64,000 bases of DNA from an uncultured Alphaproteobacteria bacterium (GCA_902515745.1 CABXWB010000006.1:23117-87116); one strand, 5' to 3'. Numbered from the stretch's first letter, positions 1 through 64,000 are shown. Numbers and translations: made by a program. The notes: generated from the sequence alone by a model not told the origin.

Positions 1-369
1 GGAGGAAATTTAAATTTTAAATTTTCTTCTAGAGCCTTAACTAAGTTACAAATGTATGATTGGCCTGGAAATATATCCCAATTAATAAACTATGTAGAGA
101 AAAGTCTGATACTTAACCAAGATCAAAATATAAAAGAGTTAGAGGTTGATGATTTAGCTTTGCAAATGGGAGATGAAACTGCGTCAAATTCTTCCAATAA
201 TTCACTGGATTTGTCTTTAAAAGAAGCAAGATCCGAATTTGAAAAAAATTATTTAATATCGCAAATTAAGAGATTTAATGGTAATATAACCAAAGTTTCT
301 GAATTTACAGGAATGGAAAGAACTGCTCTTTATAGAAAATTTAAATCACTAGATATAAAAGTAGAATAA
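1..369 (+). CDS. ntrX: NtrX-type sigma54-family response regulator, C-terminal part (truncated by window start)
   Basis: Frame is open from base 1; YDWPGN AAA+ end motif and Fis-type HTH (LKEARSEFEK...GMERTALYRK); sits before trkA as in alphaproteobacterial ntrYX-trkA loci. Confidence 0.85.
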   Translation, partial: GGNLNFKFSSRALTKLQMYDWPGNISQLINYVEKSLILNQDQNIKELEVDDLALQMGDETASNSSNNSLDLSLKEARSEFEKNYLISQIKRFNGNITKVSEFTGMERTALYRKFKSLDIKVE

Positions 370-376
370 CTATTCA

Positions 377-1741
377 ATGAAAACAATTATTTGTGGTGCT
401 GGAGATGTTGGATATAGCATAGCTGATAAACTATCACGTGAAAACTTTGAAGTTACAGTTATTGATGAAGATGAAAATAGATTAAATAAGGTATCTGAAA
501 ATTTGGATGTCAAAACAATAAATGGTATTCCTAGTATGCCATCAGTTTTAGATAGCGCTGGTGCAAATGACTGTGAAATACTTATTGCAGTTACTAAGAG
601 TGATGAAACTAATATGGTTACTTGTCAAATTGGACACTCTTTATTTAAAATAAAAAAGAAAATTGCAAGAATAAGACAACAAGATTATTTAAAAAATGAT
701 TGGAAAAATTTATATAATGATGAAAATTTCCCAATAGATGCAATTATTTCTCCCGAACAAGAAGTTGCTAAGGGTATATTTAGAAGATTAATTTCTCCTG
801 GCACAATTGATATGGTTGAATTATCGGATAAAAAATTGAAATTAATTGGATTAAAATGTGAGGATAATTTCTTACATTCAGGTCTATCTGTAAGAGAATT
901 ATCAGAAAAATTTCCTGACTATTTAGCTAACATAATGTTTATATTTAGAGGTGATCAAAAATTTACAGTAAATTCTTCAACTAAAATTGAAAAAAAAGAT
1001 ACTATCTTTCTAGTTGTAGAAACTGATAATTTGACAGACGTTTTATCTGAATTTGGTCATCAAGAATTGCAGGCAAAAAAAGCTGTGATTATTGGAGGTG
1101 GAAATATAGGATTTTCACTTGCACAATTAATTGAAAATTCAGAAACATATATTAAAACTGAACTAATTGAAGCTAATAAAGAACGCGCAGAATTTCTTGC
1201 ATCAAATTTAGAAAATATCACAGTGACATGTGGAGATGGTTTGGACAATCAGATACTCGAAGAGGTAAACATATCAGATTCAGGATACTGTATATCAATT
1301 ACAGAAGACGATGAAGTTAATATACTATCATCCTTACTAGCTAAAAGAGCAGGAGCTGATACATCAATAACTTTGATTAATAACAGTAATTATTCATCTT
1401 TGTTGTCTAATATAGGTGTCGATATGACCATAGATCCAAAAATAATTACAATTTCTAAAATTTTAGAAAAGGTAAGAGGTGTAAAAATACGAAACGATTA
1501 CTCTATAGGTGAAGGTTTTGGAGAAGTAATAGAGGCAGATATTCAGTCTAAATCATTTCTTTGTAATAAAAATCTTAAAGAATTAGAATTACCAAAAGGT
1601 ATACGTATTGGCTCTATTGTAAGGGATAAAAAAATTATAATCCCTAATAGCCAAACTATTTTTAAAGAAAATGATGATGTTGTTTTTTTTGCGGAAACAG
1701 ACTGCATAAAAAAACTAGAAAAACTTTTATCAAAAGTTTAA
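377..1741 (+). CDS. trkA: Trk system potassium uptake NAD-binding subunit
   Basis: 454 aa; two Rossmann motifs (ICGAGDVG, IIGGGNIG); tandem RCK domains. Confidence 0.95.
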   Translation: MKTIICGAGDVGYSIADKLSRENFEVTVIDEDENRLNKVSENLDVKTINGIPSMPSVLDSAGANDCEILIAVTKSDETNMVTCQIGHSLFKIKKKIARIRQQDYLKNDWKNLYNDENFPIDAIISPEQEVAKGIFRRLISPGTIDMVELSDKKLKLIGLKCEDNFLHSGLSVRELSEKFPDYLANIMFIFRGDQKFTVNSSTKIEKKDTIFLVVETDNLTDVLSEFGHQELQAKKAVIIGGGNIGFSLAQLIENSETYIKTELIEANKERAEFLASNLENITVTCGDGLDNQILEEVNISDSGYCISITEDDEVNILSSLLAKRAGADTSITLINNSNYSSLLSNIGVDMTIDPKIITISKILEKVRGVKIRNDYSIGEGFGEVIEADIQSKSFLCNKNLKELELPKGIRIGSIVRDKKIIIPNSQTIFKENDDVVFFAETDCIKKLEKLLSKV

Positions 1742-1745
1742 TCTA

Positions 1746-2591
1746 ATGCCAAATTTTGCTTATATAAATAACAAATTTGTAAATTTTAAATCAGCAAAAA
1801 TTCATATAGAGGATAGAGGATTGCAATTTGCAGATAGTGTTTATGAAGTTATCGCAGTTTTAGGTAATAATTTAATAGATTTAGATTTTCATCTTAAGAG
1901 ATTAAAATATTCTCTTCGTGAATTAGAGATTAAATTTACAATCAATAAAAAAAACTTAACTAATATTTTTCTAAATCTAATAAAGAAAAATAAAACAAGA
2001 AATGGTATAATATATTTACAAATTACAAGAGGTATTCAATTTCGAGAACACAAATTTCAAAAAAATTTAATCCCAACTTTGATTGTATACACAAGAAATA
2101 AAAGTTTTAATTTACCTGGAAAAAAATTTGTAGGAGTAAAAACAATTACATACCAAGATCTTCGATGGAAAAGACGTGATATTAAAACAGTAAATTTACT
2201 TCCAAATATTATAGCTGCAAATATGGCCAAAAAGAAAAACGCATATGAGGCAATTTTAATACAAAATGGAAAAGTAACTGAGGGCACATCTTCTAATATT
2301 TGGATTATAAAAAGAAATAATTTAATAACTCATCCAGCTAATTCTGATATTTTAAAAGGAGTAACTAGAACATCTCTTTTAAAAATTATAAAAAAAACTA
2401 GCCTTAAACTAATAGAAAAACAATTTACCCATAAGCAATTAATTAATGCTGACGAAGTATTTTTAACAAGCTCTGGAAGTTTTATTACTCCTATTTTAAA
2501 AATTGATAATAAAAAAATAAATAATGGTAAAATTGGCAATATCACATTGAAACTAGCAGAAATGTATACTGAAGTATGTATAAATGGATAA
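1746..2591 (+). CDS. dat: D-amino-acid transaminase (PLP fold IV)
   Basis: EDRGLQFADSVYEV, RRDIKTVNLL, TEGTSSN and ILKGVTR motifs. Confidence 0.85.
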   Translation: MPNFAYINNKFVNFKSAKIHIEDRGLQFADSVYEVIAVLGNNLIDLDFHLKRLKYSLRELEIKFTINKKNLTNIFLNLIKKNKTRNGIIYLQITRGIQFREHKFQKNLIPTLIVYTRNKSFNLPGKKFVGVKTITYQDLRWKRRDIKTVNLLPNIIAANMAKKKNAYEAILIQNGKVTEGTSSNIWIIKRNNLITHPANSDILKGVTRTSLLKIIKKTSLKLIEKQFTHKQLINADEVFLTSSGSFITPILKIDNKKINNGKIGNITLKLAEMYTEVCING

Positions 2592-3390
2592 TATAAAGCA
2601 AGATGACATTGAGGACATTTGTTTTAATGTAAGTCAAAATATTATCTTGCCAAAATTTAAAAATTTATCAGAGGATGATATTAATTATAAAAATGGATCT
2701 GATTTAGTAACAGCAGCTGATATAGAAGCAGAAAAAGAATTAAAAAAAAATCTCTTAAAAATATTACCTACTTCAAATTTCGTAGGTGAAGAGGAATATT
2801 CTAGAAATGAAAATATATTAAATCTTTATAAGGAAGATGCATATTGTTGGACTGTTGATCCAATAGATGGAACAACAAATTTTGCTAACGGTAGAGATAA
2901 ATTTGCAATAATGATTGCTTTAACTTTTAAAGAAAAAATTTTGCGTTCTTGGATATATAAGCCATTAGAAAAAATTATGTGCTCCGCTGTTGTAAATGAA
3001 GGTGCTTATATTAATAATAATAAAATTGTTACAAAAGCAAAAAATATAGTTGAAGAAACTATAGGATCAATAAGTACAAAGTATTGGGAGCCAGGATTTA
3101 AAGATAAGTTAAAGATGTTTAAAAACATATTTAAAGAAGTTAACTCTTATAGATGCATTGGTTTTGAATATATAGATATAGGCATAGGGATTAGAAATTT
3201 TGCTATTTTATCAAAACTATCCCCCTGGGATCACATTCCGGGTATTCTTTTTGTAAGAGAAGCAGGTGGTGCAGATATAGATTTTGATAAAAATAAATAT
3301 GACTTTACAAAAAAGAATAAGAATTTAATTGTAAGTAATTCAGAAGAATTGAATTTAAAAATTTTAGAAAAATTAGGAGAATATTCATGA
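2584..3390 (+). CDS. Inositol monophosphatase family protein
   Basis: DLVT.AD, GEE, WTVDPIDGTTNF and PWD motifs. Confidence 0.9.
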   Translation: MDNIKQDDIEDICFNVSQNIILPKFKNLSEDDINYKNGSDLVTAADIEAEKELKKNLLKILPTSNFVGEEEYSRNENILNLYKEDAYCWTVDPIDGTTNFANGRDKFAIMIALTFKEKILRSWIYKPLEKIMCSAVVNEGAYINNNKIVTKAKNIVEETIGSISTKYWEPGFKDKLKMFKNIFKEVNSYRCIGFEYIDIGIGIRNFAILSKLSPWDHIPGILFVREAGGADIDFDKNKYDFTKKNKNLIVSNSEELNLKILEKLGEYS

Positions 3391-4259
3391 GTATTAAAAA
3401 TGTTTCTTTTATTGGCTTAGGAGTAATGGGTTATCCAATGGCAGGTCATCTTCAAAACAAAGGTTATAATGTAACTGTGTATAATAGAACAACTGCTAAA
3501 GCAGAAAAATGGGTAGAAGAATATAAAGGTAGCATGGCTAAAACTCCTGGTGAAGCTTCTCAAAATTCTGAAATTGTTTTTATATGTGTTGGACGCGATG
3601 AAGATATTATTGAAGTTATGGAAGGTGAAGATGGAATTCTTTCAAAAGTAACTGAAGGATCAATAATTGTTGATCACACAACAGCTTCCGCAGAGATAGC
3701 AAGAAATTATTATCAAAAACTTAAAGATATAAAATTGAGTTTTCTTGATGCTCCTGTATCCGGTGGTCAAGCAGGTGCAGAAAATGGCGTTCTTTCTATT
3801 ATGATTGGCGGCGATGAAATAGATTATAATACTGTTAAACCAGTTCTCACATCTTATGGCAAAGCGGTTGAACTTATAGGTCCATCTGGATCTGGCCAAA
3901 TAGCTAAAATGATAAATCAAATTTGCATTGCAGGATTAGTTCAAGGTTTATCTGAAGCAATGGCTTTTGGAAAAAAATCCAATGTAGACATGGAAAAGGT
4001 TCTTAGCGTAATATCCAAAGGCGCAGCTCAATCGTGGCAAATGGAAAATAGATATAGAACTATGCTTGAAGGAAAGTTTGATTATGGTTTTGCCGTAGAT
4101 TGGATGCGTAAGGATTTATCAATTTGTTTTAATGAAGCTAATAAAAATGGTGCAAACCTTCCTATTACAAAAATAGTAGATAAATATTATGAAGAAGTCC
4201 AAAAAAATGGTGGTAATAGATTTGACACGTCATCTTTAATGACGCTAGTTGATAAATAG
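3387..4259 (+). CDS. NAD(P)-dependent beta-hydroxyacid dehydrogenase (3-hydroxyisobutyrate dehydrogenase family)
   Basis: FIGLGVMGYPMA, DAPVSGGQAGA and K.INQ motifs. Confidence 0.9.
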   Translation: MSIKNVSFIGLGVMGYPMAGHLQNKGYNVTVYNRTTAKAEKWVEEYKGSMAKTPGEASQNSEIVFICVGRDEDIIEVMEGEDGILSKVTEGSIIVDHTTASAEIARNYYQKLKDIKLSFLDAPVSGGQAGAENGVLSIMIGGDEIDYNTVKPVLTSYGKAVELIGPSGSGQIAKMINQICIAGLVQGLSEAMAFGKKSNVDMEKVLSVISKGAAQSWQMENRYRTMLEGKFDYGFAVDWMRKDLSICFNEANKNGANLPITKIVDKYYEEVQKNGGNRFDTSSLMTLVDK

Positions 4260-5167
4260 TGGTTAATAAATATTTATTAGCTATTATTTTATTAATTACT
4301 TCTTCTTTTTTTTGGTCTGGAAATTTTTTTGCTGGTAAAATTGCATATAATACAGACTTGTCTCCGTTTAAATTAAGTTTTTTTCGATGGACTTTAGCTT
4401 TTATTATACTTTTACCTTTTACATATAAGGAGATAAAAAAAAATTTAAAATATTATAAAGAAAATTTTTTATTAATTAGTTTGATTGCATTTCTTGGTGT
4501 AACTATCTTTAATTCTTTTACTTATATATCTTTACAAACTACACTTGTAATTAATTCTGCTCTTATGAATTCTGTAACACCAGTTCTAATAATTGGTTTC
4601 TCATGGTTAATATTTAAAACGAAAACAAGTTTACTCCAATTTATTGGAATATTTTTGTCTGTTATTGGTGCATTTTGTATTATTTTAAAAGGGAATTTAA
4701 ATAATCTTTATTCTTTTCAATTTACAAGTGGTGATATTTGGATGTTTATTGCTGCACTTTCATGGTGTGTATACTCAGTACTATTAAGAAAAATAGATAA
4801 AAATCTTTCTCAATTTGCAACTTTAGAAGTGCTTATATTTATTGGTCTAATTTTCCTCATACCTCTATATTTAATAGAGTCTTCAAATTCTACTTTCACT
4901 CCTGATAATAGTACTGATTACTTAATAATTATTTATGTAGCCATATTTGCAAGTATTGTTTCTTTTTTTTCTTGGAATATGGGAGTCTCAATTATAGGCG
5001 CTAACAGAGCTGGATTATTTTTACACTTAATACCTGTATTTAGTTCAATTTGGGCAATTAGTTTTTTAGGAGAACAATTTGCTTTATTTCATTTAATTGG
5101 AACTATATTTATATTATTGGGAATAATACTCTCAAACTTAAATTTAAAATATGTCAAAGATAATTAA
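4259..5167 (+). CDS. DMT/EamA family transporter
   Basis: 302 aa, about 10 hydrophobic segments, FWSGNF and GANRAGLF motifs; GTG start. Confidence 0.88.
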   Translation: MVNKYLLAIILLITSSFFWSGNFFAGKIAYNTDLSPFKLSFFRWTLAFIILLPFTYKEIKKNLKYYKENFLLISLIAFLGVTIFNSFTYISLQTTLVINSALMNSVTPVLIIGFSWLIFKTKTSLLQFIGIFLSVIGAFCIILKGNLNNLYSFQFTSGDIWMFIAALSWCVYSVLLRKIDKNLSQFATLEVLIFIGLIFLIPLYLIESSNSTFTPDNSTDYLIIIYVAIFASIVSFFSWNMGVSIIGANRAGLFLHLIPVFSSIWAISFLGEQFALFHLIGTIFILLGIILSNLNLKYVKDN

Positions 5168-5546
5168 AACAGATCAAGAATGGAAATCTCTGCTCACAGA
5201 GGACGAGTATTATGTAACAAGGCAAAAGGGAACAGAACCCCCATTCTCAGGTAAAAATTTTGAAATTACTAATGGTGGTATCTTTAAATGTAAATGCTGT
5301 GGCAATGAATTATTTAATAGTTCAACAAAATATGATTCATATTGTGGTTGGCCAAGTTTTTTTGAACAAATATCACCTGAAGCAATTAAAACAGAGATTG
5401 ATAGATCCCATGGAATGGTTCGTATTGAAATTATGTGTGCAAAATGTGATGCACATTTAGGTCATGTTTTTGATGATGGTCCTGAGCCAACAGGTAAAAG
5501 ATATTGTGTAAATTCTCTTTCTATTAATTACGAAGAGTTTGAATAA
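5151..5546 (+). CDS. msrB: Peptide-methionine (R)-S-oxide reductase
   Basis: GTEPPF, GWPSF, HLGHVFDDGP and RYCVNS motifs; two CxxC. Confidence 0.97.
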   Translation: MSKIIKTDQEWKSLLTEDEYYVTRQKGTEPPFSGKNFEITNGGIFKCKCCGNELFNSSTKYDSYCGWPSFFEQISPEAIKTEIDRSHGMVRIEIMCAKCDAHLGHVFDDGPEPTGKRYCVNSLSINYEEFE

Positions 5547-6717
5547 TACTTTTTATACACTCCTATTTTCATCAATAGGCCATGCATTAATGCACATGTT
5601 TGCTGCATTTTATTTTGTAATTGTATTGACTATAGAAAAAGAATGGAATGTTTCTTATGATCAATTAATTAGATTATGGTCTCTTGGAGCTTTACTGATT
5701 GGTTTAGGGGCAATTCCTTTTGGGTGGTTAAGTGACAAGTGGTCTCGCTCAGGAACAATGACAATTATGTTTATTGGAATGGGATTAGCTTCCATATTGT
5801 GTGGCTTTAGTACATCAATTTCTTTTTTATTTTTTTCATTATCGCTACTTGGATTTTTTTGTTCAATTTATCACCCTGTAGGTATTCCTTGGGTAATTCA
5901 TGCAGCAAACAAACAAGGAAGAGCTCTTGGTTTAAATGGTATTTTTGGTGGAGTAGGGATTGGGTCTGGAGCATTTGTTGCTGGTACTCTAACAGAATTA
6001 TTAAATTGGCAACTAGCTTTTATATTACCTGGTTTAATTTCGATAATATTTGGATTTATTCTGATATACTTAATCTTAATTGACAAAATATCTTACAAAA
6101 ATTATTTTATTAAAAATGATGATCAAGATCATTCGCGTAACGAAATGATTTTAATTTCCTTAATAATGCTTTTATCAATGTTTGCACTTGGATTATCATT
6201 TCACAATACACAAACAGCCTTACCTAAAGTTTTTGAGATAAGAATTGGTAACACAAACTCAATTCAAATTGGATTTATGATAGCAATTATCTATTTTATT
6301 TCAGGCGCTACAACATTTATTGGCGGTCTTCTTGCTGATCGATTTAATTTAAAAGCCATTTACTTAATTGGAATATTTCTCCAGTTTCCTTCCTACTTAG
6401 GTATAGCTTATATATCTGGCTATTCATTAGTAGTTTTATGTATTCTAGCTGCTATATTTAATGCCAGTATTCTACCAACAGAAAATCTACTTCTTGGAAG
6501 ATTTACACCTCAAAAGTATCATGGTGTTGTATATGGAATTAAATTTATTTTAGCTTTTGGTTCAGGACCAATTTCAGTATTCTTAATTTCAGAAATATAT
6601 TCTATTACATTGGAATTTACATATTTATTTTTAATTAATGCAATAATGATGGCTATTGTATCAATAGTTATTTTATTTTTACCATTCCAATCTAATAGAA
6701 ATGTAGTAAAAATTTAA
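5539..6717 (+). CDS. MFS transporter
   Basis: 392 aa, about 12 TM segments, GWLSDKW and GGLLADRF loop motifs. Confidence 0.9.
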   Translation: MNNTFYTLLFSSIGHALMHMFAAFYFVIVLTIEKEWNVSYDQLIRLWSLGALLIGLGAIPFGWLSDKWSRSGTMTIMFIGMGLASILCGFSTSISFLFFSLSLLGFFCSIYHPVGIPWVIHAANKQGRALGLNGIFGGVGIGSGAFVAGTLTELLNWQLAFILPGLISIIFGFILIYLILIDKISYKNYFIKNDDQDHSRNEMILISLIMLLSMFALGLSFHNTQTALPKVFEIRIGNTNSIQIGFMIAIIYFISGATTFIGGLLADRFNLKAIYLIGIFLQFPSYLGIAYISGYSLVVLCILAAIFNASILPTENLLLGRFTPQKYHGVVYGIKFILAFGSGPISVFLISEIYSITLEFTYLFLINAIMMAIVSIVILFLPFQSNRNVVKI

Positions 6718-6732
6718 ATAATCACAAATAAG

Positions 6733-6761
6733 TTGACCAATGAAAATTTTTAAGTTTTAAT
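6733..6761 (+). promoter_or_regulatory. Putative sigma70 promoter of the aldehyde dehydrogenase gene
   Basis: TTGACC-N17-TTTAAT with the ATG 6 nt downstream and no Shine-Dalgarno. Confidence 0.45.
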
Positions 6762-6766
6762 AAATT

Positions 6767-8239
6767 ATGTCTGAAATTCAAACATACAAATTTTATGCAG
6801 GAAATAGATGGCATGAACCTTCTGCTGAAAAATATTTTGAAAGTGAGGATCCATCTATAGGAAAAGTATGGGCAAAGGTCCCTGATTGTAATGAAAAAGA
6901 TATTAATCTTGCAGTATCATCTGCTAAACAGGCTTATTATGAAGGTCCTTATGGTAAAATGCATCCAGCAGAAAGAGGGAGAACATTAACTAGAATTGGA
7001 GATATTATTGCTAAAAATGCTGAACATATTGGGCAAATAGAAACTAAAGACAACGGCAAACTTCCAAAAAATATCACTCCTTCTTTAACCAGCTGGCAGA
7101 CTGAGAGTTTTTATTATTATGCAGGCATGTGTGACAAGTATGAAGGTAGATTGATACCTTCAGAGGTTCCAAATATGCACAATTACTTAAAATGGGAACC
7201 GTTTGGAGTTGTTGCACTCATTCTTCCTTGGAACTCACCAATTGGAACATTAATCTGGAAATTAGCTCCAGCAATAGCAGCTGGAAATACAGTTGTAATT
7301 AAACCCTCAGAAAGAGCATCGTGCTCTTCATTAGAGTTAATGAAAATTTTAGAAGAAGCCGATCTACCAGAAGGATTGATTAATGTTGTTACTGGTTTTG
7401 GTCCTACTACTGGCGCACCTCTTATTGAACACCAAGATGTTAGAATGATAAGTTTTACAGGTGGAACAAAAGGGGGGAGTGCAGCTAGTTTAAGTGCATC
7501 CAAAAATGTTAAACCTATTATTATGGAACTAGGAGGAAAATCACCACAAATTATATTTAAAGATGCTGATTTAACTTTATCAGTTAATGGAGTTGCATCA
7601 GGAATCTTTCCAGTTTCAGGTCATAGCTGTATTTCAGGATCAAGAATATTAGTACATAAAGATATAAAAGATAAATTTACTCATAATTTATTAGAAATTG
7701 TTAAAAAGGCTAAAGTTGGTCACCCAAATGATACAGAAACACAAATAGGACCGATAGCAAATAAAGAGCAATATGATTTTATTTTATCTAAAATAGAATC
7801 TGCTGAAAAAAGAGGTTTAAAATTATTAATTGATGGAAGAAGAGAACAAAAATCTGAAGGGTATTATATTGGACCAACTATTTTTGATAATGTTCCAAAT
7901 GAAGATGATTTAGCTCAAAATGAAGTATTTGGTCCTGTAGCCTCAATACAAACTTGGGAGGATGAAGATGAAGTAATTAAAATTGCAAACGATACTATTT
8001 ATGGACTTGCAGCAGGTATTTGGACTAAGGATACTAATAAAGCTATACGTTTAGCAGATAAGATAGAGGCTGGAACTGTTTATATAAATAATTATTTTAA
8101 TGCTTCTACTCAATCTCCAGTTGGAGGTTTCAAGCAATCAGGATACGGTCGAGAAAATGGATGGGAGGGAATGCAAAGTTACATGCAGACTAAATCTACT
8201 TGGCTAGATACCAATCCATATCAACCAAACCCATTTTAA
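6767..8239 (+). CDS. Aldehyde dehydrogenase family protein
   Basis: PWNSP, KPSE, FTGG, ELGGKSP, catalytic Cys in GHSCISGSR, EVFGPV. Confidence 0.93.
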   Translation: MSEIQTYKFYAGNRWHEPSAEKYFESEDPSIGKVWAKVPDCNEKDINLAVSSAKQAYYEGPYGKMHPAERGRTLTRIGDIIAKNAEHIGQIETKDNGKLPKNITPSLTSWQTESFYYYAGMCDKYEGRLIPSEVPNMHNYLKWEPFGVVALILPWNSPIGTLIWKLAPAIAAGNTVVIKPSERASCSSLELMKILEEADLPEGLINVVTGFGPTTGAPLIEHQDVRMISFTGGTKGGSAASLSASKNVKPIIMELGGKSPQIIFKDADLTLSVNGVASGIFPVSGHSCISGSRILVHKDIKDKFTHNLLEIVKKAKVGHPNDTETQIGPIANKEQYDFILSKIESAEKRGLKLLIDGRREQKSEGYYIGPTIFDNVPNEDDLAQNEVFGPVASIQTWEDEDEVIKIANDTIYGLAAGIWTKDTNKAIRLADKIEAGTVYINNYFNASTQSPVGGFKQSGYGRENGWEGMQSYMQTKSTWLDTNPYQPNPF

Positions 8240-8246
8240 AAAGCAA

Positions 8247-9038
8247 TTATTCTTTCCAGTTTGGTTCTCTTTTTTCTAAAAAAGCTTCAATGCCTTCCTT
8301 GGAGTCATCATGTAACATATTTTCCGTCATTACCTTTGAAGTAAATGTATAGGCGTCTTCTAAATTCATATCTTTTTGTTTGTAAAATGCTTCTTTACCA
8401 ATTTTAATAGTATTAAAAGATTTAGAAGATATTTTTTTAGCAATTTGAAATACATTTTCTTTTAAAATATCTTCTTCAAAGACATCATTTATTAAACCAA
8501 TCCTTAATGCTTTATTTGCATCTATAAGATCTCCAGTGAGAAGCATTTCCATTGCTTGTTTTTTACCCACAGTTCTTGATAATGGAACCATTGGTGTAGA
8601 ACAAAATAATCCAATATTAACACCAGGAGTTGCATATTTTGCTCTGCTACTTGAGTAAGCTAAATCACAGCTAGAAATTAACTGACAGCCTGCTGCAGTA
8701 GCAATACCATCAACCATAGCTATAACTGGTTTATTATTTTTATTAATTTTCAGCATAAGTTGAGAGCACATTTGAAATATTTTTTTAAAATAGCTTTCAC
8801 CTTTGTCATTTTGCAATCTTTGTGAATTTAAATCTTTTAAATTATGTCCTGCACAAAAAATATTACCTTTTGATGATAAAATAATTACTTTTACATCATT
8901 ATCTTTATCAGCAATATCTAGTGCTGATGTTAATTCATTGATCATGTTTTCAGTTAAAGTATTTTGGTTTTTCAGGTCATTAAGAATAATATTAAAAATA
9001 TTATTATTTTTTTTGGTTAATATTAGATTAAAATTCAT
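8247..9038 (-). CDS. Crotonase/enoyl-CoA hydratase family protein (ECHDC3-like)
   Basis: FCAGHNLK, ATAAGCQL, PGVNIGLFCSTP and EGIEAFLEKR motifs. Confidence 0.88.
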   Translation of the reverse strand: MNFNLILTKKNNNIFNIILNDLKNQNTLTENMINELTSALDIADKDNDVKVIILSSKGNIFCAGHNLKDLNSQRLQNDKGESYFKKIFQMCSQLMLKINKNNKPVIAMVDGIATAAGCQLISSCDLAYSSSRAKYATPGVNIGLFCSTPMVPLSRTVGKKQAMEMLLTGDLIDANKALRIGLINDVFEEDILKENVFQIAKKISSKSFNTIKIGKEAFYKQKDMNLEDAYTFTSKVMTENMLHDDSKEGIEAFLEKREPNWKE

Positions 9039-9485
9039 TTAATTGATTTGAATTTCAACATCTTTAGAAAGTGAATTAGCAATAAAACAATACTTATGTG
9101 ATCTCTCTTTCATCTTTTTCATTTCTTCATCAGAAATATTAAAATTATCTTCAAATACTATAGCTGGATTTAGCTCTATTTTGTTGACGTACATTCTTCC
9201 CTCTGCATTTTTTCCTAAATAAGAAATTGCTTTATCTTTATAATTAATAACTGGCCATTTCATTTTTGCAGCTAAAGCTAAGAATGTCATCATAAAACAA
9301 CTACTTACAGCTGCAGCTAGTTTTTGCTCTGGATTAATATTAGTTTCGCTTCCTCCATAATCTGGAGATGATCCCGCATCAATAGATACATTTTCGTTAA
9401 GCATTACTGTGTGATCAGTCAAGTATTTTCCAAATTCGAGTTTTTGATCTCCTAATTCCCACTTTAATTTGATTGAATGACTCAT
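9039..9485 (-). CDS. OsmC/Ohr family protein
   Basis: NPEQKLAAAVSSCFMMTFL and HKYCFIANS motifs carrying the two conserved Cys. Confidence 0.88.
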   Translation of the reverse strand: MSHSIKLKWELGDQKLEFGKYLTDHTVMLNENVSIDAGSSPDYGGSETNINPEQKLAAAVSSCFMMTFLALAAKMKWPVINYKDKAISYLGKNAEGRMYVNKIELNPAIVFEDNFNISDEEMKKMKERSHKYCFIANSLSKDVEIQIN

Positions 9486-9486
9486 T

Positions 9487-10608
9487 TTAAGAATAATTAA
9501 AAGGTAGTGAGCACACTTTACCTTTTCTCTCGATATTGTCTGGTGTTAATACGATAACATCCTGCCCATCATTCCAATAATCTCTATCAACCATTGATAG
9601 CCCAATATTGGTTTTTAAAAATGGTGAATAAATACCAGAGGTGATATTACCAATTTGAAATCTATTTTTTGAGTATACAGGAAAAGGTATTGTACACGAA
9701 GGAGTCGGCGACCCATCAAAAGTAATTCCTTTTATTTTTTTTTCTATTCCATTTTTTAATATTTTTTTTAGTGCATTTTTTCCAATGAAATCATGCGATA
9801 AATTGTTACAATAATCATCAAATCCACATTCAATTGGATTATTTTCTAAAGTAAATTCATTACCATAGGATAATAAACCACCTTCTATTCTATCAATTAA
9901 ATTTGGACATCCAGGTGAAATATTAAAATCTTTTCCTGCTTCCCAAATAGTTTCCCAAAGTTTTTTTCCTAAACTAAAACCTTTAAGGTAAATCTCAAAA
10001 CCATCTTGTTTGCTATATCCTGATCTTGCAATTATCTGTTTTGTTCTTTCAAATTCAAAAAAAGAAAAATGAAAGAATTTTAATTTTTTAATTTTTTCTC
10101 CAAATATTGATGACATTAATTTTTCAGATTTTGGACCTTGAATTGCTAAGGGATAAATATCTGGCTCTATAATATCAACTTTAAAATTTCTTCCTACAGC
10201 CAATCCTTTTGCCCAAAGAAGAACATCTGAATCTGCAACTGATAGCCAATATTTATTTTCACTTAATTTTAAAAGTACAGGATCATTTATCATCCCTGCA
10301 TTTTCATCAATCATTGGATAATAGTAACATTTACCAATAGGCATATCTTTTATAGACCTTGGAGACATGAGTTGTATTAATTCTGTAGCATCTTCTCCTA
10401 TTATTTGAACCTGTCGTTGACATGAAACATCCCAAATTTGAGTATTTTTAGATAAGTGCCAATAATCTTCTTCAACTGTTGCTTTATATGATTTTGGAAG
10501 AAGCATATGATTAACTACAGTAAAACCACTTACACCAGCCTCAATTACTTTCTCTGTATAGGGAGTCCTCCTAATACGTCTAGACATGTTTAATCCTGAA
10601 TTACTCAT
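9487..10608 (-). CDS. dmdA: DMSP demethylase-like protein (DmdA/GcvT fold, THF-dependent); divergent variant
   Basis: SRRIRRTPY, NHMLLP, NDPVLLKL, ADSD, ARSGYSKQ and PGCPNLIDRIE motifs; start revised to ATG 10608, 1 nt after the upstream stop. Confidence 0.75.
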   Translation of the reverse strand: MSNSGLNMSRRIRRTPYTEKVIEAGVSGFTVVNHMLLPKSYKATVEEDYWHLSKNTQIWDVSCQRQVQIIGEDATELIQLMSPRSIKDMPIGKCYYYPMIDENAGMINDPVLLKLSENKYWLSVADSDVLLWAKGLAVGRNFKVDIIEPDIYPLAIQGPKSEKLMSSIFGEKIKKLKFFHFSFFEFERTKQIIARSGYSKQDGFEIYLKGFSLGKKLWETIWEAGKDFNISPGCPNLIDRIEGGLLSYGNEFTLENNPIECGFDDYCNNLSHDFIGKNALKKILKNGIEKKIKGITFDGSPTPSCTIPFPVYSKNRFQIGNITSGIYSPFLKTNIGLSMVDRDYWNDGQDVIVLTPDNIERKGKVCSLPFNYS

Positions 10609-10609
10609 T

Positions 10610-10945
10610 TTATTTAGACCACCATATTGAGTATCCATTTGGAGAAATAATTAAAGGTATGTGATATTTTTTAAGAGGATCTTTCATTTTAAATTTAACA
10701 CTGATTGAATTAATTATTTCACTAGTATTTCTAAAATATTTACCAGAATTAATTATCATTTCATAATCACTTTCACAATCTTCTTTCGTTAATTCAAATT
10801 CTTTAAGCATTCTTCCAGAACTATCTGTTTTATCTTCTAGAAATACGACTTTGTTATTATTATTTACTTTATAAATAACAATTTCTACATCACTTGCATG
10901 CGTACCATCTATTGAGTTTAGTAAATGTGTTGAAAAAATTGCCAT
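10610..10945 (-). CDS. Transthyretin-like (5-hydroxyisourate hydrolase family) protein with non-canonical C-terminus
   Basis: STHLLN, TD..GR and YHIPLIISP.GYS motifs; ends IWWSK rather than YRGS. Confidence 0.8.
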   Translation of the reverse strand: MAIFSTHLLNSIDGTHASDVEIVIYKVNNNNKVVFLEDKTDSSGRMLKEFELTKEDCESDYEMIINSGKYFRNTSEIINSISVKFKMKDPLKKYHIPLIISPNGYSIWWSK

Positions 10946-10948
10946 AAC

Positions 10949-12691
10949 CTACTCTATAGACGCTTTATCTCTTTTATCACTTACTGCAGCAACTATTGGA
11001 CTGATAACACCTTTAGCCTTAACATTTAAACATGCAGTTTTACCACTTTCTAACGCTCTTTTTAAAGCGGGGCCTAAATCTTCTCTTTTAGTAACTAATT
11101 CTCCATGTCCTCCAAAACCCTCAAAAATTGAATGAAATGGAATATCTCTAAAATCAGTTGCAAAGTGTTTCCCACTTTCAAACAACCTTTCTTGTTGTTG
11201 AGAAATACAGTCAAGACCTCCATTGTTATCGATAACTACAACAATAGGTTTTTTTTCTTGAAATGCAGCTTCAATTGATAATCCGCCAGATAAAAATGCA
11301 CCATCTCCACTTATTAAAACAACATTAGATTTAGGATTAAGATTTTTCGCTGATACTGCAAAAGGAACTCCAACACCTAACATACTAAAAGTGCCTGGAT
11401 GTAATATTCCTCCAAGTTTTTTACCTTTTGATCCAGCAATATTAATTGCAATCTCAGACCAGAAATGTGTGTTTCCACCATCAATAACTAACCAATCATT
11501 TTCAGTTAATACTTCTTGAACATCTAAAGCTAACTGAAGAGGATGAATTTTTCCACCTTCTTTTTTAGCCTCTTCAGTTTCTTTATTTAAATCATCTAAT
11601 GTTTTATCAATCCAATTTTTTTTCTCTTTTTTATTCTTATCAAACCATTCATTATTTAATTTCCATTTACTATTTTTCTTTAATTCTACGAGTTTATCCA
11701 AAAAGACTCCAGGATCACAAAGTAAATTAATATCTGCAGCTCTATTTAATTCTATTTCTTCATGTGATCCATTAATACAAACAAGCTTTGTGCTTTTTGG
11801 AAAAAGTGGAGGATTACCAAAATTCATTTGATTATCAAGACGTGCACCAATCATAAGAACCAAATCTGATTCATTGAGAGCCATCTTTGATGGGGGATAT
11901 TGATGAATATCTGCAAGACCCATATATGTATCTGCCTCTTCACCTAAAAGTTTTTGGTGGTATGGTATATTAAATATTGGAATATTTAATTCAAACCCAG
12001 CTTGCTCTAATTTTTTTTCTGCACTAGACCACCAAACTCCATGCCCTCCAATAAAAACTGGTTTTTTAGCATTAATTGCTAGATCAAATATTTCATTTAA
12101 ACTCTTAGGATCGGGCCAAGCTTTTGCTAAAGGTTTTTTTTGTTGAGTAAACGGTCTTTCTTCTAAACCTGCATCATCTGCAAATGATGAAAACATTATA
12201 TCTACTGGCACACTTAAATGTACAGCACCTGGATAACCATTTGTTGCTATTCTATAAGCTTTATCTACGAACTCCCTTATTCTATTGCCATCTGTTATAC
12301 TGGCACTGTATTTTGTTAAAGGTGCAGCAATAGATACATCATCTATTTCCTTAAAACCGCCTGATCCTTGTCTTTTTAAGCTACTAGATCCAGTTATAAA
12401 AATAACAGGGGATCTTTCACCCCAAGCTTCCATCATTGAGGGTACTGCATTTGCGAAACCTTCTGGCCCAACAATACAAACAGATGGTTTTCTTGATATT
12501 CTAGTATGACCATCAGCTAAATGACCAGCAATTTGTTCATGAGGACAATTAATTACATTAATTTGACACTCCATAAATCCTTCAAGTGCCGGATTACAAA
12601 AACCTCCAGAAAGTGTAAAAACATTATCAATACCTTTGTCTTTAATAGCTCTTGCAACTAATGCTCCACCTCTAATCTTTTTATCTCCCAT
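10949..12691 (-). CDS. Thiamine-diphosphate-dependent enzyme (ALS/2-hydroxyacyl-CoA lyase superfamily)
   Basis: HEQ catalytic Glu; GDGAF...NN ThDP motif; 580 aa three-domain size. Confidence 0.88.
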   Translation of the reverse strand: MGDKKIRGGALVARAIKDKGIDNVFTLSGGFCNPALEGFMECQINVINCPHEQIAGHLADGHTRISRKPSVCIVGPEGFANAVPSMMEAWGERSPVIFITGSSSLKRQGSGGFKEIDDVSIAAPLTKYSASITDGNRIREFVDKAYRIATNGYPGAVHLSVPVDIMFSSFADDAGLEERPFTQQKKPLAKAWPDPKSLNEIFDLAINAKKPVFIGGHGVWWSSAEKKLEQAGFELNIPIFNIPYHQKLLGEEADTYMGLADIHQYPPSKMALNESDLVLMIGARLDNQMNFGNPPLFPKSTKLVCINGSHEEIELNRAADINLLCDPGVFLDKLVELKKNSKWKLNNEWFDKNKKEKKNWIDKTLDDLNKETEEAKKEGGKIHPLQLALDVQEVLTENDWLVIDGGNTHFWSEIAINIAGSKGKKLGGILHPGTFSMLGVGVPFAVSAKNLNPKSNVVLISGDGAFLSGGLSIEAAFQEKKPIVVVIDNNGGLDCISQQQERLFESGKHFATDFRDIPFHSIFEGFGGHGELVTKREDLGPALKRALESGKTACLNVKAKGVISPIVAAVSDKRDKASIE

Positions 12692-12692
12692 C

Positions 12693-13856
12693 TTAATACT
12701 TTATATCCTTAAAAAATTTCTCTGCTATAATTTTTTTATCAACTTCATTTATATCGGTTAATCCCACTAAGCCAAGATTTGTACTTAACTCTTCTTTAAT
12801 TAGGTTAATGATTCTTCTAAGACCTCTTGCACCATCTGCTCCAATAGCATACATTAAAGGTCTGCCAAACATAACAAAGTTAGCTCCCAGGGCTAATGCG
12901 CGTAAAATATCACTACCACTTCTAATGCCACTATCAAAAAATATTGGAAAATCTTCTCCCAAAGCTTTTCGTATTAATGGCAAAGCATTAATAGAAGCAG
13001 TAGCACTATCTAATTGCCTTCCACCATGATTTGATACTTGAATTGCATCAGCACCAGCCTCTTTAATATTCAAAGCATCTTCAAAATTCATTACTCCTTT
13101 GATTATTAATTTTCCTTTCCAAGCGTCTCGAACTCTTTTTAGAGTATTCCAATCAGTTGCTCCTCTACTTTCTTTTCGTCTAAAAATTTGATCACCACTT
13201 TTAGAGGTAACATAATTCATTGGTTGTGGAGCGCCTTTGAACAAAGTTGTTAAGCTCCATTGAGGATGTAGTGCAAAATCTAAAAATTGTTTTGGGCCAA
13301 TTTTAAAGGGATAACCAAAGCCATTTCTATCATCTCTGGCTCTTCGTGAAAGAATTGGAACATCAACAGTAAGGATCAAAACCTTGTATCCAATACTTTC
13401 TGCTCTTTTTAATAATTCCATAATAAATTCTTCACTTTGAAAAATATATATTTGCATCCATGAATGACCTTCTGAAAAAGTAAACATATCTTCAAGTGTT
13501 GTACTCGAAGCCATTGAAACACATGTTGGAATATTATTATATGCACTTTCTTTAGCTATCATTTTATCTGCTTCAGGCCATGAAAGATTTGTCATTCCCA
13601 TTGGTGCAAATCCAAATGGATAATCAAAATGAAAATCAAATATTTTTTTACTTAAATTTCTATTCTCAACATTTCTAAAAACCTTAGGTTCAAGTCTAAT
13701 TTGATCTAATGCAGTACTATTAATTTCAGCAAGTTTATCATCTCCTGATGCTCCATCAATAAAATCAAAGACTAATTTAGGTAATCTTTTTTTAGATAAT
13801 CTTATCGCATCATCTATTGTATAGATTTTAGTGCTAGGTCTAATAAGCTCATTCAT
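12693..13856 (-). CDS. FMN-dependent alpha-hydroxy acid oxidase/dehydrogenase (LldD/mandelate dehydrogenase family)
   Basis: LTVD, IKGV, VSNHGGRQLD, DSGIRSG and GRP motifs. Confidence 0.93.
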   Translation of the reverse strand: MNELIRPSTKIYTIDDAIRLSKKRLPKLVFDFIDGASGDDKLAEINSTALDQIRLEPKVFRNVENRNLSKKIFDFHFDYPFGFAPMGMTNLSWPEADKMIAKESAYNNIPTCVSMASSTTLEDMFTFSEGHSWMQIYIFQSEEFIMELLKRAESIGYKVLILTVDVPILSRRARDDRNGFGYPFKIGPKQFLDFALHPQWSLTTLFKGAPQPMNYVTSKSGDQIFRRKESRGATDWNTLKRVRDAWKGKLIIKGVMNFEDALNIKEAGADAIQVSNHGGRQLDSATASINALPLIRKALGEDFPIFFDSGIRSGSDILRALALGANFVMFGRPLMYAIGADGARGLRRIINLIKEELSTNLGLVGLTDINEVDKKIIAEKFFKDIKY

Positions 13857-13904
13857 TTTAATATTTGTATTCTAATATAATTTATAATTCTATTATAAAA
13901 TATA

Positions 13905-15134
13905 TTAGTTTTTTGAAATACCCTTCCAAGGTATTGGACTAGATGGAATATCTTCTTTTATACCTCTTTGTATTTCTCCTTTCTCATCATACATTGGTAA
14001 AGTACATATTTCACCTTTTTGCACACTACCATCATCACATCTAACATCTACTATTGTGTCTGGCCCAAACTCTGCTTTATCCATATGAACTATAGCAACA
14101 CCACAAACTTGAAATGGCGACCATGTACTTGAAGTTACAATTCCAACTTTTTTATTATCAATAGAAATTTCAGAATCAACCAACGCAAAGCTATTTTCTA
14201 CTCTCATACCCCATGTTAAACAATCTTTGCTTGCATTAAGTAAATAATCTCTTCCAATAAAATCTCCTTTATTAAAATCTATAAACTTTCCTAATCCAAC
14301 GGCAAATGGAGATCGATCTCTCGTAAAATCTCTCCCTGCAGATAAGAGACCTGCCTCAATTCTTCTACATCTAAATCCTGGTGAGGCTGTTAGAATCATT
14401 CCCATTTCTTCACCTTTACTGAGTATTAAGTCTCCAATTTTTTTTGAATCATTTTCTGGTCTTAAATAAATTTCCCAGCCAAGTTCATTTGTAAAGCCTG
14501 TTCTGCTTATAAGCACTTCTTCTGAATCAATTGAAGTTTCAACCCAATCAAAATAATTAAAATTATTTTTTAATGGTTGATCAACTAGTTTTTCTAAAAG
14601 TTTTAAAGATTTAGGGCCTTGTATTTGACTGACCCAAACGTTTGGATCTTTAATTTCAACATCTAAATTTTTCGAATGAGCTTTGTACCAACTATATAAA
14701 TGTCCATCACCTTGTGCAAACCAAAATTTATTTTTTTCTAATCTTAATAATAATCCATCTGAAATCATTCCCCCATCATGGTAACAAGCAAATTGATAAG
14801 AACATCGTCCTATTTTTACTTTTGAAATATCCCTAGGAAATATTTGTTGAAGTAAATTTTCAGCATCCGGACCAGAGATTTCGTATGGATGCTCACCCGT
14901 ATGACGTAAAATTATTTCTCGTCTAGCTTTCCAATACATTTCATCTGCTGTAGCATGAGATAATTTTTCAAGCGTAAATCTGCCATCGGCGTAGTTAGTA
15001 TATTCTGGGTTAAGTGGTAACTCTTGATATGTAAGAGGATGTATTTTCATAGGCCTAGCCAAATCTAAAGATCTACCAGTTTCTTTAACCACTGGCTTTA
15101 CAACAAATCTGAAATTACTAACTAAATCTCCCAT
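13905..15134 (-). CDS. Aminomethyltransferase (GcvT-fold) family protein, unknown substrate
   Basis: GPDA, QIQGPKS, SRTGFTNELGWEIY, RRIEAG and DFIGR motifs. Confidence 0.85.
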   Translation of the reverse strand: MGDLVSNFRFVVKPVVKETGRSLDLARPMKIHPLTYQELPLNPEYTNYADGRFTLEKLSHATADEMYWKARREIILRHTGEHPYEISGPDAENLLQQIFPRDISKVKIGRCSYQFACYHDGGMISDGLLLRLEKNKFWFAQGDGHLYSWYKAHSKNLDVEIKDPNVWVSQIQGPKSLKLLEKLVDQPLKNNFNYFDWVETSIDSEEVLISRTGFTNELGWEIYLRPENDSKKIGDLILSKGEEMGMILTASPGFRCRRIEAGLLSAGRDFTRDRSPFAVGLGKFIDFNKGDFIGRDYLLNASKDCLTWGMRVENSFALVDSEISIDNKKVGIVTSSTWSPFQVCGVAIVHMDKAEFGPDTIVDVRCDDGSVQKGEICTLPMYDEKGEIQRGIKEDIPSSPIPWKGISKN

Positions 15135-15175
15135 AAAATTTGTTCAACTTATCACAAAATAATGAAAAAAAAATT

Positions 15176-16099
15176 TTAAAATAAATTCTTAATTGCTTCA
15201 ATATGTCGTGGCTTTACTTCACAGCATCCACCAACTAGAGTAACACCTTCATTTAAAGATTTTAAAACAAACTTTTTATATTTTTCTTCTTTAAATTCCT
15301 CTTTTCGAGTCCCAAGTAACTCAACGGGATCAATATAATCATAATGTCCTTCAAAACCTTCTGAATTGAATTTTTCTTCATTACTAGTAGGCAGTTGTTT
15401 AAATAAATTCATTTTATAACCAAAAGGAAGCTTTTGTTTATTAAATATAGGAATGCTTAAATTTACGATTTCAGGTGATACGCAGGCTGATACTATGCCG
15501 CAACAATTAAATTTTTGAATAGTTTCAAAAAGTTCTTCAAGACTTTCTCCAGATGGTAATTTCCCATCATAACGTAAGTGCACACCTACAAGAACTTGTT
15601 TATTAAATTCTTTTGAAGCTTCCAAAGCAATTTTTATTTCTTTGATGGAACACAAAACATCTAAGTAAAATATATCGACGTAATCTTTTAATATTTTTGC
15701 AATTTCATGAAAATAATTAAACATTGTTTCATCAGTTTCAAAATGTATTGGGGAATATGTATTTCCTTGGTTTGGTAGAGAGCCTGCGAGAATAATTTTC
15801 TTATCACTTTCATTTTTTGCTTTTAATGCGAGTGCTCCAGCAGATCTTATTCCAAATTCAAATTTATCAAGTAAATTGTATTTTTTTAATAATCTCCTTC
15901 TAACACTAAAATTTGATGTAACGATTAATTGTGATCCCGCATTTATAAAATTTTTATGCATTTCTACGACCATTGAGTGATTATTTTCATTTAATAAAGC
16001 TTCTGCAGACCAAAGATCACCTGTAGTTTCTAAACCCATTTCCATTAAAGTTTGACCGGAACCACCATCAAAGAGGTATTTCTTATTTTTTAAAAACAT
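15176..16099 (-). CDS. Homocysteine S-methyltransferase family protein (MmuM/BHMT-like)
   Basis: DGG N-terminal motif, H..FI.AG, Zn ligands in SACVSPE and GGCC. Confidence 0.88.
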   Translation of the reverse strand: MFLKNKKYLFDGGSGQTLMEMGLETTGDLWSAEALLNENNHSMVVEMHKNFINAGSQLIVTSNFSVRRRLLKKYNLLDKFEFGIRSAGALALKAKNESDKKIILAGSLPNQGNTYSPIHFETDETMFNYFHEIAKILKDYVDIFYLDVLCSIKEIKIALEASKEFNKQVLVGVHLRYDGKLPSGESLEELFETIQKFNCCGIVSACVSPEIVNLSIPIFNKQKLPFGYKMNLFKQLPTSNEEKFNSEGFEGHYDYIDPVELLGTRKEEFKEEKYKKFVLKSLNEGVTLVGGCCEVKPRHIEAIKNLF

Positions 16100-16124
16100 T
16101 TTTTTGTGAGATTAGTTGAAATAA

Positions 16125-16148
16125 TGTGGCGCATTTAAATGCGCCACA
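16125..16148 (-). terminator. GC-rich hairpin downstream of the binding-protein gene (terminator or mRNA stabiliser)
   Basis: Perfect palindrome TGTGGCGCATTTAAATGCGCCACA, followed by TTATTT on the minus strand. Confidence 0.7.
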
Positions 16149-16163
16149 AAGAAAATTAATATT

Positions 16164-17792
16164 TTATGCAAACCACCAACGTTCAGAAAGTTTGTTACCG
16201 TCACTTTCCCAGTTACCAGCAACGTCTTCTCCGTGAGCAAGTTTTTTAGAACCAGCACCAACATATTGGTTAAATGCATAAACAATTGCACCACCATCGT
16301 AGTTACAAAGAGCTTGTGCTTCCCAGTACATTGATTTTCTTTTTTCTGCATCAAGTTCTGATCTAGCAGATCTAACAAGTTCATTGAAACGAACAGTTGA
16401 ATCAGTTTGAACTAGATTACCCCAAGCAGCTTCATTCCATTCAGTATCATCTGTGAATGCAGCAGACCACATCATATCTTCTGTAGGTCTTCCACCCCAA
16501 GAACTCATACTGAAGCCTTTAGTATTCCATACGTTACTCCAGTAACCATCTTCAGGCTCTTTTTTAACCCTAAGATCGATACCACATTCTTGAGCGGAAG
16601 CTGCAATCAAGTTAGTTGCATCTGTACAACCTGCATAAGGAACCTCAGAAGTACTAATTTCAATTGGTCCACTTACACCAGATTTTTTCCAGTGATAAGA
16701 AGCTTTATCAGCATCGAACTCTCTTTGCTCTAAAGCACCATTGTGATATGGGTGCGCGGTAGAGATCGGATGATCATTACCAACAGTACCATATCCAAGC
16801 ATAATCTTATCAACAATTTCCTGCCTTTTAATTGCAAATTTTAATGCCATACGAACATCAAAGTTATCAAACGGTGGAACGTTTAATCTCATTGGCGCTG
16901 TATAGTGAGCGTACCCAGAAGCTGCTGTGATTTCTACACTAGGATTTCTAGTTAATAGATTTGCAGTTCTAAGATCAACACCATTCATCCAATCAATTTC
17001 ACCATTTAATAAAGCTGCTTGTCTTGTTGCAGGATCATTAATTCCAATTACTTCAACTGAATCAAAGTGTGCAACACCATCACCTTTAAAATAATTTGGA
17101 TTTCTTTTTCCAAATTTTGCACCAACACCTGGGTTGAATTCATCCATAATATATGGACCAGTTCCAATCGTAGATTGAGCGTCAACCACTCCATCTTTTG
17201 TTGGTTTAATCATAATGTGATAGTCAGTTGTTATTGCAGGCCAATCGGCATTAGCTCCTTTTAGCTTAAAAATAACTCTGTCATTTCCATCAGCTGAAAT
17301 TGTATCAATTTGAGATAACAACCCACCTGCTGCCGAAGCAGTATCTGGATTCATATGATACTGGTAGTTGAGTACAACATCTTCTGCAGTCATTGATTTA
17401 CCATTATGGAATTCAACTCCTTTACGAAGATTATACACCCAAGTTTGAGCATCATCTGATTCAATTGATTCAGCTAGCTCTCCAACAATTGTATGATCTG
17501 AATCAACAACTGTTAGACAGTTCTGATATGACCAAGCAGTAGCTTGCATAAACGAGCTCTGATAAGTCGCTGGATCAAGAGTATCAGTTGCATCTGCTGC
17601 ACTGTTACCCCATCTTAAATGTCCACCTTTTTTTGGTGTAGCAGCAACCGCTTTATCTGCTAAAGATAATGCAATTGGAAGCGTAACCCCAGTAGCAAGG
17701 ACAGACATCATGAACTGTCTTCTATCAATAAGCCCTTTTGTAAGCTTTGAAGACTGTTCCTCAATGTATTTGTCTATTTTCTTATTTTTCAT
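16164..17792 (-). CDS. Family-5 (Opp/Dpp-type) ABC substrate-binding protein with Tat signal
   Basis: DRRQFM twin-arginine motif, LDPA, LRKGVEFHNG and GTGPY motifs; GGAGG Shine-Dalgarno before ATG 17792 supports the revised start. Confidence 0.92.
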   Translation of the reverse strand: MKNKKIDKYIEEQSSKLTKGLIDRRQFMMSVLATGVTLPIALSLADKAVAATPKKGGHLRWGNSAADATDTLDPATYQSSFMQATAWSYQNCLTVVDSDHTIVGELAESIESDDAQTWVYNLRKGVEFHNGKSMTAEDVVLNYQYHMNPDTASAAGGLLSQIDTISADGNDRVIFKLKGANADWPAITTDYHIMIKPTKDGVVDAQSTIGTGPYIMDEFNPGVGAKFGKRNPNYFKGDGVAHFDSVEVIGINDPATRQAALLNGEIDWMNGVDLRTANLLTRNPSVEITAASGYAHYTAPMRLNVPPFDNFDVRMALKFAIKRQEIVDKIMLGYGTVGNDHPISTAHPYHNGALEQREFDADKASYHWKKSGVSGPIEISTSEVPYAGCTDATNLIAASAQECGIDLRVKKEPEDGYWSNVWNTKGFSMSSWGGRPTEDMMWSAAFTDDTEWNEAAWGNLVQTDSTVRFNELVRSARSELDAEKRKSMYWEAQALCNYDGGAIVYAFNQYVGAGSKKLAHGEDVAGNWESDGNKLSERWWFA

Positions 17793-18004
17793 TTGTCCTC
17801 CCTTATAATTGAACAAAAACCTAAGATTTTTGTTCATAATTTCTAGAAATTTAACAAAAAACAAACTTAAGTTAATATATAAAAACATATATAACATTTT
17901 AATTCAACGTATAAATTATTAATTAATTATTAATTTTAGCTTGTATGTTGAGTCAATTTTGACAAAACTTTAAGAACTACAATTGTATCTTTAAGGAGGG
18001 TAAC

Positions 18005-19003
18005 ATTACTAGGATTCATCCAATATTTAGAACAATTTTGTTAAGACTTACTCTTGGTCTCGTCACCGTTTTTGCATTTTCGGTAATAATATTTAGTACA
18101 TTCTCTTTTCTACCAGGAGATTTTGCCACAGAAATATTAGGTCAAAGTGCAACAAAATCTGCAGTTAAAGCTCTAAGAGCAGAATTAGGTTTAGATAAAC
18201 CTCCAGTGACAAGATACTTTGATTGGCTAGGAAATGTTTTTCAAGGAGATTTTGGAAGTTCTTTTTCTGGAAGATCTAAAGTCCAGGGTGATCAAGGTGA
18301 TAGATCTAGAGAGGTTGTTGGATTAATTATTCCAAGGCTTAAGAATACTTTATTTTTAACTGGAGTTGCCGCCATGTTGGCAATTCCTCTATCCTTAATT
18401 TTAGGTATCTCAGCAGCATTATACAGAAACTCTTATTATGATAGGTCTGCAACTGGAGTCAGCTTAGTGACTGTATCATCACCAGAATTTTTTACTGCTT
18501 ATATTTTTATTCTTTTATTAGCGACTCTATTTCCAGTTTTTCCAACAATTGCAACTGTCGATGAGGACACAACTTTAGTTGAAAGATTTTACAGGACGGC
18601 ACTTCCAGTTTTTACATTAACATTAATTACAATGGGTCACATGATGAGAATGACAAGGTCAGCTATAATTAATATTTTATCAAGTGAATATATTGAGATG
18701 GCAAAATTATCAGGTGCTTCAAGATACGAAGTAATTGTTAAGCACGCACTTCCAAATGCATGGGCTCCTATTTCTCAAGTAATTGCAATAAACTTAGCTT
18801 ATATGTTGATTGGCTCAGTTGTTGTTGAATACGTTTTTAATTATCAAGGTATTGGCAGACTGATGGTTGGCTCTGTTTACAATCGAGATCTTCCTGTTGT
18901 TCAAGCTTGTGCATTAATTTTTGCATCAACATATGTAATATTAAACCTAATTGCAGACTTGATTGGTATTATTTCTAACCCAAGGTTATTATATCCAAAA
19001 TGA
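18005..19003 (+). CDS. Opp/Dpp-type ABC permease (B subunit); start uncertain (ATT 18005 or 18014, TTG 18038)
   Basis: LPGD, LGLDKP, EAA-like loop SEYIEMAKLSG...HALPNA, RDLPVVQ. Confidence 0.9.
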   Translation: MTRIHPIFRTILLRLTLGLVTVFAFSVIIFSTFSFLPGDFATEILGQSATKSAVKALRAELGLDKPPVTRYFDWLGNVFQGDFGSSFSGRSKVQGDQGDRSREVVGLIIPRLKNTLFLTGVAAMLAIPLSLILGISAALYRNSYYDRSATGVSLVTVSSPEFFTAYIFILLLATLFPVFPTIATVDEDTTLVERFYRTALPVFTLTLITMGHMMRMTRSAIINILSSEYIEMAKLSGASRYEVIVKHALPNAWAPISQVIAINLAYMLIGSVVVEYVFNYQGIGRLMVGSVYNRDLPVVQACALIFASTYVILNLIADLIGIISNPRLLYPK

Positions 19004-19920
19004 GTGAAAATTTATCTTATTCTGCGAAAAGTGAAGTTGCAAATTTAATTAAAAGAAGAACGAGAGTTGAAAGATTAAAAATAGCTTTATCTAAAGCTCC
19101 AATTTCTGCATGGTTTGGAATGGCTGTTTTATTTGTTTATTTTTTTGCTGCTATATTTGCTCCCTTAATTGCACCACATGGAGAAGCAGAAATATTTCCT
19201 GTTGCTTATGCTCCTTGGGGTGATGGGCATATTTTTGGAACTGATCAAATTGGAAGAGATATTTTTTCTCGTATAATATATGCTGCAAGAAATACTATTG
19301 GTATTTGTTTATTGGCTACATTTATAGCTCTAGGCATAGGAACAGTTTTAGGAATTATTGCAGCTCTTGATAGAAAGTATTTAGATCAGTTATTAAGCAG
19401 AATAGTAGATACTTTAATGGCTATACCTGTAATGATTTTTACTTTCATTCTTTTATCAGTTTTTGGACCAACAAATTTTAATTTAATTGTTATTTTAGGA
19501 ATTTTAGAATCTACGAGATTTTTTAGAATTTCAAGATCAGTTGCAGTAGGTCAAGTTGTTTTAGAGTATGTAGAAGTAGCAAGATTAAGAGGTGAAAATT
19601 TACCATATATAATCTTTAAAGAAATTCTTCCAAATATAGCATCACCTTTAATTATTGAATTTGGATTAAGATTTATATTTATAATTTTTACAATATCTAG
19701 TCTAAGTTTTTTAGGAATAGGAATACAACCTCCATCTGCGGATTGGGCATCAATGGTAAGAGAAAATGCAATACTTATTCAATATGCTCAATATGATTTA
19801 ACGGCAGGCTTGACACCATTAATTCCAGCTTTTGCAATAGCTTTACTTTGTGTATCCATCAATTTTGTTGTTGATTGGTATCTCTATATTACTAGTGGAT
19901 TAAAAGATGACGTCAAATAA
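19000..19920 (+). CDS. Opp/Dpp-type ABC permease (C subunit)
   Basis: FGTDQIGRDIFSR, EYVEVARLRGE and LSFLGIGIQPP motifs. Confidence 0.93.
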   Translation: MSENLSYSAKSEVANLIKRRTRVERLKIALSKAPISAWFGMAVLFVYFFAAIFAPLIAPHGEAEIFPVAYAPWGDGHIFGTDQIGRDIFSRIIYAARNTIGICLLATFIALGIGTVLGIIAALDRKYLDQLLSRIVDTLMAIPVMIFTFILLSVFGPTNFNLIVILGILESTRFFRISRSVAVGQVVLEYVEVARLRGENLPYIIFKEILPNIASPLIIEFGLRFIFIIFTISSLSFLGIGIQPPSADWASMVRENAILIQYAQYDLTAGLTPLIPAFAIALLCVSINFVVDWYLYITSGLKDDVK

Positions 19921-21520
19921 TTCAAAAGAACTTTTACTTGAAATGAAAAATATCCATATTGATGGATTTTCAGATGAGAGATGGCATAAAATTTTAAAGG
20001 GTGTAGATTTGAATTTATATAGAGGAGAAATACTAGGATTGATAGGGGAGAGTGGTGCTGGTAAATCAACTATGGGTAAAGCTGCTATGGGATATACACA
20101 ACCAGGTTGCAAGATTATAAAGGGAGAGGTTAACTTTAATGGTACAGACCTTGCAAAATTAACTGAATTTGAGAAAAGAAAAATTTGGGGCACGAAAATT
20201 TCTTATGTTGCTCAATCAGCAGCCGCATCTTTTAATCCCGCTCATAGATTAATGGATCAAACAATAAGTGCATCAAATAGATTAAAAATAAATCCTATTG
20301 ATGTACTAAAAAAAGATGCTGTTCAACTTTATGAATCACTACAGCTTCCAGATGCGGAAAATATAGGAGATAGATACCCACATCAAGTATCTGGAGGGCA
20401 ACTACAAAGAATTATGACTGCAATGGCTATGTCACCAAGACCAGAGTTAATAATATTTGATGAACCAACTACTGCCTTAGATGTAACTACTCAAGTAGAA
20501 GTATTATCTGCTATGAGATCTATAGTAGACAAATTTAATACAGCAGCAATTTATATTACTCATGATTTAGCCGTAGTTGCGCAAATGGCTGACAGAATCA
20601 AAGTTCTACGATACGGTGAAGAAGTTGAGGAAGCAGAAACTAGAGATATGTTATCAAACCCAAAAGAAGAATATACAAAATCTCTATGGTCAGTTAGATC
20701 GTTAATAAAGCCAGAAGAAACAAATCAAGATTATATTTTATCAATAAAAAATATTGATGCAGCATATGGATCATCAAAGGTTCTGCATAATGTTTCTATA
20801 AATATTCCTAAAGGTAAAACAGTAGCTATAGTTGGCGAAAGTGGATCAGGAAAATCAACAACAGCAAGAGTAATTACAGGCTTACTTCCTCAATTAAAAG
20901 GTGAAATAATTTTTGATGGAAAAAAATTGTCTCCAAAACTTGAGCAAAGGTCAAAAGAAGAATTAAGAAGAATTCAAATAATTTTTCAAATGCCTGATAC
21001 TGCAATGAACCCCCGTCAAACTGTTGATGAAATAATAGGAAGGCCAATAGAATTTTATCAAGGTATAAAAGGGAAAGAAAGAGAAGCAAAAGTTATTGAA
21101 TTATTAAAAATGATTGAGCTAGATGAAACTTTTTTAGATAGATTGCCATCCGAATTATCTGGAGGTCAAAAACAGAGAATATGCATTGCAAGAGCTTTAG
21201 CAGCTAACCCAGATTTAATTATTTGTGATGAAGTGACATCAGCGCTAGATCAAATTGTTCAAGAAGGAATATTAAAATTACTCCAAAAATTACAAAAAGA
21301 GCTAGGTGTAACTTATATTTTTATAACCCATGATATAGCAACAGTTAAAGCAATATCAGATGAAATAGTTGTTATGTATCAAGGAGAGGTAGTGGAACAG
21401 GGTTTGAAAAGTAAAATTTTAAATCCACCACATCCTGATTATACAGAACTTTTATTGTCTTCAGTCCCAGAAATGGATCCTGATTGGCTAACCAATCTTC
21501 TGAATAAAAGATCTTCCTAG
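19907..21520 (+). CDS. Fused double ABC ATPase (OppD/F-like)
   Basis: Two Walker A motifs (GESGAGKS, GESGSGKS), two SGGQ signatures, DEPT/DEVT. Confidence 0.95.
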   Translation: MTSNNSKELLLEMKNIHIDGFSDERWHKILKGVDLNLYRGEILGLIGESGAGKSTMGKAAMGYTQPGCKIIKGEVNFNGTDLAKLTEFEKRKIWGTKISYVAQSAAASFNPAHRLMDQTISASNRLKINPIDVLKKDAVQLYESLQLPDAENIGDRYPHQVSGGQLQRIMTAMAMSPRPELIIFDEPTTALDVTTQVEVLSAMRSIVDKFNTAAIYITHDLAVVAQMADRIKVLRYGEEVEEAETRDMLSNPKEEYTKSLWSVRSLIKPEETNQDYILSIKNIDAAYGSSKVLHNVSINIPKGKTVAIVGESGSGKSTTARVITGLLPQLKGEIIFDGKKLSPKLEQRSKEELRRIQIIFQMPDTAMNPRQTVDEIIGRPIEFYQGIKGKEREAKVIELLKMIELDETFLDRLPSELSGGQKQRICIARALAANPDLIICDEVTSALDQIVQEGILKLLQKLQKELGVTYIFITHDIATVKAISDEIVVMYQGEVVEQGLKSKILNPPHPDYTELLLSSVPEMDPDWLTNLLNKRSS

Positions 21521-21539
21521 TAAATCTATATTTTAAATA

Positions 21540-21806
21540 ATGAAAATATTTAAATTTTTACTTAATTTTTTCTTTAGCAAAGAAAATAGAATAGATAATC
21601 TAGAAGCAAAAAATATAATGATAATTGAGAACAATTTTAATAAAGATAATTTAACACTAGGTTCTATTTACAAAGTAAATCAAAATATAAAACTAAAAAA
21701 TTTTAAAAATAAAATTCTTAAAGACAACTTAACAATAGTAGTTACTGACAATAAAGGTAAAACTATTGGATATATTTCTAAAAAAGAGATAGATAATATT
21801 CAATAA
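21540..21806 (+). CDS. Small hypothetical protein with CBS-domain-like C-terminus
   Basis: 88 aa ORF filling the gap exactly; AKNIM and IVVTDNKGKTIGYISKKEI resemble CBS motifs. Confidence 0.55.
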   Translation: MKIFKFLLNFFFSKENRIDNLEAKNIMIIENNFNKDNLTLGSIYKVNQNIKLKNFKNKILKDNLTIVVTDNKGKTIGYISKKEIDNIQ

Positions 21807-22589
21807 ATGAAAATTAATCTTAGAAAAAAAAATTATGTTATTTCTGCTGGTGCAGATGGCTTAGGTTTTGCTATAGCAAATAAAATAATCAGTTCAGGTG
21901 GAAAAGTATACTTATCTGATATAAGTAAATCAAAAATTGATAAAATAAATTCAAATAAAAAATATCGTAATAAAATATCTGCTAAACACTTAGACTGTAC
22001 AAATCCAAAAGACATTAAAGAATATTTTAAATCTCTATCTAACTTAAAAAAAATAGATGGATTAATAAATAATATAGGTATTGCAGGACCTACAAAGTAT
22101 CTTCAAAATATTTCAATAGATGAATGGGATAACACAATAAAAACCAATTTAAGTTCACATTTTTATTTCTCAAAATATGCTATTCCATTTTTAAAAAAAG
22201 CTAAAAAAGGATCTATTATTAATTTATCTTCAACCGCAGGGTTATATGGTTTTGCTCAACGTTCACCATATGCATCAAGTAAATGGGCAGTAATTGGATT
22301 AACTAAAACATTAGCTGTTGAATTAGGAAAATTTAAAATACGTGTGAATGCAATTTGTCCTGGTTCTGTTAATGGCAATAGAATGGATAGGGTAATAAAT
22401 GCAAAAGCTAAATTAATAAATTCTTCAAATAAAAAAGTAAGAAAAGAATTAGAGTCAATGGTTTCATTAAACACATTTGTAGAAAAAGAAGATATTGCTT
22501 CAATGGCTTTATTTTTATTAAGTGAAGCCTCAGAAAATGTGTCTGGTCAAATTATGACTGTTGATGGAAACACTGAAAGAATGAATTAG
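21807..22589 (+). CDS. Short-chain dehydrogenase/reductase
   Basis: SAGADGLG, NNIG, catalytic S...YASSK, NAICPG, VDG. Confidence 0.92.
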   Translation: MKINLRKKNYVISAGADGLGFAIANKIISSGGKVYLSDISKSKIDKINSNKKYRNKISAKHLDCTNPKDIKEYFKSLSNLKKIDGLINNIGIAGPTKYLQNISIDEWDNTIKTNLSSHFYFSKYAIPFLKKAKKGSIINLSSTAGLYGFAQRSPYASSKWAVIGLTKTLAVELGKFKIRVNAICPGSVNGNRMDRVINAKAKLINSSNKKVRKELESMVSLNTFVEKEDIASMALFLLSEASENVSGQIMTVDGNTERMN

Positions 22590-24190
22590 TGAATAAAAAC
22601 GCTGACTACATCATTGTTGGAGCAGGGTCAGCAGGTTGTGTTTTAGCTAACAGATTGTCTTCACAATCAAAGAATACTGTAATTTTATTAGAAGCTGGTC
22701 CATCGAGTAAAACCTGGAAAGTTGATATGCCAAGCGCACTTCTATATGCAATGCATGATCCCAAGTATAATTGGAAATATTATACAGAGCCTGAGCCATT
22801 TCTAAATAATAGATCTTTATATTGCCCAAGAGGTAAAATGATTGGAGGGTGTTCATCACATAACGGCATGGTTTTTGCTAGAGGTCATAAAGAGGATTTT
22901 GATAGATGGTCTTCAAGTGGTTTAACTGATTGGTCATATGAAAAAGTCGTACCTTTTTTTAAAAAATTAGAAACTTGGTCTCATGATAGTAATGAAAGAG
23001 GTAAAGAGGGACCATTAAAAGTAAATAAATCAAACATAGATAAAAAATATCCTTTATTTAAAAAAGTTTTAGAAGCTACACAAGAAGCTGGATATAAAAT
23101 ATTTAATGACTCTAATAATACTAATAATGAAGGTTTTGGAACTTTTGATGTGACAATAAACAACGGTGTTAGACAAAGTGTTGCTAAGGCATATTTAGAA
23201 CCAATACAAAATAGAAAAAATCTTAGAATAATAAATAATATTGATGTGAAAAAAATTCTTTTTAAAAATAAAACTGCAATTGGCGTTGAAACAATTAAAA
23301 AAAATATAACAAATAAATTTTTTGCAAATAAAGAAGTTATACTTTGTGCTGGTTCAATTAATTCTCCCAAAATTCTTCAATTATCCGGAATAGGTAATGA
23401 AAAACATCTTAAAAGCTTGGGAATAAAAGTAATTAATAATTTAGTTGGGGTGGGAGAAAATTTACAAGATCATTTAGAGATGTATATTCAATATAAATCT
23501 AAAAAAAATGAAACATTACATTCTCTAGCAACAAATTTTCTCTATCAAGCTATTGAGGGATCAAAATGGTTTTTATTTAAAAAAGGCAGATTAGCAAACT
23601 CACACTTAGAGTTAGGAGGTTTTGTTAAATCTGACAAATCATATAATCATCCAAATTTACAATTTCATTTTTTTCCATATTTAGTTATTAATCATGGTTT
23701 AGAAAATCCTAATTTTGAAGCTTTTCAATTCCATGTTTGTCCAAATAGACCAAAAAGTAGGGGGTTTGTTAAAATTAAAACAAATAACTATAAAGACGAT
23801 CCTAAAATACAATTTAATTATCTTAAGCATGAAGACGATTTAAAACAAATGAGAGAAGGTGTAGGAATTGCTAAAAAAATTTTGTCTCAAAAAGCACTAA
23901 AAGAATATGTTGGCACAGAAATTAGGCCTGGGAAGAATGTATCTAATCAAAATGAGTTAGATGAAGTTATTAAAAATACATCTGAATCTGCATATCATCC
24001 GTCATGCACAAATAAAATGGGTAAGGATAAAACTTCAGTTGTAGACCAAAACCTAAGGGTTTATGGAATTCAAAATTTAAGGGTTATTGATGCTTCTGTA
24101 ATGCCAGATATTGTTAGTGCTAATTTAAATGCAACAACTATTATGATTGCTGAAAAAGCCTACGACCAAATAAAGAGTACCGTTAGTTAG
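22589..24190 (+). CDS. betA: Choline dehydrogenase-like GMC oxidoreductase
   Basis: GAGSAGCVLANRLS, PRGK, GENLQDHLE, AYHPSCT and NLNA.TIMIAEK motifs; exact substrate not provable from sequence. Confidence 0.75.
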   Translation: MNKNADYIIVGAGSAGCVLANRLSSQSKNTVILLEAGPSSKTWKVDMPSALLYAMHDPKYNWKYYTEPEPFLNNRSLYCPRGKMIGGCSSHNGMVFARGHKEDFDRWSSSGLTDWSYEKVVPFFKKLETWSHDSNERGKEGPLKVNKSNIDKKYPLFKKVLEATQEAGYKIFNDSNNTNNEGFGTFDVTINNGVRQSVAKAYLEPIQNRKNLRIINNIDVKKILFKNKTAIGVETIKKNITNKFFANKEVILCAGSINSPKILQLSGIGNEKHLKSLGIKVINNLVGVGENLQDHLEMYIQYKSKKNETLHSLATNFLYQAIEGSKWFLFKKGRLANSHLELGGFVKSDKSYNHPNLQFHFFPYLVINHGLENPNFEAFQFHVCPNRPKSRGFVKIKTNNYKDDPKIQFNYLKHEDDLKQMREGVGIAKKILSQKALKEYVGTEIRPGKNVSNQNELDEVIKNTSESAYHPSCTNKMGKDKTSVVDQNLRVYGIQNLRVIDASVMPDIVSANLNATTIMIAEKAYDQIKSTVS

Positions 24191-24210
24191 AGAACTAAAA
24201 TCTAATATAA

Positions 24211-24390
24211 TTAGATAGTTTTTCTTCTAAGAGTCCAACCGTATCTTTCGCTGTAGTATGCTTCGATACCATCAGCAAGATTAAGGTCATAATTTGAGTC
24301 TATAGATCCTTCAAGAACCTTATTCTCAATAGAACTCTGCTCTAGGCTGTCTTTTTGGTTATTAATATTTTCTGTTAATTTGCTATTCAT
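24211..24390 (-). CDS. Small protein, 59 aa (MNSKLTENINNQKDSLEQSSIENKVLEGSIDSNYDLNLADGIEAYYSERYGWTLRRKTI), absent from the ORF track
   Basis: Translated by hand from ATG 24390 to TAA 24211; fills an otherwise empty 300-bp gap and is less AT-rich than the adjacent spacer. Confidence 0.7.
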   Translation of the reverse strand: MNSKLTENINNQKDSLEQSSIENKVLEGSIDSNYDLNLADGIEAYYSERYGWTLRRKTI

Positions 24391-24391
24391 A

Positions 24392-24408
24392 TTTACAGAT
24401 TTTACAAA
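24392..24408 (-). promoter_or_regulatory. Putative ScfR-family operator before the small ORF
   Basis: Minus strand reads TTTGTAAA-A-TCTGTAAA, then T-ATG. Confidence 0.55.
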
Positions 24409-24482
24409 TACATAATAATATAAAAAAAAACTAGAGTTTTCTGTATTTTTAATGTAAAGAAAATTACTTTGAATTTATTAAT

Positions 24483-24499
24483 TTTGTAAATTTTGTAAA
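24483..24499 (+). promoter_or_regulatory. Putative ScfR-family autoregulatory operator
   Basis: TTTGTAAA-T-TTTGTAAA; the last A is the A of the regulator ATG. Confidence 0.55.
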
Positions 24500-25938
24500 T
24501 GAATATTGAATCTGACATAAATTTTGGCCCTAGGTTAAAAAAACAAAGGATAAGCAGAGGTATTTCACAAGCTGAATTATCAAAAACTATTGGAATATCT
24601 CCTAGTTATTTAAATTTAATTGAAAGTGGAAAAAGAAAAATACCGCTTTCCTTACTAATTAAAGCAGCTGATAAATTAGATTTATCAATTAAAGACTTCT
24701 CAACAGAATCTAGCAAACGACTTCTTTCAGACGTAATGGATGTTTTAAGCAATGAAATTTTTGATGATTTAAAGATAACCAATCACGATACAAGTGACTT
24801 CATTGGCTCAAATCCTAACATAGCTAAAGCATTACTGACAATAAATGATTCTTTTAAAAGCTTTAAAGAGGATATGCAAAATCGACTTGAAACAATGGAT
24901 GTCAATTCAAATCAAATTGAAAAACTAACAAGACTACCTGTAGAAATCGTTTCAGATATTCTTCAAGAAAATAAAAATTACTTTCATGCTTTAGAAGTAA
25001 GTTCTGAAAATCTAAGAAAAGAAATAGGTCTTGAAACTGGACCTAACATTGATTCTGGATCTAAATTATCACTTTATCTCAAAGAAAAACATGGAATTGA
25101 AGTTAAAATAGTAACCATAAACGAAGATGAAAAAATAGTTAAAAGATTCGATGAAAATTCAAAGATTTTTTATCTTTCTGAAATGTTAACTTATACATCA
25201 AGAAACTTTCATTTAGCATCACAAGTTGCTTATTTAGAGGCTAACGATGTTATCAATAAAGTTATTAAAGATAATAACGTTGAATCAGAAGAAGTAGAAC
25301 CTTTGCTTAAACTATCTTTACTAAATTATTATGCTGCTGCTTTTATGATGCCTTATAACGATTTTTTAAAGAGTGCTAAATTACATAAATATGATGTAGA
25401 AATTTTGATGCACCATTATGCTTGTAGTTTTGAACAAGTTACACATAGATTAACAAATCTTCAAAGACCTGGATACGAAGGAGTGCCATTTCATTTTTTA
25501 AAAACAGATATTGCTGGAAATGTGTCAAAGCGATTTTCTTTATCTGGTATTCATATACCAAGACATGGCGGTTCTTGTCCTAGATGGAATGTGTATACTG
25601 CATTTTTAAATCCTGGAAAAATTCATCCTCAAATATCTAAGATGCCTGATGGACAAGTATATTTTTGTATCGCAAGAGCTTTTGAGAAAGGAATTGAAAA
25701 ACATGGAATGCCTAAAAGTTTTGTTTCGATTGGTCTAGGTTGTGATATGAAATACGCTAAAGATCTAATTTATTCTGAAGGAATTGATCTAAATAATAAA
25801 AAATTACAAATGCCAATTGGAGTTTCTTGCAGGATATGCCCTAGAGTGGAATGTCAGCAAAGAGCTTTTCCCCCGATTGATAAAGAACTTAAATTAGATA
25901 TAAAATATCGGGGAACGTCACCCTACGTTACAATTTAG
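24499..25938 (+). CDS. XRE-HTH short-chain fatty acyl-CoA regulator (ScfR: RamB/PrpR/PccR family)
   Basis: N-terminal HTH (GISPSYLNLIESGKR), SFEQVTHRLTNLQRPG, DIAGNVSKRFS, CPRW and C-terminal CRICPRVECQQRA. Confidence 0.93.
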   Translation: MNIESDINFGPRLKKQRISRGISQAELSKTIGISPSYLNLIESGKRKIPLSLLIKAADKLDLSIKDFSTESSKRLLSDVMDVLSNEIFDDLKITNHDTSDFIGSNPNIAKALLTINDSFKSFKEDMQNRLETMDVNSNQIEKLTRLPVEIVSDILQENKNYFHALEVSSENLRKEIGLETGPNIDSGSKLSLYLKEKHGIEVKIVTINEDEKIVKRFDENSKIFYLSEMLTYTSRNFHLASQVAYLEANDVINKVIKDNNVESEEVEPLLKLSLLNYYAAAFMMPYNDFLKSAKLHKYDVEILMHHYACSFEQVTHRLTNLQRPGYEGVPFHFLKTDIAGNVSKRFSLSGIHIPRHGGSCPRWNVYTAFLNPGKIHPQISKMPDGQVYFCIARAFEKGIEKHGMPKSFVSIGLGCDMKYAKDLIYSEGIDLNNKKLQMPIGVSCRICPRVECQQRAFPPIDKELKLDIKYRGTSPYVTI

Positions 25939-26946
25939 TTAAATTTTAACTAACATTTTGCCTAAATTTTTACCATTTAGTAGATCTATAAATGCTTTTG
26001 GAGCATTTTCTATATTTTCATAAATTGTTTCTTTAAATTTTATTTTTCCTTCTGAAAGCCAATTTCGCATATCTGTTTCAAAAGGCTCGTTTTCATTTTC
26101 ATGATCAAAAATTAAAAAACCTTTTATTGTTAATCTTTTTACCAATACGTGAGCCATATTTTTTAGTCCAGCAGGAGTAGAAGTTGAATTCATTTGAGAT
26201 ATTCTTCCACAAATTATAATTCTTCCAAAATTTTTCATTCGAAAAATTGCAGACTCTAAGAAATCACCTCCAACATTATCAAAGTATAAGTCAAATCCTT
26301 CAGGGCAAATTTCTTTTAAGTGAAGGACAAGGTTATCAATTTTTTTATAATTAAATGCTACATCAACATTTAATTCATTTTTTAACCAATCAACTTTTTC
26401 ATCTGATCCTGTACTAGCATAAACTTTACATCCTAAATTTTTTGCAATTTGACAAACTGTTGATCCAACACTTCCACCAGCTGAAGATACAAGAATATTT
26501 TGTCCCTTTTGTATTTTTCCATGATTAAAAAGACCAATATATGCAGTCTGCCCTGTCATTCCTAAAGGTCCTAGATAAGTTTGCAATGGCAAATCAGAAT
26601 TTTTGATTCTTTTTAAATCACTGCTTTTGCAAATGAAGTTATCTCTCATGCCAAAATTACTGAAAACAATATCTCCTTCTTGAAATTGTGAATCTTTTGA
26701 TTTTTGGACTGAACCAATTGCATAACCTTCCATTTCCTTCCCTAGTAAAAAGGGTGGTTTATAATTTTTACGTTCTGTCATTCTTGCTCTCATATATGGA
26801 TCAACAGATATCCATGAATTAAGAACATGAATATTATTTGTTTCATCTAATTCTAAAGTTTTAGATTTAATTTCAAAATCATCTTCTTTAGGTAATCCAG
26901 TTGGTATATAATTTTTTAAAGCTACATATTTTGAGATTATTGTCAT
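25939..26946 (-). CDS. NADP-dependent oxidoreductase (MDR, CurA/prostaglandin reductase-like)
   Basis: SVDPYMR, LGMTG.TAY.GL, YFDNVGG and G.NLGKMLV motifs. Confidence 0.9.
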   Translation of the reverse strand: MTIISKYVALKNYIPTGLPKEDDFEIKSKTLELDETNNIHVLNSWISVDPYMRARMTERKNYKPPFLLGKEMEGYAIGSVQKSKDSQFQEGDIVFSNFGMRDNFICKSSDLKRIKNSDLPLQTYLGPLGMTGQTAYIGLFNHGKIQKGQNILVSSAGGSVGSTVCQIAKNLGCKVYASTGSDEKVDWLKNELNVDVAFNYKKIDNLVLHLKEICPEGFDLYFDNVGGDFLESAIFRMKNFGRIIICGRISQMNSTSTPAGLKNMAHVLVKRLTIKGFLIFDHENENEPFETDMRNWLSEGKIKFKETIYENIENAPKAFIDLLNGKNLGKMLVKI

Positions 26947-26948
26947 AA

Positions 26949-27869
26949 TTATAATTTATATTTTTTCTTTAATTCTAGCAAATCTATTAAGAAATTATCT
27001 CTTATGTTACTTAAATCTTTTATAGAATGATTCTTTGATTGTTTTTTTGTTCCTTTGATGATTTTTTGTTTAAGTTTTTTTGTTAGTTCTGGAGATTTCA
27101 GTTTAGTCCATGGAAGTTTCAATGCTGGTCCAAATTGATCTAACATGTGTTTCATGCCCATTTCTCCTCCAGCTAGATGAAATGTAAGAAAAGTTCCCAT
27201 TAGAGCCCACCTCATACCAGGACCATAGGTAATCGCTTCATCTAAATCTTTTGTTGAAGCAAATCCATCATTTACAATATGTAATCCTTCTCTCCACAGA
27301 GCTTCTTGTAATCTATCTGATAAAAAGCCCGGCAATTCTTTTTCTACCAGCAATGTTTTCATTTTAATTTTTTGATAAAATTTTTTTGCTCTATTAAGAT
27401 ATAAATTTGTAGTTTTTTTACCTTTTACAATCTCAACCAATGGGAGAATATATACAGGGTTAAAGGGATGAGCTATGATTAATCTTTTTGGATTAATACA
27501 TTTCGATTGTAAATCTGATGGAAGTAGGCCAGATGAACTAGAAGCAATTATTGAATTTTTGGGTGCATATTTACTTATATTTTTTATAACATTTTTTTTT
27601 AAAGATAGTCGTTCAGGTACATTTTCCTGAATTAAATCTGCATTTTTCACTGCTTCCTCAATATTGTCTGCGATTTCCAAATTTTTGAAATTGACCTTTG
27701 TATTATATAATTTTTTTATAATTAAGTTTGTTCTTGTTATTTCATCTTTTAGAAAATTTAATTGCTGAGAATTTTTATCAAATGCTTTGACTTTTATACC
27801 ATTAGCGAGAAATCTAAGTATCCAGCCGGCACCAATTACACCAGTTCCAATGACAGCAATATTTTTCAA
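26949..27869 (-). CDS. cdhA: L-carnitine dehydrogenase (3-hydroxyacyl-CoA dehydrogenase family)
   Basis: GTGVIGAGW, QENVPER, HPFNPVYILPLVE, HLAGGEMGMKHML.QFGPALKLPWTKL; adjacent to BKACE and thioesterase genes. Confidence 0.88.
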   Translation of the reverse strand: MKNIAVIGTGVIGAGWILRFLANGIKVKAFDKNSQQLNFLKDEITRTNLIIKKLYNTKVNFKNLEIADNIEEAVKNADLIQENVPERLSLKKNVIKNISKYAPKNSIIASSSSGLLPSDLQSKCINPKRLIIAHPFNPVYILPLVEIVKGKKTTNLYLNRAKKFYQKIKMKTLLVEKELPGFLSDRLQEALWREGLHIVNDGFASTKDLDEAITYGPGMRWALMGTFLTFHLAGGEMGMKHMLDQFGPALKLPWTKLKSPELTKKLKQKIIKGTKKQSKNHSIKDLSNIRDNFLIDLLELKKKYKL

Positions 27870-27870
27870 A

Positions 27871-28761
27871 TTAAAAATGTTTTTTTAGTTTTAATTTCTC
27901 TCTTGTCTGTTGCGGGGATAATATAGACGCTCCCATATCTTCAACAATACATCTTGCCTTTTCAACCAACTGTGCATTTGATGCAAAAACTCCTTTTTTT
28001 AAATAAAGATTATCCTCCAGTCCTACACGAACATTTCCTCCCAAAATAACTGCTTGTGCAGCCATAGGCATTTGCGATCTTCCTATTCCAAATCCAGACC
28101 AAATACCTTCAGAAGGTACCATTTCAGCCATAGCTTTCATTGCGCTCGTAGTTGCAGGTGATCCCCAAGGTATGCCAAGGCATATTTGATAAAAAGGAGG
28201 GCCATCAATTAAACCTTCTTTATAAAGTTGATTAGCAAACCATAAATGACCCATTTCAAAAGCTTCCATTTCTGGTTTCACTCCTAGCTCCTGCATTTTT
28301 TTTGCTGCAGTTCTTAGTTGTATCGGTGTATGAATAAATGTCATGTTTGAGTCACCAAAATTTAGTGATCCGCAGTCTAAAGTACAAATTTCAGGTAATA
28401 ACTCTTCAACATGTTCTAATCTGCTTAATGCATGGATCATATCTGTATTTGCTCCCACTGGATTTAAAGGATCTTTACCTGATCCAACTTCAAAATCACC
28501 ACCCATACCTGTAGTAAAATTTAAAACTACATCAGTTTCAGAAGAGCGAATTCTATCTGCCACTTCTTTATAATAATTTAAATTTCTAGAAGGTTTGCCA
28601 TCAGGTTCCCTTACATGTACATGAGCTATTGCTGCACCCGCTTTGGCAGCTTCAATTGAAGCATCAGCAATTTGTTTTGGCGTTATAGGTAATTCAGGAT
28701 GTTTACCTGCTGTATCTCCTGATCCAGTTACGGCACACGAAATTATTACTTCATTATTCAT
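27871..28761 (-). CDS. cdhC: Beta-keto acid cleavage enzyme (BKACE/DUF849), probably cleaving 3-dehydrocarnitine
   Basis: [35 protein letters not shown] and RVGLEDN motifs; carnitine gene context. Confidence 0.85.
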
Positions 28762-28803
28762 TATTTTAAACTACTATATTTTTTGAATTAATAAAGAAAA
28801 ACA

Positions 28804-29271
28804 ATGAAGATATATTTAAATTCAGGAAGAGTTAAAAAGGAATGGACCGATTACAATGGTCATATGAATTTGGCATTTTATATTCATCTTTTTGATGCTG
28901 GATGGGAAGTTCTTTTACAAAAATTTAATATGGGAGAAGCTTCTGCAAAAACAGAGAAGAAAACTACTTTTGCCGTAGAGTCACACACAACTTATGACAA
29001 AGAGGTGAAAGAGAGCGATGAAGTAGATATTAATTTATTATTTCTTGATAGGGATAAAAAAAGATTAATTTATAAATTAGAAATGACACATAAGCTTGAA
29101 GGTTATAGAGCAGCAACAACAGAGGTTTGTTCTTTGTATGTTGATTTAAATGTTAGAAAAGTTTCTGAATTAGAATTAGAAAAGCAAAAAGATATAGATA
29201 AATTTATTCAGGAAAATAAAAATAACTTTGATCCAGGTGACCTTACTCTAATCAACAAGCTAAAAAAATAA
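28804..29271 (+). CDS. cdhB: Hot-dog fold thioesterase, probably betainyl-CoA thioesterase
   Basis: EWTDYNGHMN motif; divergent from the BKACE gene. Confidence 0.78.
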   Translation: MKIYLNSGRVKKEWTDYNGHMNLAFYIHLFDAGWEVLLQKFNMGEASAKTEKKTTFAVESHTTYDKEVKESDEVDINLLFLDRDKKRLIYKLEMTHKLEGYRAATTEVCSLYVDLNVRKVSELELEKQKDIDKFIQENKNNFDPGDLTLINKLKK

Positions 29272-29835
29272 TTATAAATTTCTATAAGGTGTTCTGTTAA
29301 ATATTCTTTGAACCATTGGTACAAATTCTTTTAGAGGAATTGTATCATAATTTGGATCAAATGATGCTTGATCCCATCTTTCACAAAAATCTATAGTGTA
29401 TTTAAAGAATTCATGACCTTTGAATTTATCTCTTAGGTTTCTATCTTTTCCATAATAATGATTATAGTAGTAGGCTTGAAATAAACCGTGTTGTTCTACA
29501 ATCCATCTTGTTTTTTCAGAAACAAAAGGTTTTAATACTGCAGCTGCAAGCTCAGAATGATTCAGAGGTGCGATTTCATCACCTATATCATGCAATAAGG
29601 AAGCTACCACCATTTCTTCAGAAGCTTGTTCACGTAACGCTCTTGATGCAGTTTGAAGAGAGTGTTCTAATCTAGATACCTTATAGCCACCTAAAGAATT
29701 GTCTAAACTTTCTAGTACTCTTACTATTCTATCAGCAGTACCTTCAATAAATTTATCTTCAAAATTAGCAAGAAGTTCATAATCCTCTTTATCACCATGT
29801 TTCATTTCATTGAATTTTACTTCATCTTTAGACAT
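29272..29835 (-). CDS. HD-domain protein, PhnZ/TmpB-like diiron oxygenase superfamily
   Basis: LEHSLQTA, LLHDIG, NH, QHG and WD ligand pattern; start may be 29835 or 29850. Confidence 0.8.
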   Translation of the reverse strand: MSKDEVKFNEMKHGDKEDYELLANFEDKFIEGTADRIVRVLESLDNSLGGYKVSRLEHSLQTASRALREQASEEMVVASLLHDIGDEIAPLNHSELAAAVLKPFVSEKTRWIVEQHGLFQAYYYNHYYGKDRNLRDKFKGHEFFKYTIDFCERWDQASFDPNYDTIPLKEFVPMVQRIFNRTPYRNL

Positions 29836-29863
29836 GAAATAATTATACATATTTTTAAATTTT

Positions 29864-30847
29864 ATGAAACTAATTCCTGAATGGTATGAACACCAATATT
29901 GTTTGATTGCTTGGCCATGTAATAAAGATCTTTATGGTAATATTATTAATAAGGCTAGAGATGAAGTTGCAAATGTAATTAATGAAATTGCAAAAACTGA
30001 GCATGTTATTGTGTTGTCAAATAAAGAGGACATTAATGAAATTGTAAATAAAACTGATCATAAAAATATAAATATTGTAGAATGTAAATTAGATGATTCT
30101 TGGATGCGAGATATTGCACCAATTTTTTATAACGAAGATGAAAAATTAAAATCAATTAGTTTTGAATTTAATGGTTATGGAAAGTATCCAGATTATTTAA
30201 ATGATAATAAAATATCAAAATTTATTTCAAACTATTTAAATATCCCAACAAAAATTTCTGACTTAGTTATTGAAGGAGGGGCAATAACTTATGATGATAA
30301 AAAAAATTTATTTAGCACTAAAAATGTAATATTTAATAAAAATAGAAAACAAAAACATAATAGTGAATATATTATTAAAGAATTAAAGCTCTTGTTTGAT
30401 TTAAATTATATTTTTTTATTTGAAAATGGATTAATAGAGGATGATACAGATGGTCATGTAGATAATTTATTATGCCCCATAGGAAAAAATAAATATTTAA
30501 TTACTACAACTCACAAATTAGATCCTAATTATGAAATATTAGAAAAAAACAAAGATGATCTTATTAAATTTTTTAAAAATACTAATCAGACATTTGATTT
30601 AATTGAAGTTCCTTTACCTACAAGAAAAAAAATTAATAATAAGAATATTATTAGCTCATATATAAATTTCTATTTCAGTAAAAATAAAATTATCTTACCT
30701 AAATTCAATGTTAAGGAAGACAATGAGGTAAAATTAACTTTTGAAAAGTTATTCCCAAATCGAGAAATTATAATGTTAGAAACAGAAAATATAAATTATG
30801 GTGGAGGAAATATTCATTGTTTAACAATGAATGTACCAAAGATATGA
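29864..30847 (+). CDS. aguA: Agmatine deiminase
   Basis: PEW, WMRD, EGG, DTDGHVDN and GGGNIHCLT motifs. Confidence 0.9.
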   Translation: MKLIPEWYEHQYCLIAWPCNKDLYGNIINKARDEVANVINEIAKTEHVIVLSNKEDINEIVNKTDHKNINIVECKLDDSWMRDIAPIFYNEDEKLKSISFEFNGYGKYPDYLNDNKISKFISNYLNIPTKISDLVIEGGAITYDDKKNLFSTKNVIFNKNRKQKHNSEYIIKELKLLFDLNYIFLFENGLIEDDTDGHVDNLLCPIGKNKYLITTTHKLDPNYEILEKNKDDLIKFFKNTNQTFDLIEVPLPTRKKINNKNIISSYINFYFSKNKIILPKFNVKEDNEVKLTFEKLFPNREIIMLETENINYGGGNIHCLTMNVPKI

Positions 30848-31701
30848 AAGTAAAAGTAGCAACATCACAATTTAAGGCTTTTAAGGGGGACTTTGACGCT
30901 AATTTAAATAAAGCAATTAGTTTAGTTGAAAAAGCTTCAAATGAAAATGTTGATATTTTACTTTTGCAAGAATTATTTCAAGATTATTATTTTTGTTCAA
31001 CTAAAAATGATAAATTTTTTGATCTTGCAATTGATTTTCCTTCTCATCCAATGTTCGAAAAATTATCTAATATTTGTAAAGATAAAAAGATTTCATTACC
31101 AATTAGTTTTTTTCAAAAAAAAGAAAATAAGTTTTTTAACTCTCTAGTTATGATTGATTATTTTGGAAAAATAAGTGAAGTTTATAATAAATCTCACATC
31201 CCTGAAGGGCCTGGATATAATGAGAAGTATTATTTTGAAAAAGGCAACACAGGTTTTATGGTATTTGACACCCCTCTAGCAAAAGTTGGCTGTGCGATTT
31301 GTTGGGATCAGTGGTTTCCTGAATGCGCAAGAATACTAACGTTGAAGGGTGCAGATTTAATTTTATATCCATCAGCAATTGGTTCTGAGCCACACATGCC
31401 TGAATTAAATTCAAAAGATCATTGGATTAACACAATGGTAGGACATGCTGCAGCAAATCAAATCCCTATAATAACTTCGAATAGAATAGGGAAGGAGATC
31501 GAAGCTGATATTGAATTAAATTTTTATGGTAATTCTTTTATATTGGATCATCTTGGAAATGTAATAAATCGTATGAATGATAGGGATGAGGGAATAATAA
31601 CTGCGACTTTAGATTTGTTAATTTCTAGAGAATATAGAAAATTATGGGGTAATTTTAGAGACAGAAGACCTGATCTATATAAAAAAATTCTCGATTTTTA
31701 A
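30844..31701 (+). CDS. aguB: N-carbamoylputrescine amidase
   Basis: LQELF, KSHIP.GPGY.EK, ICWDQWFPE and AIGSEP motifs; ATGA overlap with aguA supports start 30844. Confidence 0.92.
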   Translation: MKVKVATSQFKAFKGDFDANLNKAISLVEKASNENVDILLLQELFQDYYFCSTKNDKFFDLAIDFPSHPMFEKLSNICKDKKISLPISFFQKKENKFFNSLVMIDYFGKISEVYNKSHIPEGPGYNEKYYFEKGNTGFMVFDTPLAKVGCAICWDQWFPECARILTLKGADLILYPSAIGSEPHMPELNSKDHWINTMVGHAAANQIPIITSNRIGKEIEADIELNFYGNSFILDHLGNVINRMNDRDEGIITATLDLLISREYRKLWGNFRDRRPDLYKKILDF

Positions 31702-31741
31702 TTTATTTTATTTAATGTAATTTTTATTTAGGAGGGGAATA

Positions 31742-32788
31742 ATGCTTAAGTATTTTATATCTCTATTTGTTTTAATTTCTTTTTCAGCTCAGGCTAAAGA
31801 AGAATTATTTATTTACAATTGGTCTGACTACATTGCCGAAGATACAATTGAAAATTTTGAAAATGAATTTGGCATTGATGTAACTTATGATGTTTTTGAT
31901 TCAAATGAGGTTCTTGAAGCTAAACTTTTAGCTGGCGGGTCTGGTTATGATATTGTTGTGCCTTCAGGTTCTTTTTTAGAAAACCAAATCAAGGCTGGAG
32001 TTTTTCAAAAACTTGATAAATCTGAATTATCGAACTTAGGAAATTTAGATCCAGAAGTTTTATTAAAGATAGACGCACATGATCCAGGCGGTCAGTATTC
32101 AGTAAACTATATGTATGGCACAACTGGCATTGGTTACAATACTGATAAGGTTGATGAAGATGAGGTTACTAGTTGGAGCGTTTTATTTGATCCAGCTATA
32201 GCTTCTAAATATGAAGATTGTGGTATAGCAATGTTAGATGCACCATCTGAAGTAATGGAAATTGCCTTAAAATATGTAGGTAAAGATCCTAACACTGAAG
32301 ACGAAAATGATTATAAGGCTGCTCTTTCAATGTTACAGGAAATTAGACCTTTCATTAGGTATTTTGATTCCTCTCAATATATAGATGATCTTGCTAATGG
32401 TGAAATTTGTCTAGCTATGGGATGGTCAGGTGATGTTTTTATCGCTGCTTACGAAGAAATAGAACCAGTTTGGTATTCTATTCCTTCAGAGGGAACTGTA
32501 ATTTGGTTTGATATGATGGCAATTCCAGCTGATGCAAAAAATGTTTTAAATGCTCATAAGTTTATAAATTATATTTTACGCCCTGAAGTTGCTGCAGATA
32601 TTACTAACTATGTTTGGTATTCTAATCCAAACAAAGCAGCTAATGAGCTAGTTGATCCAGAAATTTTAGGAGACCCAGCTATTTATCCAGATGAAGCAAC
32701 TTTAAGTATGCTATTTGCTGATACTGCTGACTCACCTAAAAAAGCACAATTATCAACTAAATATTTTAATAAATTTAAATCAAATTAA
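31742..32788 (+). CDS. potF: Polyamine ABC substrate-binding protein (PotF/SpuD-like)
   Basis: Signal peptide; YNWSDYI, DSNEVLEAKL and GWSGD motifs; AGGAGG Shine-Dalgarno. Confidence 0.9.
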   Translation: MLKYFISLFVLISFSAQAKEELFIYNWSDYIAEDTIENFENEFGIDVTYDVFDSNEVLEAKLLAGGSGYDIVVPSGSFLENQIKAGVFQKLDKSELSNLGNLDPEVLLKIDAHDPGGQYSVNYMYGTTGIGYNTDKVDEDEVTSWSVLFDPAIASKYEDCGIAMLDAPSEVMEIALKYVGKDPNTEDENDYKAALSMLQEIRPFIRYFDSSQYIDDLANGEICLAMGWSGDVFIAAYEEIEPVWYSIPSEGTVIWFDMMAIPADAKNVLNAHKFINYILRPEVAADITNYVWYSNPNKAANELVDPEILGDPAIYPDEATLSMLFADTADSPKKAQLSTKYFNKFKSN

Positions 32789-32803
32789 AAAATATACTTC
32801 ATT

Positions 32804-32833
32804 TCAGCACTAATATATTAATATTAGTGCTGA
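32804..32833 (+). terminator. Hairpin between binding-protein and ATPase genes (attenuator or mRNA stabiliser)
   Basis: TCAGCACTAATAT-ATTA-ATATTAGTGCTGA, 13-bp perfect stem. Confidence 0.7.
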
Positions 32834-32839
32834 TTTAAG

Positions 32840-33907
32840 ATGGATAAAAATTTTCTTGTAATTGAAAATATCTCTAAATCCTTTGGAGATAACAAAGTTT
32901 TAGAAAATATTAATTTAAATATTTCAAAATCTGAATTTTTTGGTCTCTTAGGATCTTCGGGTTCAGGCAAAACTACCTTACTAAGAATACTAGGTGGATT
33001 TGAGAAACCAGATACAGGACGTGTAATACTCGACGGAACGGACATAACAAACCTTGAGCCTTTTGACAGACCATTAAATTATATGTTTCAATCGTATGCT
33101 CTATTTCCTCACTTAAACGTATTTAATAATTTAGCTTTTGGAATAAAAGAAAATTTTACCCAAAAAGAAATTGAAATAAACGTAAGAAATATTGCCGAAC
33201 TTTTATCTATTGAAGATTTATTAAATAGAAGAATTAAGCAATTATCAGGGGGAGAGCAGCAACGAGTTGCTCTTGGAAGGTGCTTAATAAAAAAACCTAA
33301 GTTATTATTATTAGATGAGCCTCTTGCAGCACTAGATAAAAAACTAAGATCAAAAACGCAATTAGAGTTAACAACACTCCAAAAGAAACTAAAAATTACA
33401 TTTGTTTTTGTCACCCATGATCAGGAAGAAGCAATGTCCTTATCTGATAGAATGGCAATAATGAAGAATGGTCTTATTTTGGAATGCTCTAGCCCTGAAG
33501 AGATTTATGAAAATCCTAAAAGTCTTTATACTGCCAATTTTATAGGAATTGCAAATATAATTGAGATTTATAAGAAAGATGAAAATTTTTATTCTGATGA
33601 TTTAGGTATAAATTTTAAATTAAACAAAGAATTAAAAAATACAAAAACTAATATTTTACTAAGACCAGAGAAAATAAAAATACAATCAATAAATAATTTG
33701 AAAACAAGTTCATTTAATTCCTTTAGTGGAGAAATTTTAGAAAAATCATATTTGGGAAGTTTTACACGTTATGAAATTAAAATTAAAAATATGATAATTT
33801 CAGTTTTAGATCAGAATTTTAACTCCAGCTCAAATTATAATTTCCCAAAAGGGGAGAAAGTCATTTGTAGTTGGGAAAGTGAATCAATCAAGGTTTTAGA
33901 GGATTAA
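32840..33907 (+). CDS. potG: Polyamine ABC ATPase
   Basis: GSSGSGKT, FQSYALFPHL, LSGG and THDQEEA motifs. Confidence 0.88.
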   Translation: MDKNFLVIENISKSFGDNKVLENINLNISKSEFFGLLGSSGSGKTTLLRILGGFEKPDTGRVILDGTDITNLEPFDRPLNYMFQSYALFPHLNVFNNLAFGIKENFTQKEIEINVRNIAELLSIEDLLNRRIKQLSGGEQQRVALGRCLIKKPKLLLLDEPLAALDKKLRSKTQLELTTLQKKLKITFVFVTHDQEEAMSLSDRMAIMKNGLILECSSPEEIYENPKSLYTANFIGIANIIEIYKKDENFYSDDLGINFKLNKELKNTKTNILLRPEKIKIQSINNLKTSSFNSFSGEILEKSYLGSFTRYEIKIKNMIISVLDQNFNSSSNYNFPKGEKVICSWESESIKVLED

Positions 33908-34795
33908 TTGAAAAATAAATTATTTGAAAAATATTTTGTTTTTAGTCCTTATTTTTGGCTTGTTCTATTTTTTTTTATACCATTAGCTATAATTTTTAAA
34001 ATATCAATTTCGGTATCAGAATGGGGTATGCCTCCTTATCAAGATATTTTTCTTTTTGATAATGGATTTAAGATCAATACTACATTTGAAAACTATGTTT
34101 ATATATTTAGTGATTATTACTACATTGGATCTTTTGTAAACTCTTTGATACTAGCTCTAATATCTACTTTTTTTTGTTTACTTATTGGTTTCCCATTAGC
34201 TTTTTATATTGCGACTTCAAATATCAGATTAAGAAATATCCTATTAGTTTTAGTAGTTATTCCATTTTGGTCATCATTTTTATTAAGAGTATATGCATGG
34301 AAAATAATTTTACAGAATAATGGAATTTTAAATGTAATACTTCTAAACTTAGGTATAATTTCAGAGCCACTTCAATTATTATACAATCAATATGCTGTCA
34401 TTATGGGAATTGTATACACTTATTTACCTTTGATGATTTTACCACTCTATGGATACTTAAATAAATTTGATTTAAATTTAATTGAAGCATCAAAAGATTT
34501 AGGACTAAATCGTATTAAAACCTTTTTTAAAGTTATTCTTCCTTTGTCTGTTCCAGGAATTGTTGCTGGATCTTTATTAGTTTTTATACCTGTTGTTGGA
34601 GAATTCATTATACCTGAAATGTTAGGTGGTAGTGATAGATTATATTATGGAAAAATATTATGGGAGGAATTCTTTGTTAATAGAAATTGGCCAGGTGCTA
34701 GTGCTTTAGCTTTTAGTGGAATTATTATTTTGGTTTTGCCAATTGTTATTTTTCAATTACTTTATTCTCGTTGGAGTCAAAAAAATGAAATCTAG
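33908..34795 (+). CDS. potH: Polyamine ABC permease
   Basis: PFWSSFLLRVYAW, EASKDLG and GEFIIPEMLGG motifs. Confidence 0.88.
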   Translation: MKNKLFEKYFVFSPYFWLVLFFFIPLAIIFKISISVSEWGMPPYQDIFLFDNGFKINTTFENYVYIFSDYYYIGSFVNSLILALISTFFCLLIGFPLAFYIATSNIRLRNILLVLVVIPFWSSFLLRVYAWKIILQNNGILNVILLNLGIISEPLQLLYNQYAVIMGIVYTYLPLMILPLYGYLNKFDLNLIEASKDLGLNRIKTFFKVILPLSVPGIVAGSLLVFIPVVGEFIIPEMLGGSDRLYYGKILWEEFFVNRNWPGASALAFSGIIILVLPIVIFQLLYSRWSQKNEI

Positions 34796-35579
34796 CTTAA
34801 TCAAAAGTACAGTTATTTTTTTAGGTTTATTTTTTTTATATTTCCCAATTTTAGTTTTAATTTTTTACTCATTTAATGAAAATAAGAGAGTAATGGTTTG
34901 GAAAGGATTTTCTTTAAGATGGTACAATGAATTATTTAATAATGAACAAATAATTGAGGCATTTATTATTAGTATTAAAATTGCAGCTTTGTCTGCAACT
35001 TTTGCTACAATTTTAGGAGTTATGATCGGATATTCACTTGTAAGAATAAAAAAAATTCCTTTTAAATCATTTTATATTTTTCTTTCTTCAACACCTTTGG
35101 TTTTACCAGAATTAATTTTAGGTCTTTCAATGTTACTTTTTTTTATAAGCTTAAATAATATTATTGGATTTCCATCATCTAGAGGACAATTAACTATTTT
35201 CATATCACACGTTACTTTTTGTATTGCATTTGTCGCAATTATTATTCAAGCAAGATTAACTGACTTTAACAAAAATATTGAGGAAGCTGCGATGGATCTA
35301 GGCTATAATTATACCAAGGTACTCTATAAGATAACTTTACCAATAATTTTGCCTTCTATTATTGCTGGTTGGTTATTGGCATTTACAATTTCTTTAGATG
35401 ATCTAGTTGTTGCGAGTTTTACTACTGGGCCTGGAGCTAACACATTGCCAATTGTAGTTTTTTCTAAAGTTAGATTAGGACTGAGTCCTGAAGTAAACGC
35501 ATTATCAGCAATTTTAATGTTTGCTTTAATAATAATTGGTTTATTTTATTTTTATTTTAATAAAAAATTTAAACATTAA
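34785..35579 (+). CDS. potI: Polyamine ABC permease
   Basis: YSFN, GFSLRWY, EEAAMDLG and SLDD motifs; ATG 34785 preferred over GTG 34716. Confidence 0.88.
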   Translation: MKSSLIKSTVIFLGLFFLYFPILVLIFYSFNENKRVMVWKGFSLRWYNELFNNEQIIEAFIISIKIAALSATFATILGVMIGYSLVRIKKIPFKSFYIFLSSTPLVLPELILGLSMLLFFISLNNIIGFPSSRGQLTIFISHVTFCIAFVAIIIQARLTDFNKNIEEAAMDLGYNYTKVLYKITLPIILPSIIAGWLLAFTISLDDLVVASFTTGPGANTLPIVVFSKVRLGLSPEVNALSAILMFALIIIGLFYFYFNKKFKH

Positions 35580-36936
35580 GTAATAAATATTCTCGCTCCC
35601 AAGAACTTATTACTGATAAATAAGCTTGATACTCAACTCTTCTTATCGCAGCAATTGACCTTACAAATTTTTCATTAAATATGGATTTTATATCCGCATC
35701 ATTTTCAAAGAGAGTTAACGATTCATCCATATTTTTAGGTAGATTAGAATTTTTATCTTTAAATGCACTATCTTTAGTTTCTGGATTTGGTTTTAAATTA
35801 TTTTTCATTCCTAAATATCCTGAAGCTAAATTAGCTGCAAAAACTAGATATGGATTTGTATCAGATCCAGGAATTCTATTTTCAATACGTATATTCCTTT
35901 CCTCAATTGATGGAATTCTAAAACCACAACTTCTATTACCTATTCCCCATTTAACATTTTTAGGAGCACCCCAAGTTGCAAACAATCTTCTAAATGAATT
36001 TATATTTGGAGCGTATATTGGCATTAATAATGGAGTATATTTTTCCAAACCACCTAAATAGTTTTTCATTTTTTTTGAAATTTTAGTTGATTGATTAAAA
36101 AAAATATTTTTATTTTTTTCATTATATATCGATTGATGTATGTGCATTGCGCTACCAGGTTGGTTCTCCATAGGTTTTGCCATAAATGTTGCATGAAGTT
36201 TATGTTTCAAAGCTGACTGTCTTAAAGTTCTTTTAAATAAAAATACCTGGTCTGCTAGATCTAAAGGATCACCATGCTGAAAATTAATTTCCATCTGAGC
36301 TGAGCCAGATTCATGATTAATAGTATCAATTTCAATATTTTGTGCTTCACAATAATTATATACATCCTCAAAAAGATGATCAAATTCGTTAACAGCATCT
36401 ATACCCAAGGCCTGCTTACCTGTTTCTTGTCTACCTGATTGACCCACTGGCACTTCAAGGGGATAATCTGAGTCAGCATTAGGTTTCACTAAATAAAATT
36501 CTAACTCTGGTGAAACAATTGGAGTTAATTTATCTTTTTTATAAAGTTTTAAAATATTTTTTAGAGCATTCCTGCTAGAATTTATAACATCATCTCCGTT
36601 AAGATTTATTGCATCACAGATAATTTGTGCAGTAGGGTCGTCGTACCATGGCACTACTCTCATTGTATCAAAATCTGGTTTTAAAATTACATCAATGTCA
36701 GTTGGATTATAAACACTTCTTGGTAAAGCACCGGCAGAGTCCTCAGTTGCATAATCTCCTGATATCGTTTGAATAAAAGTTGACTGAGGTAATCTGTGAC
36801 TTTCATCTTCCAGTCCTTTTAAAAATTTATTAGTTGGTAAAATTTTTCCCCTTGCTATACCTCCAAGATCTGGAACTAAACATTCAACTTCAGTAATAGA
36901 GTTTTCATGAAACCAATTTTGAAATTTTTCAATCAT
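35569..36936 (-). CDS. Gamma-glutamylpolyamine synthetase (GS family, PuuA/SpuI/PauA-like)
   Basis: RGK, PELEFYL, HESG..Q.EIN.HG, FMAKP, GSAMHIHQS, ENRIPG and SSWEREYLL motifs; polyamine gene context. Confidence 0.85.
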   Translation of the reverse strand: MIEKFQNWFHENSITEVECLVPDLGGIARGKILPTNKFLKGLEDESHRLPQSTFIQTISGDYATEDSAGALPRSVYNPTDIDVILKPDFDTMRVVPWYDDPTAQIICDAINLNGDDVINSSRNALKNILKLYKKDKLTPIVSPELEFYLVKPNADSDYPLEVPVGQSGRQETGKQALGIDAVNEFDHLFEDVYNYCEAQNIEIDTINHESGSAQMEINFQHGDPLDLADQVFLFKRTLRQSALKHKLHATFMAKPMENQPGSAMHIHQSIYNEKNKNIFFNQSTKISKKMKNYLGGLEKYTPLLMPIYAPNINSFRRLFATWGAPKNVKWGIGNRSCGFRIPSIEERNIRIENRIPGSDTNPYLVFAANLASGYLGMKNNLKPNPETKDSAFKDKNSNLPKNMDESLTLFENDADIKSIFNEKFVRSIAAIRRVEYQAYLSVISSWEREYLLLNV

Positions 36937-36986
36937 ATTGAGAGTGTTTGTTTACTAATTATTACTAAACCATTAAAGATAAGTTA

Positions 36987-38309
36987 ATGTTTACTACAAA
37001 AAAAAGGACTTTTAATCAACATGATAATGAAAAAGAGAGTTTTTATAAATTTTCAGCACCTAATTTTCCTAATCAAATTAAATTAAATGATAATATTTCA
37101 ACTGATGTATGTATTATTGGAGGTGGTTTAACAGGTATTTCTTCAGCATTAAATTTATCTAATCAAGGTTTATCAATAACGATTTTGGAAGCAAATAAAG
37201 TTGGATCTGGTGCTTCTGGTAGGAATGGCGGTCAACTAGGAATTGGAATGAGAAAAGATCAATTCTATTTAGAAAAAAAATTTGGTATTGAAAAAGCAAA
37301 ATTTTTTTGGAAAGTTGGATTAGATGCTGTTTCAAATGTAGTTAATTTAATTAAAAAATACAAAATTGACTGTGCACTTAGACAAGGTGTTCTTCATGTA
37401 GGCAACACAAAAAAAGATTATAAATATTTTCAAGATGAAATTGAGCATATGCAGAAAAATTATAATTATAGTAATTATGAATACTTTGATCATAATTCAA
37501 TAAGAGATGAAGTTAATAGTGACAGATATTTTTCTGGAATGCTTTTAAAGGATTCTTATCATTTAAACCCATTAAAACTGACATATGGTTTAGCAGAACA
37601 GTGTTTAGCAAATGGTATAAATATATATGAAAATTCTTCGGCTGATAAAATTGTTGATAATCAAAAAGAAGTTATAATTCACTCTGGAAAAAATATTATT
37701 AAAGCAAAGAAAGTAATAATTGGTTGCAATGGTTATCTTGACAATCTTTTAGGATCAAAGAGAAATTATTTTATGCCTATAAATAATTATATTATTGCCA
37801 CAGAACCTCTCGGAAAAGATCTCGCAAGTAAATTAATCAAAAGAAATTGTGGCGTAATAGATTCTAGATTTATGATTGATTATTATAGATTTTCAGAAGA
37901 CTATAGACTTCTTTTTGGTGGACCTGAAACAATTACATCGCATTTTGTAAAAGATGCAAAGAGTTTTGTCTCTAAACGAATGTATAAAGTTTTTCCTGAA
38001 TTAAAAAAATTTAAAATTGAATTTTCTTGGGGAGGTACCTTGGCAATATCGATTAATAGATTGCCTATTTTTGGAACTATAATGAATCAAAAGTTATATT
38101 ATGCTCATGCTTACTCTGGGCATGGGTTAGCTATGAGTATTATGGGAGGAAAAATGGTAGCTGAAAAAATTTTAAATAAATCAAATAATTTTGATATGTT
38201 TGAGCAAATTAATCATTTTAAAATTCCAGGTGGCAACATGTTTAGAAGACCATTGTATTCCTCTGCTATTATTTATTATAGGTTAATGGATTATTTAAAT
38301 AGATTATAA
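36987..38309 (+). CDS. puuB: Gamma-glutamylputrescine oxidase-like FAD oxidoreductase
   Basis: IGGGLTG, GASGRNGGQ, DYYR, WGGTLAI and YSGHG motifs. Confidence 0.8.
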   Translation: MFTTKKRTFNQHDNEKESFYKFSAPNFPNQIKLNDNISTDVCIIGGGLTGISSALNLSNQGLSITILEANKVGSGASGRNGGQLGIGMRKDQFYLEKKFGIEKAKFFWKVGLDAVSNVVNLIKKYKIDCALRQGVLHVGNTKKDYKYFQDEIEHMQKNYNYSNYEYFDHNSIRDEVNSDRYFSGMLLKDSYHLNPLKLTYGLAEQCLANGINIYENSSADKIVDNQKEVIIHSGKNIIKAKKVIIGCNGYLDNLLGSKRNYFMPINNYIIATEPLGKDLASKLIKRNCGVIDSRFMIDYYRFSEDYRLLFGGPETITSHFVKDAKSFVSKRMYKVFPELKKFKIEFSWGGTLAISINRLPIFGTIMNQKLYYAHAYSGHGLAMSIMGGKMVAEKILNKSNNFDMFEQINHFKIPGGNMFRRPLYSSAIIYYRLMDYLNRL

Positions 38310-39227
38310 TTACTTAATTGCTCTTCTTAATCTGTCATTTATAGTTCTGCCAAGCCCTTTATCAGGTATTTCTACTACAGCAATTTTTTTGCATCTACTT
38401 TGATCTAATTTATGAAGATAATGATAAAAATTTTTTGCTGCTTCATTTAAATTTTTTTTATTACTCAAATTTAAATTAATTATTTTAGACTTTAATTTAT
38501 TATTTCCAAAATTTAATAAACCTTCATTTTTAAGTATTCTTTTAGCATTCATTCTTATTGGCTTTAAAGTTGAATAATGTTTTTTTAAATTGCCAGGAGA
38601 AATAGAGGAGTTTTTTTTAATTTTTACTTTTCCATATTTATTTAGTTCTTCAACAGTGATACTGCCATATCTTAATACTTCAATTTTATTATTGGTATCT
38701 ATTCTAACAACTGTGGATTCTAGTCCATGAGAAGACTGTCTATCTTTTAAAACAAAAATTTTTTTTTCTAGAATAGGGTCGATATCCATAATATTGGTTA
38801 CGGAAGTTCTTTCTGACAGATTAGCACTAGGAGCTGCAATAGGTAGGTCAAATAAAGTTATTAATTTTTTAGCTAATTTATTACCGGGAATTCTACAGCC
38901 AACTAAAGTTGAGTTATTAGAGACTAATTTTGATATTTTAGAATTTTTCTTTTTCTTTAATATTATTGTCAAAGGACCAGGCCAAAATTTTGAACCTAAT
39001 TTTTTTTCAAATTTATTTAAAATAAAATATTTTTCTATTTGTTCAATACTTTTAAAGTGACAGATAATTGGATTACTTCGTGGTCTTTTTTTTACTTTAA
39101 AAATAGATTTTACAGCCTCATCATTTGTTGCATCTGCTCCAAGACCAAATACTGTTTCTGTGGGAAATATTACAAGTTCTCCACTGCTTAATAAATTTTT
39201 TGCAATATCTAACTTATTTTTTTTCAT
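38310..39227 (-). CDS. tsaC: L-threonylcarbamoyladenylate synthase (Sua5 type)
   Basis: FPTETVFGLGA, K.RP..NP, WPGPLT, APSAN, ESTV and INDRL.RA motifs. Confidence 0.92.
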   Translation of the reverse strand: MKKNKLDIAKNLLSSGELVIFPTETVFGLGADATNDEAVKSIFKVKKRPRSNPIICHFKSIEQIEKYFILNKFEKKLGSKFWPGPLTIILKKKKNSKISKLVSNNSTLVGCRIPGNKLAKKLITLFDLPIAAPSANLSERTSVTNIMDIDPILEKKIFVLKDRQSSHGLESTVVRIDTNNKIEVLRYGSITVEELNKYGKVKIKKNSSISPGNLKKHYSTLKPIRMNAKRILKNEGLLNFGNNKLKSKIINLNLSNKKNLNEAAKNFYHYLHKLDQSRCKKIAVVEIPDKGLGRTINDRLRRAIK

Positions 39228-39284
39228 ATTTTTTTATAAAATGTTTCCATCTATCTTTAAAATAGTTATTATCAATACTTGTAT

Positions 39285-39917
39285 ATGGGAAAAGTTATAG
39301 CATTTTCGAATCAAAAAGGTGGTTCAGGTAAATCGACTCTTTCAGCAAATTTATCAGTTTTGTGGAGCAATAGTGGTTACAAAGTAGCTGTTATAGATGC
39401 TGATGCACAAAAGAGTCTATCATATTGGCTTGAAGCTAGAAAATCTTATTATGGTGAAGATGATATTGGAATAACTCAATTAAATTTCGATATAAGGAAT
39501 TTAATAGATGAAATTAAAGCAATAAAAAGAAAATACGATTTTATAATAATTGATAGCCCTCCATCTATAACTTTTGAAACAATGCAGGTTGTAAAAGCTT
39601 CTGACAGGGTATTTGTTCCAGTACAACCAAGTCCAGTAGATTTAATGGCTACACTGCCTTTTTTAAAAATTGCAAAACAAGAAAGAAAAAATCCAATAAT
39701 TATTCTTAATAGAGTGATGCCGAGAGCAAAATTAACTGACGCAATGATTTTGCGCTTAAGATATGCTGGTGCTAAAATTGCTCGCTCCCGACTGTCTAGC
39801 AAAGTATTATTTGCAGAAACATTCTCAGTTGGAAGGGGTGTAGTTGATATAAGTGTTACATCAGACGCCTCAAAAGAAATAATTAATGTTGGAAACGAAA
39901 TTTTAAGAAATTTCTAA
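39285..39917 (+). CDS. ParA-family ATPase (short type)
   Basis: NQKGGSGKST, DAD.Q, IIDSPP and PVQPSPVD motifs. Confidence 0.88.
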   Translation: MGKVIAFSNQKGGSGKSTLSANLSVLWSNSGYKVAVIDADAQKSLSYWLEARKSYYGEDDIGITQLNFDIRNLIDEIKAIKRKYDFIIIDSPPSITFETMQVVKASDRVFVPVQPSPVDLMATLPFLKIAKQERKNPIIILNRVMPRAKLTDAMILRLRYAGAKIARSRLSSKVLFAETFSVGRGVVDISVTSDASKEIINVGNEILRNF

Positions 39918-39922
39918 CTTTA

Positions 39923-41221
39923 ATGTCTGATATTACAACTGTTATACTTGCTGCAGGCAATAGTACAAGATTTAAAGCAAGTAAATCAAAGCTTGTTTAT
40001 CCATTATGTGGGTTACCAATTATTTCACATATTTTTAATATTGCAAAAAAAATATCAGGTAAAAATATATTAATTGTATCTAATGAAAAAAATAAAGAAG
40101 AAATAAAGTTAATATTAAATACCTCTAAGTTAGCTGTGCAAAAAAAACAAAAAGGAACTGCTGATGCAATTGAACAAGTTAAAAAATATGTAAAATCGAA
40201 AAATATTTTGATTTTATTTGGTGATACACCCTTAGTTGAAGTTAAAGATATAAGAAAACTAATAAGTAAATTTAAAAAAAGTAAAGCGAAAGCTTCATTA
40301 ATTGCATTTAATACTTCAGAACCACATGGTTATGGTAGGTTGTTATTAAATAATAACTATGTTGAAGAAATAATTGAGCAAATCAATTTAAAAACTGAAC
40401 AAAAAAAAATCAATTTATGTAATTCTGGTATTTTGATAGCAAATACTAAATTATTATTTGATAATTTAAAAAATATTAAAGAAAATAAAATTAAAAAAGA
40501 AAGATATCTTCCTGATATATGCAAAATTTTTTCAAAAAAAAATATTCCTATCAATTATATTGAGTGCAATAAAGAAACAATGTTGGGCATAAATACATTG
40601 GATGATTTTAATATTGTACAAAATATCTTGCAAAAAAAATACGTTAAATATTTTATAAAAAATGGAGTCAATTTTTTAAAACCTAATACTTGTTATTTAA
40701 GCTATGACACCAAAATTGAACCTACTGTTACAATTGAAAGCAATGTTACAATCAAGGAAAAAACAATTATTAAAAAAGGTTCAATAGTTAAAAGTAATTC
40801 ATACTTAGAAGAAGTTACAATAGATGAAAATTCACATATTGGTCCAAGTGCAAGATTAAGACCAAAAACAAAAATTGGAAAAAAATCAAAGATTGGTAAC
40901 TTTGTTGAAATTAAAAATTCTAAAATTGGAAATAATGTTTCTATTGCTCATCTTTCATATGTTGGAGATTCAGAAATAGGAAACAATGTGAATATAGGTG
41001 CCGGCACAATAACTTGTAACTATGATGGAAAGAAAAAATATAAAACGATAATAAAAGATAATGTATTTATAGGTTCAAACACATCACTTATTGCTCCTGT
41101 TGTAATTGAGTCTAAATCTAGAATTGGTGCAGGTAGTGTTATCACTAAAAATATTCCCAAAAATTCACTTGCTATTGAAAGATCAGCCTTAAAAATTCTA
41201 AGAAATAAAAGGTCTAAATAA
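39923..41221 (+). CDS. glmU: Bifunctional UDP-GlcNAc pyrophosphorylase / glucosamine-1-P acetyltransferase
   Basis: LAAG..TR, GT, GYGR, GNFVEIK and GAGTITCNYDG motifs. Confidence 0.93.
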   Translation: MSDITTVILAAGNSTRFKASKSKLVYPLCGLPIISHIFNIAKKISGKNILIVSNEKNKEEIKLILNTSKLAVQKKQKGTADAIEQVKKYVKSKNILILFGDTPLVEVKDIRKLISKFKKSKAKASLIAFNTSEPHGYGRLLLNNNYVEEIIEQINLKTEQKKINLCNSGILIANTKLLFDNLKNIKENKIKKERYLPDICKIFSKKNIPINYIECNKETMLGINTLDDFNIVQNILQKKYVKYFIKNGVNFLKPNTCYLSYDTKIEPTVTIESNVTIKEKTIIKKGSIVKSNSYLEEVTIDENSHIGPSARLRPKTKIGKKSKIGNFVEIKNSKIGNNVSIAHLSYVGDSEIGNNVNIGAGTITCNYDGKKKYKTIIKDNVFIGSNTSLIAPVVIESKSRIGAGSVITKNIPKNSLAIERSALKILRNKRSK

Positions 41222-41268
41222 TAACCCTTGTTTCAAGATATATTAGGGTTTATGAGCCTTTTCAAATT

Positions 41269-42642
41269 ATGAGCGATAAATGGTCACCCAATAGTTGGAG
41301 AAATAAAGATGCTCTTCATATGCCAAATTATCAGAATGAAGATCATCTAAATAAAACTCTAAATGAAATTTCCAAATATCCACCTTTAGTTTTTGCTGGA
41401 GAAGCGAGACTATTAAAAATGAAACTTGGAGAAGTTGCAAACGGAAATGCTTTTTTATTACAAGGTGGAGATTGTGCAGAAAGTTTTGCAGATTTTCATC
41501 CTGATAATATTAGAGATACATTTAAAGTTATTTTACAAATGGCTGTTGTTTTGACATTTGGTGCTTCTTGCCCAATTGTTAAAGTGGGGAGAATTGCTGG
41601 ACAATTTGCAAAGCCAAGATCATCTGCCACAGAAGTTATTAATGATTTAGAACTTGAGTCTTATAAAGGCGATATAATTAACGGGATAGATTTCAATCAA
41701 AAAGACAGAGATCCTAATCCAGATAGATTAATTCAGGCCTACAATCAGTCTGCATCAACACTTAATCTTTTAAGAGCTTTTTCTCAAGGCGGTTTTGCTA
41801 ATTTAAATAAAATACATCAATGGAACTTAAATTTTGTTAAAGGTGAGAATGCTGCTAAATTTAGACAGATATCTTCTAGAATTGACGAGTGTTTATCTTT
41901 TATGGAGGCATGTGGAATAAATGGAAGCAGTGTAAGACAATTAAATGAAACAGACTTTTTTACAAGTCATGAAGCTTTACTTCTTCAATATGAGGAAGCA
42001 TTAACAAGAATAGATAGCACTTCAGGTAAATGGTACGATGTTTCAGCTCACATGTTATGGGTAGGTGACAGAACACGACAACTAGATGGAGCACATATTG
42101 AATTTTTAAGAGGTATTGAAAACCCTATAGGTATTAAAGTTGGTCCAAGCACAAAGATAGAAGAACTATTAAAGATATTAGATGTGTTGAATCCAAATAA
42201 TGAAGCAGGCAAAATAACGCTGATATGTAGAATGGGTCATGAAAAAGTTAGCGGAATACTTCCAAAAATAATTAGGGAGGTTAATTCAGCTGGTAAAAAT
42301 GTTGTTTGGACTTGTGACCCCATGCATGGAAATACTATAAAATCTAACACGGGTTTTAAAACTAGGCCATTAAAAGATATAATTTCTGAAATTCAGCAAT
42401 TTTTTCAAATTCACAGAAGTGAAGGAACATATCCTGGCGGCGTCCATTTAGAAATGACTGGTCAAGATGTTACAGAATGTATGGGAGGTCTTCAAGAAAT
42501 AACTGATGAAGATCTAAAAAATAGATATCATACATATTGTGATCCGAGACTAAATGCCTCGCAGTCTCTAGAATTGGCTTTTTTATTATCAGATTTTTTA
42601 AAAGAAGAAAAAATGCTTTCAAAGCAATCTTCAAATTTATAA
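41269..42642 (+). CDS. Class II DAHP synthase
   Basis: LLQGGDCAESF, GRIAGQFAKPRS, DPMHGNT and CDPRLN motifs. Confidence 0.95.
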   Translation: MSDKWSPNSWRNKDALHMPNYQNEDHLNKTLNEISKYPPLVFAGEARLLKMKLGEVANGNAFLLQGGDCAESFADFHPDNIRDTFKVILQMAVVLTFGASCPIVKVGRIAGQFAKPRSSATEVINDLELESYKGDIINGIDFNQKDRDPNPDRLIQAYNQSASTLNLLRAFSQGGFANLNKIHQWNLNFVKGENAAKFRQISSRIDECLSFMEACGINGSSVRQLNETDFFTSHEALLLQYEEALTRIDSTSGKWYDVSAHMLWVGDRTRQLDGAHIEFLRGIENPIGIKVGPSTKIEELLKILDVLNPNNEAGKITLICRMGHEKVSGILPKIIREVNSAGKNVVWTCDPMHGNTIKSNTGFKTRPLKDIISEIQQFFQIHRSEGTYPGGVHLEMTGQDVTECMGGLQEITDEDLKNRYHTYCDPRLNASQSLELAFLLSDFLKEEKMLSKQSSNL

Positions 42643-42663
42643 ATTTATATTTATATAATACTT

Positions 42664-43404
42664 ATGAATTCAAAAGATAAAATAGTATACATTTCTAACT
42701 GGATTATAGATTACGCTAAATCTATAAATAATAATCAAACTACCCTAGTAATAGGAGTGTCAGGAGGAGTTGACTCAGCTCTTACTAGCACCTTATGTGC
42801 TCAAACTGGTTTAAAAACTATAGCTGTTTCAATGCCTATTAAGCAAAATTCATCACAACATGATTTAAGTTTAAGACATCTAAAATTTTTAGAGCAAAAT
42901 TACCCAAATGTAGAAACAAAAATAATCGAGTTAGATAATGTTTTTAAAACATTTCAAAATACGATGCAAAATTTTGATAGTGAGTTAGCTTTTGCAAATT
43001 CAAGATCTAGACTAAGAATGGTAACTCTATACCAAATAGCTCAAAGTAATAATGGTATAGTTGTTGGTACTGGAAATAAAGTTGAAGATTTTGGTGTTGG
43101 ATTTTATACAAAATATGGTGATGGAGGTGTAGATATATCGCCAATAGCAGATTGCACTAAAACTGAGGTGTGGGAATTAGCCGAAGAAATTGGGGTTATA
43201 AAAGATATTATTAGCGCAGCACCGACAGATGGTTTATGGGATGATAGTAGAAATGATGAAAGCCAGCTTGGTCTTTCATATAAGCAATTAGAAGAAGCAA
43301 TGGAAAATAAGTCTAGTGAATACTACAGTAGATACGAAGAAATTAGAAAGCCAAATCTTCATAAGATGAAGCCCATTCCCGTTTGCGAAATTCCTAAAGA
43401 ATAA
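42664..43404 (+). CDS. nadE: NH3-dependent NAD+ synthetase
   Basis: GVSGGVDS, RLRM, TKYGDG and APTDGL motifs; no glutaminase domain. Confidence 0.95.
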   Translation: MNSKDKIVYISNWIIDYAKSINNNQTTLVIGVSGGVDSALTSTLCAQTGLKTIAVSMPIKQNSSQHDLSLRHLKFLEQNYPNVETKIIELDNVFKTFQNTMQNFDSELAFANSRSRLRMVTLYQIAQSNNGIVVGTGNKVEDFGVGFYTKYGDGGVDISPIADCTKTEVWELAEEIGVIKDIISAAPTDGLWDDSRNDESQLGLSYKQLEEAMENKSSEYYSRYEEIRKPNLHKMKPIPVCEIPKE

Positions 43405-43405
43405 C

Positions 43406-44740
43406 ATGAAGTGTAGGTTCGCTCCTAGCCCTACAGGAAAAATACATATCGGTAATGCTAGATCAGCAATTTTGAATTGGATTTTTTGTCAAAAAAATCA
43501 AGGTGAGTTTGTATTAAGAATTGATGATACTGATGCCAATAGGAGTTCTAAAGAATTTGAGACAAGTATCAAAGATGATCTTAAATGGCTTGGATTAAAT
43601 TGGAGTTACACTTTTAATCAGTCCTCTAGACAACATATCTACAATGAGAAAATCCAAATTCTAAAACAAAAGAAAAGACTTTATCCATGTTTTGAAACAG
43701 AAGAGGAATTAGCTTTAAAGAAAAAATCTTTGTTATCATCTGGAAAACCACCTATTTATGATAGATCATCATTAAATCTAAGTGATGAAGAAGTAGAAAA
43801 AAAAATAGAATCTGGAATCCAACCCCATTGGAGATTCAAATTAGATCATGAAAATATTGGTTGGAAAGATATTATTAAAGGAGATGTTTCATTTGATGCA
43901 AAAAATTTGAGTGATCCTGTTTTAATTAGAGCTGATGGAACATTGTTATACCATTTACCTTCAGTCATTGATGATATTGAAGAAAAAATTACGCATATTA
44001 TTAGAGGAGAAGATCACATAGCTAATACTGCTTATCATATTCAAATTTTTAAGGCTCTTGAATCTTATATTCCATCATTTGCTCATCATCCATTCTTAGT
44101 TGATGAAACTGGCAAAGGTTTTAGCAAAAGACTTGGAAGTCTTTCAATTGAAAATTTTAGAGACGAAGGATACGAAAATATATCTTTACTTAATTATTTT
44201 CTTTTTATTGGTTCGAGCATTAATATTGATCCAATCAAAGATTTAAATGAAATAGTAAAAAAATTTGATATTCAAAGCTTATCTAGATCTTCTGCTAAAT
44301 TTTCAATTGAATCCCTAAGAAACCTTAATGAAAATACCATTAAATTATTTAGTTATAATGAGATTAGTCATAAGTTAAAAAATATAAAATCTAATTTTCA
44401 AAAAGAAAGTTTTTGGCGTTTTATTAAAAATAATATTTCATTTGTTAATCAGGCTAAAGAATGGGAAGAAGTAATTACAAAAATAAATAATGCCAAAGAT
44501 TTAAATATTGATGATAATTTTATTAATACGGCAGTTGATGAATTACCCGAAGATCCTTTTGATGAAACAACATGGGACCATTGGACATCAAAAATTAACA
44601 AAAAAACTGGGCTTAAAGGAAAAGATTTATTTATGCCTTTGAGGTTGATTTTGACAGGAAAATCTCATGGACCCGAATTAAAATATCTACTACCATTATT
44701 TGATAGAGACGAAATCTTGCAAAAACTTGGAAAAATCTAG
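43406..44740 (+). CDS. gltX: Glutamate--tRNA ligase
   Basis: RFAPSPTG.IHIGN, RIDDTD, RGEDH and FSKR motifs. Confidence 0.95.
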   Translation: MKCRFAPSPTGKIHIGNARSAILNWIFCQKNQGEFVLRIDDTDANRSSKEFETSIKDDLKWLGLNWSYTFNQSSRQHIYNEKIQILKQKKRLYPCFETEEELALKKKSLLSSGKPPIYDRSSLNLSDEEVEKKIESGIQPHWRFKLDHENIGWKDIIKGDVSFDAKNLSDPVLIRADGTLLYHLPSVIDDIEEKITHIIRGEDHIANTAYHIQIFKALESYIPSFAHHPFLVDETGKGFSKRLGSLSIENFRDEGYENISLLNYFLFIGSSINIDPIKDLNEIVKKFDIQSLSRSSAKFSIESLRNLNENTIKLFSYNEISHKLKNIKSNFQKESFWRFIKNNISFVNQAKEWEEVITKINNAKDLNIDDNFINTAVDELPEDPFDETTWDHWTSKINKKTGLKGKDLFMPLRLILTGKSHGPELKYLLPLFDRDEILQKLGKI

Positions 44741-44778
44741 TAAATTTTATTTTATACTCTATTAGCGATCTAGTAATT

Positions 44779-46365
44779 ATGGAAGATAAAGTATATTTAT
44801 TCGATACCACACTTAGAGATGGTCAGCAAACAACAGGAGTTAATTTTTCTGTTAGTGATAAAATGAATATATCCCAACATCTTGATGATTTAGGGATAGA
44901 TTACATTGAAGGTGGATGGCCGGGAGCAAATCCTACCGATAATGATTTTTTTTCAAGAAATACAAAATTTGCAAAAAGTAAATTGACTGCCTTTGGTATG
45001 ACAAGAAGACCAGGTAGAAGTGCAGATAACGATCCAGGATTAAATGCACTTATTAATTCAAGTGTAAGTTGTGTTTGTATTGTAGGTAAATCATCATTAT
45101 TTCACGTAAAAAATGCTTTAGAAATATCTGAAGATGAAAATTTAAAAATGATCAGTGATAGTATTCAAACAATAAAAAATAAAAACAAAGAGCCAATTTT
45201 TGATGCAGAACATTTTTTTGATGGCTTTAAAGAAAATAAAGAGTTTGCATTGAATTGTATTAAAGCAGCGTATAAGGCTGGTGCAAGATGGGTAGTTCTT
45301 TGTGATACAAATGGGGGAACTCTTCCAGATGAAATTTACAATATTGTTTCAGAAGTAGTAAAGGATATACCAGGTCAAAATGTTGGTATACATGCTCACA
45401 ATGATACTGATAATGCAGTTGCAAATGCATTAGCAGCTATTAATGCTGGAGCAAGACAGATACAGGGAACTATTAATGGTTTAGGAGAAAGATGTGGAAA
45501 TACAAATTTAATTTCCTTAATTCCATCTTTGGTTTTAAAAACAAAATATAAAACAAATATTTCAAAAGATAAATTAAAAAATTTAATTCATATTTCTAGA
45601 ACATTAAATGATATTCTTAACATGCCTTCAAGAAAAAATGCTCCTTATGTTGGAGATCATGCTTTCTCTCATAAAGGTGGACTGCATGCATCTGCAATAG
45701 AAAAAAATTCTTCAACTTATGAACATATTGAGCCAGAAATAGTTGGTAATTCTAGAAACGTAGTAATTTCAAATCAGGCAGGAAGATCTAATATATTAAA
45801 TCAATTAAATAAAATTAATATTGATCTACCTAAAAATGAAATCAACAATATCTTAGAGATTATCAAGGAAAAAGAATCAGAAGGATATTCATTTGATACT
45901 GCTTTAGCTAGTTTTGAACTATTAGTTAGACGTCACCTTGGTCATTTTGAGGATTTTTATAACTTAGAAAAATTTAGAGTCACAGATGAAAGAAGATGGA
46001 ATGCTAAAGGTGAAATTGTTACTGAAGCAGAGGCTACAGTATTTTTAAAAGTTAAAGATTCAAATATGATGACAGTAGGTACTGGAAATGGTCCAGTAAA
46101 TGCAATTGATAGTGCATTAAGAAAAGCCCTAATTGATTATTATCCTGATCTCAAAGATTTAAAGTTAACTGATTACAAAGTTATGATTCTATCATCAGAA
46201 AAAGGTACTGGTGCTATCACAAGAGTTTTAATTGAATCATCTGATTCCACAAATACACATTGGACAACTATTGGTGTATCTCCAAATATTATCGATGCAT
46301 CTTATAGTGCTATTTTTGATAGTATTACTTTTAAGTTATTTAATGATTTAAAGAATAAAAATTGA
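44779..46365 (+). CDS. cimA: Citramalate synthase
   Basis: DTTLRDG, IEGGWPGANP, DAEHFFDG, HKGGLHAS and GNGPVNA motifs. Confidence 0.9.
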   Translation: MEDKVYLFDTTLRDGQQTTGVNFSVSDKMNISQHLDDLGIDYIEGGWPGANPTDNDFFSRNTKFAKSKLTAFGMTRRPGRSADNDPGLNALINSSVSCVCIVGKSSLFHVKNALEISEDENLKMISDSIQTIKNKNKEPIFDAEHFFDGFKENKEFALNCIKAAYKAGARWVVLCDTNGGTLPDEIYNIVSEVVKDIPGQNVGIHAHNDTDNAVANALAAINAGARQIQGTINGLGERCGNTNLISLIPSLVLKTKYKTNISKDKLKNLIHISRTLNDILNMPSRKNAPYVGDHAFSHKGGLHASAIEKNSSTYEHIEPEIVGNSRNVVISNQAGRSNILNQLNKINIDLPKNEINNILEIIKEKESEGYSFDTALASFELLVRRHLGHFEDFYNLEKFRVTDERRWNAKGEIVTEAEATVFLKVKDSNMMTVGTGNGPVNAIDSALRKALIDYYPDLKDLKLTDYKVMILSSEKGTGAITRVLIESSDSTNTHWTTIGVSPNIIDASYSAIFDSITFKLFNDLKNKN

Positions 46366-47072
46366 CTCCAAAAAATCCAAGCATAATTTTAGTTAGACCT
46401 CAACTTCCTGAAAATATTGGAATGGTTGCTCGTGTAATGCACAACTTTGGTCTAAAAGATCTAATTGTTGTTTCCCCAAGAGATAATTGGTTAAATAATA
46501 AATCAATAAATGCTGCAAAAAAAGCAACTAAAATTATTAAGAATATTAAAGTTTATAATGATTTAGAAATTGCGCTTTCTAACTTTTCTTATGTTGTTGC
46601 CACTACGAATAGAAGAAGATATTTGGAAAAAAATTCTACTAATGATTTTAAATTTATTAAACAAAAAATTATTGATAATAAAAAAACAGCAATACTTTTT
46701 GGTCCTGAAAATTCAGGACTTTCGAATGAGGATTTGAGATTATCTAATATTATCTTCACTATTGAAACAAGTAGTAAAAGTAATTCTTTAAATCTTTCTC
46801 ATGCAGTTACTATTTTAAGTCATAAATTATTTGAATTGAATAAAGTTAAAATTTTTAATTCAATTTCAATTGAAAAAGATAATATTAGTAAATATCAATT
46901 ATCTAAATTTTTAAATTATTTGATTGACAAACTTGAAAATAAAAAATTTTTTAATCCAAGTGAAAAAAAAGAAAGTATGAAAAATAATATTTATAGTATT
47001 TTCACAAAAATCCCTCTCACAAAGAAAGAATTACAGACTTTATGGGGAATTACTAAAAAACTAAACAAATAA
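46362..47072 (+). CDS. trmJ: SPOUT RNA methyltransferase, TrmJ/LasT family
   Basis: PQLPENIG..AR.M.NFG, LFGPE.SGL and SLNLSHAV motifs. Confidence 0.85.
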   Translation: MTPKNPSIILVRPQLPENIGMVARVMHNFGLKDLIVVSPRDNWLNNKSINAAKKATKIIKNIKVYNDLEIALSNFSYVVATTNRRRYLEKNSTNDFKFIKQKIIDNKKTAILFGPENSGLSNEDLRLSNIIFTIETSSKSNSLNLSHAVTILSHKLFELNKVKIFNSISIEKDNISKYQLSKFLNYLIDKLENKKFFNPSEKKESMKNNIYSIFTKIPLTKKELQTLWGITKKLNK

Positions 47073-47095
47073 GCCAAAAATTGAGTATATTAAAT

Positions 47096-47124
47096 TTGAC
47101 ATAGTACTTTAAATCACTATATAG
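47096..47124 (+). promoter_or_regulatory. Putative sigma70 promoter of rpsD
   Basis: TTGACA followed after about 16 nt by CTATATAG; ATG at 47136. Confidence 0.5.
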
Positions 47125-47135
47125 CCCTCATAATA

Positions 47136-47756
47136 ATGACAAAAAGACATAACGCTAAATATAAAATTGATAGAAGGTTAGGTGTTAACTTGTGGGGTAG
47201 ACCTAAAAGCCCTTTTAATAGAAGAAACTCAAAGCCTGGCCAGCATGGTGTGCAAGGACAAAGAAAAAAATTATCAGATTATGGAAATCAGTTATTTGCT
47301 AAGCAAAAACTTAAATTTTATTATGGTGATTTAACTGAAAGACAATTTAGGAATATTTTTAAAAAAGCTTCTAATATTAAAGGTGATACAAGTCAGATTT
47401 TAATTGAACTTTTAGAAAGAAGATTAGATGCTACAGTCTATAGAATGAAATTTGTACCTACAATTTTTTCTGCAAGACAGCTAGTTAATCATGGTCATGT
47501 CAAGGTTAATGGAAAAAGGGTTAATATTCCATCTTATAGTGTTAGTGATGGAGATGAAATCTCAATAAGAGATCAAAGTAAAGAAATTAACATAATTGTT
47601 GAATCAGTTAGTTCTCAAGAAAGAGAAATTCCAGAGTACTTAGAAGTTGATGTAAAAGAGTTAAAAGGTCGTTTTTTAAGAGCACCTCTAATTCATGATG
47701 TTCCTTATCCTGTAACTATGGAACCTAATTTAGTTATTGAGTATTATTCAAGATAA
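47136..47756 (+). CDS. rpsD: 30S ribosomal protein S4
   Basis: [20 protein letters not shown] and LVIEYYSR motifs. Confidence 0.98.
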
Positions 47757-48633
47757 TTTCTTTTTTATAACTATCATAAATATAAATAATAATTGCTATC
47801 CATATAATTATAAATGATAATAACTTAATTTGTAAAATTTCTTCATTAAGTATAAATACTGAAGTTATAAAATGAAATGTTGGTGCTAAGTAAAATAAAA
47901 CCCCAGCAAGACCTAATTGAATAAATTTTAAACCTAAATTAAAAAAAAATAATGGAAAAATCGTTACAACTCCAGTTAGAATTAAAAATAATGATGTCTT
48001 CAAATCAATACTAAAGATACTATTTTCATTTTGCCAAAATAAATAAAGTAAATATGGGATAGATATTAAAGATATTATGAAAGTTTCATAAAGTAAGCCA
48101 ATTGAAGGATTAACATTAACTTGTTTTCTTAATAATCCATATATTGCCCATGAGGTTCCAATCCAAATTATTAGGAACGGAAATTGATTTAAATTAATAA
48201 ATAAGAATAATATACCTGAAAACATAAGACATACAGATACAAATTTAGGCTTAGTTATTTTTTCATTTAAAAAAAAATAACCAAGAACAATACTTATCAT
48301 TGGAGTAATAAAGTAACCCATTGATGCATCCTGAACTCTTTCTTGTCCTACAGAATAAATAAAACCTGCCCAGTTACCTGCAATAAGAAAAGCTGTAATT
48401 GTTAAAATAAAAATTCTTTTTCTATATTTAAATATTTCAATAAAATTACTTATGTTTGAAATTAAAAGTAATAATAAAAATAAAAAAATAAATGACCAGA
48501 AACCTCTATGAGCTACTACTTCAATAGTCTCAACGTGATTTAATTCATTAAAAAAAAGTGGTTGTGGAAGCCCCCAAAAAATTGCTGCAATACACGAAAA
48601 TATTACACCTTTAGAAAATTTATTATTAAACAA
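47734..48633 (-). CDS. rarD: RarD/EamA family transporter
   Basis: AHR..WS, ASMGYFI.P, YGLLRK and Y.AP motifs. Confidence 0.85.
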
Positions 48634-48634
48634 T

Positions 48635-48976
48635 CTAAGATGGGTTTACGTCTATTCCATTTGTATTGAATAATTCTAATAATTCACCACTTTCAAACAT
48701 TTCAGTTATAATATCACACCCACCTATAAATTCTTTCTTAACATAAAGTTGCGGTATAGTTGGCCAATTAGAATATATTTTAATACCCTCTCTCATTTCG
48801 TCACTCTCTAACACATTCACACTTCCAAATTTTACACCTACTTTATTTAATATTTCAACTACTCTGGCAGAAAATCCACACATTGGAAATACAGGGGTAC
48901 CTTTCATAAAAAGCATTACATCATTTGAGTTAATTTCATTTTCTATATTTTGAGATACATGGTCGTTATTATTCAT
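48635..48976 (-). CDS. grxD: Monothiol glutaredoxin (Grx4)
   Basis: KGTP..PMCGFS, WPTIPQLY and GGCD motifs. Confidence 0.96.
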   Translation of the reverse strand: MNNNDHVSQNIENEINSNDVMLFMKGTPVFPMCGFSARVVEILNKVGVKFGSVNVLESDEMREGIKIYSNWPTIPQLYVKKEFIGGCDIITEMFESGELLELFNTNGIDVNPS

Positions 48977-48978
48977 TA

Positions 48979-49209
48979 TTACTCCGATACAGTTTTTAGT
49001 TTAAGTGCGTGCAAATCACTACCCATTTTACCATTAAAAGCATCATAAACCATCTTATGTTGTTCTACTCTTGTTTTTCCAGTGAAAGATTTTGATGTTA
49101 CTGTAGCGCTGTAATGGTCACCATCCCCTTTAAGATCTTCAATTTCAACAGTTGCATCTGGTATAGCTTCTTTAATAAATTGTTCAATTTGTTTAACAGT
49201 CATTGGCAT
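48979..49209 (-). CDS. BolA/IbaG family protein
   Basis: GDGDHY, F.GK.RV.QH and LHAL motifs; adjacent to grxD. Confidence 0.93.
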   Translation of the reverse strand: MPMTVKQIEQFIKEAIPDATVEIEDLKGDGDHYSATVTSKSFTGKTRVEQHKMVYDAFNGKMGSDLHALKLKTVSE

Positions 49210-49246
49210 AAATATAAAATAGTTCAGATATTAAAAAAAATAAAGA

Positions 49247-50539
49247 CTATTTAATTTTATTTTTGAAAATCCAATCTATTTTCTTAAGATCGTTATCATC
49301 TTTAATGATTTTTTCGATTTCTTTTGTATTTAATTTTTTGTTCAATTCTTTATTTTTTTTTAAAACTTGGGAAAAATTCTTATTATTATTCCATGTTTCC
49401 ATGGCACTTTCTTGAACAATTTTATAAGCTTGTTGTCTTTTCAATCCTTTTTCAATTAATTTTAACATAATATTGTGAGTTCTATGTAATCCCCCAAGCA
49501 TATTCAAATTTTTCAACATATTTTTTGGATAGACTTTTAAATTCTTTATAATGTCATTTAAACGACTCAGTGCAAAATCAGTTGCAATTGTAATATCTGG
49601 GGTAGTGATTCTTTCAACACTAGAATGACTAATATCTCTCTCGTGCCAAAGTACGACATTTTCTAGTGAAGGTATTACACCACTTCTAATATATCGTGAA
49701 ATACCTGTTAAGTTCTCACTCAACACCGGATTACGTTTGTGAGGCATTGCAGAAGAACCCTTTTGCTTAGAAGAAAAACTTTCTTCAACTTCTAATACCT
49801 CTGTTTTTTGCAAATTTCGAATTTCAACAGCAAATCTCTCAATAGAAGATGCTAAAATTCCTAGTACTGAGAAAAAATACGCATGCCTATCTCTTGGAAT
49901 TATTTGAGTTGATACATCTTCAGAATTTAGTTTAAGTTTTTTTGCTACATAATCTTGTACTCGTGGGTTTATAGAATTAAATGTTCCAACAGGTCCAGAA
50001 ATAGCACAAACAGATATCTCGTTGATCGCCTGATCAAGTCTTTCTAAATTTCTTTTAAACTCAAAATAAAATGAAGATAATTTTAATCCAAAAGTAATAG
50101 GCTCAGCGTGTATTCCATGACTTCTTCCAATCATTAATGTATCTTTATATTTTTTAGATTTGATTTTTAAACTTTCAATACATTCTACTAAATTTCTTCG
50201 TATTATTTCAGAGGTTTGTTTAAGTTGTACAGAAAATGAAGTATCAATAATATCACTTGATGTTACACCAAAATGAAAATACTTTGATGATTCGCCAATA
50301 TATTTGCTTACATTATTAATATAAGCAACAACATCATGCTTTGTTTCTTTTTCAATTTTTTCTATTTCTTTAACATTGAATTTAGCTTTTTTTCTTATTT
50401 CTTTTGCAGCTTTTTTTGGAATAACGCCGAGCATTGCTTGTTTTTCTGCAATCAAACACTCAATCTCTGTCCAAATTGTAAATTTATTTTCTAAAGACCA
50501 AATCTTTTCAATTTTAGGTCTATTATATCTAGGTATCAT
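49247..50539 (-). CDS. purB: Adenylosuccinate lyase
   Basis: MIPRY, TSSD, GRSHGIHAEP and GSSAMPHKRNP motifs. Confidence 0.97.
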   Translation of the reverse strand: MIPRYNRPKIEKIWSLENKFTIWTEIECLIAEKQAMLGVIPKKAAKEIRKKAKFNVKEIEKIEKETKHDVVAYINNVSKYIGESSKYFHFGVTSSDIIDTSFSVQLKQTSEIIRRNLVECIESLKIKSKKYKDTLMIGRSHGIHAEPITFGLKLSSFYFEFKRNLERLDQAINEISVCAISGPVGTFNSINPRVQDYVAKKLKLNSEDVSTQIIPRDRHAYFFSVLGILASSIERFAVEIRNLQKTEVLEVEESFSSKQKGSSAMPHKRNPVLSENLTGISRYIRSGVIPSLENVVLWHERDISHSSVERITTPDITIATDFALSRLNDIIKNLKVYPKNMLKNLNMLGGLHRTHNIMLKLIEKGLKRQQAYKIVQESAMETWNNNKNFSQVLKKNKELNKKLNTKEIEKIIKDDNDLKKIDWIFKNKIK

Positions 50540-50547
50540 TTATTTAC

Positions 50548-51342
50548 TTATACATCCTTTATTGGAAAAGCTGTATTATTTTTAGACAATGTAAATATTT
50601 CATTTCCTTCTTCTGTTATTCCAATTGTATGCTCGAATTGAGCAGATAAAGATTTATCTTTTGTTACAGCTGTCCATCCATCATTCAATATTTTTGTTTG
50701 CCATCCACCTAAATTAATCATTGGTTCAATTGTTAAAAACATTCCAGGTTCTAATATTGGTCCCTCACCTGGTTCTCCAAAGTGCAAAACACTTGGTGGA
50801 GTATGAAATTCTTTTCCAATTCCATGACCACAAAAATCTCTTACCACAGAATAACCTTTTCCTTCTGCAAGTTTCTGAATTTTATTTCCTATATTACCAA
50901 TATGCTTACCAGGTTTAGCTTCACTAATACCAATTAATAAAGATTCATAAGTTATTTTCAAAAATTCATAATTTTTTTTATTTGTTTTGCCTGCAACAAA
51001 CATTCTCGAACTATCACCATGCCAACCATTTAGAATAACTGTTACATCTACATTTACTATATCACCATTAGATAGAATTTTTCTTTCAGAGGGAATTCCA
51101 TGACAAACAACATGATTTACAGATGTACAAACTGATTTTGGGAAACCTTTATAATTTAAGGGAGCAGGAATTGCTTTATTTTTAATAATTTGATCATGAC
51201 ATATGTCATTTATTTCTTGAGTACTTATTCCTGGAACAATCTTTTCACTTAAAGAATCTAGAACATCAGCAGCTAAAGAACCAGCCTCCCTCATGCCCTC
51301 AAAATCTTTTTTCGTATGTATTGGGATATTGTTGTTTCTCAT
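50548..51342 (-). CDS. map: Methionine aminopeptidase type I
   Basis: CHGIP, DVT...WHGD, GHGIG, EPM and AQFEHT motifs. Confidence 0.97.
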   Translation of the reverse strand: MRNNNIPIHTKKDFEGMREAGSLAADVLDSLSEKIVPGISTQEINDICHDQIIKNKAIPAPLNYKGFPKSVCTSVNHVVCHGIPSERKILSNGDIVNVDVTVILNGWHGDSSRMFVAGKTNKKNYEFLKITYESLLIGISEAKPGKHIGNIGNKIQKLAEGKGYSVVRDFCGHGIGKEFHTPPSVLHFGEPGEGPILEPGMFLTIEPMINLGGWQTKILNDGWTAVTKDKSLSAQFEHTIGITEEGNEIFTLSKNNTAFPIKDV

Positions 51343-51399
51343 TTAAAAAATTATTACTTACGATTAATAAATAATATATAGAAAATATCAATTAATCAT

Positions 51400-52146
51400 A
51401 TGAGTTCTTTTACTGCAGGAGTTATTGTTATTGGTGATGAAATACTTTCTGGCAGAACTCAAGATACAAACTCAAATTATATTGCAAAAAAATTATTAGA
51501 AGCTGGAATTAAGTTAGAAGAAGTTATTGTTATTCAGGATGAGAAAAAAACAATAATAGAAAATGTTTTAAAATATAGCTCAAAATATTCTTATGTTTTT
51601 ACTACTGGAGGAATTGGACCAACTCATGATGATATAACTTCAGAAAGTATATCTGAAGCCTTTAATTTACAATATGAAACAAATAAAATGGCATTTGAAA
51701 TTCTTGAAAATTATTATCCAAAAGGTGAATTTAATGAAAGTAGACAAAGAATGGCCAAAATGCCATATGGTTCTGAGCTTATTTTAAATCCAATGACTGC
51801 TGCACCAGGATTTATTATAAAAAATATTTATGTTTTACCAGGTGTGCCAGAAATAATGCAAGTTATGTTTGAGGAATTATTGAAAAAAATTAAAAAAGGT
51901 AACCCAAAACTTGTTACAACAATTAATACTAATTTATACGAAAGTAAAATTGCAAAAAATTTAAAAAATATTCAAAACAATTATGCAAATGCATCAATCG
52001 GTAGTTACCCATATTTTAATCTTGCAGCTAAAACAGGTGGTGTTAACATAGTTGTTTCATCATGGGATATGAAATCTATCCAACCAATAGTTGATGATAT
52101 AACTAAGATGATTGAATTAAATGGTGGAAAAAGTTCTATAGTTTGA
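51400..52146 (+). CDS. CinA-like molybdopterin-binding domain protein
   Basis: IGDEILSGRTQD.N, GGIGPTHDDIT and PGVP motifs. Confidence 0.9.
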   Translation: MSSFTAGVIVIGDEILSGRTQDTNSNYIAKKLLEAGIKLEEVIVIQDEKKTIIENVLKYSSKYSYVFTTGGIGPTHDDITSESISEAFNLQYETNKMAFEILENYYPKGEFNESRQRMAKMPYGSELILNPMTAAPGFIIKNIYVLPGVPEIMQVMFEELLKKIKKGNPKLVTTINTNLYESKIAKNLKNIQNNYANASIGSYPYFNLAAKTGGVNIVVSSWDMKSIQPIVDDITKMIELNGGKSSIV

Positions 52147-52162
52147 TATTAGTCCAAAATTA

Positions 52163-52247
52163 GGCCTCGTGGTGGAATGGTAGACACAAAGGACTTAAAA
52201 TCCTTGCCCTTTTGGGAGTGCCGGTTCAAGTCCGGCCGAGGCTACCA
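52163..52247 (+). tRNA. tRNA-Leu(TAA)
   Basis: Acceptor stem GGCCTCG/CGAGGCT, anticodon arm AAGGA-CTTAAAA-TCCTT, long variable arm, GTTCAAG T-loop, encoded CCA. Confidence 0.97.
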
Positions 52248-52258
52248 ATCTCTAAATT

Positions 52259-52633
52259 ATGTTTGCTTTTATTACAATTGGAACAAATAATTTAAAAAAA
52301 TCATCTGTGTTTTATAATAAAATTTTAAAACCTCTAAAAATTAAAAAAGTTTTATCTCATAATCGATATTATGGTTATGCTAAAAAAGAAACTCCTAAAA
52401 AAATAGAATTATACTTGATTAGACCTCATAACAAAAAAAAAGCAACCATAGGAAATGGTACAATGATCACTTTTAAAGCTAATTCTAAAAAAACTGTTAA
52501 TGAATTTTATAAAATTGGAATTAGTCTTGGAGCAAAAGATGAAGGAATGCCTGGGCCCAGACATGGTAAAGATTATTATGCATATTTAAGGGATTTAGAT
52601 GGCAACAAGATTTGTATTTTTAAAAAAATTTGA
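52259..52633 (+). CDS. VOC/glyoxalase family protein
   Basis: ITIGTN, ATIGNGTM, DEG.PGPR and Y.AY.RD.DGNK motifs. Confidence 0.9.
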   Translation: MFAFITIGTNNLKKSSVFYNKILKPLKIKKVLSHNRYYGYAKKETPKKIELYLIRPHNKKKATIGNGTMITFKANSKKTVNEFYKIGISLGAKDEGMPGPRHGKDYYAYLRDLDGNKICIFKKI

Positions 52634-52635
52634 TC

Positions 52636-53394
52636 TTAAAAATTAAATTGTTCATTCAAAATTTTATCTTCAATAGAGTGTTTACTATCGAACAATACAG
52701 TGCATTTATTTTCATCTGAAGATACAATATTGACTCTACTAATATTTCTAAACTCAACATTGTCTGCAGTTACGCTAGATGAGCGTTCATCATTATTTAA
52801 CACTTCAAAATCAATTTTACTAATTTCAGATAACAGAGCACCTCTCCATCTCCTTGGTCTAAAGGCACTGATTGGAGTTAATGCAAGTATTTTTGAGTCT
52901 AAAGGTAAAATGCTACCATGTGCGGATAGATTATAAGCTGTACTTCCAGCTGATGTAGATAACAAAACGCCATCACATATCAATTCTTCCATTTTTACTT
53001 TCTCATTTATTTTGATTTTAATTTTTGATGCTAAATGAGTCTGCCTCATAAGAGAAACTTCATTATATGCATATGCCTCAAAGATTTCATTATTAACACT
53101 TTGTGCAATCATTTTTAATGGTTTAAATGTAGATTTTTTAGCTTTGGCAATCATATCATTTAAATTTTCATTACTTAGATTATTCATTAAAAAACCAATT
53201 GAACCAAAGTTTATTCCAAAAAAAGGTTTGTTTAACTTATTAAAATTATGAAGTGATTTTAAAAGCAATCCATCGCCTCCAATTGGAATAATGTAGTCGG
53301 CGTCTTCAACAGAATTTTGCCCAAATAATTCTATTAGTTTTTTTTCTGTATTTTTTGCCTCAGGATTGTTTGATGATAAAAAATGAAATTTCAT
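52636..53394 (-). CDS. nadK: NAD kinase
   Basis: GGDG, G.IGFL, NE and DG..ST.AGSTAYNLSA motifs. Confidence 0.93.
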   Translation of the reverse strand: MKFHFLSSNNPEAKNTEKKLIELFGQNSVEDADYIIPIGGDGLLLKSLHNFNKLNKPFFGINFGSIGFLMNNLSNENLNDMIAKAKKSTFKPLKMIAQSVNNEIFEAYAYNEVSLMRQTHLASKIKIKINEKVKMEELICDGVLLSTSAGSTAYNLSAHGSILPLDSKILALTPISAFRPRRWRGALLSEISKIDFEVLNNDERSSSVTADNVEFRNISRVNIVSSDENKCTVLFDSKHSIEDKILNEQFNF

Positions 53395-54386
53395 TATCCA
53401 CCTGTTACGTTCATGTGTCTTTTCATATATTTATTAATCTTTGCTCCAATCATAAAATCATGTTGTTTTGGTTTAATATTAAGAGCAAATTTAATTTTTT
53501 CTTTTATATGATCATCACTATAATCTTTTCTCATTATATCTCTAAAATCAACAAAGTCATTCTGACCAAGGCACATAAAAAGTTTACCAGTGCTTGATAT
53601 TCTTACCCTATTGCAAGAGTCACAAAAATTATTTGTTAGAGGACTTATAAACCCAATTTTATTAGACACCAAATCACTAGTATAAAATCTAGCTGGGCCT
53701 CCAGTACTGTAATCAATTTTAGAAAAATTATATATTTTGTCTAGTTTTTCAAAAGTGTCAGATAGTGAGATAAACTGATATTCTCTTGATATATCTGTTT
53801 CTTCCATTGGCATTACTTCAATAAATGTAAGATCAATTTTTTTATTACTAGTCCAATTTATTAATTCTTCAATTTCATTTTCATTAAAATCTTTAATTAC
53901 TACAGTATTAATTTTAATTTTAATGTTGTTATCAAGTGCTTCATTAATTCCATCAAAAACTTTTTCAATATTTCCAAATCTTGTTATTTTATTATATTTT
54001 TCAGGATTAATTGTATCTAGAGAAACATTAATCCTATTAATACCATTTAGCTTCAGTAGTTTTGCATATTTTTTTAATAATGTACCATTTGTTGTCAGTG
54101 TTATTTCCTTTAGATTTGTTTTTTCTTTTTTGCTATTAAGTTTTTCAATTAATTTTATAATATCATTTCTTACCAAAGGCTCACCCCCAGTTAACCTAAT
54201 TTTTTCAACTCCGAGTTCTATAAAGTTGTCACATAATCTTTCAATTTCTTCTAAAGTGAGTATGTCTTTTCGAGGGAGAAATTGCATTTTTTCTTTCATA
54301 CAATAAACACATCTCAGATCACATCTATCTGTAACAGATACTCTTAGATAATTTACTTTTCTTAAATACTGATCAATTAGTTTCAT
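53394..54386 (-). CDS. moaA: GTP 3',8-cyclase
   Basis: YLRVSVTDRCDLRCVYC, TGGEP, FCDSCNRVR and C-terminal GG. Confidence 0.96.
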   Translation of the reverse strand: MKLIDQYLRKVNYLRVSVTDRCDLRCVYCMKEKMQFLPRKDILTLEEIERLCDNFIELGVEKIRLTGGEPLVRNDIIKLIEKLNSKKEKTNLKEITLTTNGTLLKKYAKLLKLNGINRINVSLDTINPEKYNKITRFGNIEKVFDGINEALDNNIKIKINTVVIKDFNENEIEELINWTSNKKIDLTFIEVMPMEETDISREYQFISLSDTFEKLDKIYNFSKIDYSTGGPARFYTSDLVSNKIGFISPLTNNFCDSCNRVRISSTGKLFMCLGQNDFVDFRDIMRKDYSDDHIKEKIKFALNIKPKQHDFMIGAKINKYMKRHMNVTGG

Positions 54387-54570
54387 TTATATTAATTATT
54401 TTTAATTCAACTTCTCTAGGGTTTATAGTTTTTTTTCCAACATTTTCAAAATTAATTGTAACGATATTATTAATACATGATTGTACTTGACCAATTCCCC
54501 ATTCTTTTTCTTTACTGACATTTACAACAAAAGTACCTGGTGTAAGATCACCTATATAAAAATCTGACAT
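54373..54570 (-). CDS. DUF3553-like small protein
   Basis: WGIGQVQS...TINFENVGK motif. Confidence 0.75.
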   Translation of the reverse strand: MSDFYIGDLTPGTFVVNVSKEKEWGIGQVQSCINNIVTINFENVGKKTINPREVELKIININETN

Positions 54571-54580
54571 TTAAAAAAAA

Positions 54581-54988
54581 TTAACTAATTCTTTTTTCTG
54601 CTTTTTCATGCATTTCTTGAGCTTCTAAACTCAATGTTGCAACTGGTCTTGCCTCTAATCTTTTGATACTAATTGGATCACCTGTTTCATCGCAATAACC
54701 ATATGAACCATCTTCAATTCTTTGAAGGGCGGCATCAATTTTATTAATTAGCTTTCTTTCTCTATCTCTAGTTCTAAGTTCGAAAGATCTATCTATTTCT
54801 TCAGATGCTCTATCAGTGATATCGGGTTTTGCTTCATTCTCATTCTGAAGATTATTTAAAGTTTGAGATGACTCCTTGAGCAAATCTTTTTTCCAACTTA
54901 CTAATTTTTGCCTAAAATATTCTTTCATTTTGGCATTCATGAATTTTTCTTTCTGAGTTGGTTTATAATTTTTAGATAATTTAGTCAT
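54581..54988 (-). CDS. dksA: RNA polymerase-binding protein DksA
   Basis: D..DRAS.E, RDRERKLI.KI, YGYC and RLEARP motifs; ATG 54988 preferred. Confidence 0.95.
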   Translation of the reverse strand: MTKLSKNYKPTQKEKFMNAKMKEYFRQKLVSWKKDLLKESSQTLNNLQNENEAKPDITDRASEEIDRSFELRTRDRERKLINKIDAALQRIEDGSYGYCDETGDPISIKRLEARPVATLSLEAQEMHEKAEKRIS

Positions 54989-55102
54989 AATTTTAAAACG
55001 CTGCTGATTTATCAAATGATTTTATTTATTCAAGCAATATTGAAATATTATTAATTATAAATAATTCATATTTTTCAATATTTTAATTAAATTTTTATAA
55101 AA

Positions 55103-55143
55103 GAACAAAAATAGAACTTTTAAAAATAGAACAAAACGTGTAC
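55103..55143 (+). promoter_or_regulatory. Two alphaproteobacterial LexA (SOS) boxes upstream of recA
   Basis: GAAC-AAAAATA-GAAC (55103-55117) and GAAC-AAAACGT-GTAC (55129-55143). Confidence 0.85.
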
Positions 55144-55202
55144 AAGTAAACATGATTTGCAAGAATCTTAATTAAAACATAGGAAATTAATGGAGAAATG
55201 TA

Positions 55203-56312
55203 ATGTCTCAAGCTAAATTAAAAGTAGTAAATAACGAAAATTCAATGGATAAAGAAAACAGAAGTAAATCTCTAGAAGCCGCTGTAAGCCTAATAGAGAA
55301 AAATTATGGAAAAGGCTCAATAATGAAATTGGGCTCTAAAACAAATGTAGATATTGAAGCAATATCTACCGGTTCATTAGGGCTTGATATAGCTCTTGGT
55401 ATTGGAGGAGTTCCAAAGGGGAGAATTATTGAAATTTATGGTCCTGAAAGTTCTGGTAAAACTACTTTAGCCACTCATATTGTTGCAGAGTCACAAAAAC
55501 AAGGCGGAAATTGCGCATTTATAGATGCTGAGCATGCTCTAGATCCAGCATATGCAAAGAAATTAGGTGTAAATTTAGAAGAATTATTAATTTCCCAGCC
55601 TGATACAGGTGAACAGGGTTTAGAAATTGCTGATTCTTTAATTAAATCTGGGGGTATTGATGTGCTAGTTATTGACTCAGTTGCGGCACTTGTACCAAGA
55701 GCTGAACTAGAAGGCGATATGGGAGATTCATTACCTGGTTTACAAGCTAGATTGATGAGTCAGGCTTTAAGAAAACTTACAAGCTCTATCGCTCAATCAA
55801 ACACTCTAGTTGTATTTATAAATCAGCTTAGAATGAAAATTGGCGTTATGTTTGGTAGTCCTGAGACAACTACAGGTGGTAATGCTTTAAAATTTTATTC
55901 TTCTGTAAGAATGGATATTAGAAGAATTGGTGCAATTAAAGATAAAGATGAAATAATTGGAAATCAAACTAGAGTAAAGATAGTTAAAAATAAAGTTGCA
56001 CCTCCATTCAAAGTTGTTGAATTTGATATAATGTATGGAGAGGGTATATCTAAATTAGGTGAATTAGTTGATTTAGGTGTCAAAGCAGAAATTATTGATA
56101 AATCTGGATCATGGTTTGCTTATAAAAATACTAAAATAGGACAAGGTAGAGAAAACGTTAAGAACTTTCTTAACGACAATCCCACTATAGCTAAAGAAAT
56201 TGAAAATCAAATTCTGCAAAATGCTGGAATAGTTGAAAAAGCTATGATGGAAGGAAAAGTAGAGAATAAAGAAAAAGAAAAAGAAAAAGAAGCTGAAGAA
56301 ATAAAAGAATAG
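55203..56312 (+). CDS. recA: Recombinase A
   Basis: [17 protein letters not shown] and GGNALKFY motifs. Confidence 0.99.
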
Positions 56313-56331
56313 TAAATATTATTTTTGTTTG

Positions 56332-56359
56332 GCGCCTATTTAAAAATAGGCGCTTTTTT
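56332..56359 (+). terminator. Rho-independent terminator after recA
   Basis: GCGCCTATT-TAAA-AATAGGCGC stem-loop followed by TTTTTT. Confidence 0.88.
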
Positions 56360-56397
56360 ATTTAGACAATAGAGTTTTCAAGTTATAATACCTTTTC

Positions 56398-59070
56398 ATG
56401 AATTCAAATCAGATTAGGTCAACATTTCTCAATTATTTTAAAAAAAATGGACATGAGGTTATTCATTCTAGTTCTCTAGTACCAGATAATGACCCTACTC
56501 TAATGTTTGCTAACTCTGGAATGGTGCAATTTAAAAATATTTTTACAGGTAAAGAGATAAGAGATTATAACAGAGCAACTACTGCTCAAAAATGTGTAAG
56601 AGCAGGTGGTAAGCACAATGATTTAGAAAATGTAGGATATACAACAAGACACCATACTTTTTTTGAAATGTTAGGTAATTTTTCTTTTGGAGATTATTTT
56701 AAAGAGCTGGCCATAGAACTAGCTTGGAATCTAATTACTAAAGAATATTCAATAAATAAAGATAGACTATTAGTAACTGTTTATTCTGATGATCAGGAAG
56801 CTTTTGATTTATGGAAAAAAATAGCTGGTTTGTCTGAAAATAAAATTATTAAAATTAGTACATCTGATAATTTTTGGTCAATGGGTGAAACTGGTCCTTG
56901 TGGTCCATGTTCTGAAATATTTTATGATCATGGTGATAAATACGAAGGAGGTCCTCCAGGCTCTCCAAACGAAGATGGTGATAGATTTATAGAAATATGG
57001 AATTTAGTATTTATGCAATTTGAGCAAATATCTAAATCTGAGAGAATAAATCTTCCAAAACCCTCAATTGATACTGGGATGGGATTAGAGAGAATTACAG
57101 CTCTTCTAGATGGTTCTAACGATAATTATTCAACAGATTTATTTCAACCGATTATAAATGAGTCAACAAAACTATGTGGCGATGAAAGTTCAATAACAAA
57201 TCCTAGTCACAGAGTAATTGCAGATCACTTAAAATCTTCCTCTTTTTTAATTGCTGATGGAGTCATGCCTTCAAATGAAGGGAGAGGATACGTTTTACGA
57301 AGAATAATGAGAAGGGGAATGCGACACGCTCATTCTTTAGGTAATAAAGAGCCTGTATTTCATAAGCTGTTACCTATTTTTTTAGATGGAATTAAAAATT
57401 CATATCCTGAATTAGATAGAGCAAAAGATCTCATTACTAATACATTAATGAATGAAGAAACTAAATTCAAAGAAACTGTTGAAAAAGGAATAAAAATTTT
57501 AGATGAAGAAATTTCTAACTCAACAAATATATTTAATGGAGAAGTAGCATTTAAATTATACGATACCTATGGATTTCCATTAGATTTAACTCAAGATTAT
57601 TTGAAAAGTAAAAATATTGAAGTCGATATAAAAACATTTGAACAAAAAATGTTAGATCAAAAGGAAAGAGCCAGACAAAGCTGGAAAGGTACAGGAGATA
57701 TCGAGGATGAAGGCATTTGGTTTGAAATAACTTCTAAAATAGAGCCAACAGAATTTTTAGGATATTCAGATATGGAAGCTGATTGCAAAATAATTTCAAT
57801 CATATCAGAAAGTAAGTCAGTAGATAATATTAAAAAAGATCAAGAAGCAATTATAATATTAAATCAAACACCTTTTTATGGAGAAAGTGGTGGTCAGGTG
57901 GGTGATCAGGGTTTTTTTGAAAATGATAACTTTAAGTTTGAAGTTATCAATACAACAAAAATATTTGGAAACTATTTTCTTCACAAAGGTAAAGTAATTA
58001 GTGGTGAATGCGAAGTTGAAGATACCATTAAAGCAAGCATTAATACAGTGAATAGAGATTTTATTAAATATAATCATTCATCAACTCATTTATTACATGC
58101 TGCTCTAAGAGAAATACTGGGCAAGCATGTTACGCAGAAGGGTTCACTTGTAAATTCAGAAAAACTCAGATTTGATTTTAGTCACAATAATCCAATTGAA
58201 AAAGATCAACTCATAAAAGTTGAAGAAATTGTAAATGATCAAATTCAAAAAAATGGAATTGTTGAAATTAAAATTGTTGATCAAAAAAAAGCTATTGAAG
58301 AAGGTGCGATGGCATTATTTGGAGAAAAATATAGCGATGAAGTAAGAGTAGTAACAATGGGTCAAGAAAATGAACCATTCTTTTCAAAAGAATTATGTGG
58401 AGGAACTCATGTTGTTAAATTAGGGGAAATAAGTAAATTTAAAATAACTAATCAATCTAGTGTTGCGTCTGGAATAAGAAGAATAGAGGCTGTATCTAAT
58501 GTTGCAGTAGATAAATATATCAAAGAAATAGAAAGAAATTTATTAGAAAAAAATAAAAACCAAGATAATCAAATTGAAGATTTAAAGAATAAAATTAAAA
58601 AGATTAATGCTGATTATAATTTTAAAAATCAATCTGAAGATAAAGGTTTATTAATTAAAGAATTAATCCAGATACACGAAAAATTAAAACAAAATATGTC
58701 TATATCAAAAAATATTGATAATATTGTTGTAAAAAAAATCAAAGAATTAAATTTTATATACTTGATTGCTGAAGATTACCCTAATAAATCTTTGAAAACA
58801 TTTATTGATGAGCAAAAAAAACAATATAATAAAAATAGTGTTTCGTTAATAATTTCAAATAATGAAAACAAACTATCTATAGTGTTAGGAGTTACAGAAG
58901 ATATTACAGATCTTTTTGATGCCTCAAAAGAAATAAGAGAAATTTCTATTATTCTAGGTGGAAAGGGCGGGGGTGGTAGAAAAGATCTTGCTCAAGGAGG
59001 AGGATCAGATGTCAGTCAAATTAATGAAAGTATAAAATATATAGAAGATAAATTAAATTCTATTAGTTAA
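56398..59070 (+). CDS. alaS: Alanine--tRNA ligase
   Basis: [23 protein letters not shown], HxxxH, ELCGGTH and GGKGGG motifs. Confidence 0.98.
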
Positions 59071-60271
59071 TTTGAAAATTATTTTTTATTGCGCTTAAAA
59101 AATCTTGAGTGTTTAACCATTTCTTATCTTTATTAATTAATATTGCTAAATCTTTTGTCATTTCACCGCTTTCTACAGTTTTAATACACGTTTTTTCCAA
59201 TTTTTTAGCAAAATTTATTAATTCATTATTACCATCAAATTCTCCTCTAAAACTTAAACCTCTTGTCCAAGCAAAAATTGATGCAATTGGATTAGTTGAA
59301 GTTTCTATACCTTTCTGATGATTTCTATAATGTCTTGTAACAGTTCCATGTGCAGCTTCAGCTTCTACTGTTTTACCATCTGGGGTCATTAACACACTTG
59401 TCATTAAACCTAGTGATCCAAATCCTTGAGCTACAGAATCTGATTGAACATCTCCATCATAATTTTTACAAGCCCAAATAAAATTACCTTCCCATTTTAA
59501 TGCAGATGCCACCATATCATCGATTAATCTGTGTTCATAAACTATATCTTTTTCTTTAAACTTATTTTTAAATTCTGTATCATATACATCCTGAAATAAA
59601 TCTTTAAATCTTCCATCATAGATTTTTAAAATAGTATTTTTAGTAGAAAGGTAAACTGGCCAACCAAGGTTAAGTCCATAATTAAAACAAGCTCTAGCAA
59701 AGTCTTTAATTGAATTATCTAAATTATACATTGATAGGGCTACACCAGATTTTTCAAATTCATATACATCTTTTGTAAATCCTTCAGATCCATCTTTAGG
59801 TTCAAAAACCATTTTAAGTGTTCCTGGTTTATTAATTAACGTGTCAGTCGCTCTATATTGATCACCAAAGGCATGTCTAGCAACTACAATTGGATGGTTC
59901 CAGTTTGTGATTATTCTTGGAACATTCTTGCATATAATTGGCTGCCTAAATATAGTTCCTCCCAATATATTTCTTATTGTTCCATTGGGAGAACGCCACA
60001 TTTGTTTTAATTTAAATTCCTCTACTCGATTTTCATCAGGAGTAATTGTTGCACATTTTATTCCTACGCTATATTTTTTTACAGCCTCAGCAGCATCTAT
60101 TGTGATTTGATCATTTGTTTCATCTCTTTTAATCACTCCAAGATCAAAATATTTGATATCTATATCAAGATAAGGCAAAATTAATTGTTCTTTGATGTAC
60201 TCCCAGATGATTCTGGTCATTTCATCTCCATCCATTTCAACTACAGGGTTTTTAACTTTTATTTTTGCCAT
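59063..60271 (-). CDS. icd: NADP-dependent isocitrate dehydrogenase
   Basis: [23 protein letters not shown] and [10 protein letters not shown] motifs. Confidence 0.97.
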
Positions 60272-60810
60272 TTAATTAATATATTTTTTAATTGATCAAC
60301 CGTATCTATAATGTGAAAACTGTTTTGTAAATTTTTATTTGAAAATTTTTCATCTTCAAAAAATTTAAATTGTTGAAATAAATTATCCCAGAAATTATTT
60401 TTATTAAAAAATATTATTGGCTTGTTATGAATCCCCATTATTTTCCAAGATACAACTTCTACTATTTCTTCCAAAGTTCCTGTTCCTCCTGGTAATGCTA
60501 AATACGCATCACCTAACTCAAAGAGTAACTTTTTTCTTTCAGACATATTATCCACTATTTTTAACTCATCTATATTTTCAAAAATTATTTCTCTCTCAGA
60601 TAAAAAATTTGGAATTACTCCAATAACTCTATTTTTAAATTTTTTTGCTGTCTTAGCAACCACGCCCATAATACCAACTTTTGCTCCGCCATAGACTATA
60701 TTTATTTTAAATGATGATATTAATTTGCTAATTTCTTCTGCATCTTGATAATATTTATTACTTAATTTATCTGAAGATGAACAATAAATAGTAATTGATT
60801 TAATTGTCAT
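60259..60810 (-). CDS. LOG family nucleotide monophosphate nucleosidase
   Basis: VYGG...G.MG, M.ERK and LPGG.GTLEE motifs. Confidence 0.9.
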
Positions 60811-60836
60811 ACATTTAAAAGTTTATTTAAAAAAAT

Positions 60837-63800
60837 TTAATTAGAAATTTTTTTCTTATACCAATTCTTCATGTTTTCTCTAAACATTAAAGCAGATGGT
60901 GTAACAACCAATGTAAGGAATGTTGCAAATAGAAGTCCAAATACTATAGCTGTTGATAATTGAACCCACCACTGAGTATCTGGTGATCCTCTTGTTATTT
61001 CTCTAGATATAAAGTCAACATTTGTCATTGTTACCATAGGTAATAAACCCAATACTGTTGTAGTTGTTGTAAGTAAAACTGGTCTCAGTCTCTGCGCCCC
61101 TGTTTTGATAATAGCTTCTCTGATATTTGATGTTTTAGTCTTTAAAAAATCAAATGTATCAATCAATATAATATTATTATTTACCACTATACCTGCGAGA
61201 GCAATAACACCAACTCCTGTCATAACGATACCAAATGGCTGTGCTGTTACCATTAAACCTATAAACACACCTGCTGTAGACATTACTACTGCAAAAAGAA
61301 TTAAGAATGCACTATAAAAACTATTAAACTGCAAGAGAAGTATCATTAGCATTAAAAATAAAGCTACACCAAAAGCTCCTGTTAGAAATTCTTGTGCTTC
61401 TTTTTGGTCTTCATTTTCTCCAATAAGTTCAGCCCTTACTTTGTTATCTAAATCATAACGAGGTAAATCTAATGTTCTTCCTCTCCAAGACGGAGCAGTA
61501 TCTGAAATTCCTAATACGTATTCAAGTTCTTTTACTTTTCCATCAGGATAAGTTCCAGGCTCTACATCTGCTTGAATATTTATAGCATTTTTTGAATCGA
61601 CTCTAATTATATTTCCTGTTCTGCTATTTGGAACAATTTCTACAAAATTTGATATTGGGACTAAACCATTTGAAGTAATTACTCTTAAGTTATCAATTCT
61701 ATCCAATGTTCTTCCTTCGTTTGGATAACGAAGATAAAGTGGTATACTTTCATTACTATCATCAGGTCTATATTCACCAAGTTTAAGACCGTTTGTTGCA
61801 AGTTTAATAACATTACCAATTGATGTAATGTTAGCTCCAAATTTAGAAGCTTGTTTTCTATCTACATTAATTTCCCATTCTATACCAGGTGCTGGTAAAT
61901 TATCCTCTACATTCATTAACTTTGGATAACTATCCATAAATTTTTTAAGCTTAATTCCTTCAGCAATTAAAAGTTGTTTATTATCACTGGTTAATTTAAT
62001 ATTTATTGGTTTACCTTCACCAGGACCACCTTGTTGTTCTCTTGATTCTACTTTGATTCCATTTATAGTTTTTGTGGCTTCCAAAATTTCTGCTAGAATT
62101 ACTTTTGATTTTCTTCTTTTATTCCAATCTGTATATTCCAAACTTATTGATCCAATAAAGTCTTCTGATGCCTCTGATTGTTCACTTACATTTCCACTTA
62201 AAGAATAAATATTTTTAAATTCTTGCCTTTCTGATTGAAGCTTTAAAATTATATTCTCAACTCTTGATACGTAACCTTTTTTTTCTTCAACAGAGAGATT
62301 ACCTCTTGCAAAAACTACGATTTTTGCAAGATCTGGTTCAACATCTGGGAAAAATTCTACACCTTCTCCAACCTGAGTATAGGTATAGTTTACAGCAACT
62401 AATATTACTAAAGCACTAATCATCACCTTTAAAGGATGAAATAATAAGAAGTTTAATACTTTTGCATAAAATCCAACGAAACCAGTTACGTTTAAAACAG
62501 GTTCATTTGATTCTGATGATAAGATTTTTGCATTTTTAGATACTAATTTATCTGTAGAATTTACATTTTCTGAAATTTTATAAACCCTTGGTATAATTCT
62601 TATAAATACAAATATAAATAAAGCAAAGCTTAGTAAATATTTTCCAATTGTTATAAATAAACTAAATCCTTGAAGGTCTAATAATCCAAATCCATAAGAT
62701 AACAGATTGTAAAAAATTAATGATATTAGTAATGGTACAATAAATTGTAGAAGTATTCTTGATACAGTATTTAGAATAGATCCTAAAACTGGGACAAACA
62801 GTAGTGCCATAAACAAAGAAGAAATAAGAACACATATAAGTGTTATAGGTAAATATTTCATAAATTCACCAGCTATACCAGGCCAGAATATTAATGGTAA
62901 AAAGGCAGCTAGGGTAGTTGCAGTCGATGATATAATTGGTAGTGACATTTTTTTTGATGCATTTGCGAAAGCATCTTTTACACTAAGACCTTCTTTCATT
63001 TTTCTATCTGCATATTCAACAACAACAATTGCTCCATCGACTAATAGTCCAACAGATAAAATTAGAGCAAATAATACGACTATATTAATAGTAAAACCCA
63101 TTACAGAAAGAGCTAATAAGCCTGATAAAAATGATCCTGGAATAGATACACCAACTAATAAACCGGACCTAACGCCTAATGCTCCTAAAATAATAATTAA
63201 AACAAGGATTATAGCTGCTATGACATTATTTTGCAGACTATTTAACATAGTTTTAATGCCTTTTGATTGATCATTTCCAAAAGAAATTTCAACATTTTCA
63301 GGAAAACTTTTAGCAGTAATTGCAGTTATTCTTTTTACTTCTTCAATAGTATTAATGATATTTTCACCAATTCTTTTAGAAACATCAATAGTTATTGAAT
63401 TAGATCCATTTACATTTGCATAAGATTGCCTATCTTCGAATGTTCTTTTAACTTCAGCAATATCTCTGAAAGTAATAACTGAATCTCCGTTAGTTTTAAC
63501 AGGAGTATTTAATACATCTTCAATAGTTTCGTATAAACCTGGAACTTTAATATCAAAACTTCCATCACCAGTGTCCTGACCACCAGCTGATACCATTTTA
63601 TTATTTTCTCTAACAATATTAATAAGGCTCTCAAGATTGATGCCATAGCTATCTACTGCAGTTGGATTAATTAATATGTCAACCTGCTCATTTCTTTTAC
63701 CACCTATTTTTGCTTCTAAAACACTAGGAATTGTTTCTATATCATCTTGCAAAATGTCAGCTAAATCCTGAAGAGTTCTATTAGGCACATCTCCGCTTAA

Positions 63801-64000
63801 AGAAATGGATAAGATAGGAAATGTACTTATGTTAACTTCGTTAACTGTTGGTTCATCTGCTTCACTAGGTAGATCACCCTTAGCTCTATCAACTTTATCC
63901 CTAATATCAACCATAGCTTGATCAGAATCAAATCCAGCATCAAATTCTAATAAAACATTGCCTCCACCTGAATAAGCTGTTGATCTTACTTCTCTTACTC
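60837..64000 (-). CDS. AcrB/AcrD/AcrF-family RND permease (5' end outside window)
   Basis: Frame stays open to the window edge; GLLVDGAIVVVE, GEFM, RLRPVLLT and LVVTP motifs. Confidence 0.93.
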   Translation of the reverse strand, partial: VREVRSTAYSGGGNVLLEFDAGFDSDQAMVDIRDKVDRAKGDLPSEADEPTVNEVNISTFPILSISLSGDVPNRTLQDLADILQDDIETIPSVLEAKIGGKRNEQVDILINPTAVDSYGINLESLINIVRENNKMVSAGGQDTGDGSFDIKVPGLYETIEDVLNTPVKTNGDSVITFRDIAEVKRTFEDRQSYANVNGSNSITIDVSKRIGENIINTIEEVKRITAITAKSFPENVEISFGNDQSKGIKTMLNSLQNNVIAAIILVLIIILGALGVRSGLLVGVSIPGSFLSGLLALSVMGFTINIVVLFALILSVGLLVDGAIVVVEYADRKMKEGLSVKDAFANASKKMSLPIISSTATTLAAFLPLIFWPGIAGEFMKYLPITLICVLISSLFMALLFVPVLGSILNTVSRILLQFIVPLLISLIFYNLLSYGFGLLDLQGFSLFITIGKYLLSFALFIFVFIRIIPRVYKISENVNSTDKLVSKNAKILSSESNEPVLNVTGFVGFYAKVLNFLLFHPLKVMISALVILVAVNYTYTQVGEGVEFFPDVEPDLAKIVVFARGNLSVEEKKGYVSRVENIILKLQSERQEFKNIYSLSGNVSEQSEASEDFIGSISLEYTDWNKRRKSKVILAEILEATKTINGIKVESREQQGGPGEGKPINIKLTSDNKQLLIAEGIKLKKFMDSYPKLMNVEDNLPAPGIEWEINVDRKQASKFGANITSIGNVIKLATNGLKLGEYRPDDSNESIPLYLRYPNEGRTLDRIDNLRVITSNGLVPISNFVEIVPNSRTGNIIRVDSKNAINIQADVEPGTYPDGKVKELEYVLGISDTAPSWRGRTLDLPRYDLDNKVRAELIGENEDQKEAQEFLTGAFGVALFLMLMILLLQFNSFYSAFLILFAVVMSTAGVFIGLMVTAQPFGIVMTGVGVIALAGIVVNNNIILIDTFDFLKTKTSNIREAIIKTGAQRLRPVLLTTTTTVLGLLPMVTMTNVDFISREITRGSPDTQWWVQLSTAIVFGLLFATFLTLVVTPSALMFRENMKNWYKKKISN

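Follow-up and report, generated by a model that had tools for sequence, protein, structure and literature searches.

A four-gene module that places a DmdA-type demethylase of environmental clade C beside an FMN dehydrogenase, an orphan ThDP enzyme and a transthyretin-like protein in SAR11-like bacteria

In HTCC1062, dmdA is followed by genes for a hydrolase, fadD and mmgC, according to the available part of PMC3160333. In terms of environmental subclades, C/2 and D/1 are named as the most prevalent in the accessible text of a review (PMC13360808), and environmental surveys score dmdA C/2 as DMSP demethylation potential. The accessible portions of the literature on C/2 yielded no mention of fixed operon partners or of second-copy status. 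Here we describe a core that links this widely counted marker gene of DMSP breakdown with three enzymes from outside the known pathway. A literature search found no described pathway for a gene set of FMN dehydrogenase (FMNdh), ThDP enzyme, transthyretin-like protein (TTR) and DmdA, as an earlier, sequence-only reading of the locus had supposed.

The locus lies in a 64,000-nucleotide stretch (the window) whose source, an alphaproteobacterium of the AG-337-I02 group, is SAR11-like and low in GC. Six adjoining minus-strand ORFs (13856-12693, 12691-10949, 10945-10610, 10638/10608-9487, 9485-9039 and 9038-8247) reproduce the gaps of 1, 3, 1, 1 and 0 nt first reported, given a DmdA start at ATG 10608, the start at which P. 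ubique DmdA (PDB 3tfh) aligns from residue 1. The longest DmdA ORF runs from 10638 and overlaps the TTR gene. The Pfam families are FMN_dh, three TPP_enzyme domains, Transthyretin, GCV_T with GCV_T_C, OsmC and ECH_1; they bear out the families previously assigned to the six genes and to the convergent aldehyde dehydrogenase (ALDH; 6767..8239, plus strand; Aldedh 525.1 bits).

The six-gene operon that had been proposed stands in its close packing but not in its extent. The minus-strand unit probably has eight genes and starts two genes further upstream, with a GcvT-family protein distinct from DmdA (13905..15134, minus strand; GCV_T and GCV_T_C) at a gap of 48 nt and a homocysteine S-methyltransferase-like protein (HMT; 15176..16099, minus strand; Pfam S-methyl_trans 139.6 bits) at 41 nt. 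A terminator-like hairpin (16148-16125; 10 pairs, 6 of them G-C) separates the HMT-like gene from that of a family-5 ABC substrate-binding protein (SBP; 16164..17897, minus strand; SBP_bac_5 228.2 bits). Permeases and a fused ATPase that belong to this transporter are encoded divergently (18038..21520, plus strand; BPD_transp_1 twice, ABC_tran). Seawater RNA libraries (4 runs from 4 studies) yielded contigs that span the cluster and bridge the junctions OsmC/DmdA, DmdA/TTR/ThDP, ThDP/FMNdh, FMNdh/GcvT-like, GcvT-like/HMT and HMT/SBP; these libraries may include DNA, and a single transcript is not proven by them.

The order FMNdh-ThDP-TTR-DmdA is kept, wherever the contig permits, in all 80 related loci, drawn from the genus itself and from Pelagibacteraceae, with core gaps of mostly 0-5 nt. 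TTR comes next after ThDP in 80/80 loci, FMNdh lies immediately upstream of ThDP in all 74 with room, and a DmdA-type gene is found at most two genes after ThDP-TTR (76/76 with room). Because this order is kept across the 80 loci, the tight packing of the six genes is not chance. The conserved unit is four genes, not six. Beyond the genus, none of the 36 loci (L114 and 35 with Pelagibacter-type titles) has OsmC, the crotonase or an adjacent ALDH; there a thiolase comes after DmdA instead. The earlier reading had named a lack of co-occurrence in other genomes as a ground for its own refutation; it withstands this check for the first three genes, which are tied to DmdA elsewhere, though not for the other partners. 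The module has no conserved companion gene for an aldehyde dehydrogenase, a CoA ligase or an aminotransferase in related loci, which leaves the ALDH step of the route first proposed with no conserved gene.

Among 251 sampled Pelagibacteraceae genomes, the ThDP gene is present in 28 and the clade C DmdA in 28; 27 have both, 222 have neither, and only 2 have one gene lacking the other. The four-gene module travels as a block and is conserved in two families.

As for the demethylase (DmdA-C; 9487..10608, minus strand), it reaches 527.5 bits against the NCBIfam DmdA equivalog NF009133 and passes the cut-off of 410, as do its orthologues in G116 and G117 (564 and 521 bits). Two DmdA genes, each above the cut-off, are present in G000, G116 and G117. 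In the genome of the window the other copy, on contig C3, is nearer to P. ubique DmdA (PDB 3tfh; 545 vs 402 bits) and shares 45% identity with the module copy. DmdA-C is therefore a genuine second copy beside a canonical DmdA, and the earlier description of it as a paralog was right. In a quick maximum-likelihood tree of 49 rows, the 9 DmdAs of the module group as a single clade (SH-aLRT 100). It is nested in a 28-row DmdA core clade (100), together with canonical copies from SAR11 and high-scoring DmdAs from other Alphaproteobacteria.

The C/2 qPCR primers, with sequences from the accessible table in PMC10076866, find their sites in the module DmdA of 9 of the 11 loci L115-L125 with 0+0 mismatches and 192-bp spacing; the window's own DmdA has 3+3 mismatches. 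Judged by these matches, the module DmdA of Pelagibacteraceae is the target gene of the C/2 primers. All 9 aligned module DmdAs carry a Tyr at a site where SAR11 canonical copies have Trp. Among the 9 top-scoring DmdAs from other Alphaproteobacteria (L194-L202), 7 share this Tyr, so DmdA-C may be an ordinary DMSP demethylase.

The first core gene encodes an FMN-dependent (S)-2-hydroxyacid dehydrogenase (12693..13856, minus strand; Pfam FMN_dh 394.7 bits). It is of the membrane-associated LldD/MdlB type, which does not support the label of oxidase given to it earlier. Among full-length solved chains, (S)-mandelate dehydrogenase 6bfg (MdlB) is the closest, with an alignment that spans residues 9-373 and takes in the membrane segment; aligned to MdlB, the protein retains the SNHGGRQLD catalytic motif with its His and Arg, as expected for PF01070. 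Tyr26 (MDH numbering), which we take to be the carboxylate-binding residue of MDH-type enzymes, is Phe in the window and in 73/73 full-length orthologues. FMN_dh enzymes act on free 2-hydroxy acids. The best named matches are L-lactate enzymes, and the protein falls below every NCBIfam cut-off; LldD and L-lactate oxidase were rejected at 266.8, 223.4 and 159.2 bits (cut-offs 376 for the LldD subfamily, 550 and 645.5), with the Tyr replaced.

The ThDP enzyme (10949..12691, minus strand; TPP_enzyme domains N, M and C) is an orphan of a narrow subfamily. The cofactor motif of such enzymes is GDG...NN, and the translation shows SGDGAF...DNNGG. It is about equally far from 2-hydroxyacyl-CoA lyase (HACL), oxalyl-CoA decarboxylase (OXC), benzaldehyde lyase and acetolactate synthase, and reaches no NCBIfam cut-off (best 267.7 vs 587). 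The top PDB matches are HACL/OXC (188 bits); membership in that family was rejected at 242.1 vs 600, 204.3 vs 557 and 188.7 vs 739 bits. A search of 1.84 billion representatives returned only three full-length relatives at 35% identity or more (68%, 49% and 35%). With 82-88% identity in Pelagibacteraceae, against 49-75% for neighbour genes, it is the best conserved of the module's genes. Remoter relatives (47-58% identity) adjoin TRAP or TTT carboxylate transporters and have no neighbouring DmdA.

The third protein (10610..10945, minus strand; Pfam Transthyretin 70.7 bits) has a divergent transthyretin/HIUase fold. Canonical HIUases end in YRGS; here the C-terminus is WWSK, and WWS[KQEN] in 79/80 orthologues. 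Identity as an HIUase was rejected on this altered signature and on TIGR02962 (70.7 vs cut-off 87.45). On contig C11 a separate HIUase gene (113.5 bits) lies next to one for an OHCU decarboxylase, and TTR is an extra, diverged paralog of this canonical hydroxyisourate hydrolase.

The surrounding genes are less constant. The GcvT-like protein scores well under the cut-offs of the DmdA (178.8 bits) and TMAO demethylase (180.4 bits) models. Its gene is the usual upstream companion of the core, present in 33/33 own-genus loci with room and in most Pelagibacter-type loci among L086-L125, and missing in L092, L106 and L114. The HMT-like gene is kept in the genus, with a counterpart of 46% identity in just 2 of the 36 other loci (L090, L093); all its NCBIfam scores are under cut-off, and betaine or S-methylmethionine types are candidate methyl donors. 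The SBP has weak PDB matches only, and a 52%-identical SBP stands immediately upstream of FMNdh in L114. The permease and ATPase genes are retained in own-genus loci.

Downstream, the OsmC-family protein (9039..9485, minus strand; Pfam OsmC 57.6 bits), found in own-genus loci, and the crotonase (8247..9038, minus strand; NCBIfam NF006008 361.4 bits, cut-off 313) are lineage-specific additions. The nearest solved chain to the crotonase is human ECHDC3 (2vx2, 234.8 bits), with no DmdD among 25 hits at E <= 1e-25; a general crotonase of this kind may conceivably have an AcuH-type function. The best NCBIfam match of the ALDH is betaine-aldehyde dehydrogenase (457.4 bits, below the cut-off of 668.6), and it could equally pair with the choline-dehydrogenase-like gene at 22589-24190. 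The island around the module further includes genes of nitrogen-onium type, namely a carnitine-dehydrogenase-like, a BKACE and a choline-dehydrogenase-like gene.

We read the module, with a probability of about 0.4, as a putative catabolic route whose substrate would be a methylated organosulfur acid, 2-hydroxy or 2-oxo, with a relationship to DMSP and methionine; 4-dimethylsulfonio-2-hydroxybutyrate (DMSHB) would be one example. The FMN enzyme would turn the 2-hydroxyl into a 2-oxo group, with the electrons going to the membrane; the ThDP enzyme would decarboxylate or cleave the 2-oxo acid; and DmdA-C would, at some stage, move an S-methyl group to tetrahydrofolate, with products feeding methylmercaptopropionate or methionine pools. 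In favour of this reading are the linkage, the near-perfect co-occurrence, the identity of DmdA-C by model score, tree and primer matches, the extra copies of DmdA and TTR, the likeness of the FMNdh-ThDP pair to the opening two steps of the mandelate pathway, the carboxylate transporters beside remoter ThDP relatives, and the RNA-library contigs across the junctions. Against a catabolic role of this kind, the ThDP enzyme is nearest to acyl-CoA-dependent lyases and decarboxylases rather than 2-oxoacid decarboxylases, the FMN enzyme has no carboxylate-binding Tyr, and no proposed step requires an HIUase-like hydrolase. Nitrogen-onium genes in the island, the chance that DmdA-C is an ordinary DMSP demethylase, and the lack of an ALDH, CoA ligase or aminotransferase conserved with the module, also weigh on that side.

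It is also possible, if somewhat unlikely, that DmdA-C is a second DMSP demethylase isozyme and that FMNdh, ThDP and TTR degrade a sulfur-free 2-hydroxy acid of algal exudate (lactate, glycolate or similar), the genes co-travelling merely since both serve the use of phytoplankton exudates. DmdA-C does pass the equivalog cut-off within the DmdA clade, with the active-site motif of high-scoring DmdAs from other Alphaproteobacteria; L-lactate enzymes are the best named matches of the FMN enzyme, and distant ThDP relatives have no adjoining DmdA. Near-perfect co-occurrence in fixed order with 0-5 nt gaps in two families is, however, hard to explain lacking a shared pathway; the genomes concerned carry a canonical DmdA anyway, and the FMN enzyme is under all lactate-enzyme cut-offs.

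That the substrate is a methylated hydroxy acid of nitrogen-onium or another type, such as a hydroxylated betaine, from which GcvT-like, HMT and DmdA-C strip methyls successively, seems to us quite improbable. Such a scheme would account for three methyl-transfer genes in one unit in this lineage, and for the carnitine-dehydrogenase-like, BKACE and choline-dehydrogenase-family genes and BADH-like ALDH of the window. But HMT is absent from 34/36 loci outside the genus, the onium genes are unlinked to the module in Pelagibacter-type loci, and, to our knowledge, DmdA-family members of known function use a sulfonium donor. Very improbable is an alpha-oxidation-like CoA-thioester branch for methylmercaptopropionate or a related acid, built on a ThDP enzyme of HACL or OXC type. 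HACL and OXC are its nearest solved and named relatives, its C-terminal tail is strongly conserved, and a CoA-pathway gene comes after the module in both lineages (crotonase here, thiolase in Pelagibacteraceae); yet the family cut-offs are missed widely (242 vs 600; 204 vs 557), no CoA ligase is linked, and the known substrates of the FMN_dh family are free 2-hydroxy acids.

Going further with the organosulfur route, clade C dmdA might act in the cell as a step of a dedicated pathway for another algal sulfonium (e.g. DMSHB) and not as a DMSP demethylase, a proposition that we consider rather unlikely. If it were true, SAR11-type bacteria would harvest methyl groups and reduced sulfur from a non-DMSP algal sulfonium, in effect reversing the algal route of DMSP synthesis toward methionine or methylmercaptopropionate. 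A large part of the dmdA counted in surveys (subclade C/2) would then reflect another flux, and new reactions would fall to the orphan ThDP enzyme and to the modified protein of HIUase fold.

Compared with the DmdA-DmdB-DmdC-DmdD/AcuH pathway of Ca. Pelagibacter ubique HTCC1062 and Ruegeria pomeroyi, the module shares a model-passing DmdA in a SAR11-type genome, whereas this DmdA is accompanied by an FMN dehydrogenase, a ThDP enzyme and a TTR-like protein, and the crotonase resembles ECHDC3 rather than DmdD. Adjacent dmdB and dmdC, expected of a canonical dmd gene cluster, are absent. The sequence-only reading had seen neither gene in the window, which holds at Pfam level: the 4 AMP-binding and 2 acyl-CoA dehydrogenase (Acyl-CoA_dh_1) matches of the genome are all on other contigs (C1, C3, C9, C10), and the best ligase candidate reaches 342 bits against a DmdB-model cut-off of 822. 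It had likewise seen no acuI there, and the MDR reductase of the window (25939-26946) has curcumin reductase CurA as its top NCBIfam match (307 bits vs cut-off 440), with no AcuI model among its matches.

The HACL/OXC family has the same three-domain ThDP fold and gives the best solved-structure matches, but the module enzyme is far under the family cut-offs, at about 30% identity or less. With 5-hydroxyisourate hydrolase (PucM/HiuH), TTR shares the transthyretin/HIUase fold; it differs in its sub-cut-off score and changed C-terminus, in a genome that has its own HIUase elsewhere. As for the mandelate pathway MdlB-MdlC-MdlD of Pseudomonas putida, both have a membrane-type FMN (S)-2-hydroxyacid dehydrogenase followed by a ThDP enzyme; that of the module is not near benzoylformate decarboxylase, with HACL/OXC and benzaldehyde lyase ranking top, and the module has, in place of a conserved aldehyde dehydrogenase, a demethylase and a TTR-like protein. 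Lastly, with dmdA clade C, subclade C/2 in the Howard/Varaljay scheme, the module DmdA shares the primer match at the expected spacing.

The window has a G+C content of about 30%, and its ORFs were assigned to families with Pfam and NCBIfam. On the minus strand, ORFs are arranged head to tail from a family-5 ABC substrate-binding protein (SBP, 17897-16164) through a homocysteine S-methyltransferase-like protein (16099-15176), a GcvT-like protein (15134-13905), an FMN_dh protein (13856-12693), a three-domain ThDP enzyme (12691-10949), a transthyretin-fold (TTR-like) protein (10945-10610), a GcvT-family protein above the cut-off of the DmdA model (10608-9487) and an OsmC protein (9485-9039) to a crotonase (9038-8247). 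An aldehyde dehydrogenase (ALDH, 6767-8239, plus strand) is convergent with the crotonase. The sequence-only reading proposed a six-gene operon, FMN_dh to crotonase, with spacings of 1, 3, 1, 1 and 0 nt. The tight packing was borne out, given a DmdA start at 10608, the point where the alignment with P. ubique DmdA opens at residue 1. The number of genes was not: the transcription unit likely comprises eight, because the gaps upstream of the FMN_dh gene are only 48 and 41 nt and a strong 10-pair terminator-like hairpin lies between the SBP and methyltransferase genes (region 16125-17897). An Rfam gathering scan of the window found no riboswitch, its sole match being one tRNA, and the sites from a promoter scan were no more numerous than in shuffled sequence.

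The operon does contain a DmdA paralog, as had been proposed. Two genes of the window's genome pass the 410-bit DmdA cut-off, the window copy with 527 bits and a copy on contig C3 with 526 bits. They share 45% identity, and the P. ubique DmdA structure is matched better by the C3 copy (545 against 402 bits). This canonical copy (contig C3, L009 5074-15135) is surrounded by a sulfotransferase, a class IV aminotransferase, an MFS transporter, a 3-hydroxyisobutyrate-dehydrogenase-like gene, two EamA transporters and an ABC system, with neither dmdB nor dmdC near it at this locus. The cultured Pelagibacter strains Uisw_090 and HIMB1709 each carry one canonical DmdA and one copy of the window type, hereafter DmdA-C; an excerpt of a preprint gives 1-3 dmdA copies per Pelagibacter genome. 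HIMB1709 also has three neighbouring GcvT-family genes on contig C1 (~12015-16547), with DmdA-model scores of 134.7, 236 and 191.7 bits.

In terms of other gene sets in the window, a plus-strand run ending in the ALDH holds, at 1746-6717, a class IV aminotransferase, an inositol-monophosphatase-family gene, a 3-hydroxyisobutyrate-dehydrogenase-like gene, an EamA transporter, MsrB and an MFS transporter. The pairing of the third of these with EamA and MFS transporters is common to this run and the canonical DmdA locus. ABC permease and ATPase genes are followed by genes for an SDR and a GMC oxidoreductase (21807-24190, plus). The GMC enzyme scores 699.7 bits for the choline dehydrogenase subfamily, above the cut-off of 605; the BADH-like ALDH may actually be its partner. 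The stretches 25939-28761 (minus) and 24499-25938 (plus) hold a carnitine-type catabolic trio with a RamB-like regulator beside it. The trio consists of an L-carnitine-dehydrogenase-like protein, at 342.6 bits against a cut-off of 414, a cleavage enzyme of the BKACE family and an MDR reductase of CurA/LTB4DH type.

A scan of the genome collection with the ThDP gene returned 532 relatives, of which the best 80 were analysed. Among these 80 loci, the TTR-like gene follows the ThDP gene in all, the FMN dehydrogenase lies directly upstream in 74 of the 74 with room, and DmdA-C is at most two genes downstream in 76/76 with room. The full arrangement, from the ABC transporter through the convergent ALDH, is kept in the 44 loci of the window's own genus group. 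The 36 others, 35 with record titles of Pelagibacter type (Pelagibacter, Pelagibacteraceae, Pelagibacterales) and one from a MAG titled Rhodobacterales, retain only the GcvT-like gene, the FMN dehydrogenase, the ThDP enzyme, the TTR-like protein and DmdA-C. OsmC, crotonase and ALDH adjoin none of these 36; DmdA-C is usually followed by a thiolase, and the family-5 ABC system found upstream is another one, with about 30% identity. We refer to the order FMN dehydrogenase, ThDP enzyme, TTR-like protein, DmdA-C as the module.

A Peptidase_S51 gene usually precedes the FMN dehydrogenase in these 36 loci, and does so in 33 Pelagibacteraceae loci; it overlaps the start of the dehydrogenase gene by 4-8 nt in most of L090-L125 (for example at L104, 8156-8845). 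This peptidase was not found in the window's genome, which is 89.7% complete. The linkage is a hint that the substrate may occur in a peptide-like or aspartyl-linked form. Identity between Pelagibacter-type and window proteins is 82-88% for the ThDP enzyme, 66-75% for the FMN dehydrogenase, 61-70% for DmdA-C, 60-65% for the GcvT-like protein and 49-60% for the TTR-like protein. The higher identity of the ThDP enzyme between the two families (loci L090-L125) could reflect unusual constraint or a separate one-gene transfer.

As for distribution, loci whose ThDP genes are 96-99% identical bear titles such as "uncultured Alphaproteobacteria bacterium AG-8xx" or "Pelagibacteraceae bacterium AG-337-I02". 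We take the AG-337-I02-type group of the window's genome to be the HIMB59/AEGEAN-169 lineage. Its GTDB family counts 116 genomes, 104 of them from its own genus; the cultured Pelagibacter strains belong to a different and much larger family. Within the genus, 70 of the 104 other genomes, mostly incomplete ones, have the ThDP gene, and none of the 11 genomes from the family's other genera does. In a sample of 251 Pelagibacteraceae genomes (completeness of at least 80 requested), the ThDP gene and DmdA-C were each found in 28, side by side in 27, and 222 had neither. The exceptions are G324, with a ThDP gene ending 1026 nt from the contig end and no DmdA-C, and G356, with DmdA-C and no ThDP gene. 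The ThDP family was not found in 400 other Pseudomonadota genomes at E <= 1e-110, with three candidates scored per genome.

The ThDP enzyme forms a narrow subfamily. At least 120 homologues are 98-100% identical, with no distant relatives among the matches listed. A search of 1.84 billion representatives gave full-length relatives with identities of 68%, 49% and 35%; below these come generic ThDP enzymes at 33% or less. A metagenome scan with the 49% relative (P0123) gave 64 loci, of which only L126 and the partial L159 are close; the L126 enzyme is 43% identical to P0123 and 47% to the window enzyme. Both loci adjoin TRAP or TTT transporters, and the module is absent from their short contigs.

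A quick maximum-likelihood tree of 49 rows combined module DmdAs (7 of the 80 loci, the window copy and the same-genus copy L204) with canonical copies, other GcvT-family genes and, from a class-wide sample, 29 further genes. All nine module DmdAs fall into a single clade (support 100) nested in a DmdA core clade (support 100), which also includes SAR11 canonical copies and high-scoring DmdAs of larger alphaproteobacterial genomes. A Trp-to-Tyr change in DmdA-C was discarded as a marker of new specificity, since Tyr is also present in top-scoring DmdAs of other Alphaproteobacteria.

Judged by its sequence, the module DmdA is environmental clade C. A table in PMC10076866 gives a 191-bp amplicon for the dmdA C/2 primer pair 291F/482R, and mismatches of the C/2 and D/1 primers to dmdA copies were scored by script. 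Nine of the 11 loci L115-L125 match both C/2 primers exactly in the module DmdA, at a spacing of 192 bp, and the remaining two have 1+1 and 1+0 mismatches. Mismatches number 1-7 in Pelagibacteraceae loci outside this set and 1-4 and 2-5 in own-genus loci, with 3+3 for the window copy. The best fit of the D/1 primers is the canonical copy of Uisw_090 (1+4 mismatches). C/2 and D/1 are named as the most prevalent marine dmdA subclades in a passage of a 2026 review (PMC13360808).

Of the sampled words of 8200-16200, 34-44% were present in 14 runs recorded as RNA. Contigs of four of these runs, from seawater and from four studies, were placed on 6700-18000 and covered 30/30 depth bins in three runs and 29 in the fourth. 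The pieces listed span the OsmC/DmdA, DmdA/TTR/ThDP, ThDP/FMN dehydrogenase, FMN dehydrogenase/GcvT-like, GcvT-like/methyltransferase and methyltransferase/SBP junctions; none of them, in the four runs, crosses crotonase/OsmC. This is consistent with transcription of the module in the sea and with co-transcription, with contigs being no proof of a single transcript and libraries possibly containing DNA. Word depth over the SBP gene greatly exceeds that over the downstream cluster in all four runs, which is only a hint of attenuation after this gene, as contig depth is no valid ranking of genes.

The FMN enzyme can be aligned along its full length, membrane segment included, with (S)-mandelate dehydrogenase and retains the catalytic His-Arg motif. 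Phe takes the place of Tyr26 of the mandelate enzyme in 73/73 full-length orthologues. The ThDP enzyme misses every curated cut-off; the solved structures closest to it are those of 2-hydroxyacyl-CoA lyases/synthases, oxalyl-CoA decarboxylases and benzaldehyde lyase. The TTR-like protein ends in WWSK and does not reach the cut-off for 5-hydroxyisourate hydrolase (HIUase); its ESM Atlas matches are exclusively "hydroxyisourate hydrolase" clusters. A separate, better-scoring HIUase adjoins an OHCU decarboxylase on contig C11 of the same genome. On sequence comparison, the TTR-like protein is a diverged extra copy, as is DmdA-C. Among PDB matches, the crotonase is closest to human ECHDC3, with no DmdD chain, and PDB searches assigned no ligand to two SBP5 proteins.

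Gene linkage is strong evidence that DmdA-C acts together with, or at least is co-selected with, the three other module proteins, namely FMN dehydrogenase, ThDP enzyme and TTR-like protein. That a sulfonium demethylase belongs to this unit suggests, as the substrate of the module, a 2-hydroxy or 2-oxo acid with methylated sulfur. Known intermediates of DMSP synthesis include DMSHB, MTHB and the corresponding 2-oxo forms (PMC5395565 and PMC13360808). Tentatively, at a probability of about 0.4, the module may be a DMSP-related organosulfur hydroxy/oxo-acid route, its chemistry being inferred. This reading is weakened by the lack of any aldehyde dehydrogenase conserved with the module and by the TTR-like protein, to which the scheme gives no function.

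DmdA-C also has no demonstrated change in specificity, a further point against the organosulfur route; in a somewhat less probable reading than that route, it would be an ordinary isozyme for DMSP, tied to a hydroxyacid pathway that involves no sulfur. The carnitine- and choline-type genes of the surrounding island argue against the organosulfur route as well; a nitrogen-onium substrate is an improbable alternative, set beside a demethylase of sulfonium type. The ThDP enzyme is nearest to CoA-dependent enzymes, again unfavourable to the organosulfur route, and a CoA-ester route seems the least probable of all. The sequence-only reading knew of no pathway with such a gene set, and the literature on DMSHB and dmdA, among the matches listed, indeed describes none. 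Literature searches, covering main texts, found no described pathway joining dmdA with transthyretin-like and ThDP genes in SAR11, and no work connecting dmdA with AEGEAN-169/HIMB59.

The abundance of dmdA is the standard proxy for marine DMSP demethylation, as opposed to release as the climate-active gas DMS. If one of the most abundant dmdA subclades is invariably both a second copy and the last gene of an uncharacterised operon, the substrate and flux behind it call for measurement, not assumption. The module further offers three enzymes of an uncharacterised reaction: a ThDP subfamily, a HIUase paralog and an LldD-like dehydrogenase lacking a carboxylate-binding Tyr. Since it is present in the cultured HIMB1709 and Uisw_090, the question is directly testable. 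The organosulfur route would follow the logic of the mandelate pathway, in which, as in the module, an FMN 2-hydroxyacid dehydrogenase is followed by a ThDP enzyme.
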